Shown here one piece after another: positions 1-64,000 of a stretch of 64,000 nucleotides of DNA. Every line of letters starts with the position of its first letter. Positions within the stretch are counted from its first letter, which is position 1. A program made the translations under genes and the position numbers. The stretch comes from Azolla caroliniana (Eukaryota; Plantae; Polypodiophyta). The notes under the pieces are model-generated. The model was not told where the DNA came from and made no database searches. It was given only the letters and a program-made list of their open reading frames with translations. The stretch is from the NCBI GenBank assembly GCA_043228905.1, contig JBHGNT010000153.1, forward strand, positions 451 through 64,450, read 5' to 3'.

Positions 1-2
1 AA

Positions 3-1337
3 CAAAGCCTTGATACCATCAACAGCTACTACCCCCAGCCATATGATGATCATCATCATGAAAATATAAATAGATATAGTCACAGTAATAATACTGCCTG
101 CATAAATGGTGATGATGATGACTATGATTATTATAGTAAGGCTACAGCTATCATTAATACTACTGCTACCAATATCCCGGGCAATTATAACAATGGTACT
201 GAAGGTGGTGGTGTCGTCTCTCCGTTATCGGTGTTGGATCATAATTTTCTGTATAATGCTGTCGGGGATCCGTTTCTCCATTATTATATCACTGACCATA
301 GCTATTATAGCAACCATGATGAGGATCTGATCAACACCGAGCGCTCTAGCTATACAGCTACGCAGTGTAGCTTAGATGACGATGATCAGATGATGATGAA
401 CGCAGCAACCGCTGTGGGCAATGAGAATCATTATGGAGGGATGAATACAAACGCAACGAATGTAATGACCACACCTGGGGTCGAGGCGGCAGAAGAAACG
501 GTAAAAAATGCAGAGGCGTCCATAGAGGCGGTGCCATTAAGGTCGGAGGAAGTGGCGGCGGCGGCGGCGATGATGATGAGGAGGATATGCACGGGCGAGG
601 TGATGAAGGCGGAGGAGGGAGTTACAGGATGCGGCGGAGGAGGAGGTGGTGGAGGGGGAGTACATATGCAGGGCAGGAGGAGGAGGAGGAGCTGGACGGA
701 GTACTACGAAAAGCAGCGCATCAGTTGTGGTGGGGAGGAGGGGTGCAATAATAATATAGGAGGTGGCACAAGGGAGGCGTTAAGGGTGCCAAAAAGCAGG
801 GGAGTGGCGCGTGTGGTGGAGGGCCATAATAACCATGATGATCATACGGCACGAGGAGGCGTGGCGGCGGCGGCGGGTCCAGAGAGCAGGAAGAAGAGCA
901 ATAGTAGTAGTGGTGGTAGTAGTAATAATAGAAGTAGTAGTAGTAAGAGGGGCGGCGGCGGCGGCGGCGCGGTGGCGCGGGAGGCGGAGTTCGCGCGGGC
1001 GGCGCTGCGGCCGGTGGATTGGGGTGCGCTGCTGGAAGCGACGGCGGGGAGCCGGCCGAAGCGGCGCAACGTGCGCATCTCGGAGGACCCGCAGAGCATC
1101 AGCGCCCGGCGGCGGCGGGAGCGCATCAGCGACCGCATCCGCGTCCTGCAGCGCCTCGTCCCCAACGCAGTGAAGCTGGACACGGCGTCCATGCTGGAGG
1201 AGGCCATCCATTACCTCAAATTCCTCAGGTCCCAAGTTCAAGCCCTCCACTCCCTGGAACACACCACCACCTTCTTCCATTCCTCCTCCTCCTCCTCCCT
1301 CTCCCTCTCCCCTTCTACCTTGTATCCCATGCTTTAG
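3..1337 (+). CDS. bHLH transcription factor, subfamily VIIIb (HECATE/INDEHISCENT/bHLH87-like); 5'-partial, no intron within the window
   Basis: The frame is open from the window edge, so the true start lies upstream of the GTG at 231. It contains a HEC-like segment ([15 protein letters not shown]) and [65 protein letters not shown], which matches the VIIIb bHLH consensus. Confidence 0.92.
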
Positions 1338-4300
1338 GAGAGCTACCCCTACCCTTCTTTACCTTTTGTAATAAAACTTATATTGCTGCAAACTGTAATT
1401 TGGATCCACCACCCGATTGCTTTAGTCACTAATTCTCTCATGTCCGCCTTCGCATCATCCTTACATACATAACCGATCTCCCATTTATTGCTAGTCTTAA
1501 ATAATCATGATCACTAGATTCATTACATTCTCGCCCACCAATATTATGCAGTTAAAATTATGTATTGGGTTCGTTGAGATTCATTACAGCGTATTAATGG
1601 ATGCATTCATCTTTGATGTATCCCTCATAAGGTCATCTCCCCTGCACGAATCAACGAGTGAAATATGATTTAATCATTGGTACTTGGGACACTTGTAAGA
1701 TCCTTGGTGAATTTATTAATATATAACTTTTACAGTGCAAATACCTTGACCCCCTCCCCCCTCCTCTTTTTTTTTTTGTTCTTTGGTTCAAAATTATAGA
1801 ACTTTAAAAATAATATGTTGTTATGAATCACCATCCACGCTCTCTTCCTTCTTCTTCTTGGAAATAGAACATTAAAACATGTCGTACACTATAGCAGAGT
1901 CAACTGAGATTTATTTCCCCAAGTTTCCATGTAATAGTGTGTGTCCATTTTTATGAGGAAATATCAACGTCATCAAATCTAAGTACACCTTGCACATTTA
2001 TTGCTAACGTTAACTTAGTGTAGGTCGGGCATTATCCTCAAGGGTACGTACTACCATTAGCTTTTGAATGTTACTAGTGTGAAACCCGTGAGAGTTAGTC
2101 GATACTCTAAAATTTGACAAAAGTTGGTCATGACTCATGAGTCCCAAAATCCTTGTAAATGAACTTTCAAGCGAACGCCAAAAGGGTTTAGCATAATGAT
2201 TGGATTACCTAATATCGTATATACATATTGATTCCATGGCTCCATAAAGACTACATCGATGGATTCATGGATTGTATACTTCCATTTATGACTTATGGCT
2301 CGTTAATAGCTTCTCTGATTCGTTTTCTTCGTTATTTGTATCTATATAGATTGGTTAGGGTCGTATGGCACTGCTTTACAACATTGACTGTAATATTGGA
2401 CTACTTTGTATATTGGCCACTTTACTTTTAATTCGAATGGAGGATTTTTTTCATGAAAAAAAAAATAGCTTCTGTAATTCCATAACTTTTGATGCATAGT
2501 TTGCTATTTGTCTAAGACACTTGATTCTACACTTTTGATGCATGATCATGGATCTCAAGTTATTATTGTCTAGTTGCACCAAATGATTCTTCAATTCTAT
2601 GGTTGTACCATTCATAACGCAATTGTTTTATTATCAACCATGAAACTTTTACTTTCATTGGTACCCACCCTTCATACATATATTGTTGAAGGAAATTTTC
2701 ACCAATGACACCTTGTATTCAGATATTTTGAATATTAAGCCATCATTTTAAGCGTATTTTTTGAAAATTTCCCTAATTTATACTTTTGCACCCTGATCCT
2801 TCATGAGATGTAGACATTTTAACTATAGGTATATATGACAAGCTTGTATGTGCGTATGCCCACCTATGAACTCAAGTATTTAAAACATTTATAGAAATTC
2901 ATGGATTTCCCCATATAAGTATTCGCAAATAAATTTGTGAGACAAAATACCAATCATTCCTTTATGTTAGGGACAATATGTCCGAAAAAGTGCACGCAAA
3001 TCATTCATACAATCAATAATTAGGATGGACGTGGCCCTTTGGGTGTGTTGCATGACAATAGAATGTCTAATTATTGGCAAAGTTTGGTAAAATGAGCTAT
3101 TGGTAGGGTTAAGTGGTTAACGTAGAGCTATGTGAACTAGAGGCTTGTCAAAATTCAATGTAATTTGGATATGAATGGACATGTTGGACATGGTCCAAAA
3201 TGTATGACACGTGCATATTGGTGATGAGTTATATGGGGAGATGGGAGTCATGCCCTATGGAATATAAAATTCTTTGCATCTTCCTATTGGTCTAAGACAT
3301 GACATCATGCTTCATATATATTCAAACATACATAGGTAAGTCTAGCTCAAGTTTGATGCCTCATCACAAGTGGTAAGGTTACTAATATGTATATATCATA
3401 AAATATATTGATGAGCTCAATCATATATAATGATGAGGTTATTAGATGTCACACTCTTGTATCCTTGTTTTGCATAATCGTACTTCCATCCTCAACTACA
3501 CAAGGAGTTAGTGGTATTTGTGATTATAGCCCCACGTGAATAATTAATAGGGCAGTCTATATTTGCATGATTGGAAGGGAAACTTGGGATGAGTGTAATT
3601 TTATGACAAGATATGTAATGGCGTTAGGTTTGAAGGAATCTAGGACAACAATTTGGTTGTTGATACATTAGATGCCATCACCCATGTTCTTGTTTATAAC
3701 ATAATAATAAGGAACCTTGCAAAAGTATGCATATGCGAAGGCAAAGGCCACAAGGCAATCATATTGTGTCAATGTCAAATAACATGACATCGAGGATAGA
3801 GGTGATCAAAAGCCTAGAATAGGGCAAAAGACGGAGATGGGTAGCACTGTAATGGATAACACCATCAAGACAACATGTGATGATTACATGTTGCATTGCC
3901 AACTGGAATGCCTCAATCTCGCATGACATTATATGAGACGACCTACCACAACAACGTTGATAGCAACAATAGGTTGTATTTCTAATAACTTAATTCACAA
4001 AAGAATTGGGGACATGACATAATATGATACAAGAAAACTATCTTTGAGCTCTTTATTATGAATCAATTAATAATGATGAGTACTAAATGAAAAAATGATT
4101 CAGGAAAAAAATGGTGCTTAACTACAACTTATAATACCCAAGAAAAGAATAAGAGATGAACTTAAAAACACATTGATGTCCCCTACAGCCGAATATTATA
4201 TAATGTTGTCGCGTAGAAGTCGCAATGAATAATGTATTATTATACCAGAGCTTTGCCTTGCAAATGGAGTATGTACTCTCAACAACATCGAAGAGATACC

Positions 4301-4794
4301 ATAAGAAGGGGGTGACTAGTCCTCTTCACATAACTCAACTACTTAGGTTCCCAAGCTTGCACACCTTCCCAAGCTTGTCCCAATGGGTTAGTCTCAAATC
4401 CTAAACATTTCAAATGAGCATTTTGAATTGATCTATAAGGTTATGCCTTTAATATTCTCACAATGATTAGACAACTTGTGACATGCTTGTTCTATATTCA
4501 AAGGACACACAACAAGGTTCAATGTATGGCCCTTTAAATAAATGGTGAAGCTCCTACTCGTACTCATCTTGTCACCATCACTAGAGCAATACGATTATGT
4601 AAGACACCATTAGTTTTAAGAATTTCGCAAGACACAAAAACTAAAGTACTACATCCTTTGGGTATAAAGATGACTTTACATCAAGACCATATTCTCACAT
4701 TCATGATACATGGATTTACATACCAAACCAACTTAAAGACATGGAAACTACCGTCTATCTTTGTGAAGAGCTCTTGTTAGTGAGCTCAATTTGC

Positions 4795-4955
4795 CTAATA
4801 TGCCAAGGTGAGATAGCGATATAGATAGAGCCCCAAATCAACATCAACGCTTTTGGCTACCTCTCGCTCTCACTAATATGCCAAGGGGCGGGGATAGAGA
4901 TAATGATAAAGCCAGCAATCAACATCAAAGCTTTTGACTATCTCTCGCTCTCAAA
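4795..4955. repeat. Diverged ~78-bp tandem duplication
   Basis: ctaatatgccaagg...aatcaacatcaa(c/a)gcttttg(g/a)cta(c/t)ctctcgctctca occurs twice in tandem. Confidence 0.85.
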
Positions 4956-6305
4956 TATGGACATATTATTGGTGAAGGTTTATTTCAACCCCTTCTAAAG
5001 TTATCAATCCCCATGGAAATGTTAACATGTGAGTTATTTCTCCAAAATAAAAAAATAAAATTACTCTTATGTTTAACGGTTTTAGAAAACACATTTGCTG
5101 CTCTAAGAAACATAACGCCCTAATTACAACTTAATCGATTTCTTTACCTCTCTCAAAGGTCAAATTCACACATTGTGTAAAACGTGGAGTATTAGCAAGA
5201 ACATGACAAAATGAAAAATCCCCAATCCTTCACGGGTTATTACACTAGCTTGGGCTTACATGTATATGGTTACAAGTTGAAGCACGTAACAACAACTGCA
5301 ATCAAGTTGAAACGACTATTGGGAAATCCCATTCTCAAGGTATTGATAAGTTAGCTAAATGTGTCATCTCCCCAATACCAAGGGTTCAACATTCACCGCA
5401 TAGGAGTGTGGCCCGATACTGTGCCTTTTACTCGCACATTTCTTGGTTGTTGCACATGCAATGTCCACCTCCCATTCGCAATCCCATGTGGGTGGTCCAT
5501 TAAAGTGGCCCGCTAACAACATTTCTTCATCGAAGGTTAGAGGCAATAAATAAACTAGGTGGTCAATGAATTATGTCCATTTGGATGATATCTACTCCTA
5601 TGACCATGTCGAAAATCGCAAGGGGAGCTCCCATTATGTTTTACCTTGTTGACATATCGAAAGGGTTTATTACATGACAAAAAATGTACTGAGCGGGGAT
5701 GATACTCATTTCCCGATCAGCCAACATACGTGTCACAAAATTATCCCCTTTGCGAAGAACTAGGCATGGTGTGAGGGGTGCCCAAATGTGGGCCATATTT
5801 GGAGATTTGTTGAAATGTGGGGCTACCAAGGATGAGAATCGGCAGAGGGCACTAACTAGGAAAAGCTTTTGAAACGCCTGAAAAAAATTTGCGCCACAAC
5901 TAATAACTCGACGTCACATGTTTTGCCGCCATTCCCATGTTCTCAAACCTCTTACAGTAACAATTCCAGTTTTTTGCTGCTGCTTTTGGTTGAAGTCTAC
6001 GTTTGGCATCGTCTGCACACTCAGGTAAGTCTGCATAAAGAGAGAGGGAGATAGATAGATTATAACGAACAGAAAGAAAGAGCAATAGATGTATATGTTG
6101 TTTACTGTAACACTGCAAGAGAGAAAGAAAGATATATTAAGGTCTTCTAAGGCCAAAATTGGCCCATGAGACAATTGGTTTACAACTAAATTAGTATTTA
6201 TCCAGTCATCATAACTAAAATAAAATAAAATAAAAATAGAGAGAGAGTGTGTGTGTGAGTGTTTTAGCGTCAATTAATTAGTAGAGATTTATCTCTCTCT
6301 CTCTC

Positions 6306-6360
<55 letters not shown>

Positions 6361-6822
6361 ATTAATCAGGTGTTTCAGTGGGAAAAACAGTGAGATTTAC
6401 TTCTTTTTCGAGGCCAAAATGGCCTAGAAGACTGCATACATCTTAATATATTGTCTCATCTTTAAGAACACAAACCAAAATAAATGTAACTAAACGAAAA
6501 TAGAAGTCACTAGAGAATCCCATTGTCCATAAACGCAAGATTCTGAAGATAGATAGGTTGTATCTTTTGTCTTCAAAAGATTTCTAGCATAGGTCCATCT
6601 AGAATGTGATTTCTGAAGCGAGGGAAGCATATGCAATGGTGGGAGATAATGGTCTCTATCTGTCAATGGCAAGAGTAGCTGCCATAGATAAATATGTTGC
6701 AAATTCTCCACCACATCTGTAAATTAGGATAGGGAGATGGATCATGCTGCTCACAAGTGACGAAGGGGTACAACATTAATGCCACAACCGTTAGAATTTG
6801 CTACAAATCATCCATGGCCATG

Positions 6823-7095
6823 AGACCTATGACAAATCACACAAGGGAGCTGCTTCCCATAAAGATGACCTACAACAAAGTTCTTTTCATGAACTTCTCA
6901 CAGGGTGCATTCATATAGAGACCAAGATATAATGACGTCTACATGATGAACAAAACAAGATAGTGCAGTAAGACCTATGACAAATCACATAGAGGAGTTG
7001 TTTCCCATAAAGATGGCCCTCTACAAAGAGATTTTTCATGAACTTCTCACGGTGTGCATTCATATGGAGACCAAGGTACAATGACATCTACATGC
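6823..7095. repeat. ~120-bp direct duplication
   Basis: agacctatgacaaatcac...ttcccataaagatg...tttcatgaacttctcac...tgcattcatat..agaccaag...aatgac.tctacatg is present at ~6823 and ~6972. Confidence 0.9.
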
Positions 7096-7949
7096 TTCAT
7101 AGTGCTCACAAAGCATTAAGATTACTCGAAGCTTCCTTACACCAACTCTGAGGTTAGCCTCTAGTAGAGGTCACTCTCAGTCTCTCTCTCTCTGCTGTTG
7201 GATTACACTTGTAATCATGACTTGTCTAATCGGCTGAATTTAGCCTTTTAGTAGAGGTTAAACTCTCTCACTCTCTCCAACTTTGCCATTTGTTTAAACT
7301 CCTAGCTTGATCCTCATCATGGCCTGGGCACTGCCTGAAAATGTACTCAATGCTTGTGAAACAGCTTTTTTCGCTTTCAACTGTTTGAGATGGCCATACA
7401 AATATGTCCTACTGTCAACGGTGTGTAAAGATTTCTCATTTCACTATTAACAGGTGTAATCTTACTTTGATCCTAGAGTTTGTAAGTCCACCAAATGTGT
7501 GACATGTGTTCAATCTCTTGACTTCAAGATCAACCTTAACGGAACTTTTAGTTTATAGCTTCATTAGTAGAGAAAATCACTATATAAAAATAGATTCACG
7601 ATCCTTTATCTTTCTCCTGACAGTGAGAATTTCTAGACCTTTTAGAATGAATCAATGAGGAAGAGCTCATAAAAGAAGAGAAATTGAATGTACAACAACC
7701 TTGCTATCCAGGTAGACTATTAACCTAATGTAAGCTAATATAACTTAGACCTGAATAAGAATGGTGAGGATCGTTTCTTCCCAACAAAGATGATTATCTG
7801 TGCTACCAAAGGTAACATGTGTAAAGCATTAGAGTTTTAGAAGGATCTATCTCTGGAAAGAGGAACAAGTCTATCATTGGAAACTGGGAAGGGACCACTA
7901 AATCCCAAACTAACAACAGCCCAAGCCCATAAGGAGGCCAAAGAATGAA

Positions 7950-9110
7950 TATCAAAACTTACAATAGTAAGGGATTTCTCAATCTTAATTTGGTCAAGAG
8001 CTCAAAAAATCACTTCAAGAGAAAGTTATGATCTCATGGGCAAGTAAAAAAGAGCACAAGTTCTTAAAAAATGACAAACAATGAATATTACATCGTATGA
8101 TTTGAAGAGATTTTACAATTCCAATAGGGCTAAAAGCCTCAAATTTTGGCCCCAGAGGAGCAAGCTTAATTCTTTGTATTCAACAAATGAGTCTTTAAGA
8201 CAATTTAAGATCTCTGCAACCTCAATAACAGTCAAGGAACCAGGTGTACTGATCTAGATGACTTCCTTTCTTTAATAATAGGAAATAGGAATGATCTCCT
8301 CTATAAATCCTGAGTTCCCATCTGTGATCTTGGTGTATGCTGCTAGTGCCAATTCCTATTAAGGCTGAGGTATGGGAATCACTAATGAACTCTTAATCCT
8401 CATTGGGGATTTCAATTTGGTAAAAGATCCACAGCAATAAAGCAGCAATGTGGTTTGAAAAATACTAAGCATGACTTGGTGAACGTTACCTGAAACACAC
8501 GTTTTACTTGGTGCAATTCAAGTATATAATATCTTAGGAAAGCTACACTGGAGATTGCGATGTTAATAGTGCATTATAAACTGTTTTGAACATATTGATG
8601 CCAGTACACACCTGATTACGAAATGTCTAACAATGACGATATTAGGGGCAAGTTATAGAAAGCTTTAAACTGAAAGCGAGCTGGTTTGATGCTGAATTCA
8701 ATTCCACATGGAAGATGTCAAAGGAAAGAGAGACACTGTTTAGAATAAAAAACTCCACACTATCCTCTTCCTTGCCAAAGATCGGGGGATGTCCATGAGG
8801 GAAACCCAACAATTCCTTGTCCAACTCAAGAAACACATAAATAATGGCAAATAACTTGGGAATGCTAGTAACTACAAAAGCCCAGTAGCACTTGCCAAAA
8901 TGTTAGACAAAAATGGAATCCATGTTCAATTGGAATTTCTACACCTCAAAGCTATTATTCTGGAAAAGGAAATCAAGGCAACATCTAGAGAAGAAGAGAA
9001 GTTCAGTTATTGGAAGATTCGTGCAAGGTGCTAGAACTAACCATTCTTCTTTAAGAGCATTAAAAGAAAAGCTGGCATTGATAAAGACCTCTTTCTCGTA
9101 GAGGACAATA
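7950..9110 (+). mobile_element. Degenerate LINE (non-LTR retrotransposon) ORF2, APE endonuclease region
   Basis: Fragmented APE motifs appear in the expected order: QELK (~7994), LVYAA (~8330), LLILIGDFNLVKDP (~8390-8432) and FTWCNS (~8503). Stops and frameshifts interrupt them. Confidence 0.7.
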
Positions 9111-11499
9111 CTCTGTTTTGAATTTGTCTTCATCATTTGCATTGAGATTTTTAAACGAGGCTGTTGCTGTTACTGTTGCATCAGGTGATTAACATTTTTA
9201 CACATATTCTCATCTATCTCCCTATGAAGTCTATCATCTCCTAACATGTGGAATTTGAAAAGATCCTATGCATACATACTAATTTGAATGATGTTGCTTG
9301 CTTGCATCGAAGTACATATAAAACTCTCCCCACCCAACCTTGCATTTTGAACAAACCACGATAAGAAAAACACCTTCCTCTACATAAATGTGATAGTTAG
9401 ATTGGTGACTCGTTGTTGGTCCAACCAAGCTTGCTTCATATCTCTGAAAGAGGTATATGATAACCAAGCTTGTCATTATCTTACCAATCTATGATGTTGC
9501 ATCTAAACCTGATACATATCTAGCTATGCACATTGCAAAAACTTTGTTGAATCATATGCAAATCCAAAATAGCATCGCACAGCCATTATCTTCATAAACT
9601 ATTCAAGGATAGATTATTGGGACAGAAACCAAAAATGAACTAGGAAAAAAGCGAAACATCTCCTTTTGCTCACTTCAGAATTAACAATGATAAATGACAC
9701 ATTAACATATTAACATATGATAAATGTTCTAAAATATTGTGCTCCAATCCACAATGTTTGATTATAGTCCATGATAAAATCTATATAAAAAGTATGCATA
9801 TAAAAAGGGTAAACCCTCAATATAGTCCAGGCCACTCGACCAAAGTTCTTATTTGGTTGGAAGGTATAAAGAATATATTTTCATGAATGCTCAACTGCCA
9901 AGCATAGCTAATAAGTATATGTTTGTGGTGCTGCTCAATGTATTTTGGCCTCATGTTGATCTCTTACAATGAGAAAAAGAGAACATTATTCAAAATTTAC
10001 ACAGGAAGTTGTTTATTAAAATATGCCAATGTAAAAATTTATTTTGAGAAAAATATATACTTTTTGTATGGATGAATCTGTGTGTTAATTTTAATTCTTA
10101 ATAAAATCGCATGATATTGTTAGTGGATGATTATGAGAAAATATATGATCTGAGCATCATGGACATTTATGCCCTTGAAATATTGTACAAGTTTTTATCT
10201 TTTTCCCTCCTATCATTGCAAATGAGGTACGTGGGACTCAAGCTACACAAGGGGAAATAGGCCTTCTCATAAAGGGGAAGGGATATTCATCTCACGCTTC
10301 CTCACAGGATGATGAGATGCAAAGCACTTTACAACCAGATTTTTTTACCTTGTTTGAGGAGGCTAGTTTATGTTAACTACAGAAAGTGACTTTATCTATG
10401 TGAGTTATAAACCTTCTGATTCAATAAAAGTTGTGGGTAACTTTTTATAGCTTCTGCTATATTCATCATTTCTGTTTGGATACGATAATCTAATTCTATA
10501 ACTTGCATTCCCTTCAATGCAACATCATCTCCTATTTATGAAGCATATCGAGAACACATACTGCTTTGCACAAAATGTCTGGGTTTTTTTATTTGGGTTT
10601 TATTATTTGTCAGTGCCAATTTAACTTTTTCTATTTTGTATTTATCTAGGCCAAGTTTTAGTAGACGCAATATTTGACAGAGGACTTACACGCTAGCTCC
10701 GCCCACCACCCCCCCAAATCTAGATTTGAGAAACTTCTGCAGTAATTGGATCCAATTGGCTTGCAGAAAGGGCTTTGGAATAGAGATGGTTGCGCTTCTT
10801 CAACGTAGGCAAGACCATGCCGAGTAAGAATGTCTTATTGACTTTGCATATCTATAGAATATTAATACTCTCGTTTCTAAATAAAGAGAACGAAACTAGA
10901 AGCTTTCGGGTATCAAAGATGTAGGGGACACCCAATGTCAGTATGAGCTCAACAACTTGGGAATTTGGTGAACACTGAGTGGCATTTTGGGAATTATGCA
11001 TAACGAGAGAGGGATTTTGTGATTTATATCTAACCAGAGATGGCATTAATTGTTTGTGGCATTTTGCACTCGCAAGTTGAGTGATGTTTTGGAAGATATG
11101 TTTTACTGGAGTAGTAGCATTTTGACAATCACCCTTATTTTTTGTGTGTAGAAATTTATCTTACTCTCATTAATTTAGATATTTATATAACTAGTTCAAT
11201 GTCAAATCATGTCTAGGAACCACATGGTGACAATATGTGAATGTGGTGGAACTGCAAAAGTTTGGTAAGAATAAGGACAATATGTGAATGAGATCATGAT
11301 CATAATTGTTATGATAATGAGGGGATGGTCATTGTAAATTCTCCTTATACATGGATATAAAATAAAAAGTCAATGTGAGGAGCTTAAGCAGCTTGACCTA
11401 TATTTTGTTTTGTAATGGATATGCATGTTAAATGTTAGGTTTGATAGTTTAGGGAAAGGGCGAAAGAAGTGATGATCTTGTGAAGTAGAAGATGCAAGT

Positions 11500-13150
11500 T
11501 AGACAACCAAAAATGTGTCTCACATTGAGTGGAACAATTCTAATTTTGCATGAGAGCAATCATTGCATATGAATGTAATGAACAATAAAAACGTTATAGT
11601 AACATGGTGACATAAGAGTGGAATGTGGTATTACCCTTAGTAATTTGGTTACAATTGTCAAAAGAAACACATTTGATCATGTCTTTACCATCTAATTCTA
11701 TTGGTTTAAATAAGTTTGTGATCACATGTTTGGAGATTAGGCTGTTAATAATAGAAAATTAAAATTCTTGGTACAATGGAAACCATCTTGCAAGTTTTCT
11801 TGTCATGACAATATAGAGCATAACACAAATAATGTTGAAGGCAAAGTACACTAACCAATATGCAATCTTGCTTTTTATGACCTTAATCTAGAATTACCTC
11901 TTATGTTAGCTTGTAAGTATGAGGCATTCATCCAATTAGCCAAATGACATGTTCAATTGCAATTTTCTTCCCAAAAGGGACTATATGGTATGTCATACGA
12001 AGCTTACTCATGGGAATCCATGCTCTTAAGAAATTTTCAATTAACCTATTTGGCTAACACTTGTAATGATTGTATAAATATGGTTGTCACAAAGTATACT
12101 TGATTATCCCATTTGTATTAGGTAAGAAAGATGTGGCTCCATCAAGAATGTTCAAGAAGACCCCCTTGCCTTACTATATATCCCATATACATTAGCAAGG
12201 AGGAAGGAAAACGTTTCCATCTAATATGTTTTAGTATAACCTCTTGCTAAATTATCCTAGATGCAATGGTCGGAAAGAGGTAATTCTTACAATACAACAA
12301 AGCCTTGGGACATGAATTGTGAATCTATATTGTCAAGTTTCTCCCATTATGTAGGGCCCTTAACGACATTCTACATATCAAATCTTCTAATGTACCTCGT
12401 ATGGATTCTAATTCATTTTCCAATGAGGTAATCTTACACATTCTAGTTCAATCTTGTGTGGTGAAATGTGCAAACATCAATATGCTTGCAAACACTTGTA
12501 TTAGTTGAGAACTTCATCGTTGTGCTTGTGCTTACTCTTTATGAAAGCAATTTATAATATTTCATCATGGTAGAATTAATGTGGTCATATGAAATGGTGT
12601 TATACTCAATTTGTGATTGAAATAAATTAATTGTGCTTCCAGTACACACTACACTTATTTCTTTTTCAATTTAATCAACAATAAATTTATTTTAGATGTT
12701 TAAACAATAGCTAAGTAATCCCTTTAAACTAATCAAATATGTTCATGAAAACATTTCGATTTCAAAATACTAATGACACAAGACAAAATTGGGAATTTGC
12801 TTTGATCTACATTCTACTATTGGTAAACCCGTGTTAGATCTATGCTCTATATTTACCATGGAACTTAAAGTAGTGATTGCTTGAGTATTTTACAATACTT
12901 GCAAAATGTTGTAGTTAGTAAAATGCTCAAGCAAATGGTGCCAATGTTGATGGCCATGTTTAGTAGAAACCAAACAAATTATTTGAAGTTGCAGATTGGA
13001 CACTTCCATGAAAGCAACAAACTCCAATAAAAAACATGTATTCTTTTCTGCTCTAAACCACTATAGAACATTTTTTAACTATAATTTGTGATTGCTCAAG
13101 TGAAGTTTGGAAAATTGGAGTGTCCCCATTCACCAAAATCGAGTTAAGGT
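11500..13150 (-). mobile_element. Highly degenerate Helitron RepHel relic
   Basis: Minus-strand fragments are collinear with the Helitron Rep region: GVCCFHGSVQ (~13000), YFKFHG (~12860), GNVFLPP (~12205), PH/IFLT..KW (~12120), FGKKIAIEHVI...MPHTY (~11975-11915; compare FG..aY.yviEfQkRGLPHaH) and DGF (~11780). Many stops. Confidence 0.55.
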
Positions 13151-16100
13151 GTAACAACCATCTTATAAGAGAAACAAAAAGGCATGAAGCTTTGAAGTTT
13201 GCATGTCTTATTCTAAGATACCATACAAAATGGTGGTGAAATCCCCAAATTCCTTAATGTTTTGTCAAGCGCAAACTTCAACAACAAATCCAAATTAACG
13301 GCTAACTAAAGTCCACCCCTATAGGAGCTTGAGGTTATGAGAACACATCATTTCAATAAAGTTCGTATAATATTCCTATCATACAAACAAGGGGTAAAAA
13401 TATAATATCCTATTCGAGATGCTGGCTTTAATTTTCATTGTCTTGTTTCACCAATTTCATACGCATTCGTAGACTCATTTTTCATTTACCAATCACAATG
13501 TAACATTGGAAAACATCACCCTCACTCTATTCCTCCATATGTTAAATAATTAAATTTAGAGATATATGTTTTCTGCTCAAGTTGAAGCCTTTTCAATCAT
13601 GACTTCAACACACTATTTGTTTTCATCCATAATTAGATTTGAAGAGAAACCCAACATCTTGAGACAAGATTTATCACTTATTTTCGCTATTAACTTCTCT
13701 TCAATTCATTACCAGTTAACTATTTTTTTTGTATGTCTGTGCCATTAACTCCTCTAGATTTAAAAAGCTAGTCATTTTCATCAATAAATTGCCGTTTTTA
13801 CTATTACATTTCAGTACACATACATACACACACACAAATGACAATGACCCGTATCAACTTCCTGTATGAGCTTGCTCATCATCCTTTTCACATGATATGC
13901 ACAAAGTCGCAATGTGAAAGAACATCGTTCGTTTAAAATTGGGACATTAAAACTCTGATATAACAATGTTGAAATGTGAGCATGGCCACCATGCTTGTGA
14001 AGGCTCTATCCAAGGAAAACACCTTTGCTCTCTCAATCTCTCGCTCTCTCACTCTCCAAAAAACCCTTTATAACACAATCCTGCATCACGTTGATCCACA
14101 ATAAGATCTCCCACATTAAATTCCTCAATAATTATTGACTCCTATCAACATTCCACTATTCCTCAGCTTTTGTATCGAAAAATCCCCCCACCCCTTTCCT
14201 TTGTCTCGTCTTTTATCACATCCATCATCCAACTTCAACAAAGGACTGACAAGGAATTCCACATCTTTTTACACTGACAATATATATAGAAGATGTTGCC
14301 TCTAAAGAAAGTGGCCAACTAGAACTATCGTTAACTAGGTCTTCACGGAAACACCTTTTTGCACTAATAATATGTCCTAAGAATATTTTTCTCTAGCAAA
14401 AAGTGCCCAATTTGTTGGATTTTCCAAAGGTTCTAAAATTACTCGTACTTCATTTCCTCGTCTAAATAGCCAATTGGTTACATTTTCACACATGTTTTAA
14501 ATCAACCGTCTCCATACTCAAGGCTAAAAACTAATATTGACTTGTCACTCTACCATCCCTCGCCTCCCCCCCAATTATGAGAGAATAAGGCCATTTTTTT
14601 CAAGAAAAAAACCCATTCCAAATAGAACAATTTTTGGTATATTTATGCATACATTTTTAGTGTCTACTTTTGATGGACCCATGGGGAATCCTTCCTTACC
14701 TATTAGACATATGTATGAAGGATGTTTTAATTTTATTGGGAGAAGTTTCTTGTTTTTGGGATCTCCAAACTCAAAATGTGGGACACATAAATACACTTTT
14801 GCATGTATTGTAATTGATAAAATTCAAACATGTCCCCATGGCTTGAAGTTTTGAATCTTGAACATTAATGAACGTTTGGTTCTAAAAAAATTTGAAATGG
14901 GAAGACAACTTTTCCCAATGTAGACATGTATGTATATGTTTGTGTTTGTATTAGTTTGATATGTAAACTATACAACTATGATTGAACATTGCAATTTTGT
15001 CATCTTGTATCTTGTTATGTATCCCGTTCATAAGTGGAAGGAAATCTATAGATATTTGTCCAATATCTAGTAGTTGGAGTTATTATCCTATTGGAATCTA
15101 AAAAAATTTGTTGGCCAAGAGCAACACGTGTTTACAAGTAAGCCTTGAGGATAATGTTGATCTCACCAATAACATCGCCAACTTTTCTCTTCATTTGATT
15201 CAAATGAATATTGTGAAATATGCCTAACAGTTTACAATCGAGGAAATATTATCTACAATGTTGTAGTAAGTACTCTATATAGATTGCATTAGACAAGAAC
15301 CCAATTATAAGCAATAAACTTTTGAGCCTTTTAGTGTCTTGGAATATTCCAAAATAAATGCTAGTTTTTTAGGGGAAGCCTTGGAGTTTCCTTTCAAATT
15401 AGACAAAAGACCATAACTTTCACACCACCTTTCCAAATGAGGACAATCCTCTATGTTTAAAATCTTCTTGCTGCAACATTTTCAACAATAGATCATAAGG
15501 TATTGTTTCATCTACATCAACTCGGGATTTTAGTTGTCCACGATTTGAGATATATGAAGAGACGGGCCTAAATCAACTTTAAATGAACATCTAAATGTGT
15601 AATCATGATTAGAATTATCTGACGATTTGGTTAAAATTGTCTTCTTGTGTATACTCCCCATCAAGTAATATAATGCTTGACTTAACATGGATTTATTATC
15701 ATGGTTATTCTATGAAGTCTATGATAAAGATCAATAACTATGTTGGATTGTACTTGGGACACTTAATTGCATCAACTTATTGATAAATCATAAACATATT
15801 CCCAAGGCATGGGCCATGAAGTAACATACAAAGTAGCGCCATATAGTTGTGGATATTTGATCCCACAAAGTTTTCCTATGGTAGATTTGCATGATCTTAT
15901 AATGAAGCCTTGCATTGTTATCATTAGTTGTTTGTTCGAGGGGGATGATTATTGTGGAAACAACCTCAAATGACAATCATCAACTAAGAAAAACTCATAT
16001 GGGTACTACTTACTTGCATATTGAGTCAAATGATAGCTATAAAACCTTCCTACATGAATGATGGAGAAATCAATAAGAAGCCAAATTTTCAACTAAGCTA

Positions 16101-16979
16101 ACATCATTTGGAAAAAGTTATAATTAGCAAACATAATCCAAATTTCCAATAAGTTAACCTAGTGAATATAAGTTCTAACTTGTGGGGATGTGTACAATCT
16201 CTCATTTATACGATGCATTTATGTGAAAGCAATACTTTCAAAACATACTTTAGCACATCGTCTGTTAGGTTATTTAACAATTGTTGCAACTTGCAATTTG
16301 TCTACCATGCACATATGAGTCTAAGTTGTCCTTCTTATATTGTCATATTTAGACGTTCATTGTGGGTGGACCCATATTACTTTGTTTATCAAGCATTTTA
16401 ATCTATCGTAGTACAATCAATCACCCCATTCCCTCACAGTTATTAATACATGAGCATGCAATGCATGATCTCTCCGGGCTCAAGAATTGGTACAAGTGAT
16501 TTCGCCATGACCAACTTCCAATGCGTAACTTGTATTGGTACTCAAAACACTTGCACAATAAATCAAGATTGGATGTCTTGTGTGTAAGAAGAGAATGAAC
16601 CCATCAACAACATTAATTGCGGCACTCTTTCGTCATTAACAGTGCTTGTCACAGGACAATCTCCATCTAGCAACGTAGGTAGTGGCACAAACATAAGGGC
16701 GAGGGTACCCTCATGTGAGCCTTAAAAAAGATTTTCTCCTTAAACATGAGAGGGGTAAGTAACCATGCCACACACATGTGATGGAATACAAGTCAAATAC
16801 ATACATAATATGAAATATGGGCGTGCCATGTCCAGCTCTACCACGTGGGTGCAGAGAGAAGAGGAAGCCAAAAAAGCTATGATGGAGATCAATTGTCAAC
16901 ATACTAGAGGACTTTTGTTTGGGCCTGTCTAATTAGAAGCGTTTCGCCGCGTGTAGAAGAGTGTTAATTATATTTAAGG

Positions 16980-17142
16980 GGAGCCACGTGGGTGCGGCGA
17001 GGGGGAAAGGGAGGCATGCCACGTGGCAGTAAAGGAATGCCACGTGGCGGAACGGAATGCCACGTGGGCGGGGAAGGAATTGAGAGGTCTGTGCGGCAAA
17101 AGGGAGAGAAAAGGGAAAGGAAAGGAAAGGAAAAGTGAAGAG

Positions 17143-17182
<40 letters not shown>

Positions 17183-17350
17183 TGATAATTGTGGGTTGGC
17201 CAAAAAGCCTTCGTTTCTGTACGTTGGAGCAGCGGGCGCCCAAACACGCGTGTTGTTTGTTGGTGGCCGCCCGGGACCACTCCAACCTGGCGGGCTGAGA
17301 CGACGCCACGTCACTTCCCGGCACGCCCAGCCTGATTGCCACGTCAGCTC
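16980..17350. promoter_or_regulatory. GC-rich island with clustered G-box (CACGTG) and GCCACGTCA elements; candidate enhancer
   Basis: CACGTG at 16985, 17020, 17041 and 17061, three of them in a repeated atGCCACGTGG unit. GCCACGTCA at 17305 and 17338. An (AG)n tract separates the two groups. Confidence 0.6.
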
Positions 17351-17608
17351 CCACGCACGCACGCGCCCTATTGGAAGCTCAGCTTTTTGTCGTCTTCTGT
17401 CTGCCCGCTTTCCATTCCATCCCTCAAACCAAATCCCGCCCCCGCACGTAAAAGAGAAGTTGTTTCGACTTTTTAATTATTGTTTTAGTGGTAGGAACTA
17501 TAAATAATACGTGAAATATTATTAAAACAAAATGAAGCAAAACAGACGTCCTTCCTTCGTTCCTTCCCCTTTTTCACTTGCATGTTTTTTTTGAAAAGAG
17601 CGAGAAAG

Positions 17609-17612
<4 letters not shown>

Positions 17613-17672
<60 letters not shown>
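17613..17672. repeat. (AG)n microsatellite
   Basis: Uninterrupted run of about 30 AG units. Confidence 0.97.
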
Positions 17673-17673
<1 letters not shown>

Positions 17674-20600
17674 CAATTATAGTTATTTAAAAAAGGTAGA
17701 GTAAAATAAATAATATAATATCAACGCATGAATCCGTTATTTCTTTTTTTGGTTCTGTTTTTATTTATTCCCTGGCTTTTATCAAAACGTGAAGGAAATG
17801 CTCGGCCGCGCAAACATGAAAGCTTTTAATTACGCAATTAATTAATCATTTGGATTATTGGAACCGTAAACGGAAACAAAAAAAAAGACGAAGGAAGAGA
17901 ACTGGGGAAAGGGAGGGGGGGGGGGTGGATTTAAAACCTCTAAAATAGCTGTATTAATGCTGAAATTTCCATATTTATTTAATTTAATTACATATTCGTA
18001 GGTGGATGGCTAATTATAATAGAATAGTAGCTAAAAATGAATGGGGGAGTTTTTCTCGAGATTCCATTAAATTTTGGTAAGTAAATAAACAAAAACAAGA
18101 GGCTTTAAATTGTGAGTTTCATTCAGTGACTGCATTAAAAAAAGTGGGGGGGGGGGGGAAGGAGGTAAAAAAATATAAATATCGAATTGAAATTCGGGGT
18201 TTTAAATTTCGAGAAAATGTGCAACTAAATGGAAAACGCCTATTTAATGAACACACACACACACACACACATACATATACATATATATATATGTATCATA
18301 TATGTATAGATATATATGGGGATGAGAGAGGGGCTTCCTGCTCTTGAGTATTGTGTCTTTGATATAGTAATCCAGATGCTGCTGTTTACGGTTTAAATGA
18401 ATAAAAAAACTCTTTGTTTTCAAATATGAACTAACAAACAGTAATAAGAGGAAATGATTATTGTGAATAAAAAGTTAAAAAGGAAAAATACGATGTTTCT
18501 TGTCTTGCAGGGCGTGGAGGGTTGGGGGAAGGGGACGGGAAAGAAAGGGGCATGTACCGAATTAATTTACTTTACTTACAAACACGGAGGGGGGCCTAAT
18601 CTAATTAATTCTTCGAAGACAAAACCGCATCATTATAAATCTAATTATTGTATATTGATAACAGATAAAGAAAAACAATTAGATTCTCTTCTATTTTTCG
18701 CTTTCTTTTTCTAGAGTTTGTAAATTTTGCTCAACTAATTAATTAGGAATCTCTCACACACACACACACTCTCTCTCTCTCTCACTCATTCTCCTTTGTG
18801 GAATATCTGAAATGGTACGCTAATTTCCTTTATTTGTTTTCATTAAAAAAAGGGGGAGTTGTTCTTTGTGCAGGACAGGACAGGACAGGAATGTGCTTTT
18901 TTTCTCGGGCTTTCCATTCCCCTTCTCCTTTTTCTGTATCTCTGTCTTTGTCTCTGCCCACACCCCCGGCTTTCTCTCTCTCTCTAAATTATCTGAAATC
19001 AAAAGTCATAATTTTCATGCAACCTTCCTCAAATTAATCACTTCACAAAACTATATACATTCAGAGGAGGTAGATGATTAAGTTGTCCCAAATCGACAAA
19101 AAAAAAGAGAGCTGTTTTTGTACTTGGCAGAAGTAGGATTTGCGTTTTCTTTGCTCTTCCATGTAGAACTTACTACTAACAGTAAGCTTCAGCGAAGGAA
19201 TTTTAGCTCTCTTTTTCGGGGTGTATGACCTATCATTTTATGAATGGGGGCCTTCTTTCTTCAGAACTAGCCATCGCAGTGCAGGGTCTCGTTTTTTTTT
19301 TTTCTACTTTTGCGTTTCACACAGACACGAACATAAACACACACAGAGCAACCACTTCACCAAGTTATGCTTTTCTACACTTTTTATTTTTTTGGCCATG
19401 ACAAGAATGCTTTTTTGTTTTTAGCTTTTATTATTTCAGTAAAAGAGCTTAGAAACTCCCTTCTTTATTTTATCACTTCATTTGTAAATTTTCACCCCTG
19501 TCTTACCAAGAAGAGGCGCGCGGGCAGGCTCACACACACATACACACACGGATACAAACACGAAGCATTCCCAAATTGAATAAGTATTTTAGAGGGGACT
19601 TAATGCAGGATCAGAAAAGAAGCTTTTTGCTTTTCTCTCTCAGACTGCGCCTTCTTGAATGTCTATTAAGTATCTAATTTATCACCATTTAAGTAAAGGA
19701 AAATCGCGCGTCATTAATTTGGAAAGATTTGGGTCGGAGATAGAAAGAGAGAGCGAGAGAGATCACACATAAACAAGGAAGAAAATCGGAGAAGAAATGA
19801 AAAGAGAAATACTTTACTAAGTAGTACTGGCAAGAGATCAAATCCGGGCAATAACTCTTGCTTTCTAGTCTCTCTCTCTCTCTCTTCCTCTCTCTCCTCT
19901 TTCTTTCTCTGTACAGTATTCATATTGTACCTTCTTTTCTGCATCAAATTTATGTGTAAGAGAGGCTGCTTGTTAACGTCACAGGATTCTTTCATCTTCT
20001 GCTTCTCTTCTGAGTAAGACATTCTTCTCCCGTATACATATACTACTAATACATATGCATCTACGTATGTATTTATCTCTATATATGATGATGTATATGT
20101 TTATAGCTGTAGCTTTGCCATAATCTACATGAAAAAAGTAGAAGGTTCAGTTCTGAATTGTATGGAGATGTAAGGCAAATCTGAGTACAGACAATAATTT
20201 AACAGCCCGCTAGAGAAAATCGCTGACGTTGTTGTGCAGAAGATTGAGCACACAGCCAGGGCAAGAAGGAAGAAGCAAAAACAAAGAAAGCAATAAAAAA
20301 GGCGAAGAAATAGAAGCAAGAAATAAGAAGAAGAAAAGGAAAGGTGCAAGAATCTGGAAGATTCAACACATTACCAAGAAGAACGTTATCATACGATCGG
20401 GTGATGTATTTCTTGCTAATATTACCTTGAAGAGAGCAAAACAGCAAAAAGCAGACTATCCTAATGAGAAGGTGCATTCCTTGATGGTATAATATTCTCG
20501 AAGAAGAAGACGAAAGGGAAGGAGCCTCCTTGTCATCAGATGATACTTATCGTTCTAATGTATGTATCGTTTAGATCTACTATTAATAATATTCCTGCAT

Positions 20601-20919
20601 CATAGGAGAAGAAAACCATCTCTCTAATCAGAGATTAATATCATTGCATCACGAAGAGCACTATGAACCTGTTAACCAGGAGGCTTCTGTAATAATTGAA
20701 AGTAATAATCTATATAATGATGATGCAATTTTTAGTATTTATATCATCTGCTAGATCTGTGAAAGCCATTGTATCCAAACCCATTCACAGAGAACAGAAA
20801 AACGAGTTATGCAACAGCAGCAATAGATTAGAGTAGCTGTTTAATGTCTGGATACGCACTGGTATTTGCAGAACAGACATAAGCGTACTTCTGTAGACGA
20901 AAGGGTGCCTTATGATCAG

Positions 20920-22719
20920 ATGATGCATTCCTTGCTTTTGTCTTCCAGATCTGTGAGTATCATCGCACCTTCCAAAAAGAAGAATAGGATTAGCCGTAGC
21001 GGATCATCATCGTCATCATCTTCATCAGCTGTGTATAATAATTGTAATTTTATTAGTAAACCCATTGATCATCATACCATTGTAGCCAAAGCCTGTGCTT
21101 TCGATGAGATGCGCACAAATTCTGATTCAGAAGCAAGTTCAGCAGGAGGAGCGGAAAGAACCAATCCAGAAGCTAGACTAGAAACGGACCAATTTCATCT
21201 TGTCTCTGGCAATAAATCTTCAAGTTCTGATGAGGTTAATGGCCTAGGAGGAGGCGGAGGTAATATTGCTGCATTAAACGTGAAAGATCTGTTAACAGAC
21301 TGTGTTATGTCAGTTTGTCAAGGCAGATGGCAAAGATCCTTGGAACTTCTTCGGGTTTTGAAAGAGAAATCTTCTGCAGATAATGGCGATGGAGGAGATC
21401 AGAGAATGGTCTCACAATTCACAGCCGTTCTCTCAGCAAGAATACAAGAGACGTCGACCTACAACGCTGAATATAGATCATGGATGCAGAGGCACGAATT
21501 AGAAGGCAATACAACAAGGTTAGATAACATAGCCATGGATGCTATGCAGAATATTGATGAAGAAGGAATTCAAAATGCAAGTCTTTCTTTCAACCAGGTA
21601 ACACCATATCTGAGATTCTTACACCTCACTGCCAACCAAGCCATTTTAGAAGCTGTGGAAAGGAAGCAGAGAATTCATGTAGTTGATATAGAGATAATGC
21701 AAGGTTTGCAATGGCCGCCATTCATGCAAGCTATGGCTGAGCGAGATGGGGGTCCTCCTATGCTCCTTAAAATTACAGGTGGTGGGAGAGAGAGACGAGT
21801 ATTAGAACAAGTTGGGGAAAGATTAAGAAAATTTGCCGAGTCAGTTGGTATTGAAGGTTTTGAATATGATGTTTTGGAATATGGAGTCAATAATAATATC
21901 AACTCTACATCAGCTCATCATGGTCCTCGACTACGGCCCTTGTTTCGAAGTGGAAATGAAGAAGAAGATGATGATGATGAAGAAGAAGAATGTGAAACTA
22001 TGGTTGTCAATTGCATTTTGCAAGTGGGAGATATGCCATGGAATTATAGCATGGGGGATCAAAGTGTAACCTCATTATTTCCTTCTGCTTCTTCAAATTT
22101 GCCTTCTTCCTGTTTGTCTTCTATATGTTCTTCATGGATGATGTTATCTGATGTGCTAATGAGGTATCGGCCTTTCCTTGTCACCATAGCCGAGCCAGAA
22201 GTAGATTTCTCAAGCTCCTCTTCATTTGAGATTCGTTTCGCTCAAGCTGTCCGGCATTACTCAGCAATATTTGAGTCTTTGGATGCAACATTGCCTCCCT
22301 CATGCCAACATCGCGCAATCGTAGAGAATGTGTGGCTCAGATCTCAAATTGCCAGTCTTCTGCTCCATGGCAACAACAATAGGAATGATAACAATGCTGG
22401 CCAATTATATGGCCAAGTCGGACCGAATTCTTTTAATAATGGCTGTAGAAATGGTCTTCTTTATCAAAGCTTTACTTGTAGCTCATCGTGGCGAGCTTCT
22501 TTGTGTTCACGTGGTTTTGAGGCGATTCCATTGAGTGAGTTTGCTATATCGCAGGCACGTCTTCTCCTTCGTCTTCGATATCCCTCAGAAGGTTACCGTC
22601 TCCGACAGTTTTACAATAATAATAATGCTTCAGGTGGGGATCAACATTGCCTTGCCTTGGGATGGCAAGATACTCCTCTCTTCACTGTCTCTGCTTGGAA
22701 ATCCCCGTCATCATCATAA
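20920..22719 (+). CDS. LAS: GRAS transcription factor, LATERAL SUPPRESSOR (LS/LAS/MOC1) subfamily; intronless CDS
   Basis: NQVTPYLRFLHLTANQAILEA, VHIID-type IHVVDIEIMQGLQWPPFMQAMAER, RFAQAVRHYSAIFESLDATLP, the LS-diagnostic FAISQARLLLRLRYPSEGY, and terminal LGWQDTPLFTVSAW. The first in-frame ATG is at 20920; the ORF track starts at a TTG. Confidence 0.92.
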   Translation: MMHSLLLSSRSVSIIAPSKKKNRISRSGSSSSSSSSAVYNNCNFISKPIDHHTIVAKACAFDEMRTNSDSEASSAGGAERTNPEARLETDQFHLVSGNKSSSSDEVNGLGGGGGNIAALNVKDLLTDCVMSVCQGRWQRSLELLRVLKEKSSADNGDGGDQRMVSQFTAVLSARIQETSTYNAEYRSWMQRHELEGNTTRLDNIAMDAMQNIDEEGIQNASLSFNQVTPYLRFLHLTANQAILEAVERKQRIHVVDIEIMQGLQWPPFMQAMAERDGGPPMLLKITGGGRERRVLEQVGERLRKFAESVGIEGFEYDVLEYGVNNNINSTSAHHGPRLRPLFRSGNEEEDDDDEEEECETMVVNCILQVGDMPWNYSMGDQSVTSLFPSASSNLPSSCLSSICSSWMMLSDVLMRYRPFLVTIAEPEVDFSSSSSFEIRFAQAVRHYSAIFESLDATLPPSCQHRAIVENVWLRSQIASLLLHGNNNRNDNNAGQLYGQVGPNSFNNGCRNGLLYQSFTCSSSWRASLCSRGFEAIPLSEFAISQARLLLRLRYPSEGYRLRQFYNNNNASGGDQHCLALGWQDTPLFTVSAWKSPSSS

Positions 22720-24291
22720 ATGTGATCACGAAGGAGTCTTCACCATCTCTTTGTATGAGCAAGCCACTAATTTTAATTTGATCACATTCAGACCATGACC
22801 CCTCGCTTTCTGTAATTTCCGTACTTGCTAACTTTTGACCTATCACTAATTCTTCATCAATTTTATTGCCCATGCATCATGTATTACAATACTCCCCCCT
22901 TCTATACCTTAAAAAAAGTGGTTGAGATAGTTTGATCATGATGATATGTTTGAAGGATATGAACCCTGATCAGGGATCACGGACCATGGACCTAGTCACA
23001 TGAATTTTGCTATAAATTCAATTAACCGACTGGTGTTATGTGTCTAACCAATGGCTCCTACCTGAGTACTCAAAGGTCACGTAATTCTGTCTAACTAAAT
23101 CTTTGAATAAATTTTAGATGCAGTAGAAAGAAAATCGACCTAATAGGTAATGGACACGACTATGACGAAAAGGAAATTACATTTCAATGCGGAACCTGTT
23201 TTAGATTAGTGCAAGCTGCTGTTAGATGGTAAACTGTGAGTTAGTTACAGACATCTAAAAATGTACCAGGGCGATGGTCTAGCGTAGTAGCTGGTCCTTT
23301 ACTTGCGCTGAGCTTTTAGTGTTAATAGTATTGCAACTATATATGAAGCACGTGTTTGTTAACTAATGCGAAGTAGTGTTTTTTTTTTAAACAATAAATA
23401 AATAATATTAGAGGAGCACGTAGCGAGAGTAATGTGTAAACTATGACAGCCATTAACAGGAGGTTTTATGCCCCTAAGTATCCCTCGTAGATGTATGGGT
23501 AATGTTTGGTGATGCCACACTCTCTATACGCAACGTTAATTTATGTCGGGACAGAATCAACAAAGATTTGTCATTATATAATTGGATCTGAGTAGTGGAA
23601 TGTTGAACTTATTTGCAAAACCACTTAATTCTAGCATCCAACACCTTCTATATTAGAATCTAGATGATTGTTTGGTCAACCATAGTCCATTGGGAGAAGA
23701 TGAAATGGTATGGGTTTAATATCTCTAGCTTTTTCATGTGTTGAAAGATGCCCTAATGTGGAATGCTGCTTGATACTTGTACCTCAAGCTTTTAAGTTTA
23801 TGTCCAACATTGCACGAGGTGCACGAGGAGATGGATTGGGGCTACTAACATATGACATTGGTAGATAGGGAAGTATTTTTTAAGAGAGACGTAAGGCTTA
23901 CCCATTGGGTTTTATTATAACATGTTGTGACCTAAATCTCCCGGCCTATTACTACATCTGCAATGCATGAGAATGAGAGACACATGTGAGGAGGTAATGG
24001 GTTCGATGCAGTTCACTACCAATGTGGTAATGTGTTATAACTTATAACTTATGTGTAGTTTTTTGACTCTCGAGTATTATGAAGGGGGTAACCTAGCTTT
24101 TGCTTTCATGAGTAGTTTAATTAGTTCAATAGGTAGGCACGCCGCACACACGACACCCACAATAATACTTTAAGAAATAGAAAAAGATAGAAGAGAGAGA
24201 GGCATGGCCCTAAAGCTTCCCAAATGCCCTCGTCGATGAATCGAGATTCAAACGTTCTTTCCTCACCACTTCTGCATCAGAGGCCATCGCC

Positions 24292-27200
24292 ATGAACGCT
24301 CTTCTGTGCAGGAGCCTCACTGCTTCTGCTCCCCCTTCTTCAGAAACGAGTCCAAGTCTCGGTCTTCAAGCAGCATTTCGTCATCTGCATTGTTCCTCAT
24401 TGAGGCGAACAAGATCAAATCAAACATTCTTCTCTTCCTCTCCTTCTCTCCTCACCATAGCACCTCGACTTGGCCGAGTTATGAACGTTACCAGGAGCGA
24501 TTACGATTCCGGTTCAGCACAGTCGTCCTCTTCTCCTTCCAAAGGTGCGTATCAGCTATCTCCATTTATCGTTCGTTCACATAAATTTTGGTTCAATTTA
24601 TGCCACTTCCTTCACTATTTTGATTCAATGTATCATACCTTGTACTATCTTGATCGATTTCACCATTTCTTTAACTGGTTGATCCCTTGTCCAATTCTAG
24701 TTCTACTATAACAGGTAATATACCTCAAATTTTCATGATGACTGACTATGCAAAGTTTTTACTTTCCATTGTAGTTTCATTTTGTAGATCAAAGTTGATG
24801 GTTTTTGCTTTTGGTTGGACTGTGACTGTACAATCTCTGGAACGATTCCATTCTAATTCATTTTGTAGTTTAACGTTTTGGAAATCAAATAATGCTACAG
24901 GTTTGACCATTCAAGTTAAATTTGTTAGATTGTCAAAAGTTCCATTCTTTTGCGTTTATTTAGATTTGAATTTTGATAAAAAAAGTGATTGGACATTGAA
25001 CTAATTGGTGTAGATTTCTAGTTAGTCTGCTATTAGCTATGGCATTGCTAGTTCTAAAGGGGATGTGTGTGCTGAACAATTGGCTATAGCGTTATCCCGG
25101 GAGCCAGGATCAAATTTTTATTCACGAGAAAGAGTAAATAAAATGTGACTCATGTAGGTCAACAAAATTATTCGAATAGCAATGTGTGTGAAAAGTTCGA
25201 GGTAGAAAGATTAAGATGTGGCTCGTGTAGGTGAACAAAATTATTTGAATAGCAATGTGTGTGAAAAGTTTCAAATTGGTTTGGAATGATTCCATGTCAT
25301 ACTGGTGCCAATCCAGGCATGTCTTGGTATTCTTGAGGGAGCTTGCAGGCTCTCTATGTGTGAGAAGAAGCCCTTCTCCCAGATAATGCAATATCAGGTA
25401 TGGGTGAGTAAATTTAATTAGACTTGTTTTTTATATCCATCATCCAAAGGATCTTGCAAACAATGTTGCATAGGCCGGAATTTCTAGTAGAGGTTCTTGA
25501 TTAGGGTTTGTAATGTATGTTTGTACTTTTAAGATCCATCCTACAAAAAATTCTACTAGACGTATGCATTCACATAAGAGTGTTAGCCATGGAATGCAAA
25601 CAATGATGTGTGACATGCGGATATTTTCAAGGAAATTCTGCAGGTTTTCCACATACGAGGACAAAACAGTATGAGAAAAGATTACTTAAGAGTGAAGTTT
25701 ATTTTAGACATCTTGTTGATCATCTTCCAGAGATTCCCCAAAAGAATAGATCAGAATAGTGGGTATGGAGGCAAAGAATATCTCATAGGCTTGTGTGATG
25801 TATGTTTGTGAAGTCTCTCAATGTGAAAAAACAAATCATTCACTCATATATGATGCGATGTACATGGATGGAATAGGCTGTCAGTGGATGATCTCAATAG
25901 AAGTGCCATTTTCTCATTTCTTGAATCAGGTACTGAGCTGTATTCTAGTGTGGAAAAAATATGAGATTTAATTCTAACAAGGTGATGCTTTATCTGTTAT
26001 ATCTACAGATTTCTTCGGGAATCATCTTTTCCTGCTGACCCTTGTGGATTCATGAAATTTTGTTTTTGCTTTTAATTGTTAATAGAAATATTTTGATGCA
26101 AAATTTTAGATCTATTGCTGTTTGAGAAATGTAAAGCTGAATATATACACACTACCTACAAAGATTGAGTGTAAACAGAGAGTTAATTTAATGTACACAT
26201 TATGAGAATCCTCATAATTATAGAATGCAATCCATTGCGATAATCACTAATTAATACAATTGTAAGATATTCCATCCTTCGTTCCTTGGCATTCACCAAT
26301 TATTGACTGCACTTTATATGACATGGGAAGGCATTATAATGGAATGTACTTTGTTTACAGTTGTACTAGAAATTTGGAAGAATGCAGAAGCTGTATGTTT
26401 CGATGTTGATAGCACAGTGTGTTTAGATGAAGGTCTTGATGCACTAGGAGAATTTTGTGGTGCTGGGGAAGCTGTAGCAGCATTGACAAACAGGTTTTGA
26501 TTATTTTTACCAATTTATTCAGAATTTATATCAATTTTGAGATTGGTTTTTGATCTTGAATATTTCGAATAGGGCCATGAGTGGAACTGTGCCATTTGAA
26601 GAAGCACTAGCTGCCCGCTTGTCCTTATTTAAGCCATCTTTAATACATCTACAGGATTTTATTGCCAGCAATCCTCCCAAGTAAGTATTAAACTGTCCCT
26701 GTATTATGTACCATGGCATGTGTCCATTACCCTCTTTTCGTTGTAAAACAGTAACTATTTCAGCTATTTTTAGTGTTGTTTCTGTTACTTGCTGCATACC
26801 TAAAAGATTTCTCTCAGAATTATATTGTTCATGGATACAGTGGCTTGTCTCCCCTGATTTATTGTTAGGCAGTGTGTCGTATCATGCCTTGTGTTGGTTA
26901 TTTTACCTTCTAGAATGCAGGAAGCATTGGCTGTGCCAATACATGTCTTTCGCTGATAAAATTTTGTTTCCAGAATTACACCTGGCATCAAAGAGCTCTT
27001 TCACAAGCTTCAATCAAAAGGAAAGGTTGTCTACCTTGTATCTGGGGGCTTCCGTCAAATAATAGCTGTAAGTAATTATTTTTGGGCAACCAAATTTATA
27101 TACAAGCAATATTTATCTCATTATCGAAGAGATCGTTCATTACAACGATGAATACATTGAAATTTAAGATGTGCAAGAAAATTAAGGTAATGACAAATCT

Positions 27201-28209
27201 TACATCTATGAATCTGCAATGTTCATTCTATGGATTGCGCATTGTTGCAGTATAGATATCTTTTCTTTTGGTAAGATATGAATACAACCATGTGTCAACT
27301 TGGAAACTATGAAATCTTGCTGTTTAATAGACTGTGGTTTCTTTCAAGTGTCAACCGTAACATTCACACATTACTCTTGAGGTTTATAATTTCTTGATAA
27401 GAATTGTGAGTGTTAGATTTATTTTGACTATCTTCTCTGTGTATAATGCAGAGTCTTAAAAAAACATCAGATATCATTTGATTTTGCTTCATAGCATTTC
27501 TCAATTTCCAGTCACTCAAAAGTAGAGAATGTGGTGTAAATTTTTACAATCCATAGTATAATTAATGATTGCAATTTCGTTTACGATGCATGCAGCCAGT
27601 TGCTGAAATTCTGAATATCCCAGATGAGCGTATATTTGCCAACAGGTTGCTTTTTGATAAGCATGGTGCCTATGCCGGTTTTGATGCCAACGAGCCCACA
27701 TCAAGAAGTGGTGGAAAAGCTGCTGCTATTTCACAGATTAAGAAGGTATGAACAGCACTCTCACTTGAAGCTATAGTTTAGAAAATGGCCTACTTCATGG
27801 AGAATACAGTGAAGTCAAAACCCGTTCACTTGTACAATGATCTAATACATGTTTTGCTTGTTCAGCAATTTGACTACAGCAGGTTGGTCATGATTGGTGA
27901 TGGAGCAACAGACCTTGAGGTAATGGCCATTCATTAACTTTGCTTCATCTACTTTATATAGACCATTAGATGTGCATGATGGTAGTTCGATATTTTACTT
28001 CCAAACTAATGTCATATCTCATGCTCTTATACATTACACATATTCAAGACTAATTCAATTTGCTGTTATGTTTTGGTTTGAAGGCTCGACAGCCTGGTGG
28101 TGCCAACATTTTTATATGCTATGCTGGAGTTCAGTTTCGGGAAAGTGTTGCAGCACAATCAGATTGGTGTGTGTTCAACTTTAATGATCTAATCTGCACT
28201 CTAGACTAG
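24292..28209 (+). CDS. PSP: Phosphoserine phosphatase (HAD family), plastid-targeted. 7 exons: 24292-24544, 26361-26493, 26573-26680, 26974-27067, 27596-27745, 27866-27919, 28084-28209
   Basis: Ser/Arg-rich transit-like exon 1, then AVCFDVDSTV (DxDST motif I), RAMSGTVPFEEALAARL, VYLVSGGFRQII, EPTSRSGGKA and MIGDGATDLEAR. All introns are GT-AG with consistent phases. Confidence 0.95.
25143..25270. repeat. ~55-bp unit duplicated (period ~73) in PSP intron 1
   Basis: atgtg.ctc.tgtaggt.aacaaaattatt.gaatagcaatgtgtgtgaaaagtt occurs twice. Confidence 0.9.
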
Positions 28210-30640
28210 ACCATTTGAATTTTCAACACTAAGAACAAGAAACTCTTTCATTGGTTTTTGATACCCCTAAAAGCCTTTATACTTCATGTAAAGGTTATAT
28301 TAACAAATAACACGCAATGCTTAACATTGGAGGTTAGTTTTCGGTCATGCCTTTAGTGGTCCGACAATCAAATCCACCAATATGAATCAAAGTTGTATTC
28401 TTGATCCTTCAAAGGAACACATAAAAGTACTAATAATTTATTCATTTTCCTTTTACCTTCAAGTCAGTGTGGTAGTAGTTTAACTCCCACTCCACCCTGT
28501 ATTTGGGAAAGGACATTGGACCTTTATTTCAAACAGAAAAGACATCTTGAGACTCTATCTTTCATTGACACAGACGTGGTCATATACCAAGAGGTCTACT
28601 GTAGAGTTTGTACACAAATTACAATCCTCATAAGTGAGCTCTATTACTATCAAGATCTGGCCTTACAATTACAATGTCGTGGGTGCCCTTCAGTCAAACG
28701 AATTCAGTAAACACACATCAGATGTAATATTTGATTGGCCAAATGAACATTTTCTATGATTTCAAATGTGCTGTCTATAATTAAATATTTATATTTATAT
28801 TGCATTATATGTCATTTAAATATTGATGTGCCATCCATGAATTTCTAAGATGAGGAATGATTATGCATCTTGTTTTATTGCTTCCATGCTCAAATCCAAA
28901 CTTCCGATCCTTCTAGCCTTAGGATGAGACTGATTGCTATTACTAGGTTTATGTCAGCAACGATCATTCTAGGGACTGCCCTATGAATGCTCTCTTGTAA
29001 TCATAATTGATAATGGTAACCCCAACTCCTGTGTCTAGCATCAATTGTACAATGGCCCCATTGTTTATCATTTGGGAGAATTAAGCTCACATAATCAGTC
29101 TCAAATTGATTGGATTCCTACAGCATCCGATTATTCTAGAGTTTTCCTTTATGTTATTGTTACCTTGAGGTGTCCTGACAATAAGTTGTTCATAACCAAC
29201 TTGTAATTGTCAATTTAAATCATTCCTAAGTAGTTGTGTCAAGGTTTGGGGTTGAGACTTACTACTAGTTCAATATTTGACTTTGAGATCAAGCTATAGA
29301 TGTCTAGCCATTCAGCATGCCGCTACACATTTAGTTTTTGTTAGCAGAAGAGGGCGACCTTAACCTCTCTGTGTGTTGCAAACTACCCTTGCTATTAGGT
29401 TGTGGAGTTAAATTTTAATGCTTTGTCTTGTTGGGACTATTTCATATGATGGAAATCCCATTCCTCTAGCTAATCCCATCCTAGGTTTGCCTATCACTTG
29501 CGATAGCTTATTTTTGTTCCTTGTGGATCTATTATTGGACTTTTGGATATGTAGTCCAGAATTATTTATAAGGGTGATCTTTCTTGAAGGCCAATAGAGT
29601 ACTATTGGACTTTGGTCAAGACCTACTCAAAACTCCATTCTACCTTTGGCTTTATACACACTAAGGTAGTGAAACCTATTGTGTCTTGGTTTAAACACAA
29701 AAAATGCATAATGGGAAAAGCCAGCTCATTAATGAACCAATAGTTGAGCACAAAGAAGATTGAGAATGCAACCAAGACAAAAGCAAATGGCCTCTGATAA
29801 AAAAACAAATTGGTACATTGATTCAATGCCGTTATATACAAAACAAAAGTGCCTAACAAACATTCCATAGAGGTTCAACTTCATTAATAAGGTACACAAG
29901 TGCTTCCTTAACACATGGACAAACTATTTGTGCTTACTAAGATTGAGTTTGGTAAATCTTTTCCTTTACAATGTCTTCTGGAGTTAACCACCTTATCTTT
30001 GAGATAATAAAACCTTTGCCAGCATTCTAGAGTTAGCATATTGACAGGCCCAATGGTATCCTGGTGTATATTCAAAAATGTACTGTGAGGAGAATCTGGT
30101 ATATAGCCTACACATGAGGATGTTTTGGTGTAATTGTCTTCTACAGATTCATCCTGCTAATTTAGAAATTCACAATTTCACCTCTTTACTGAATTTGCTA
30201 AGCAACATGCACATAGTAGAGTCTTAAAGCCCTATATCCAACAGATTTCAAATATTCAATTTCTGTTTTTGACAAAGAGTAAGTGTTATATCCTCGATTA
30301 TGATAAGATGTACCACCACTTAGTGGAAACTATAGCTATAACTTGCATTGAAACATTTTTGCTAGATTCTACACTGGTCAATATGTATTCTGGGTTACAT
30401 AGAAGAATAAATCTTGCAACGCCATCATCTGCATATCCATGGATTTTTATTGCATCATCAGTAACATCAAGAAGAAGAAAATATATGCACATGGATTGGG
30501 ATGATGACATAAAACAATAGCTAAAGCTTGAATGATCATCGACAAAAGAAAATAATATATATATACATAGTCAAATGATGATGTAACACATCAGCTAAAT
30601 CTGGCACCATCATCATCAAGAAGAAGCCGGAAATATATGA

Positions 30641-31180
30641 TTAAGTTACAACGATTTCACCATACATGCCTGCGGCTGCATGAGGCTCACAAAAGAACTT
30701 ATAATTACCTTTCTCAGTAAGAACAACAACAAATTGCTCTCCCTGTTCATTCATATAATCCGAACGAGAGATCTTCTCTATCTCCACACTTTCCGGAACG
30801 CCATCTTTCTGAAAGATCACGTTATGTGGAAAACCTTTGTTATTGAAGAAGATTATTTTCTCGCCAGATGACACTGTCACGGAAGAAGGTACAAAATTTA
30901 GGCTTCCATCATCACTTCCCATTTTGATCGTTGTGGCTGCAAGAGAGGGGTACGCAGACAGAAGGATCGCCACAGCTGAAGATAGAGAAATCACTGCGGG
31001 AGCCAAATTTCGAAGAGGATGAAGAAAAGATACGATTTGAAGCCTTCTCCCGATATTTGATCCGCCATGGAAGGCCCGAGGAGAAGCAAGAGGTAGCTCT
31101 GTGCTTCGACTTGAGAGGGCGATCGATGTCGGGCAAACCCTAGAAAACACAGAGAAACTTGCCTGGTGTGAAGAAGCCAT
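30641..31180 (-). CDS. PETE: Plastocyanin precursor (atypical surface); intronless
   Basis: Bipartite transit peptide ending in a lumenal signal (...PSLA|ATTIKMG). Copper ligands lie in GFPHNVIF and FCEPHAAAGMYG (His, Cys, His, Met). The likely start is MASSHQ at 31180, with an alternative ATG at 31198. Confidence 0.92.
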   Translation of the reverse strand: MASSHQASFSVFSRVCPTSIALSSRSTELPLASPRAFHGGSNIGRRLQIVSFLHPLRNLAPAVISLSSAVAILLSAYPSLAATTIKMGSDDGSLNFVPSSVTVSSGEKIIFFNNKGFPHNVIFQKDGVPESVEIEKISRSDYMNEQGEQFVVVLTEKGNYKFFCEPHAAAGMYGEIVVT

Positions 31181-32339
31181 GGTTATATTAAATGTCATGG
31201 GGTAGAAATTCGATGAAATACCCCTCAGTTTTCCTTTATCTTTTTAAATGCCCCTTAAGTTTTCATCACAACCCAAAGGGCACACCTAATACACCGAAGA
31301 TTTTGTAATCATGAAAAACTCTCATCCACGAAAATTTGGAAGCACAAAAGAACTCAGAAATACCCACCCGCCCATGAACTCTGCTCCGTCTCTCCAAGTC
31401 CCCTTTATGTGAATCCACGGTTATATAAACGTCTCTATGAGGAAACACTCAATGAACATAGTTCATTTTTGGCCAATTCTAGACATCCAAAGGTGCATGA
31501 CACATGCACCTCACTTTTTTGGCTCCATTCTCACCATCGTTCTTCCTTATATTTTATTTAGTTAAAGCTACAACCAATTGTGAGGCATAAACCAACTAGT
31601 TGTCCCATGGGCATGTCAAGTGGCGATCGTCCAATAGTCATAAAAATAAGCTCATTATCTAATGTAATGTTCTTCTTATGTATCGCGTTGTGTTCATTCT
31701 TCTTGTCCCTCTACTCGGTAGTCTAGTATAATCAAATGCTCAAGGTCTGGAGGATAGTTAAGTAAGTTAGTTAATTTAAGCTATTAATTATGTGTGCATC
31801 TCAGTTTGAGTTGGTCGCTCAAGCAATAGGGACACTCTTGTCTTTTGTCCTCCCAACCCAACACTTTGGAGTTGGCCACCTTCAACCACCTAGCAAACCT
31901 ACTATCTAAGCATGTAGAACCTTAGAAGATAGGATGAACCAATTCTATGCTTGCCCTCTATAACCCGAGTTGCATTGGCTCACCTCTTGTAGCCAACCAC
32001 AACTCACTCAACCTTAGTTAAGCATACTTTGGTATGAACTTCCCATTGATTAAGGGGGTATGATTTTGGGCAAGCAATAATGTATCAATTCAAAAAGACG
32101 AATCATTTTACATTCATTGCTCTAAATCCATCTTGGGTGAAGAAACGGAAGGCCGAATACTCATAAATGTGGTTCCCTTTGCACGAGCTCTTGAATGACA
32201 TTGCTTTGAATCATGGTTCACAATTTATCTTACATTTTTAGAAGTCCCCCTTTCAACTCCTCGAGACCTAAACCAAACTACCATCATTTTTAGAAGCTCC
32301 TCTTTCAACTCCTCATACTGATGACCAAATAAAACAAAT

Positions 32340-33270
32340 AAATAGATCCTTGCGTAATATGTTTGGTACATGGTGAGTTTTCTACAAAATAACTTTATTC
32401 AAATTGTATTGCTTGTAAAGGTTTGCCTACAACAAACACCCTATGTTCTTGAATCAAAGTGACCTTATTATTGGCTAATTATGGTTTCCATCCACATATC
32501 AATGTGGTTATCTTTGCTAGTTCTAAAGGCCCTTCTATAGAAGAATGCAACATGGTACTAAAGGAGATTCATCACAACATGATTGTTAAGGTCATCCACG
32601 CAAATTTTAAGGCATAAGGATAAAGTTGATTGGTGATGACCACCTCGTTAAGTCAGCCTTAGTGTTCATAGACTTCACCTACAACAATACCCTACATTCT
32701 TTAATCACGATGACTTTGTTACTTGTTGATCATGGTTTCCATTAATGTTTCCACGTTGAACACATGTTGATAATTGAGGAGGTTTATGACAATTTGGCCA
32801 TCAAGCTCATCCACACCCAAGAAAGACATATGGATGAAGTTGATAATTGACAAACAACCTCACCAAATTTCAAAGCTAAGATAAATCCTAGTGATGACAA
32901 CCTTTGCTATAAATAAACTTTTGGCCTTTTGCCTCGCCCACCCCATTTTTGAATTGATGACGTTTCCATGAGATACTCCCAAAACCTTATCACATGTCTT
33001 TGATCCTTGATGGCCAACCTATGATGGAACTCGAGGTTGGGGATGAGCATGAAGATGAAGAAATCACATTGGTTGTAAATCAAGTATCTAGTATTGCAAA
33101 GCGTATGCCCATCATATAAAGATACTCGGGAGCTAGGTGACCACCTCGACAAATTGGAAGTGCACACTTTGGGAATTCTACCTTCTAAACCCGCTCCTCT
33201 TGGAAGTCCACGATAGAGGAGGAGATGATTTCGCAACTACCAATGAGTGAGGGAGTTGTAGAGTTATTTG
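32340..33270 (+). mobile_element. Degenerate Ty3/gypsy (chromovirus-like) integrase/chromodomain relic
   Basis: DFTYNNTLHSLITMTLLLVDHGFH (~32671; compare integrase EFAYNNs.Hs..gmSPF...yG.hP). IKYLVL...SYKDTRELGDHL (~33079; chromodomain-like). A purine-rich gagtgaggga followed by TGT near 33258 resembles a PPT/LTR start. Confidence 0.65.
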
Positions 33271-33886
33271 GAGATATAAATATTCCAAGTGGATTCTTCA
33301 ATGAATGCAAGACCAAGTAGTTGTTGGCATTGTGACCGATCAATCCAAAGGAACAATTTGATTAACCCAAACGCGGTGGATCAATGGTTGCAAAGGCAAG
33401 GCAAGGGCTTGTTAAAGAATGCAAATGGTTTTCGATAGTCTAGTAACCGAAGCATGAAGTAATGAATGGTTTTCGATAGTCTCGTAAGGACATGTTTATC
33501 TTTGTTAGGGTGGGCCCATTGGATATTAATTATGTTGGGAGGATGGCATCGTCGCCATTTGCGGTAGATCAGTCACTCAATGAAAACCGGACACACACAC
33601 ACACACACACCAGATGTAAAAGTCTGACGAAGAAGACAAGGAAACGAAGAGTGCGTGTGTGGGGGGGGGGGGGGACCATTTTGTTACTTGACACGTGGGG
33701 GAAAAATAAAGAAAAAGAGCACAACTTAAAGATCGAACAAACCCAGCACTTTAAAGAAAAAGAAGAAAGAAGCAGCAACAGCATCTTCTTTTCACACACG
33801 TGGACACACACGAGAACCACCAAAAATCTCCCGCCCTACAGAATACACACTCACTCAAAAGAACGGGGAGAACATTAGAAATTTAG

Positions 33887-33935
33887 AAGAAGAAGAAGAA
33901 GAAGAAGAAGAAGGAAGGAAGAAAGAAGGAAGAAG
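33887..33935. repeat. (GAA)n purine tract in the 5' leader of the extensin-like gene
   Basis: gaagaagaa... run immediately upstream of the ATG at 33947. Confidence 0.9.
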
Positions 33936-33946
33936 GCAATCCCGCC

Positions 33947-35469
33947 ATGCCTCCTCCTCTGCTCTCTTTCTCCTTCTTCACATTCCTCTTCCTCTTCCTC
34001 CTTCTTGTCTGCTCCCCCGCTTGCTGTGGCGGAGACGACGCCTCATCCTCCTCTCGGGATGAGAAGCATCATCATCATCATCATCATCATCATCTCGTCT
34101 CTGGGAGCGACTCTCCCTACGACCATGGCCTTCTCCACCTGCTGCCTCTGCCTCTGCCTCTGACTCTTCTTCACGAGAGTAGCAGCAGTAGGTATTGGCG
34201 TTTCTCGGCAGATGGAGGAGGAGATATACGTGCAGAGTATGATGATGATGAGGCTCCAGCTCCCTCACCATCTTCTTCTTCTTCTTCTTCTTCTTCTCCA
34301 CCGCCCGCTTCGCCTCCGCCTCCGCCTCCTTCTCCACCTCCTCCTTCTCTATCGCCGCCACCTCCACCACCATCTCCATCTCCACCGCCTCCATCTCCAC
34401 CTCCACCATCTCCACCGCCTCCTTCTCCCCCACCACCATCTCCATCTCCACCGCCTCCTTCTCCCCCACCACCATCTCCATCTCCACCGCCTCCTTCTCC
34501 CCCACCACCATCTGCATCTCCACCGCCTCCTTCTCCCCCACCGCCTTCTCCTCCACCTCCATCTCCTCCGCCGCCTTCTCCTCCACCTCCTTCTCCTCCG
34601 CCGCCATCTCCTCCACCTCCACCTCCATCTCCTCCTCCGCCTTCTCCTCCACCTCCACCTCCACCTCCATCTCCTCCTCCGCCTTCTCCTCCACCTCCAC
34701 CTCCATCTCCTCCTCCGCCTTCTCCCCCGCCTCCGCCTCCATCTCCTCCTCCGCCACCTTCTCCTCCTCCACCTCCACCCCCGTCTCCGCCTCCTCCCGC
34801 CCCATTCGCTCTGCTCGCCTCCCTCTCCGTCTCCGCTGGATCCCTCTCCCCCGACTTTAGCCCGTCCATTCTCAACTACGCCGTCGCCGTCGACGCCGAC
34901 GTCAGCTCCGTCACTGTCACCCCGCTTGTACCCGAGGATGTGGTAACAATTTAATAGAATTTGTAGTTCTGACTTGTCCTTCCAAAAACATCATTCCCCA
35001 GTTTTCTTTTAACCGTCCAATGTGGTTGGAACTTTGGGGGGGCGGGGAATTCCAGGTTGCTGCCGGTTACCTTCTGAGCGTGAATGGGACGGCCATCAAA
35101 AGCGGAGAGACCAGCTCTCAGTTGGCAGTTGGGCAGCCCGGAGAAACGTCCACAGTTCTCATCGACTTAGCGTCCAACGGTTATCAGCCCTCCACGTACA
35201 CCCTGTCCTTTAGCCGAGGTAACCCCCGTACTCACGCACTTTTTTTTTCTTTCTTGTATCCATCTCCCAATTCACCCCATTTCACACTACTAATGATGTT
35301 TCCTTGTCTTACAGGCACTAGTGGTGCCAACGGTGGCCTCATCGCACTCATCATCATCCTCGCTCTCTTGGTGGTGGGAGCTATTGTCATTATCTTGTAC
35401 AAGAAGGGTTGGATCCCTTGGTTTGCACCGAGATCCACTTCCGACTATCGGCCCTTATCTCAAGCCTAG
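33947..35469 (+). CDS. Chimeric extensin-like type I membrane protein: signal peptide, His tract, SP3-SP7 repeats, cadherin-like beta-sandwich, TM helix, short cytosolic tail. Exons 33947-34942, 35056-35218, 35315-35469
   Basis: Hydrophobic N-terminus, H9 tract and ~170 aa of Ser-Pro(n). The spliced domain reads LLASLSVSAGSLSPDFSPSILNYAVAVDADVSSVTVTPLVPEDV|VAAGYLLSVNGTAIKSGETSSQLAVGQPGETSTVLIDLASNGYQPSTYTLSFSR. TM is LIALIIILALLVVGAIVIILY followed by KK. GT-AG introns are in phase. Confidence 0.88.
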
Positions 35470-37394
35470 CCCTTCCTCCTCCTCCTCCTCCTCCTCCCGG
35501 TAGTTTTGTAACCATCTATATGCTCTCAATGTAAGTGTCAACGAACAACTTTCACAATCTTTTGGTAGGATTGGGATCAGAATAGCTCTCGGTATTTCTC
35601 ATTGTATATGATCTGATCCCCGTACTCTTTTTGCTATCCACCACACTCTGTCCCAGTCCCAGTGTTTGGGGATCCAAAGGATTTCATTTGAAATGTCTAC
35701 CCTTGCCCTTATGTACCTCTCTACAAGAAGGATGTACCTCTTTTTACATTAACGTCCTGACTCCTTACTAAGAACTACTGGATAGTAGATTCTTCAAATC
35801 TACGTGTTACTTCATTGATGTTACAAGGTGAAAAAGTTTCCACATCTTGAAGACCAATTACTATCAGTAAATGAACATTGGCTATTTCATCAGTCTTTGC
35901 AACATGAATTTGTATGGTTAGGGTTCAGGTCATAAAATTGTCTATGTGGTTGTAGCACAATCTCACATTGTCTTGTTTACCATGGTGAGTCACTCTATTG
36001 AAGAGTGGACTTGTTAAGGATGGAGGTTAATGAAATACAAGTGTTAGGGATTTAAGAAAATTCACGTAATTAGCTAAATGCGATAGTAACACTTGATAAA
36101 TAAAAAATTGGTAAAATTAAAATCTGCCTACGGTCTACCCAAGGAAAAGGTCCCCCCTGCTTGTTTCCATAAAGAATACAGTACACTAATTATACATAAA
36201 AAATTTGTGAGATTCTACAATTTCTTTTCCAAGAAAGTTTAAAATGTTGCTTCTCCAAAATATGCCCAGTGTCTTCGTAATTGAAGATATATTTTTAACT
36301 AATTGTAAATTTGTAATATAGAAACTTGTTTGACAGTGATGTGATCTCTTAACTAAATGGCTACAGGGCATGGCATATGCACTGTCTGTCGTTGTAGATC
36401 ATCCAACTCCCTTCAATCATCTCATGATCACCACTATTGATTATGACAAGTGAAATAAGACCTGGTTATGATCAAACCATTCCCAACTGATAATCAAAGC
36501 ATGTAACTTCAATCATCTGTTGATCGTGTGAGCTCTTCTATCAATGCCATGTTTGTATCTTAAAATAGTATAAGACATTGGTTTCTGTTGACTGTATACA
36601 GTGAGCAGTCACCTCCTCTCACTCTGAGCTTTTTTATCAATTTCAAGTGTACCTCTTTTGTTTTTTCTAAAACAAAATATCCTTCCATTAGTTTTTAAAA
36701 AACTCATAACTACAACATACAAAATATTTTTCCCAAGCCGGTCTTGTGTAAGAAAATGGCTGCGGAAACAAATCTATGTACTCCAAACCACGTCTACCTC
36801 TTTTAATATAATAAGACCTCAAAACTTAAGTTCTTGATAGAATTAAAACTTATGTTCTTAATGCATGCGTCCTTCAAAAGAAATATATATATAATGTGGA
36901 ACCAATTCATTAACTTAAATTTGCCATCACATATCAACGAGGGAATGAAATACAATTTAAATGTCATCTCATATCAATGACAACATGCAAGATTTCGATT
37001 ATTTGAAAAGGGCATTGGATCTAACACACATTCTTGGCTAGTTTATCAGAAATTTAATAAGAAAGGACAATAAGAAAACATGGTATCATTGCTAAAAACT
37101 GTCGCAATAGTTTTGAAGAGTTTTTGGACAGTACACTGGTTGATAGACAACAAACATTATAATATAACCTGAGCCTGCTTGAGACATCAACAAATTACAT
37201 ATTGCCTGGCAAACCACATTTCCAAACACATAAAAGAATTAAGGGTCCCAAAATACCTCTTGATTAGAAGCCATGATTGACGGTAAGGTGTTAAGAGTGC
37301 ATGTGAGGTGCATGCACTATGAAAAAAAAATTCTCAAGGATGTGATGGAATCCTTAAATTCTAGAAGGTTGAGGAAGCCAAGTGCCTTTCGCAA

Positions 37395-37630
37395 ATTAGC
37401 CCAGCATTTTGACTTATTCTCAGAGAAGCCCACCAATCCTTATCAACATTTTGATCCATCCTCAATGAAGCCCCGATACTATCAGCATTTTGATCCTTTT
37501 TCAATCAAGCTCAGCAATTACTATGAGCATCTTCCATCCTTTGTTAATGAAGCCCAACACAATTCCTATCCGCATTTCAATCCTTTCTTTAAATAAGCAT
37601 TACCAAGTCCCATCAGCATGTGATTCCTTC
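37395..37630. repeat. Diverged ~40-45-bp minisatellite just 3' of the kinase stop codon
   Basis: About 5-6 copies of tatca(g/a)cattttgatcc.t..tcaat(g/c)aagc.c. Confidence 0.8.
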
Positions 37631-40600
37631 ATCTCCGCCGTCTTGATATGAAATCCCCATTGCTCAACGAGCTAATGCCTTCTTCCTCATCCTCAGCTGA
37701 CATCTTCCCTTTTCCATTCTTTATGACTGTCCTTTGTGGATCTGCATCCCTATGACCTGCTGCCATGTATGGAGAACTTTCTTTAGGAATGCTTTGGTTT
37801 TCAGATGCCACTTGAAAATGGGATCCATTCCTTTGTCGCGATGTCTCCCGAACATTATTCTTCCGTTCCTTTAACATTATAATGCATGAACAAAGATCTT
37901 TTTAGGTAGTTTCAAACATGGTAGCTAAACACAAACATATAGACGGGCAAAACACCAAAATACACTTGCTGGGTATTTCTCACAGTAACTCGTAAGTTTC
38001 TGAATTTTCCAGAATACCCCTGTAGTATTCTGGAGAATTTAGAATCTTACAAGGTATTCTGGCACCCAAAACTCAGGGATATCTTGGTGCTTTTCCCTAA
38101 ATAGAATCTGCTTACATCAATATTATAATACCTCACGAAAAGGATTGTCATCAGCCTCAAGCATGTGAACTACTTGGCCCATTTTGGGCCGTTTCGGCGC
38201 ATCAGGATCAACACATCGTAGAGCTACAAGTAATGCTCTTTTGAGAACTCTTGGTGATGGCTTCTGCTCCATCTTTGGATCTACAACTTCTTCAGAGTGG
38301 TGGTTACCGACCATTGCTTTCAGCCAGTCAACCAAATTTACCTAGGAAGAGCACAAAATAAGGATATTAATTTAAAGAGGTTTGTATAGCTGTTACTGAT
38401 AAAGTACCTAGTTAAGAAATCTCACTTACCTCTCCAGCTGGCCTACTAAAATCAACAGGAACTCTTCCTGTCACCAACTCCATAAGGAGGACTCCGTAGC
38501 TATACACATCGCTTTTCTCAGTTAACATACCAGTAAGGGCATACTCTGGAGCAACATAGCTTCAAAGAAGAAATTTACAACAAACAAATAAATGAGATTT
38601 GTCGCGTGTTAAAAAAAAGAGAAGCTCACTTCAAAGCCATGTACACTCACCCAAAAGTTCCCATGACTCTTGTTGTAACATGGCTATTTCCTGTTCCTAA
38701 AAGCTTGGCAAGCCCAAAATCGGCAACTTTCGCATTCCATTGGCTGTCTATTAAAATATTGCTGGATTTCACATCACGATGTACAACTTTGGGTTCCAAG
38801 CCCTCATGCAAATAAGCCAACCTGTAGTTTATCGTTCTCTCTCTCTCTCTCTAAAAACATTGAATTGATTTTAAAGATTCAATATACAAAAAAGTTGAAT
38901 GATAATCATAACATATATCAGCATATTTGGAATAACAAATTTTGAAAAGTTTAGTATGGAAGGCTTTTGTAAACCTTTTTCTAAATGGTCATGTTTTTTA
39001 TATTAATAGCTACACAATTTGTAAAGGAAAATGGATTGTTTCACTGTGATATATTATTCATTATTCTTTCTTTACCCTCTATCTTATTTATAATTCATAA
39101 TTTAGTGAATAAGAGGCAGTGCATCACATTCTGCTACGCACTTTGTTTTATTTATAGACAGAATATTTGCAATGTTTTGAGTACAAAAGCTAAAAATTAG
39201 GACATAACCAAGGAATGGCATTCTAGTACAGATATAATAGATCAACATATATGCATGAAACATCAAAATCTTGCAATACAGAAAATGTCAACATAAAACA
39301 CAGACTCACACAAGAAAATACGAGAAATGGAAGTTTGAGTGATATGAGAGTTTTAATAAATACCCTTTTGCAGTACCAAGAATAATCTTCATTCGCTTCT
39401 CCCAAGACAATGGTGGCAGATCTCCTAATGGACCATGTAGCCACTGGTCCAAATTTCCATTGTCAACATATTCATAAACCAGCATCCTGAACAACACAAA
39501 GGAAAATATTCTCAATCAGAAAGAGCAATACTATAGATGAAGCTACGTAAATAATCAAGTTAACCCCACGATCGTAATTTTCTAAAATGCAACAAAGTAA
39601 ATACATCCAATAATCACCATTAAAGGAAAAGGACGCTTTTGAAAAAGACAAATAACCAATTAAAGACCACTTCATTCATCCTATTCAAGTTACAACAGTT
39701 CAAGTATCTCTGAAGGTTCTGAATCAATCAGCATTGACAAATTGTACAAGTATTTGGTGTTATCTTCAAATTCAGAAATAAAAAAAGAAATAATCACCTC
39801 TGAGATCCCTCCATGCAGTAACCAATAAGCCGGACAAGATTTTTATGCCTCACACGTCCGATTGCCTCCACTTCTATTTTAAATTCTCTTTCTGCTTGTC
39901 CTCTGTGATTGTGAATGACATCAGAATTCAGTACAAAACATTTCAACCATCTTGGGCACATCTTTTAGAATTCCAAGTTCTGATGTACATTTCTGAATCT
40001 GATGCAGATTGCACCAGTGAAATGCAATAGATGATTTGGAGATATGGTTCAGAAAAGCATACCTATTGTTTAGAAGGTTTTTCACGGCAATGCGAGTTCC
40101 ATCAGGCAAGTGGCCTAAGTAAACAATGCCATAACCACCCTCACCCAGCACATTTGTATCAGAGAAAGAATCTGTTGCCGCCTCAAGCTCACGTAATGTG
40201 TACCAATGACCCCATCCAAGGTGAGAAACCTCGGGCACAGATATACCTGTAGGTGCTGATGAAGGTGAATCTGTAGATCGAGAATCATTACTAGCACTGG
40301 ACCCTCTTTCGTGTGAATGATGAGGACCTCTCCTCTCTCCTTCCACTACACCTTTCTCCACAGGAGGTAAACGCACACGATTTGCCATCTCCATCCTGGT
40401 TTCTTCTTGTTGCCTTGCTGCTTGCCTAGTTCTCTCAAGAGTTCTGTTTTCTTGCTGTTTCTCTACTCTGTCCAAACTACTATCTCGTTGTAGAGCGTCT
40501 ACAATGACCTCATTCTCTGTTTCTGAGTTGTTTTTCCCCAGTGCACTGTTGTTGGATCTATTCAAAACACGATAAGGAGGAGGAGTAGATTGCCTAGCAC

Positions 40601-40814
40601 GATCATTCATCAGTCCATTTACATTAGAAGTCTTGGATACCATGAAGCTACCATGTTTCTTATTTTGCGAGGATTTCTTCCTCGATGCTAGACATATGGA
40701 GAGACAAAACAATATGAGAACAATAAGAGCTCCCACTGCGATTCCTATGACAACCCATAGCTTCAAGCCAAAGACAATTGTACTCTTGGAAAGTTCATTA
40801 CTGAGAAAATCCAT
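37629..40814 (-). CDS. Receptor-like Ser/Thr kinase, RLCK-V family (At1g01540-like). Exons 40814-40063, 39902-39798, 39486-39364, 38821-38651, 38559-38430, 38341-38132, 37868-37629
   Basis: N-terminal [18 protein letters not shown] plus TM, family-diagnostic [73 protein letters not shown] and [22 protein letters not shown]. Splice phases are consistent. Confidence 0.95.
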
Positions 40815-41129
40815 TGTCTTCTTGCAAGTTCGAAAAGCTTTTGAGCTCTAAAGCCACATTTGTAAAGGCAAGAAATCCACTTTGCTATAAGTACATGATA
40901 GATCTGCAGGAAGTTTGCACCCCTGATGCTGTCCTGATACTTTACCCTAAAATTCGATTCACTCGCTGATGAAAAATCCAAAGGAGAGATGATCGATTTT
41001 ATGATGATTTTTTTCTGCGATAATGGTGAAGGAATTTTCGAATGAATTTTAGGGTTTTCCACAAAAAGCAGTGGTGACTTTGACAGAGATCTGATCACCT
41101 TGCCTAGATCTGTAGGAATGTTATGCCTT

Positions 41130-41575
41130 TCTGATACTACAGAGAAATCCTAACAGAAAACGTTTTTAGAGTGAGAGCCAGACATCTAAAGAAAAAATGT
41201 CAATCTGTGGTGGAAATTTTAGAGTTTTCTGCAACCAACAATGGCGAAGGGAAAAACTTTACTAGAGACGTCCAGGATAACTGAAAGCGAAAAGTGAACT
41301 TTTCATGGTTAACGAAACTTTTTAGAAAAACGTTTTTCATCTGCTGAGTATATATTCCGAGAGGAGGTACCGACCTCTTAGGAAAATAAGGTTTCCTGGA
41401 AGCAGCAATGACGAATCGGTTGCCTTTCTATATAGATCTACGGAAATGATTTGTTTCTATACTGCACTGAAATCCTAACAGAAAACGACTTTCACCTGAA
41501 GAATGTATCGTCCACGAAGAAACTTGATCGAACTCTTAGAAATTTTAGGTCTTCTGTAACAATGGCGTTCGAGAG
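41130..41575. repeat. Diverged ~325-bp tandem duplication upstream of the kinase CDS (probable 5'-UTR intron)
   Basis: gaaatcctaacagaaaacg at ~41144 and ~41469; aattttag....ctg.aac(c)aacaatggcg-like segments at ~41215 and ~41541. Confidence 0.7.
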
Positions 41576-44500
41576 GTCGGCAGTCATTTTTTGCATTTCT
41601 AGAGCTACATTTCTTGCATATCTGACAGAAAAAGTTTCTATTTGGTGAACATATACTATGGCGACAAGAGATTCAATCAACCTAGGAATAACTTTTAGGG
41701 TTTTGTTTTCTGAAAATCCATCCCAGAGACAGCGATGACTATCACGGTCCAAAGGAGAGAAGAAAACGAAGAAGCATAGATCAGTACCTGAGATGAATTG
41801 AATCAAGAACGTGCTGATCAATCGTGCTTGTCTGAGAGAGAGAGAGAGAGAGAAAGAGAGACAGATGTGAAGGATTTGGCGTTGGCGATGGCGATGAAGA
41901 AGACGACGAAGATATGACAAGAAATGCAAAAAAGGCCGAAAAGCAAAAAAGCAGAAAGCAATAAGAAAAGTAAAAAAAATAAAAAATAAAAAAACAGGCA
42001 AGGATGAGCTGGAGACAAGAAGGAGCCTATAGCGATAATATGTCCACGTGGCAGGGTCCACATATGTACATACACAATAGGTTTTTAAAATTAATTTAGA
42101 GCTGGCCAAATTTGGGAGACTAAAAATGAATTGGGAAGGGGGGCTAGTTTATCTTTAGCGGTCGCGATTAAGGAAGGAAGGCCAAACCAACAACATCCAC
42201 ACGATTTATATAATAAATACGATTTGCTTTGTCCAAACCCCCGCCCAAAACCAATCCCAAATGGCCCAAACACATCCCCTTCCCGGCCTTATCTCTACCC
42301 ATCACGCATTATTTGTCTCTTCTATCCCACCCATGTTGTTCTTTCACCTCCTTTCCTTCTCTCCAACTCCTTAAGTGAGAGCAATCTCGTAATGCCATCT
42401 TAACACACCCCCCCCCAATGCTAATATGCCAATGACTTAAGTAATAGGGGGGGGAGGGGGGGGGTCCCTTCCTTCCATGCTCTTTCACAGCACCATAGCC
42501 TCACCCAAATTATCAATCGTTGTGATACAATACCAGAGTGTGTTTGTTTTTCCTATTTAGTTACTTACCACTATGGTGGAACCATCATACACACAGTAAA
42601 GTTGGGTGGGCTACAATCAGCCCTCGATTGCTTGAGTGAGCCTCCATCATTTTTATATCATAAATCATTTATTTGGCCCATCATCATTTGAGGCAAAATG
42701 GCATGACACCTTTACATGTGGGATACTATGGTAGGAAAATATTTGAAGGCCTCGAAGAGTTTGCTACTTTTTTCTCTCATGTGTGTGTGGTTGCTCTCAC
42801 GTCAATGAAAGTTTGTTGGAATGTTGATTGATTCTCACCATGTTTGTAAGGTGTCAAACCAGCCAAGTGAGAATATATTGTCGATTAAAAATGTTATGTA
42901 TTTGATATTGAAGGTGATATATCATCACACTTTCATATATTTTAGAATAAAAACCTTGAAATTTTGAAATTTTGTTAGTAAATCAATTCGATGACATTAG
43001 ATAGAGTTTTATACACACAAATACTTTTTATTGAAAACAAGCACAAATCTCAAAAGACTTCACCAGAAAAGTACCGTGTTCATGTCATTTGTCCCATTGT
43101 CTCAAGGAAGTCACCAGCATGTGTCCCATGCACACTCTCGTAGTGCATCAAGGACTTTTTTGCATCATACAGGATCAAGATCTATAGTGGTTGATATAAT
43201 ATAAAAGTTTTGAAAAAACAAATCTAGTTTTTGGAACATATGTATGGCATAGTATTAAGTAGTTAGGTTTGTACATTGGGACCGATTAAAATATTTTGAA
43301 TTTTTGCTCACCAATTTACATATAAAATGATTTGTTAGCAAGTCCACAAACCATGGGTTGTTATGCTCATAACACAAAGTTGTATCAAGAGGGCCAATTG
43401 AGATTCGATCTTCAACACATGCTAAACCATGTCATGGTACCACCAATGAAATATTAATTTTAATTTGATGATCATATGGATGACAAAAATATTGTCAATT
43501 CTTATGACACATGGACGTACAAATTCTAAGGTACTTCCAACATGATGTTGTTGTACACTGCATAGGAGACACATCAAGTCCTTGGGAAACCATGCATGGT
43601 TACAACTTACATCATGAACGGATTCGACGGAATACAAGCTCTAACGATATTGAATTTTTTTATCCTTTAAAGGTTCGAGCATGAATAGATACACAATCCA
43701 CATTTATGAGCCCCTTAAGATGGTGGTGAACTAGTTATCGGTTCTCGAGGACAATGCTTGTTCATAGTTGGTGCAATTTAACTATTTGATTGGTTATTAA
43801 TATGTTTGAAGTAAAATTCTATCTTGGAATAAGTGCAACATCAAAATAAATGACACCCTAGATAAACTATATTGCTTCTCAATAACATTTTCTTCCCAAT
43901 CAACTTGTGTGGGTGTTTAATGAGGATAGTATTTTGATGCATAGTATGAACAATATGTACCATACGTGCATTGGCATTCGGGAATGTTTCGATCATCCGA
44001 GTATTTGATAAAAGCCCTCGAAGTATGGTAAATACCATAATTTTGTATTCATTATTTATTATAAGGTAACTTTTTAAAAGGTAAGAAATTTAAGGTAAAA
44101 AGTATAAAAAAACCATAAGAATGTTTTGTTAACATACGCATTCGTAGGGAAAAGAATGCTTGCCTATGCATTCGAGTATATTACAACTATGAAATTGGAT
44201 GTATGAAACTTATGTAGAAACTTGCCTATTTCATGTGTCACAATGAATATGCATATAATTGTATTTTTATGTGGAAAGAGATTAACCTATACAATTCAGC
44301 TATGGGGCACCCAAGATAAGAAATCACTGAATGGGACTTTGTGCGAGTTCATCCCCAACAAGCCTTATGATCATGAAGGTCTAATCACAACGATATTTAA
44401 GTGAACGTTGAACTACCTAAACTATGAACTTGGAGCCATATAAATAACGACGTCTTTTTCTTTTTTTGATAATGAAGGCAAACTATTATTTTTCTAGGAT

Positions 44501-47500
44501 GGTGTTTTAAGCATTCGTGAGCTTTCAACTTTCCTATGTTATAGCCCAATTTAACTTGATAAATAGCAACACTTATCATAACATCATTGACATGCGTCTA
44601 CATCTCAAAGGGCTTATTCAAATTCCTAATCAACAACACGAACATTGTGATTTAGAAAATATGTATTCTTGAAACCATTGCTCGAGCTTGTATGTCCATT
44701 GAACAAACATATATATAGCTTGACATTTGCTTTCTATCCCCAGTAACGGACATTTAATGGGTTCACACAATACAAGTTACAACAATACAAAATGCTTGAC
44801 TATGACTTCAACATCCATGAGATACCCCCATGATCAAGATTGGTACGCAATTTGGCTATATTAACCATTCACATGTTTTTTTGTGCATTTCAATTGCTAT
44901 GCACAGAAAAATGCGCTTTAGACATTTTTTTAATTGTAATAAAGGTGCATGGTGCCCATTCAAAGGAATACCAATGCATAAGTACTTGGAATATGAATGG
45001 AGTGTTGTATGTCCTCTAGATACTCCAATGTCCTTTCTACATATTATGGTATAGAAGTAATATAAGTTGGGTATATGCATGTGCAAACTTGTTAACACTA
45101 ATGATTGTATTTATAATTGTCTCTCTAAAAAGGCAATCTATTGTTCAAGTGACATCATTCAAAAAGTAAAAGTATGGTCTGAATTTCAGGACGAAAAAGA
45201 TTTGTCAGTGTTTTATCAAACATAATTGGACATTTCTTATAAAAATATTTGACCTTTTTCTCGAGATAAGTGCATTTTGTTTACATAATTGTCTAGGCTA
45301 CATTCCCTTTGAAATATTATTTTCATTCTGTTCTTTTTGTTTTTGTACATGTAGTGAGGATCTTATAGCAACTTAAACCCTGTAAGGTGTTATAAGACTA
45401 TAGTCACCACATAGAGGTAACTCCTTGGACAAAGTGCCTATAGAGCTCAATTGGAAGGATTGCTAATTCAATTTTCTTTTCCAATTAAGCACTTGTTGTC
45501 ATGTTCCATTGATACCAACAAGCAATAACTTGTTTCTCATACTCCAATCAAGCAACCAATATATTGACTTATGCAACAAAGGTAAAACTTTGGTTCTCTA
45601 GACAAAAACACACTAAAAGGATGACAAAATAATCTTAGTTAATAATACCCAAATGGTTTTAGCAATTAAGCATGTAATGAATGTATGCATGCCATCATTC
45701 TCGATGTACAAAATCCCATTCCACCCAACCACCCCCAAGTTATGATCAAGACATAACCATCCTACCACAGATGTCCCATATCGACAGATATTATTATGAC
45801 TAATGTATTGGAGGAGATAACACACTTATAGTGACGAAAGCCTAGCACACACCACTAGTGCCTTAAGACTGCAACCTTCCAACATAACGTGTTTCATGAA
45901 GGTAGCTTGGCCTCATTTTATACCTCTTCCAAGGCTCCTTAAAGAGACTTCATTCATTGGTTGTCAATATCATGATAGTGCATGCACCTATCATTCCTTC
46001 TATCCAATCACATTAGTCCCTTTCTAACACTAGCAAACATACCCTTCACGTATGTAAATATTTGTGACCTACCCTCACCGCGTCATGTGTGCATGATCCC
46101 TCGATTAGCCTACCAAGAGGATGGTGACTCCTCAAGACTAAAAAAAACATTGGAAGTGCAACACTCCAATATATGAGTCATGTTGGCCAATGCATTGTTC
46201 ACTTTTTATATCATTGAGTTTTCTTCATCTTTCTTTCTTGTAAGATCAACGTTGCTTGCTTTCTTCAAACCTTCCGTTAATTAATCCTCTTTGTATTATC
46301 GTGGATAACAATTAATGAGTGAATTGTAGTAAAGTTGTACGAGTGCTTTCTTCTCTCTTAACTTGCTTAAGGGTCTTGAATAAGTTCTAAGGTTGCTGAG
46401 TGAGCTTCATAACCAAGTTAGACATGGACAATTTGTGAAGTGGATATAGCTTAAGTATGAATACAATTGTAGGCACCTTAGGAGCAATTACACCCACTCC
46501 TACCCACAATGGTCATATCCCACATTGAGACCTCAAAAAAGAGATAGAATTACGGTCAACAGAAAGAAGTGTAGTCATTGGACCATGTGGTGTACTATAT
46601 ATTAATATGTGTATATACAATGACTCCACTATTTACTTTGCAACGTGTACTTTAGTTTAAAAACCAATTGTTCATGGTGGCAATGACAAATTAGATACAA
46701 TAGAAATCATTATTGATTGTGACCCTTTTAGTTGATTAGCAAAAGAACCAAGCCTAAAACCTCTACTATACAAATTTATCTAAGATTGTATCCAATTTCC
46801 AATTCAAACTTTGAAACCATGGGTTACTAACACTAACAGGGTAACATAAGTGATGATAAACATTACATTGGTATATTATTTGGCCATGCCATCCAATATC
46901 AATGAGATGTATTTCAATGTATCAAATAAGTACAACTCACTAACAATAAAGCATCAATTCATTGCCTCTATCTTTCTCACCTCGAATATTTTTTTTCTAT
47001 ATTTTTACATCAAATAAGAGACAATCCATTGCACGGGGTTAATATATGTATATTCTTGCGTGTATATTTCTTACATATGAGTGTGAACATAAGTGTTTAT
47101 TTGCTTGCATGTGTGTCAGAAGCCTCAAGATGAGGTGAGCACATAGAAGTTGAGGGAAATCACAAGACGTATAAATACATGCACTCATAAACAATATAAT
47201 TGTTGATGAATAGCAATGAATCACCCCACAATAAATTATGTTAATAAGGAAATTAAACTATGCATTCATGTCGTCTAGACCTCGAAAGCAAATATACATT
47301 GTTTCATGTAAACTAGTTTTAGTAATGTGTCTTTATGCTGAGAAAAGAAATGCAGGAACTGGCATTATATCTCCACTAGAGAATATAATTACTAAACAAA
47401 GTGTATGGTGTACAATGCTAAAATATTATGCTTTCTAAGTTGGGTTTAGTGTTCCACCCATTTTAAAAATCATTTATATATTGACATTGATAATTCTATC

Positions 47501-49832
47501 TAACATTTTCCCAAAAATGTGGCTTTATAAATTCATTATTCATAACGTATGGGCCAAAAGTGACAACATTACATTACAAAAGGCGGTGCTAACAAAGTGA
47601 TTATTTACGAGCATTGCGCAATTCACATACAAAAATATTGAAATATCGAAAAGCACAATTGTTATATCACGTCACTCAAAATAAGCATTCATATATTTGA
47701 CTTTTGGGATAAATATATTAACAATTAGCTACACCTCCCTAAAAATCCATTTTCCACCACCCAAAGGTTGAAAATAATCTCATTAGCTCATCGAACAAAT
47801 TGATACCAAATTATGTGCATTCTAAAATTGAAAATGCACAATGGTCAATGTTTTCAAATATTTGAACACATTATCGTTACATCACAAAACCCAAATCAAC
47901 AATTCCTTTATGAGATTGAATAATCATTTGAATAGCACTAGTCCCAAGGCCATGAATAGAAACAAAGCACTAACTTTCAATGACCTAATGCTATAAAGTG
48001 TTTGTGATAAAAGAAAAACATACTCCAACGCATATGAATAATGCTAATAAACATCCCAAATGGATTTATGGCACATGTTTTCTTTCCTCGTTCTATAATT
48101 GATTGTGTCGAGTTGTTGTTGTTTTCATCATTATGACCATGTGAAAGACACACCTTAGGTAAAGTTAAACCAATTGAAGGCTTTCATAATGGAAAACACT
48201 TGGGTATTAAATACCCATTCACATCATGGAAAAGCACAACGATATCAAGTAGGACTATCAATAGAAATATGTGATAAGACATTCAACATATGATTCAAGA
48301 ATGCATATTGGCACCATCCCAAAAGTATTAGAACCTCATAGATGGGAGAAGAAGGTTTAACTACCCAAACCATACAACCATCTATCTATCTATCTATACA
48401 ACAGGCAATTTATTGCTTTTAGTAGTCAACCAAGTCATTGAACCCTAACACCATGCCAAGTTTTTCTGTCATATTATATGAATGGGTCACCCAATTGTAG
48501 TATCACACACCCTTTTTTCTACATCATGGTGAGTATATCCTCTTGATCTTACTTGTTATATCCCCTTCTCAATTATAGGTCACATGGCATGGGCAGGGAT
48601 AATTTGCAGATCTCTCGTGGTCCTCTCCAATGTAACATCTTGAGATCAATTCACATTGCCGCATGAAGACTAGTGGTGGAGCATTGAAGCATCATGTGCC
48701 TCATGCATGTGTAGGTAATGGGGCATCCACTATTGCTTCTCTTCGTTGTAACGATGTGTGTCCGGGTGGGTGTCTTAGGAAAGAGTCCCAATCGTAACAT
48801 AACATTAACCGGGACAAAGTGAGGGGTAGTCGAGTAAATATGAAAAATAGCAGCGCTATGTTATGTTGGCGAATTGAACGGTTTCCTTCTTCTTTGATGA
48901 GGAATGCTTTTGTTTTCTTTTCCTTTTGTTCTCATTGTGATGGCCATGGCGATGATCGATCGTCGTTCATACTATTTTTCCTTCTTCTCAGTATCCACAT
49001 CTGTGCTTCCAATGGCGAAACTTACGCAGAAAACATCACAGAATATATTCTCACAAAATCTACATCCTACCATACCCTGAAGGCTCATTATCTCTTCCTC
49101 CATTTTTTTGCCCCAGGTAAAAGTTCTTCCGTGAAGCTCGTTTTAATATGATTTAATTGTTTTTTCGTTCATCGTTTCTTCAGTTTTGTTACAAAGATTA
49201 ATAAAATGCATTTCTGTACGTTAAATTTTTTTAAAGAATAAATAGTTTCAAGCAAAACAAAAACCGAAATATAGTACTAATGCACATATAATATACATAC
49301 CATATGCCATTATTTATTTTCCTAGCACAGGAGACTCTGCATATAATAATCAAAGTTCAAATTTTGAATAGTGATCCTCAAATTTGTCAAATTACTCTAA
49401 TTATCTGTACGAAGTTATAACCACGTATACCTTGGGCATTGAAAAATTTAGGCTTCTTTTAAACTCAAAATGGGTTTCAAAATTCTATGCATAATCATAT
49501 GAGGTTCTAATTATGTGGAAGGAGTATAATTTAGTTTAAACCATCTATATTACGTGCATTCAAGGATTATTTAAAATATCCCTTATATCCCATTATTCAC
49601 ATATTGACATAATGTCTGTCCCTTATATTACATAGCGGGACTTGAAAATTGATAAGAAAAAAAAGTTTGTTCCTTCTAACAGTATCTCTCTCTTTTAAAA
49701 GGTTAATTTTGCTTTGGGTGATGAAACTATTTCGTGTGATTCATTTATATTTCAGGATGAAATGAACCTTTGATGAAATGTGTTTGTACGAAAACTTGAT
49801 AAAAGTGAGTTTGGTAGACAATTGAATTAGTT

Positions 49833-52800
49833 ATGGTTGAGGAAAGGTCTCATGCAGTTGGCCCTAAATTGAGACGGCTCAATAAATGTGATAGTAGCAA
49901 AAGAAGAACTTTGGATACTAACCAAATTGAGGTATCTATGTTTTCACAACAAATGCATTCTTGATCTTTATTTGTGGTCTATGAAAATTTAAATATCCTT
50001 GTTCAATAGTATGTGCACATCAATGTCATATGGATTATTATATTTTATATTTCATTAGGTCTCCACACATTTTAAGTGTATTTGGATGCATATATGCAGA
50101 TGCATTGTGTTTCATTTTCCCTCATCTTGAAACAATTCAAAAACTTTTTGGCGAATATTTTTTAACCATTTGTGTTTTCAGCAGAATTTTAACATTGTTT
50201 CTTGCCTATGTATATGATACTGGAATAGCCATAATGGTTTAGTGTTCGGCTGTTGTTTTGGTTTTTTTATGAAAGAGCTTTCTCATCGATATCGGTATTA
50301 ACATGGGCAACTGCACCAACACATTTTGATTTTTATCTTTGTATATTATTTGCAGTATTGGCTTTGAATGCTTACTCAGGGTGTTTAAACCAATATCAAG
50401 TTTTGGACAAGATACATTTGAAGGTGAGCATGAAAAGGCAATGTGAAGGCCATATCCTATTCAAAGAGAAGACACATGCACGCGATTTTCTTTAGAGATT
50501 AAATCCAAGGGTTGTTGAATCTTTGGGCTATAAGGGGTAAAAAAAACGAGTAGTCATAGTCGTGTTTGTCATTGATTGACAGAATATGCTCACATATATG
50601 TAGGTAGGTCAAACTGTTGGAAAATGAGCTTGTTTCTCTGTGAGATTTTCATTTCTTTATTAAAAAACATGGGGGCTATGATTTTTGGTGGAGAAAAACC
50701 ATCATAATCATGTATCAACAAGGGGCTTTGGTCTTTTTGAAGGTAGAGATGCCTTTTTGCTTGAGTGATTGCACTGTCTCTCTTCTAGAGGAGTGAAGGA
50801 ATACTACTTATAAGCATCTTTCTTGGTGCATTATTAAGGATCACACTAAGGATGAGCAAAAGAAGAAGAGATTAAGGAGAAGAATGGATTTAGTGTGCTT
50901 AACCACACTAACCACCCTTGAGCAAAGGACATGAGACACAGAAAATATCATTGGTGTCCCATACCACCAAATATCACATTATGATATACCATGGTTGTTT
51001 AAATAATGGATCTGAAGAAGAGAGCTTAGCCTCACCAATAGAGTATGGACAACATTTTCACGATGCTGTAATGAAAGGGTAGCTAGTTCCCTTTATATAG
51101 CTCAATGCCTAAGGATCCCAGACCATGTTTTCCATGTGTCATAGGTCCATATGGGTTGGTTCAAGTCCCTAGGGTAACCATTTTCCTGACCATCCTACCC
51201 TTAACAAATTAAAACTAGCTATAAATTTGGTCTGTAAGGTTATGCCTATAACATACATGGAGTTCAAGCTATCTCATATTTCTTGTATCTTTGTGGAGTA
51301 TAGCTGTTGATTTCGTTTTCCTTCGGAACACCTTTTTGTCACTTTACGATTGAATGGCTTCCTATATTTTTCTTTATCACCTTATAAAACCTTAGATGTG
51401 AGCTTTGGATATATCTTTCAGGGTGCTTTCTTCCTTAATGTAAGTTTCATGGGTTTGGCACATGTTTTTTTTAGTGCTTTTATCCTTGGTTCTTTGGAGA
51501 GAGCATAATCAATTAGCTTCTGGCTTATCATTCACCATCTAATTAACTTTGCAAATCAGAAGTTTATTCCCTATTTCATATATTTATATGTACACTTCAT
51601 GTACTGATTTATTTTCAGAAAAATGTGAATGAAGTGATTGCGTCGGATCTTTTGGGGATTGCCAAAGCACTGAAAAGATCAAGTGTTTCTACCTTACATT
51701 TGTTCCAGAAGCATGCAGAGCTACAAAAGAGGAATGAAGGTTCACTCTCACTAGGGATATATGTAACTGTTTTGTAGTCAAATGATGGATCAACATTAAA
51801 TTAGTTTCTCCATCTGAGATACTGTAGCCTTGAATCTCCTGCAGAAAACAAGAAGCTGGGATTTCTTGGGGACAGGCATTCAGAAACTCTGTATACATTT
51901 TCTAAGTAAGCAATAGGCTTCAACATGGTTTTGTGAAAAATTGTCAAGTAAGTGAACTTGGTTTAGTGAATTAAAGGTTCTTGACCTTGTTTCTTCTGCA
52001 GAAATTTGGCATGGGCTTTATCAAGTGGGGGATGTCTGCAAGAGTTAGAACTTGGCTTTGCCTTATGGCAGAGAGATCTGAAAATAATTGCAGAATCCAT
52101 CTGTATGTAAATCTCCTACAACTGAATGTATGAGATTCTCTATTGTAAAATGATGGTCTGCCTCCCCCCGCTCAGGATCCCTACTGTTCTGACATTGTTC
52201 TACCTGCAAACCAAAATAATTTAGACCAATTTTTATTTACTACCTTTAAGATATACATAACCAGAAACGTTGTGAGCCGCTGTTACTTCCCTGATAACAT
52301 GTTACAGTTTTTGCTACCTAACAAGTTGCCACCACATAAAATTTCATTTGTACATTGAGGATTTCTCCGGCTAACTCATCTAAGACAACTCTCATTGGTT
52401 TTTTCTGAATAGTGAATATGCAATTCTGTGACTGAGTTATAATATCAGTTCCAAAATGCATGTAATAAAATTTGTATCTTATTCTTTTAACGCCCAATAT
52501 GTTGAAATTAGGTCAATCACCAACGTTGAAGCGATTGTCATTCGCAAATAGTGAGCTTGGAGATCACGGCCTCCAAATTCTGGTTAGTTGTTAATGTTAA
52601 ACAGAACAATTGATTCTGATACTGATTACAGCTCCTATATCTTCAATTTAAAATTTGCTATTGATGAAGCTAGATTTGTGAAACTCTTAAACGAACTATT
52701 CACTTACTTAATAGGGTAAAAGCTTACAAGAATGTGCACAGTTGGAGATTCTTAATCTTTCTGCATGTGGATTAACTGATGCAGTTTCTGCTCTCTTAGG

Positions 52801-54660
52801 TGTAATCCTCAAGGTGCCGATTCATCAGTGTTTCCTAAACATTTATTTTTTCATATGCATATGAACCTTATGTAAGGGTCCTTTTTTAAGTGTATTGATG
52901 ATAGATTGTGATATTGAAGGCACATGTATGTAGAAGGACTCAAGGAGATTGGCAAGCAAGTCTTAGAAGCTCAAAAGGAGTGAATGCACTGACAATGAGA
53001 CCAAAGGGTCTGATTGCCCTTGACATTTCTTTGAATCGCCTCTCAGACTTCACTGTACAGACCATCTGCACTGTCTTGAGGATTGGCACCCCACTTGAAT
53101 GTAACAAAATCCTCCTTAATCCTTTAGTTTTTATATATATTTTTAAAGGATATTGCATTACGATTACATGCTATATATAATTTACAAAAGAGGCAATCTT
53201 CCGTGATGTTGAATTTGGATTTAATGTACAAAAAACAGCTCTGAATCTGAGGGGTAATCAGCTCACTAGAATTAGTGGGAAGCTGTTACTCGATGTAATG
53301 GAGGAATGGACAACTTTGAGACTGATTGACCTTCGAGATAATACCGATAATAAACTTATGGGTGTCCTTGAGGATCGACAACACTTAACTACCTTTACAA
53401 AGAGACACCCTCCCTTTTGGACGGCATCGTTTTCGAGGCTGGGAAGAATAACACGTCTGAAAACCTCTTCAAAAAAGATGAGAACACTAAATGGTTCTCT
53501 CACTGGCAATGCAGCTATCCGTCCTCAGTCTTGCCCAAACATCATTCAATCCCATCCCCAACCTAAGAGTAGGTGTGTAAAACCTCCATTGGTACTTCAA
53601 CAATCTACTTCAAGACATATTGAGTATATGAAAGACAACAAGCATATGCAAAGGCCATCAACATCTCCAACAAAGGATAACACATCTTTATCATCATGTC
53701 CTTCTGAATTTACAGCTTGGAGGGATAATGATTCAAGCACAAAAGAAAACAGGATGCCATTTGACACATCTTGGGTCAACCCTAATGTGGTTGAGGAGTT
53801 TGCGCGAAAGCAAGCCAGCTATTTAAATGTGAAGAGAGCCCAAGATGAAGAAGATGATGTATTGAAACCAATGGACTTGAGAAGAAACTTTGATTCTGGA
53901 AACTATCAAGCTGAAACGTTTAAGACAAGACAAGGATCAGAACCGGTATTGAGGAAGGTGAATTGTGATGAACAACAGTTAAGAAGAAATAAATATGATG
54001 AAAATTGTAACCTTGATCAGGAGTTTGAGCAAATGGATGCAAAAAACCATGGGCGTCAGACAGCATCACTTCTGAAGGAAATGACGCGGGCTATCCTTCA
54101 TCTCCAAAGTATGGCATACAAAATCATATCCAGCATGTTGCATGCACATTTCCAATGCTTTGAGCAGCTGTCTTCACTCTATATCATTATGTTTTGAACA
54201 TCTGTACTATTCATTAGGGTTTTGCTGTAAACATTCCACTGAAATTAAACATAATTTGCACGTGCCCACACATTTTCTGTATTGTCCTAAAAAAATGCCC
54301 ACTCCTTTTGCTCTCTCTATGCATTTAATGTGGTGCTTAAGATGTTTCATTTGGATGTTTTTGTTTGAGATACGAAATAGTGGGGCATTGTTTTGGCAAA
54401 TACATCGAATTGTGTGATATTTTTATGTGTGTTGAATAGCATTTTTAGACGTGCTTCTTATCTGTAAGCATTTCTTAAGAGATGAAGGAACCAAATGCAT
54501 GCATTTTTTTGGATTGAATAAGGTGACAATACCATAGGTTTGTAAAACAGAGACACTGAAGTGTTTTCCTTTTTCAGAACGTCTTGATGAGCTTATTGGC
54601 CCCGCTCAGGCAGATTCGTTAGCAGAACAAGCGGCATCCCAATTGGAAGTGCTTGGTTAA
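49833..54660 (+). CDS. CEP78: CEP78-like centriolar LRR protein. Exons approx. 49833-49931 (5' end uncertain), 50356-50423, 51422-51439, 51619-51739, 51845-51905, 52002-52102, 52512-52582, 52715-52813, 52920-53100, 53239-54108, 54578-54660
   Basis: The spliced LRR run CLQELELGFALWQRDLKIIAESICQSPTLKRLSFANSELGDHGLQILGKSLQECAQLEILNLSACGLTDAVSALLGVILKAHVCRRTQGDWQASLR...SLNLRGNQLTRISGKLLLDVMEEWTTLRLIDLRDN parallels animal CEP78 as I recall it ([23 protein letters not shown]...LSLANCPIGDGGL...ILKYQTMRRHEETWAESLR...LVVLDIRKN). Phases are consistent from 50356 onward. Confidence 0.8.
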
Positions 54661-55777
54661 GGTTGTAAGGAATTTATAAGAAATCATCCAATACTGAACA
54701 ATTGTGATTAGAAGGCGAGTCTTGTTCAAATGTATGTATATGCACAACTGTCACATTTCAATGATGGTTAAAACTTGATGAGAATGTATGGCTCGACAAA
54801 GGAGTGCAATGGCAGTATTATAAACAGGTGAAAGCAGATGCAGCCTGTGATTCAAAAAATAATAAATGAAGAGAAGTAAATTGAATTTCTCTTTTCTAAC
54901 CTCTTCCTTGTAATGTAAAGAAGACTAATTCTAACATTCAAATGTGGCACATTCTTGTGTACATGAACCTTAAAAACTAAATGATGTGTCTTTGTAGATA
55001 ACTTTTTCTTATTGACTTCATGCATAGCAAATAAATGTAAAAGAAAATTGCGATATGTTTTTGGTCTAACTGATGGTTGTGTATTGGTATTGATGCACAT
55101 CTTCAAGATGTCCAATGGAATGGCATTGTATCTTATTTATTAAAGAATATTGGGATGGGCATTGGGATTTGTGACCTCATACAACATGCATTATTATGTA
55201 GTCTTGCATGATGTGGGAATTTGCACTTTAGTGTGAGGCTGAAGATGTTACGAAGTAATGATAATGAAAGTGACAATGGATCAATGCACCCATAATAATT
55301 TTACATCTTCCTTTCTACTTTCACACAACACTGAATACAACAAGATGTCATGTTATTTGGGGAAGGAAAAAAGTATAGGGTATGAGAATTGGCCAATATA
55401 GAAGAGCAACAATTTAACATGCCGATAGACAACTTTTTCTAATGCCAGTGTTGCAATACAGTAAGGAGATATTCAAGCTAGCAAGATAGTGAGACACAAA
55501 TGAATTTAGGTTAGTGCACACGATGATAGAGAATTAGATGAAGTATCGACTTGAGTTTACGCACATTTTTGTCTTCTTTCGTGATGTTTTGTTTGTCCTT
55601 TTGTAGTATCGTTCTCATTTATATTTGTTTCTATTGAGGGAAAAATCTGAAAATGTCTAGATGTTATGATTACAAAAACAAAAATGTAATGCTTATTTAC
55701 AAATTATTTGACTAAAGAGATGGACTTCTTCATACAATCCATTTGCGAGGCCAAATGGTTGTGATGTCACGCACAAA

Positions 55778-55870
55778 ATTCATTTCATTGCTAATAAAAA
55801 TGATCTCATCAATATGTACTCACATTCATTTCATTGCTAATAAAAAAGATCTCATCAATATGTACTCACA
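55778..55870. repeat. Near-perfect ~46-bp tandem duplication
   Basis: attcatttcattgctaataaaaa(t/a)gatctcatcaatatgtactcac occurs twice. Confidence 0.93.
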
Positions 55871-56290
55871 AAATCCGAACATGTGAAATTTATCCTTGTC
55901 AAACTTTGTTGGGTAAATCTACATGCTAGCTCCATTAATATCATTAATCCAATCATGGAGCATACAAATGATTATTTTAGAAATGAACAAACTTCATATT
56001 GGCACCTTGAAAGGCATGTCCTGCACTCGGCTTTATGGCAACCCTAAGAATGATCTACATAAAAATAGCCCCAAAAAAGATATCAATTAGCAAGAATTTT
56101 GAATGGTTGGTTGAGGGAAAAGCTTGTTGTGAGCGCATTGCTTGTATTTTGTTCCCCAGTTTGAAGTGACTGTAGATGAACGTGTAGGGATCTTTAAACT
56201 CTCATAAACTGTGGCCATGTTTCTATCAACTCTTTTTAAACGCATTGAGTTGTTAATGAATAGTAGGAGGAGGAAGACGACGAAGGACCC

Positions 56291-57430
56291 ATGGAAGCAT
56301 GCTTTCCGACACATCAAACAGGCCCAGGTGCTATAGAAGATCAATCCGCCCATCTTCTTCTGCATTGGCAAGCTCAATTCCCTCGATCTTTTCAGTATTA
56401 TCTTGACAAATCTGCTCCTCATGCTCTTCTTTACCGTGGATCGTTTCTCTCTTCTTTTCCATAGCTTACTGCCTGCGTGTTTGCTATATCCAAGGTTTCT
56501 ATATCGTGACTTATGGTCTAGGGATCTATCTTCTGAACCTTCTTATCGGTTTTCTTTCTCCTCAAATTGATCCAGAGATCAGCAGCGATGGTCCTCTCCT
56601 TCCTTCCAATGTCTCGGATGACTTCAAGCCTTTCATTCGACGCCTTCCCGAATTTAAGTTCTGGTTAGTTTCATGATCATCATCAATTGTGTATGGTATG
56701 GTTAGTCTAATTGTTTTCTAAGTCGTGTTTTACTTCTCATCATAACAATCACCATCGTACATGGCTGCTTTGCTTATGAAGAGAAGTATATACAGTGAGA
56801 AACATTTTGAATGGATGAACTCATGAATATTATCTAGCATTCACCAAAATGAATTTTTTTCTTTGCACATTGTTTTTACCGAGGAACTTGGCTTCCTTTG
56901 AAATGGAAACATGCTAGAGAAATTACTGTTCTTTAAAAAATTAGCTGATTTGCTCTCCAACTTTATCATCCTCTTATGTTTTGTGTTTCTGTAACTCCAG
57001 GTATGCATTTACAAAGGCTTTTTGTGTGGCATTTGGCATGACCTTCTTTTCAAGATTTGACGTTCCTGTCTTTTGGCCGATACTGCTGCTCTATTGGATA
57101 GTTCTTTTCACTCTCACAATGAAGCGTCCAGCTACGCCACATGATCAAGTTTAAATATGTACCATTCAGTTTTGGCAAACAGGTAAGAATATTATCCTCA
57201 AAAGCATGTGTGTGTGTGTGTATGATATGGTATATGCATATGTCAATGTGTATGTGAATGAATGAATGAAACTTGTAAGTATGTATGTATGTTTGTATGC
57301 ATGCATATTTGAATATGTATATGTATGTGTGTATGGACGCATAGTTGAATCTGTGAAAAATACCAGTAGACCTTTTCTTGTTGCTTAGAATTTTTGCAAT
57401 TTGTTCAGCGCCTACACAGGGAAGAAGTGA
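56291..57430 (+). pseudogene. RER1: RER1 (ER retrieval receptor) homolog with three frameshifts; pseudogene or consensus errors. Exons 56291-56663, 57001-57182, 57409-57430
   Basis: [12 protein letters not shown] / [47 protein letters not shown]...[15 protein letters not shown]|YAFTKAF...[24 protein letters not shown] / [18 protein letters not shown]|R / YTGKK. The frame breaks at ~56430, ~57128 and ~57411. Confidence 0.85.
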
Positions 57431-59374
57431 CGAATGACATGAAGCGCAGGGTTTAAATGGTCGATTTTTTTTGAAGTTCCAAGAAACACATGGATTGTTG
57501 TTCCATGTCATCATCGCTTTGCCATGTCTGAGGTTACCCATTCTCTCATTATTTGCCTCCTGCAGCACCAACACTAGCGATGAATTGAAGTGCATTAGTT
57601 TTGAAGGAATTGAGAGTCCATTTTCTCTCTAGAATCTGTTAAAATACAATCTCACTGTGTCTCCGTGTTTTTTGTAACACAATCTCTCTCTCTCTCTCTC
57701 TATCCATCTCTTTGTACATGAAAGAGAAACATTTTAAAGGGGATGAGCATGAAGGGCAAGTAACATTTAGATAGAGCATAAAATGCATATGCCCATCATT
57801 GGAAGAGATATAATTCTATTATGCTTTTTTTCAAAAACATTGTCCAAAATTCTGTTTTCATATTTTATAACAGCTTATCTCCAAAATACTTTTGTTTTTT
57901 TTTGACGGTTGTGTATGACAGTTGGTGTGACACATTGCTTCTCGCTATTGCTATTGCTATCTGTATCTCTTTTCTTGCTATCCCACCTTACTCAAAGGTA
58001 CCATGCCAACTCTACACATGCACATACTGATCTTTTTAAGTAGAAGATTTGTTGCATCTGGGACTAACATGGACAAGTCATTGGCCGGACCTATGTTTGT
58101 CTAATGCCAAGTGTAGTAGCAACCATAGCCTCAAGGTTACTCTAGCTAAGCGAATTTTAGCTTGCATGTACGAGTCGATTCTTGGAATGGGATGCTCTTC
58201 GAGTCACATTACAAGATTACTCTCTCTTAATCAATGGTCTGACCACGCACAAATAACCTATAAGGGCATCCCCGTGAGGTTTATATACATGCCCAACCGT
58301 AATCCTTACGTTAGGAGAGGGGTCCTTCAATGCTTATAGCATAGGTAGAGGACCATTTGAGCAACAACTAAAAGGTAATTTATGGAGAAAATTTGAGAGT
58401 GGGAATATGTTTGAGCATGAAGTAAAAGGTAATGGAGGTAGAATGTTGGAGTGTGGGCTCGGTGCTAGAGGTTCCTTCACCACTTTCTTGGATTATTGTC
58501 TTATGTCACCATCACTCCTCATCATCAAGTTCATAATGTTTCGCAACTTTTCTAACTACTATCACTTATATAGAATTCATATGAGTAGAACATATTCTTT
58601 CGTTTGCAAACACAATACATAATTTTATACTATACAGTACTAAGGGCACTATGATAACAGGAATCCATGATTCCATGTGTATTGTGATCAATTGAATCCA
58701 TTAGTGCGGCCAATCATTTCAATTTCCAATGATTAATGAAGCTTAAAAAGTTAGTAATGATGGCTATCAGCCCATGTGGTTCATGGATGGCCACATGGTT
58801 GGCAACAACAAAAACCAATATGTAAGCCATGGAGCCATTCATTTGCAAGAAGATGGGTCAAATGTTAGATTTATTGAGTCCTTAAGGTTATGCACTAGGG
58901 GAAGATATCTACATTCTATCTATCTATCTATATTGACGCGATTTGGGGACTACTTTGGGAGTTTCGAAACCCCAGGGGCATTCTTGGAATAAGTTTGGGG
59001 AAATAACAATATCCTTACCAACGTCTGTATATATATATATATATATATATATGTAATAATGTATGTATGTATGTATCATAGTACATAAAATTCGTGTTGG
59101 TCTAGCATAACATTCGTTTTCATACGTTGGGAAACGAAAGTGAATGTTATTCAAACATTCTTGAGTTTTTTTTTAGTTTTATTCCCCTTTTTTAAAGTTT
59201 TCTTTTTCTTTTTTTAGGTTTATTTACCTCATAATAAATAGTCAATCCAAAAGTATGATATTTACCATTCTTCGAGGGTATCAAACCATACTCGAATGCG
59301 AATGCACGTATCGTACGTAAGGTTCATACTATGCGTATAACGGTAAATGTATGTATGTGTGTGTGTATGAAAAT

Positions 59375-59375
<1 letters not shown>

Positions 59376-59421
<46 letters not shown>

Positions 59422-59429
59422 TACATACA

Positions 59430-59465
<36 letters not shown>

Positions 59466-59472
59466 TATATAC
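59376..59472. repeat. Compound microsatellite (CA)n-(TACA)n-(TA)n
   Basis: Directly visible upstream of the EUL gene. Confidence 0.97.
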
Positions 59473-59591
59473 ATACATGATACATATATTAGCGGCTGAA
59501 GTACGCAGACCGACCCAGCGCTGTGTGTGTATATACTATAAACACACAATCAGAGAGAGAGAGAGAGAGAGAGGCAGGCAGGCAGGCAGGC

Positions 59592-61551
59592 ATGGTGGGT
59601 ACAACAAGCTCATTGGATCTACAACAGATCCTGAGAACCGATCCGCACGCTCACTTCCACGTGGACACCATCTGCTGTGACGGACTGTGCCTCTTGGAGG
59701 AGGAGGAAGGCGTGTTCTATCCATCTTGGTCGGATTTGTGGCAGCAACAGAAAGGCGGAATCCCCTTGAGAGACCATGTATTCCGTGTCTTCTGCAAGTC
59801 CCACCCAGGATTCAACCTCGCCGTCCAACACCATTGCCTCGCCTTGCTTCCCGCCAATACACTTGACCTGTCCCAGGTACATTTGTACATATGTATGTGT
59901 ATGCCTGTCAGATACATATATGTATTATAGATTTATTATATTTTGTTTTAGAAATTTAATTTCATGAAGCATCCATACTTGCGAGCATAACATATAAGCT
60001 TATTTCACTAATTATACATATATTCCCACATGCTTTTTCTTTTGTGATTTTCATACGTATAAGCAACGTTTTTATTATTATTCATACACGATATCGTTTT
60101 GTTTTTTTTTGTATTAACTATTTTCAAGTGTAATTATGTTCTTAATCTTAGTTGCAGCTGATTAGTAGAGGAGTTCAACCAGCCAGGCTAGTCATCCTCA
60201 ATCAGAATCCCAAATCAATGATGCTATTTGTTTCTATAATTAATCTTCTTTTTTTGTGGGTTTAGTCTTAAATTTGAACTTGGGAACTTTGTGCTACTTG
60301 ATGTTTAATGTGCAAATATAATGGTTTCGTAACATTCATGCAATATATATTTTGAAAAGAAACATAAAAGTGCATTCTTTTTGCAGCAATGGCTGAAGGA
60401 CGATTCCTATAGCTTGAGAGTGAACGATAACTATGGACACCCCGCCTTTAGTCTTATTAACAAGGGAACAGGGAAGATCCTGAAGCATGGAAAACGCAAG
60501 GGTGAGCAGGTATGAACGATTTCAATACTATTTAAGGACACCTAAGTGATTGCTTTTCGCAGATTTTATGACAGTTGAATAATTACTCACTGTGATTGGT
60601 CATTATAAAGAGTTGAGACAAATGGAAAGGATGATTTGTAAGTGCCACAGGAGTCCTGGAGCTCTACTCCTCCCCTGGCACATAAGTGAAAACAGAAGTG
60701 CCTTGGTTAGATGAAATATCACATTATATATCTTCAGGTGCAAGTATATGAGTGAGCATGTATACCCATCCCAATTGGAGTTTTCTTACTCTCTAAACCT
60801 GCCACAAAATAAGAAAAATTGTATATCTGTATGTGTGTGTGTATATATATATATATATAGTAGCCTGGAAAATGTATCTATATTTGTGTTTTTAACTATT
60901 TCTACTCTCTAATGGGAGTTTCACTCTGCAACGGGTTGCATCCCCACCCAACGAGCCCCTCATAAGGAGAAAGGAAGTCTGATCCCATCCCAAATATATA
61001 TTAATACAAGAAAAGTATTCATTTAGAGTTCTACGTTGGTGATATTTATTTTCCTAATTTGTGTTTAGCTGGTTCCATCATCCATTTCAAAAACTGCCTT
61101 GAAAAACAAAACCAGTAAGGCTACTATCTTATTGATATTTTATTGAAAATAATGTTAAGTGAGGCATGAAGCCAGAAGTCCTTTAATCTTGTTTGAAAGG
61201 TTGCACTTTAAGAGCTGCACTTGTCATGATTAGAGTATATTTTGGCCAAAAAACTCAGAAATAACAGGTGCACTTGAAAGTTATTTTGGGGTTTTTCTCC
61301 ATTGTTTGTCGATTTTGTTTATCTTTTCTGCTTCTTATTGACACCAGGTGCGTTTGATGGATTATGAAGCTAATATAAGAGATGATGACATAATGTGGAC
61401 GGAAAGCCAAGATTTTGGAGAGGGTTTCAAGACTGTTCGATGTGCTAGTAATACTCTCTTGAACTTGACTGTCTCTGGGGGAGGTAAAACCTTGGAGCTT
61501 GACACATGGCATAAGACAGCTAATCAACTGTGGAAAATCTTTCCACTCTGA
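59592..61551 (+). CDS. Euonymus-related lectin (EUL, ricin-B-like fold), single-domain S type. Exons 59592-59876, 60387-60509, 61348-61551
   Basis: FRVFCKSHPGFNLAV...DLSQ|QWLKDDSYSLRVNDNYGHPAFSLINKGTGKILKH...Q|VRL...MWTESQDFGEGFKTVR...NQLWKIFPL matches the EUL domain consensus. Both introns are phase 0. Confidence 0.9.
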
Positions 61552-62884
61552 CTTCATATTGGTGGTGTTTATGTCCTATGAAATCTATATAGAAGTTCAT
61601 AACCGTATATGTACAAATAACAAAGTGATGTAAAAAACTCTAACACATGGGGTAATATGTTTCTCTCAAAAGTATATGATTGTCTCAAAGCTGTTCGGGT
61701 TAATTGTTGCATGTTAATGATTTTACCAAGCCAATCATCTTTGGATGTTTAGGGAACCACGGTATATTCTAGTTAGTAGTGCAATTGTTTTAGCTATATG
61801 CTTTGATACATTATCGTTTTCTTTACTCAACAAGCAAGGTTCTAATATCATTTTCTTTATCACTCTCATGACAAAATGATAATATGTTGGCTAATAATTT
61901 TACCGAGGCCCACTTCTACTCTTTTCTAAGGATAGAAAAGCACATACAAAGATAACATTGTATTCACACCATAGGCATTCTTGTGGGACTCTATACTACT
62001 ATCATGCACTAAACAACTAAACACAAATTTATAGTATAGTAGCGTGTTAATTGAATGAGGAATACGTGTATATGTTGCATTTTCAGAATGCTTGGTAAAT
62101 GCAAGCTTTTAATGTATTTTGTAGAGGGGGAGGGATATTTTGTGTGACTAAAAATTCATTTGGAGCTCAATACTAGATCATTGCAAACGAGTGACAATTA
62201 AAAGAAAAAGAATTTATTGCATTGGCAAGCAAAGGTTTTGATCTTTTTCACAAAGATTGATAGATTTTTTCTTATAATCAATAACTATAATTGTATACTG
62301 AAATAAACAGAAGATCTGCCGAGCTTTGATTGTTTTCAATTGGAAATATTGTAAAATGGGATAGGTGTCCAATATATATCATCTTGTTAGATACTAGAGA
62401 ATATGAAACCTCAACCTCTTTTACAAATTTAGTTATACGTCTTGTTTGCAAATTTCTATGTATTTAATCTGTAGCCATGATGTTATCATTGCTTAATTAG
62501 AAATGTTCATCAAGCTAACTTTATCCTCAAATGAATAAGATAAATTTTTGAGCCCACAAAATTAACCACTATATTCCATGTAGGAAATCAGTGGTCATTC
62601 AATCAAAAGATAGACTAGGGTATTTGTTGAAGGCGCATAATGACATCAAACTACGATAAGAATGAAATACACAAATCCTGGGAATCTACTAAATCTTAGA
62701 GGATCTCAGAAACATATGTTAGCAAGTTTACTTACTTTTAACGCACATCCATCTATGACAAACACGAGCTAAGCTGAAACATACTAGTCTTTGAGAATAT
62801 CTGAAGTATACATTTGCAATGTTTCCTGAAGGCTCAAGAGTTTCCTAATCTCATAACCTACTGAATGCACTTGGAATGACATTT

Positions 62885-63060
62885 CTTAGAATTTCGCAAA
62901 ATTTGAGACAAACTAGCCTAAAGAAATACGGAAGCTACAACTTAAAAACTTCTGCTAAATGCACTTGAATGCTTGATTGTTAGAATACTAAACACAAATT
63001 TTGTGAAATTTGAGACACTAGCATAAAGAAATAAGAAAGTTTGAACATAAAACTTCTCAA
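62885..63060. repeat. Diverged ~95-bp tandem duplication
   Basis: ttagaat...aaatttgagaca(a)actagc.taaagaaata...taaaacttct occurs twice. Confidence 0.7.
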
Positions 63061-63550
63061 TTTCGAAATGATGGATTGCCACACTCCTAAATTTAATATA
63101 ATCTGGTTTGGAAATATACTTCAAAAACAGTACCTATCTGCCAGATTTTTACTACAATAATTTCAGTGTGCTACCACCGGTACATGAGCTCAGATGATGT
63201 AGAGTATGGAAAGTATCGGTTTGACATACTATCAACTACTATCATACAAAAAGTCAAGGATGGAAAACAAGTACATTCCTGTGCGCGTATTCGATACATA
63301 ATGTAAGATATTTCTTTTATTATTCAGCAATTGTAAGGTAATGCTCCAAAAGCCTTACCGTGGAAACTTTCCATTAATTGCAACACCTAAATAGACCCTT
63401 GGCATGAACTCAAAATTTCTTATCATTTTCCTTACCCTCTAAACCTTCACTCCTCTTTAGTATTCCTCTTTGCTTGCTTAAGAAAATGCAAAATTTTGAC
63501 AACACGATTATCTTCGGTTCAAAGAATTACTTGAAATTTCTATGGTTGTG

Positions 63551-63805
63551 TTACGATGGATCTTTCTTCTGAAGTGAGAAGATCTCCCCTGTAGTATCTG
63601 AAGGAAAAGAAAATGTACTGTCCCCAGGAATCCTGCCAGAATCTTGAACATGTCCATCCTTGGATGAACCTCTTTTATCATTAATGTCTTCCTTTGATGG
63701 AATGTGTGTTCTGTTACCATGAACAATGTTCTTGTATATTGTAAGGGCTTGTGCTACCATACTTGACGGATCACCCGCATTGGTTGGAAGCAGCATGGTT
63801 GTTCC
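63551..63805 (-). CDS. Terminal exon of a stomatin-like (SPFH/band 7; mitochondrial SLP1/SLP2-type) protein; the gene continues beyond the window
   Basis: After the acceptor tgcag|, the exon reads GTTMLLPTNAGDPSSMVAQALTIYKNIV, which matches the C-terminal band-7 segment of plant SLPs (GTTMLLP...NPASMIAQALTMYK). Confidence 0.8.
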   Translation of the reverse strand, partial: GTTMLLPTNAGDPSSMVAQALTIYKNIVHGNRTHIPSKEDINDKRGSSKDGHVQDSGRIPGDSTFSFPSDTTGEIFSLQKKDPS

Positions 63806-64000
63806 CTGCATTGATTGGATGTAAAAACTGCAAATTTGAGGTTCGAAAATAATTCATGATAGAAAATTGCCAAATATCATGACGAATATGCAGCATTTTC
63901 AAACAATAGATCTAATTGATAATCATGAATGTTACTAAGTATGATGCATGTTACCAGCATAAACAGAAATTTCATTTGCTTAACAAAGTTGAATGTCTGC

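What the first reader, a model, noticed from the sequence alone, without database searches (positions are those of the whole stretch)
33947..35469. Extensin rod fused to a bacterial-type cadherin-like beta-sandwich in a membrane-anchored protein with an endocytic tail
Seen in sequence: the architecture is SP - His9 - ~170 aa Ser-Pro(3-7) - ~95 aa beta-rich domain - TM - ~25 aa tail ending DYRPLSQA, with no kinase. Established knowledge: the pattern L.SLSVSAG.LSP.F.P....Y.V.V...VSSVTVTP.....SVNG....SG..S..L..G.....I.......TYTL...R is characteristic of the cadherin-like beta-sandwich (Pfam PF12733) typical of bacterial cell-surface proteins. It is not part of the chimeric extensin classes I know (LRX, PERK, formin-extensins). 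YRPL fits the YxxPhi adaptor-sorting motif. Inference: an uncharacterised cell wall-plasma membrane linker or adhesion/sensing protein, with the domain possibly of bacterial origin and later intronised (an intron splits it).
Basis: partly seen in the sequence, partly recalled or inferred. Interest (0 to 1): 0.85.

Follow-up and report, generated by a model that had tools for sequence, protein, structure and literature searches.

The report
Membrane-anchored extensin with cadherin-like domain
This is a real, spliced plant gene for a membrane protein that carries a long proline-rich rod on a small bacterial-type beta-sandwich domain; relatives of the same build occur in a fern and a spikemoss, and it likely tethers the cell membrane to the cell wall, although we found no study that tests any member.

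Summary
Three exons (33947-35469) give a 437-aa protein: signal-like segment, His9, a 168-aa Ser-Pro rod, one PF12733 cadherin-like beta-sandwich, one TM helix and a 22-aa tail. There are two introns, not one; both are skipped in public contigs. The build is not unique: Ceratopteris KAH7283935.1 and Selaginella 403585 share it, and all four tails seen keep [DE]-Y-x-x-[LV]. The Selaginella protein was tabled as a 'chimeric EXT' in 2016, and the 2010 paper that founded PF12733 lists small single-domain proteins from Selaginella, Physcomitrella and Ostreococcus in its supplement. A recent bacterial transfer is therefore unlikely; an ancient one is untested, since my trees lacked algal, moss and animal rows and named no donor. 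It is no true cadherin (no calcium motifs). Best reading (0.5): a kinase-less wall-membrane tether, with a likely arabinosylated, non-cross-linking rod on a membrane-near beta-sandwich pedestal, sorted through its tyrosine motif. This scan already reported the family twice from peat-moss DNA. Ten paper searches found no study of it. New member of a catalogued but unstudied family; interest 0.4.

The parts
33947..34942 (+). Exon 1 (332 codons): signal-like segment, His9, low-complexity region, Ser-Pro rod, first part of the domain
   Evidence: ATG and open frame; donor GT at 34943; joint seen in contigs
33947..34030 (+). Predicted signal peptide (aa 1 to about 28)
   Evidence: Hydropathy peak 2.47; no signal-peptide program run; Selaginella relative scored 'signal peptide Yes' by Liu 2016
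34067..34093 (+). His9, a (CAT)9 microsatellite; absent from the Ceratopteris relative
34031..34294 (+). N-terminal region aa 29-116: His run, Leu/Pro stretch, acidic patch, APAPSP, Ser run; no confident fold
   Evidence: single-sequence model pTM 0.21, weak evidence of disorder
34295..34798 (+). Extensin-like rod aa 117-284: the protein's 28 Ser-Pro(3-8) motifs, no Tyr, Lys or His; about 52 nm if a polyproline II helix (0.31 nm per residue, recalled)
34805..34942 (+). PF12733 cadherin-like beta-sandwich, first part (profile 1-34)
   Evidence: 25.8 bits, above the cut-off of 24.2
34943..35055 (+). Intron 1, 113 nt, phase 0, GT..AG, inside the domain
   Evidence: skipped in 4 of 4 runs, and in X5 and X13
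35056..35218 (+). Exon 2: PF12733 second part (profile 39-88)
   Evidence: 22 bits
35219..35314 (+). Intron 2, 96 nt, phase 1, GT..AG, in frame and stop-free
   Evidence: skipped in 4 of 4 runs and in X13; read through in gene call P0001
35315..35469 (+). Exon 3: linker, TM helix, tail, stop
35332..35400 (+). Predicted single TM helix (aa 393-415)
   Evidence: hydropathy 3.58; helix 108-136 in the model of the Ceratopteris relative
35443..35457 (+). D-Y-R-P-L, a YxxPhi-type motif in the 22-aa tail
   Evidence: matching motif in P0012, P0009 and Selaginella 403585

Best explanation
The gene encodes a 437-aa single-pass membrane protein with a Ser-Pro rod outside a PF12733 beta-sandwich and a short tyrosine-motif tail, and it likely works as a kinase-less tether between plasma membrane and cell wall. 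Shown: gene, splicing, domain identity, the same build in a fern and a spikemoss, the conserved tail motif. Inferred: the signal peptide sends the N-terminus outside; the Ser-Pro runs are hydroxylated and arabinosylated and stiffen into a rod that threads into the wall without covalent cross-links (no Tyr, no Lys); the beta-sandwich next to the membrane is a rigid pedestal and possible docking site for a neighbouring membrane protein; the [DE]YxxPhi tail binds a clathrin adaptor and sets where and how long the tether stays at the surface. The family is old in land plants; the domain entered green plants long ago, by inheritance or by an ancient transfer.
For: Architecture and splicing. Same order of parts in Ceratopteris P0012 and Selaginella 403585. 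The plant domains form one clade, 98/96. Rod length varies (168 aa here, 50 aa in P0012) while domain, TM and tail motif stay, as expected of a stalk. Precedent: the extensin-like ectodomain of Arabidopsis FH1 binds the wall and limits its mobility, and contiguous Ser-Hyp is arabinosylated into rods (review PMC8012813). The one solved relative found by sequence (8yk1, E 7e-6; top Foldseek row) is a stabilising structural domain. YxxPhi motifs drive AP2 binding and endocytosis of IRT1 (PMC12515080).
Against: No member has been localised, knocked out or shown to be glycosylated in anything I read. The rod lacks the Tyr and Lys by which classical extensins cross-link and bind pectin, so wall binding may be weak. 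A YxxPhi match alone arises in 12-20% of shuffled tails, and in BOR1 such motifs do not mediate AP2 binding. The fold was predicted for the Ceratopteris relative, not for the window protein. A 22-aa tail offers no evident link to the cytoskeleton. No contig spans the rod.
Confidence: 0.5

Rival explanations
1. Mechanism: an uptake or sensing receptor. The beta-sandwich binds a wall glycan or an apoplastic protein, and the tyrosine tail internalises the complex or hands a signal to a partner kinase; the rod is only a glycosylated stalk or shield.
For: PF12733 is fused to carbohydrate-active domains in bacteria and was proposed to bind carbohydrate (PMC2824669). Domain, TM and tail motif are the conserved parts.
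Against: No Trp in the domain of the window or of P0012, whereas carbohydrate-binding modules mostly use Trp platforms (recalled). The solved relative is structural. The domain lies under the rod, next to the membrane.
Confidence: 0.25
2. Mechanism: the tail motif sorts the protein at the trans-Golgi network or to the cell plate or tip, and the protein scaffolds new wall there instead of acting as a lasting surface tether.
For: YxxPhi motifs are read by several adaptor complexes and also set polarity; extensins are secreted during cell-plate formation.
Against: No localisation data; nothing in the sequence separates this from the best reading.
Confidence: 0.17
3. Mechanism: a true cadherin-like homophilic adhesion molecule.
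For: Seven-stranded sandwich; animal cadherin repeats appear among weak Foldseek rows, E 0.025 to 0.08.
Against: No DxNDN or LDRE calcium motifs (motifs recalled); one domain only, buried under a rod; hundreds of unrelated Ig-like folds score as well (289 chains at Z 5 or more).
Confidence: 0.04
4. Origin: a recent transfer from a bacterium into this plant lineage, then intronised.
For: 27 of 33 hits and 22 of 22 are multi-domain proteins of bacterial type; the window domain is hardly closer to plant kin (43%) than to them (35-38% by BLAST; 45% to P0003 in the tree alignment); GC3 of the domain is 0.72 against 0.33-0.39 in three neighbours.
Against: Same build in a lycophyte and a fern; single-domain proteins of like size in Physcomitrella and Ostreococcus; plant rows are one long-branched clade whose sister changes between runs.
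Confidence: 0.04
5. Origin: one ancient bacterial transfer into green plants (before or at the origin of land plants), as against plain inheritance from early eukaryotes.
For: The 2010 paper proposes lateral transfer for eukaryotic members because they are patchy; the nearest relatives I retrieved are all of bacterial type.
Against: The same supplement lists members in animals, a choanoflagellate, two apicomplexans and a chlorophyte, which also fits old eukaryotic inheritance with losses. My trees hold no such rows and 96 columns.
Confidence: 0.5

Closest known systems
Selaginella moellendorffii 403585 (PACid:15407999), 'CHIMERIC EXT' in Liu et al. 2016 (PMC4769139, S1 Fig, S6 Table); probably the same as Smoe1000021644 in PMC2824669
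   Same: Signal peptide, Pro-rich region, one cadherin-like domain, TM, short tail with E-Y-S-L-L-P; domain 40 of 101 positions identical by my hand count (not a tool result)
   Different: 292 aa, much shorter Pro region; listed without a domain name or any study in the parts I read
Ceratopteris richardii KAH7283935.1 / UniRef100_A0A8T2QK90
   Same: Same order of parts; PF12733 51 bits; domain 43% identical; tail D-Y-K-E-V-P
   Different: 265 aa, 50-aa rod, no His run, Cys in the tail; hypothetical protein
Bacterial PF12733 surface proteins (S-layer, type IX-secreted, glycosidases such as AgaBb, PDB 8yk1)
   Same: Same domain, 35-38% identity; same predicted fold
   Different: Mostly tandem arrays of 3-28 copies with SLH, CHU_C or enzyme domains; 0 of the 51 other stored proteins has a Ser-Pro rod or a C-terminal TM by the crude screen
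Class I formin-extensins (AtFH1), PERKs and LRXs
   Same: Extensin-like region coupled to the membrane or to a membrane-near folded domain; AtFH1's ectodomain anchors to the wall
   Different: No FH2, kinase or LRR domain; the only cytosolic part is 22 aa
Animal cadherins
   Same: Seven-stranded beta-sandwich outside a single TM helix
   Different: No calcium motifs, no tandem repeats, no catenin-binding tail; likeness no better than to other Ig-like folds

Membership tests
PF12733 cadherin-like beta-sandwich | Score above Pfam's gathering cut-off (24.2 bits) | tested here: met
   Exon-1 piece 25.8 bits; exon-2 piece 22 bits, in order along the profile; P0012 51 bits
PF12733 cadherin-like beta-sandwich | Seven-stranded beta-sandwich fold | tested here: met
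   Model of the Ceratopteris relative: pLDDT 89, seven strands; 10 of 10 Atlas structure rows align to PF12733 parts; window protein itself not folded
Other chimeric extensins (Liu 2016) | Two or more SPPP and a Pro/Ser-rich HRGP region | tested here: met
   28 Ser-Pro(3+) motifs; 165 of 168 rod residues Pro or Ser; criteria
Other chimeric extensins (Liu 2016) | Signal peptide | tested here: inconclusive
   Hydrophobic N-terminus by hydropathy only
Other chimeric extensins (Liu 2016) | An added domain that is not LRR, kinase or FH2 | tested here: met
   Pfam finds only PF12733 at E under 0.002 in the exon translations
Other chimeric extensins (Liu 2016) | Proline hydroxylation and arabinosylation | not testable with these tools
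   Needs mass spectrometry
Classical extensin | [quoted passage not shown] | tested here: not met
   No YxY in the protein, no Tyr or Lys in the rod
LRX / PERK / formin-extensin | LRR, kinase or FH2 domain | tested here: not met
   None in Pfam scans; stop 22 aa after the TM
Animal cadherins | Calcium-binding linker motifs and tandem repeats (recalled) | tested here: not met
   No DxNDN or LDRE; one domain; no second copy in the window
Animal cadherins | Closest structural match is a cadherin repeat | tested here: inconclusive
   Cadherin rows at E 0.025-0.08 among many Ig-like folds
YxxPhi adaptor cargo | YxxPhi in a cytosolic tail, conserved | tested here: met
   4 of 4 family tails; tail side inferred from topology
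YxxPhi adaptor cargo | Binding to an adaptor mu subunit, Tyr-dependent traffic | not testable with these tools
   Needs pull-down and mutant imaging
Bacteria-to-plant transferred genes | Supported nesting among bacteria with other eukaryote rows in the tree | tested here: inconclusive
   Plant clade 98/96, sister 83/46 and unstable; no algal, moss or animal rows

The most novel reading that the evidence does not exclude
An overlooked eighth class of extensin: a kinase-less, single-pass wall-membrane adhesion receptor built on a bacterial surface-layer domain that green plants took up once, kept from mosses through lycophytes to ferns with its adaptor-binding tyrosine motif intact for some 400 million years, and lost in flowering plants. 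It would be a minimal plant analogue of animal matrix receptors, testable by a single knock-out in Physcomitrium or Ceratopteris.
Probability: 0.22. Interest if true: 0.72.

Novelty: new member of a known kind. Interest (0 to 1): 0.4.

Why it matters
How plant cells fasten membrane to wall is only partly known, and most named candidates are kinases, formins or secreted LRXs of flowering plants. This family is a stripped-down candidate (rod, pedestal, TM, sorting motif) conserved between a lycophyte and a fern, with a likely member in a model moss, so it can be tested directly. It also extends a mostly bacterial surface domain into vascular plants. The interest is held down because members already stand in two published tables and in UniRef, the scan has met the family twice before, and neither function nor bacterial origin is shown.

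Tried and rejected
No whole genome is held, so copy number and synteny are untested; no second copy lies in the window. Word-index search with exon 2 alone found only the locus itself, 1 of 42 candidates. Profile searches found 3 of 6163 candidates at 26-279 aa and 22 of 7996 scored at 280-2000 aa, none named as plant. These and all missed the Selaginella protein, so their blanks say little about mosses, gymnosperms or flowering plants. Motif searches of Liu 2016's sequence files hit only the Selaginella protein as a family member, but used 12 short motifs, cover only proteins with two SPPP, S2 Fig was cut when stored, and 14 of 23 files were not searched. No close relative in GTDB genomes (600 pattern matches, 0 confirmed) or plasmids; both see close relatives only. 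L001 is a 20-residue chance match inside an unrelated bacterial ORF: dropped. Three hits (P0021, P0022, P0029) lack PF12733 and were treated as chance. Protein 4 was out of frame; redone. The first Atlas search scored under 0.8, a lead only. The homodimer job on the Ceratopteris domain gave no answer, 0.22 against a mark of 0.32. The chlorophyte 'cadherin-like' receptor-kinase ectodomain in PMC12757656 is a 34-aa match to an animal cadherin description, with no PF12733 entry in its supplements: not used. No NCBIfam family, no Rfam match in 30000-42000. The plant lineage of the window was not established.

Full report
Observation. The window sequence holds an ATG at 33947 and an open frame to 34954. 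Exons 33947-34942, 35056-35218 and 35315-35469, all with GT..AG borders, give a 437-aa protein: a hydrophobic N-terminus, His9 at aa 41-49, a rod at aa 117-284 (132 Pro, 33 Ser of 168; Ser-Pro4 19 times, up to Ser-Pro8), a beta-rich domain at aa 287-386, a TM segment at about aa 393-415, and a 22-aa tail with YRPL at 431-434. Neighbouring GRAS and plastocyanin genes mark the DNA as land-plant; the lineage was not established, and no whole genome is held.

Splicing. Of 21 runs listed I laid 8. In one search, contigs of 4 of 4 runs (4 studies; three guessed to be RNA, one of unknown kind) skip 113 and 96 bases at the predicted borders; one 977-nt contig of X1 crosses both joints with one mismatch. 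In one search, X13, a recorded RNA library about 91% alike, skips both; X5 skips intron 1 and shows a differently placed joint at intron 2; X4 and X16 show no joint, and an X16 contig runs from mid-intron 2 into exon 3. No DNA run was laid as control, and no contig crosses the rod, whose repeats the tool skips. A second, roughly 90% alike copy in X2, X3 and X15 differs at 19 listed codons, 10 of them silently (only the differences that one search listed).

The domain. The two exon pieces match PF12733 positions 1-34 and 39-88 in order; the exon-1 piece alone passes the cut-off (25.8 against 24.2). A profile of 224 non-plant domains from 41 stored proteins gives the spliced domain 68.6 bits, its reverse 2.4, and 500 shuffles at most 7.2 (the domains were chosen by likeness to the plant ones). 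I folded the Ceratopteris relative, not the window protein, with a 21-row alignment: pLDDT 89, seven strands, then a TM helix. Foldseek's best row is 8yk1, Bifidobacterium AgaBb (E 1.2e-3; none reaches 1e-3), which the sequence profile also finds (E 7e-6). Its authors describe that region as a stabilising beta-sandwich (bioRxiv 2024.03.03.583176, passages). The wide structural search gives only generic Ig-like matches, best Z 8.1. In the Atlas, 10 of 10 structure rows align to PF12733 parts. Cadherin calcium motifs (recalled) and Trp are absent.

Relatives. A full HMMER scan gave 33 hits: the locus itself (P0001, an intron-2 read-through gene call), two proteins with domain, TM and tail (P0009, unnamed and partial; P0012), 27 multi-domain PF12733 proteins, 10 of them with SLH or CHU_C domains, and 3 without PF12733. 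P0012 is Ceratopteris richardii KAH7283935.1, with signal peptide, a 50-aa Ser-Pro rod, PF12733, TM and tail. Two profile searches added no further plant protein. A motif search of the sequence files of Liu et al. 2016 (PMC4769139; I read part 1 of the text, passages, section 12, part 41 of S1 Fig and one row of S6 Table) found Selaginella moellendorffii 403585: 292 aa, Pro-rich, then the domain (40 of 101 positions identical by my hand count), TM and tail, classed 'CHIMERIC EXT', signal peptide yes, similar proteins none. My protein searches had missed it, so their silence on mosses and seed plants is weak. The paper that founded PF12733 (PMC2824669; main-text passages; the whole cadherin-like list) names single-domain proteins in Selaginella (293 aa), Physcomitrella (261 aa) and Ostreococcus (263 aa), two larger Ostreococcus proteins, animals, Monosiga, Toxoplasma and Plasmodium, and no seed plant, although Arabidopsis occurs elsewhere in that file. 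The list does not show whether the moss and algal proteins have a rod or TM.

The tail. All four tails seen carry an acidic residue, Tyr, two residues and Leu or Val: DYRPL, DYKEV, DYVPL and EYSLL, mostly followed by Pro. In shuffled tails a plain YxxPhi arises 12-20% of the time, the acidic form 0.6-2.8%; that form was chosen after seeing the data and the proteins are kin, so this shows conservation, not function. In Arabidopsis such motifs bind AP2M and drive endocytosis of IRT1, but do not mediate AP2 binding in BOR1 (PMC12515080, passages).

Origin. In a 99-row tree of 96 columns the three plant domains form one clade, 98/96 (bootstrap not settled). Its sister is weak (83/46) and changes between runs, so no donor can be named. 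Against a clean plant-bacteria divide, the window domain is 43% like P0012 but 35-38% like bacterial-type ones by BLAST, and in the tree alignment its highest identity, 45%, is to P0003. The trees lack algal, moss, lycophyte and animal rows, so they cannot tell ancient transfer from inheritance. The lycophyte and fern members rule out a recent transfer; the 2010 paper already proposed lateral transfer for eukaryotic members.

How it likely works. The rod lies farthest out and the domain next to the membrane. Contiguous Ser-Pro is arabinosylated and extended in extensins, and the extensin-like ectodomain of AtFH1 grips the wall (PMC8012813, passages and part 1 of section 5). With no Tyr or Lys in the rod the grip would be non-covalent. 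Rod length varies threefold or more between members while domain, TM and tyrosine motif persist. I therefore read it as a kinase-less wall-membrane tether on a beta-sandwich pedestal, positioned and turned over by adaptor sorting (0.5); a ligand receptor (0.25), a cell-plate or tip scaffold (0.17) and true cadherin adhesion (0.04) are the rivals. Every step beyond sequence, splicing and predicted fold is inferred.

Novelty. Ten paper searches (the first eight bear on the family; listings only, 25 of 292 and 25 of 837 shown) turned up no study of the family; the library lacks most subscription journals. Members stand in two supplementary tables and in UniRef. The scan reported the family twice from peat moss; one note adds conifer relatives and a 'Chimeric (Cadherin-like)' label in Supplementary Table 7 of PMC5266747. 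I saw only main-text passages of that paper, with no 'cadherin' in them, and could confirm neither point; that unseen table bears on how well known the family is. Verdict: a new member of a catalogued, unstudied family of chimeric extensins; interest 0.4.

Noticed in passing
window 35219-35314: Intron 2 is 96 nt, in frame and stop-free, so retention would add 32 residues between domain and TM; gene call P0001 reads through it and an X16 contig covers half of it.
   Followed up: partly
window 34805-35442: A second copy about 90% alike in runs X2, X3 and X15 shares many of its differences with runs X5 and X13 of another organism label: a homeolog, a paralog or mixed material.
   Followed up: partly
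window 34805-35217: GC3 of the domain codons is 0.72, against 0.33, 0.39 and 0.35 for the GRAS, plastocyanin and kinase-like ORFs; unexplained.
   Followed up: no
window 34067-34264: His run, acidic patch and APAP before the rod have a loose counterpart in Selaginella 403585 but not in Ceratopteris (by eye).
   Followed up: no
window 35401-35420: A basic-Gly-x-x-Pro stretch follows the TM in all four members; Ceratopteris and Selaginella have Cys near it (possible S-acylation, inferred), the window protein has none.
   Followed up: no
window 20845-22719 (+): Single long ORF for a GRAS transcription factor, PF03514 248 bits.
   Followed up: partly
window 30641-31243 (-): Plastocyanin with transit peptide, closest to ordinary green-plant structures; 2bz7 and 1kdi (fern plastocyanin, recalled) score lowest of 31.
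   Followed up: partly
window 39921-40847 (-): First exon of a receptor-like kinase by eye (TM, then GEGGYG); no Pfam hit for this exon alone.
   Followed up: no
window 842-1210 (-); 53181-54197 (+); 63551-63853 (-): A bHLH-like ORF and an LRR-like ORF by eye (no Pfam hit at 0.001), and a band-7 C-terminal match, PF16200 37.5 bits.
   Followed up: no
L001 2-1921: Bacterial ORF resembling a restriction-modification methyltransferase (motifs recalled); its match to P0009 is chance.
   Followed up: partly
P0002: A 3334-aa unnamed protein with 28 PF12733 repeats.
   Followed up: no
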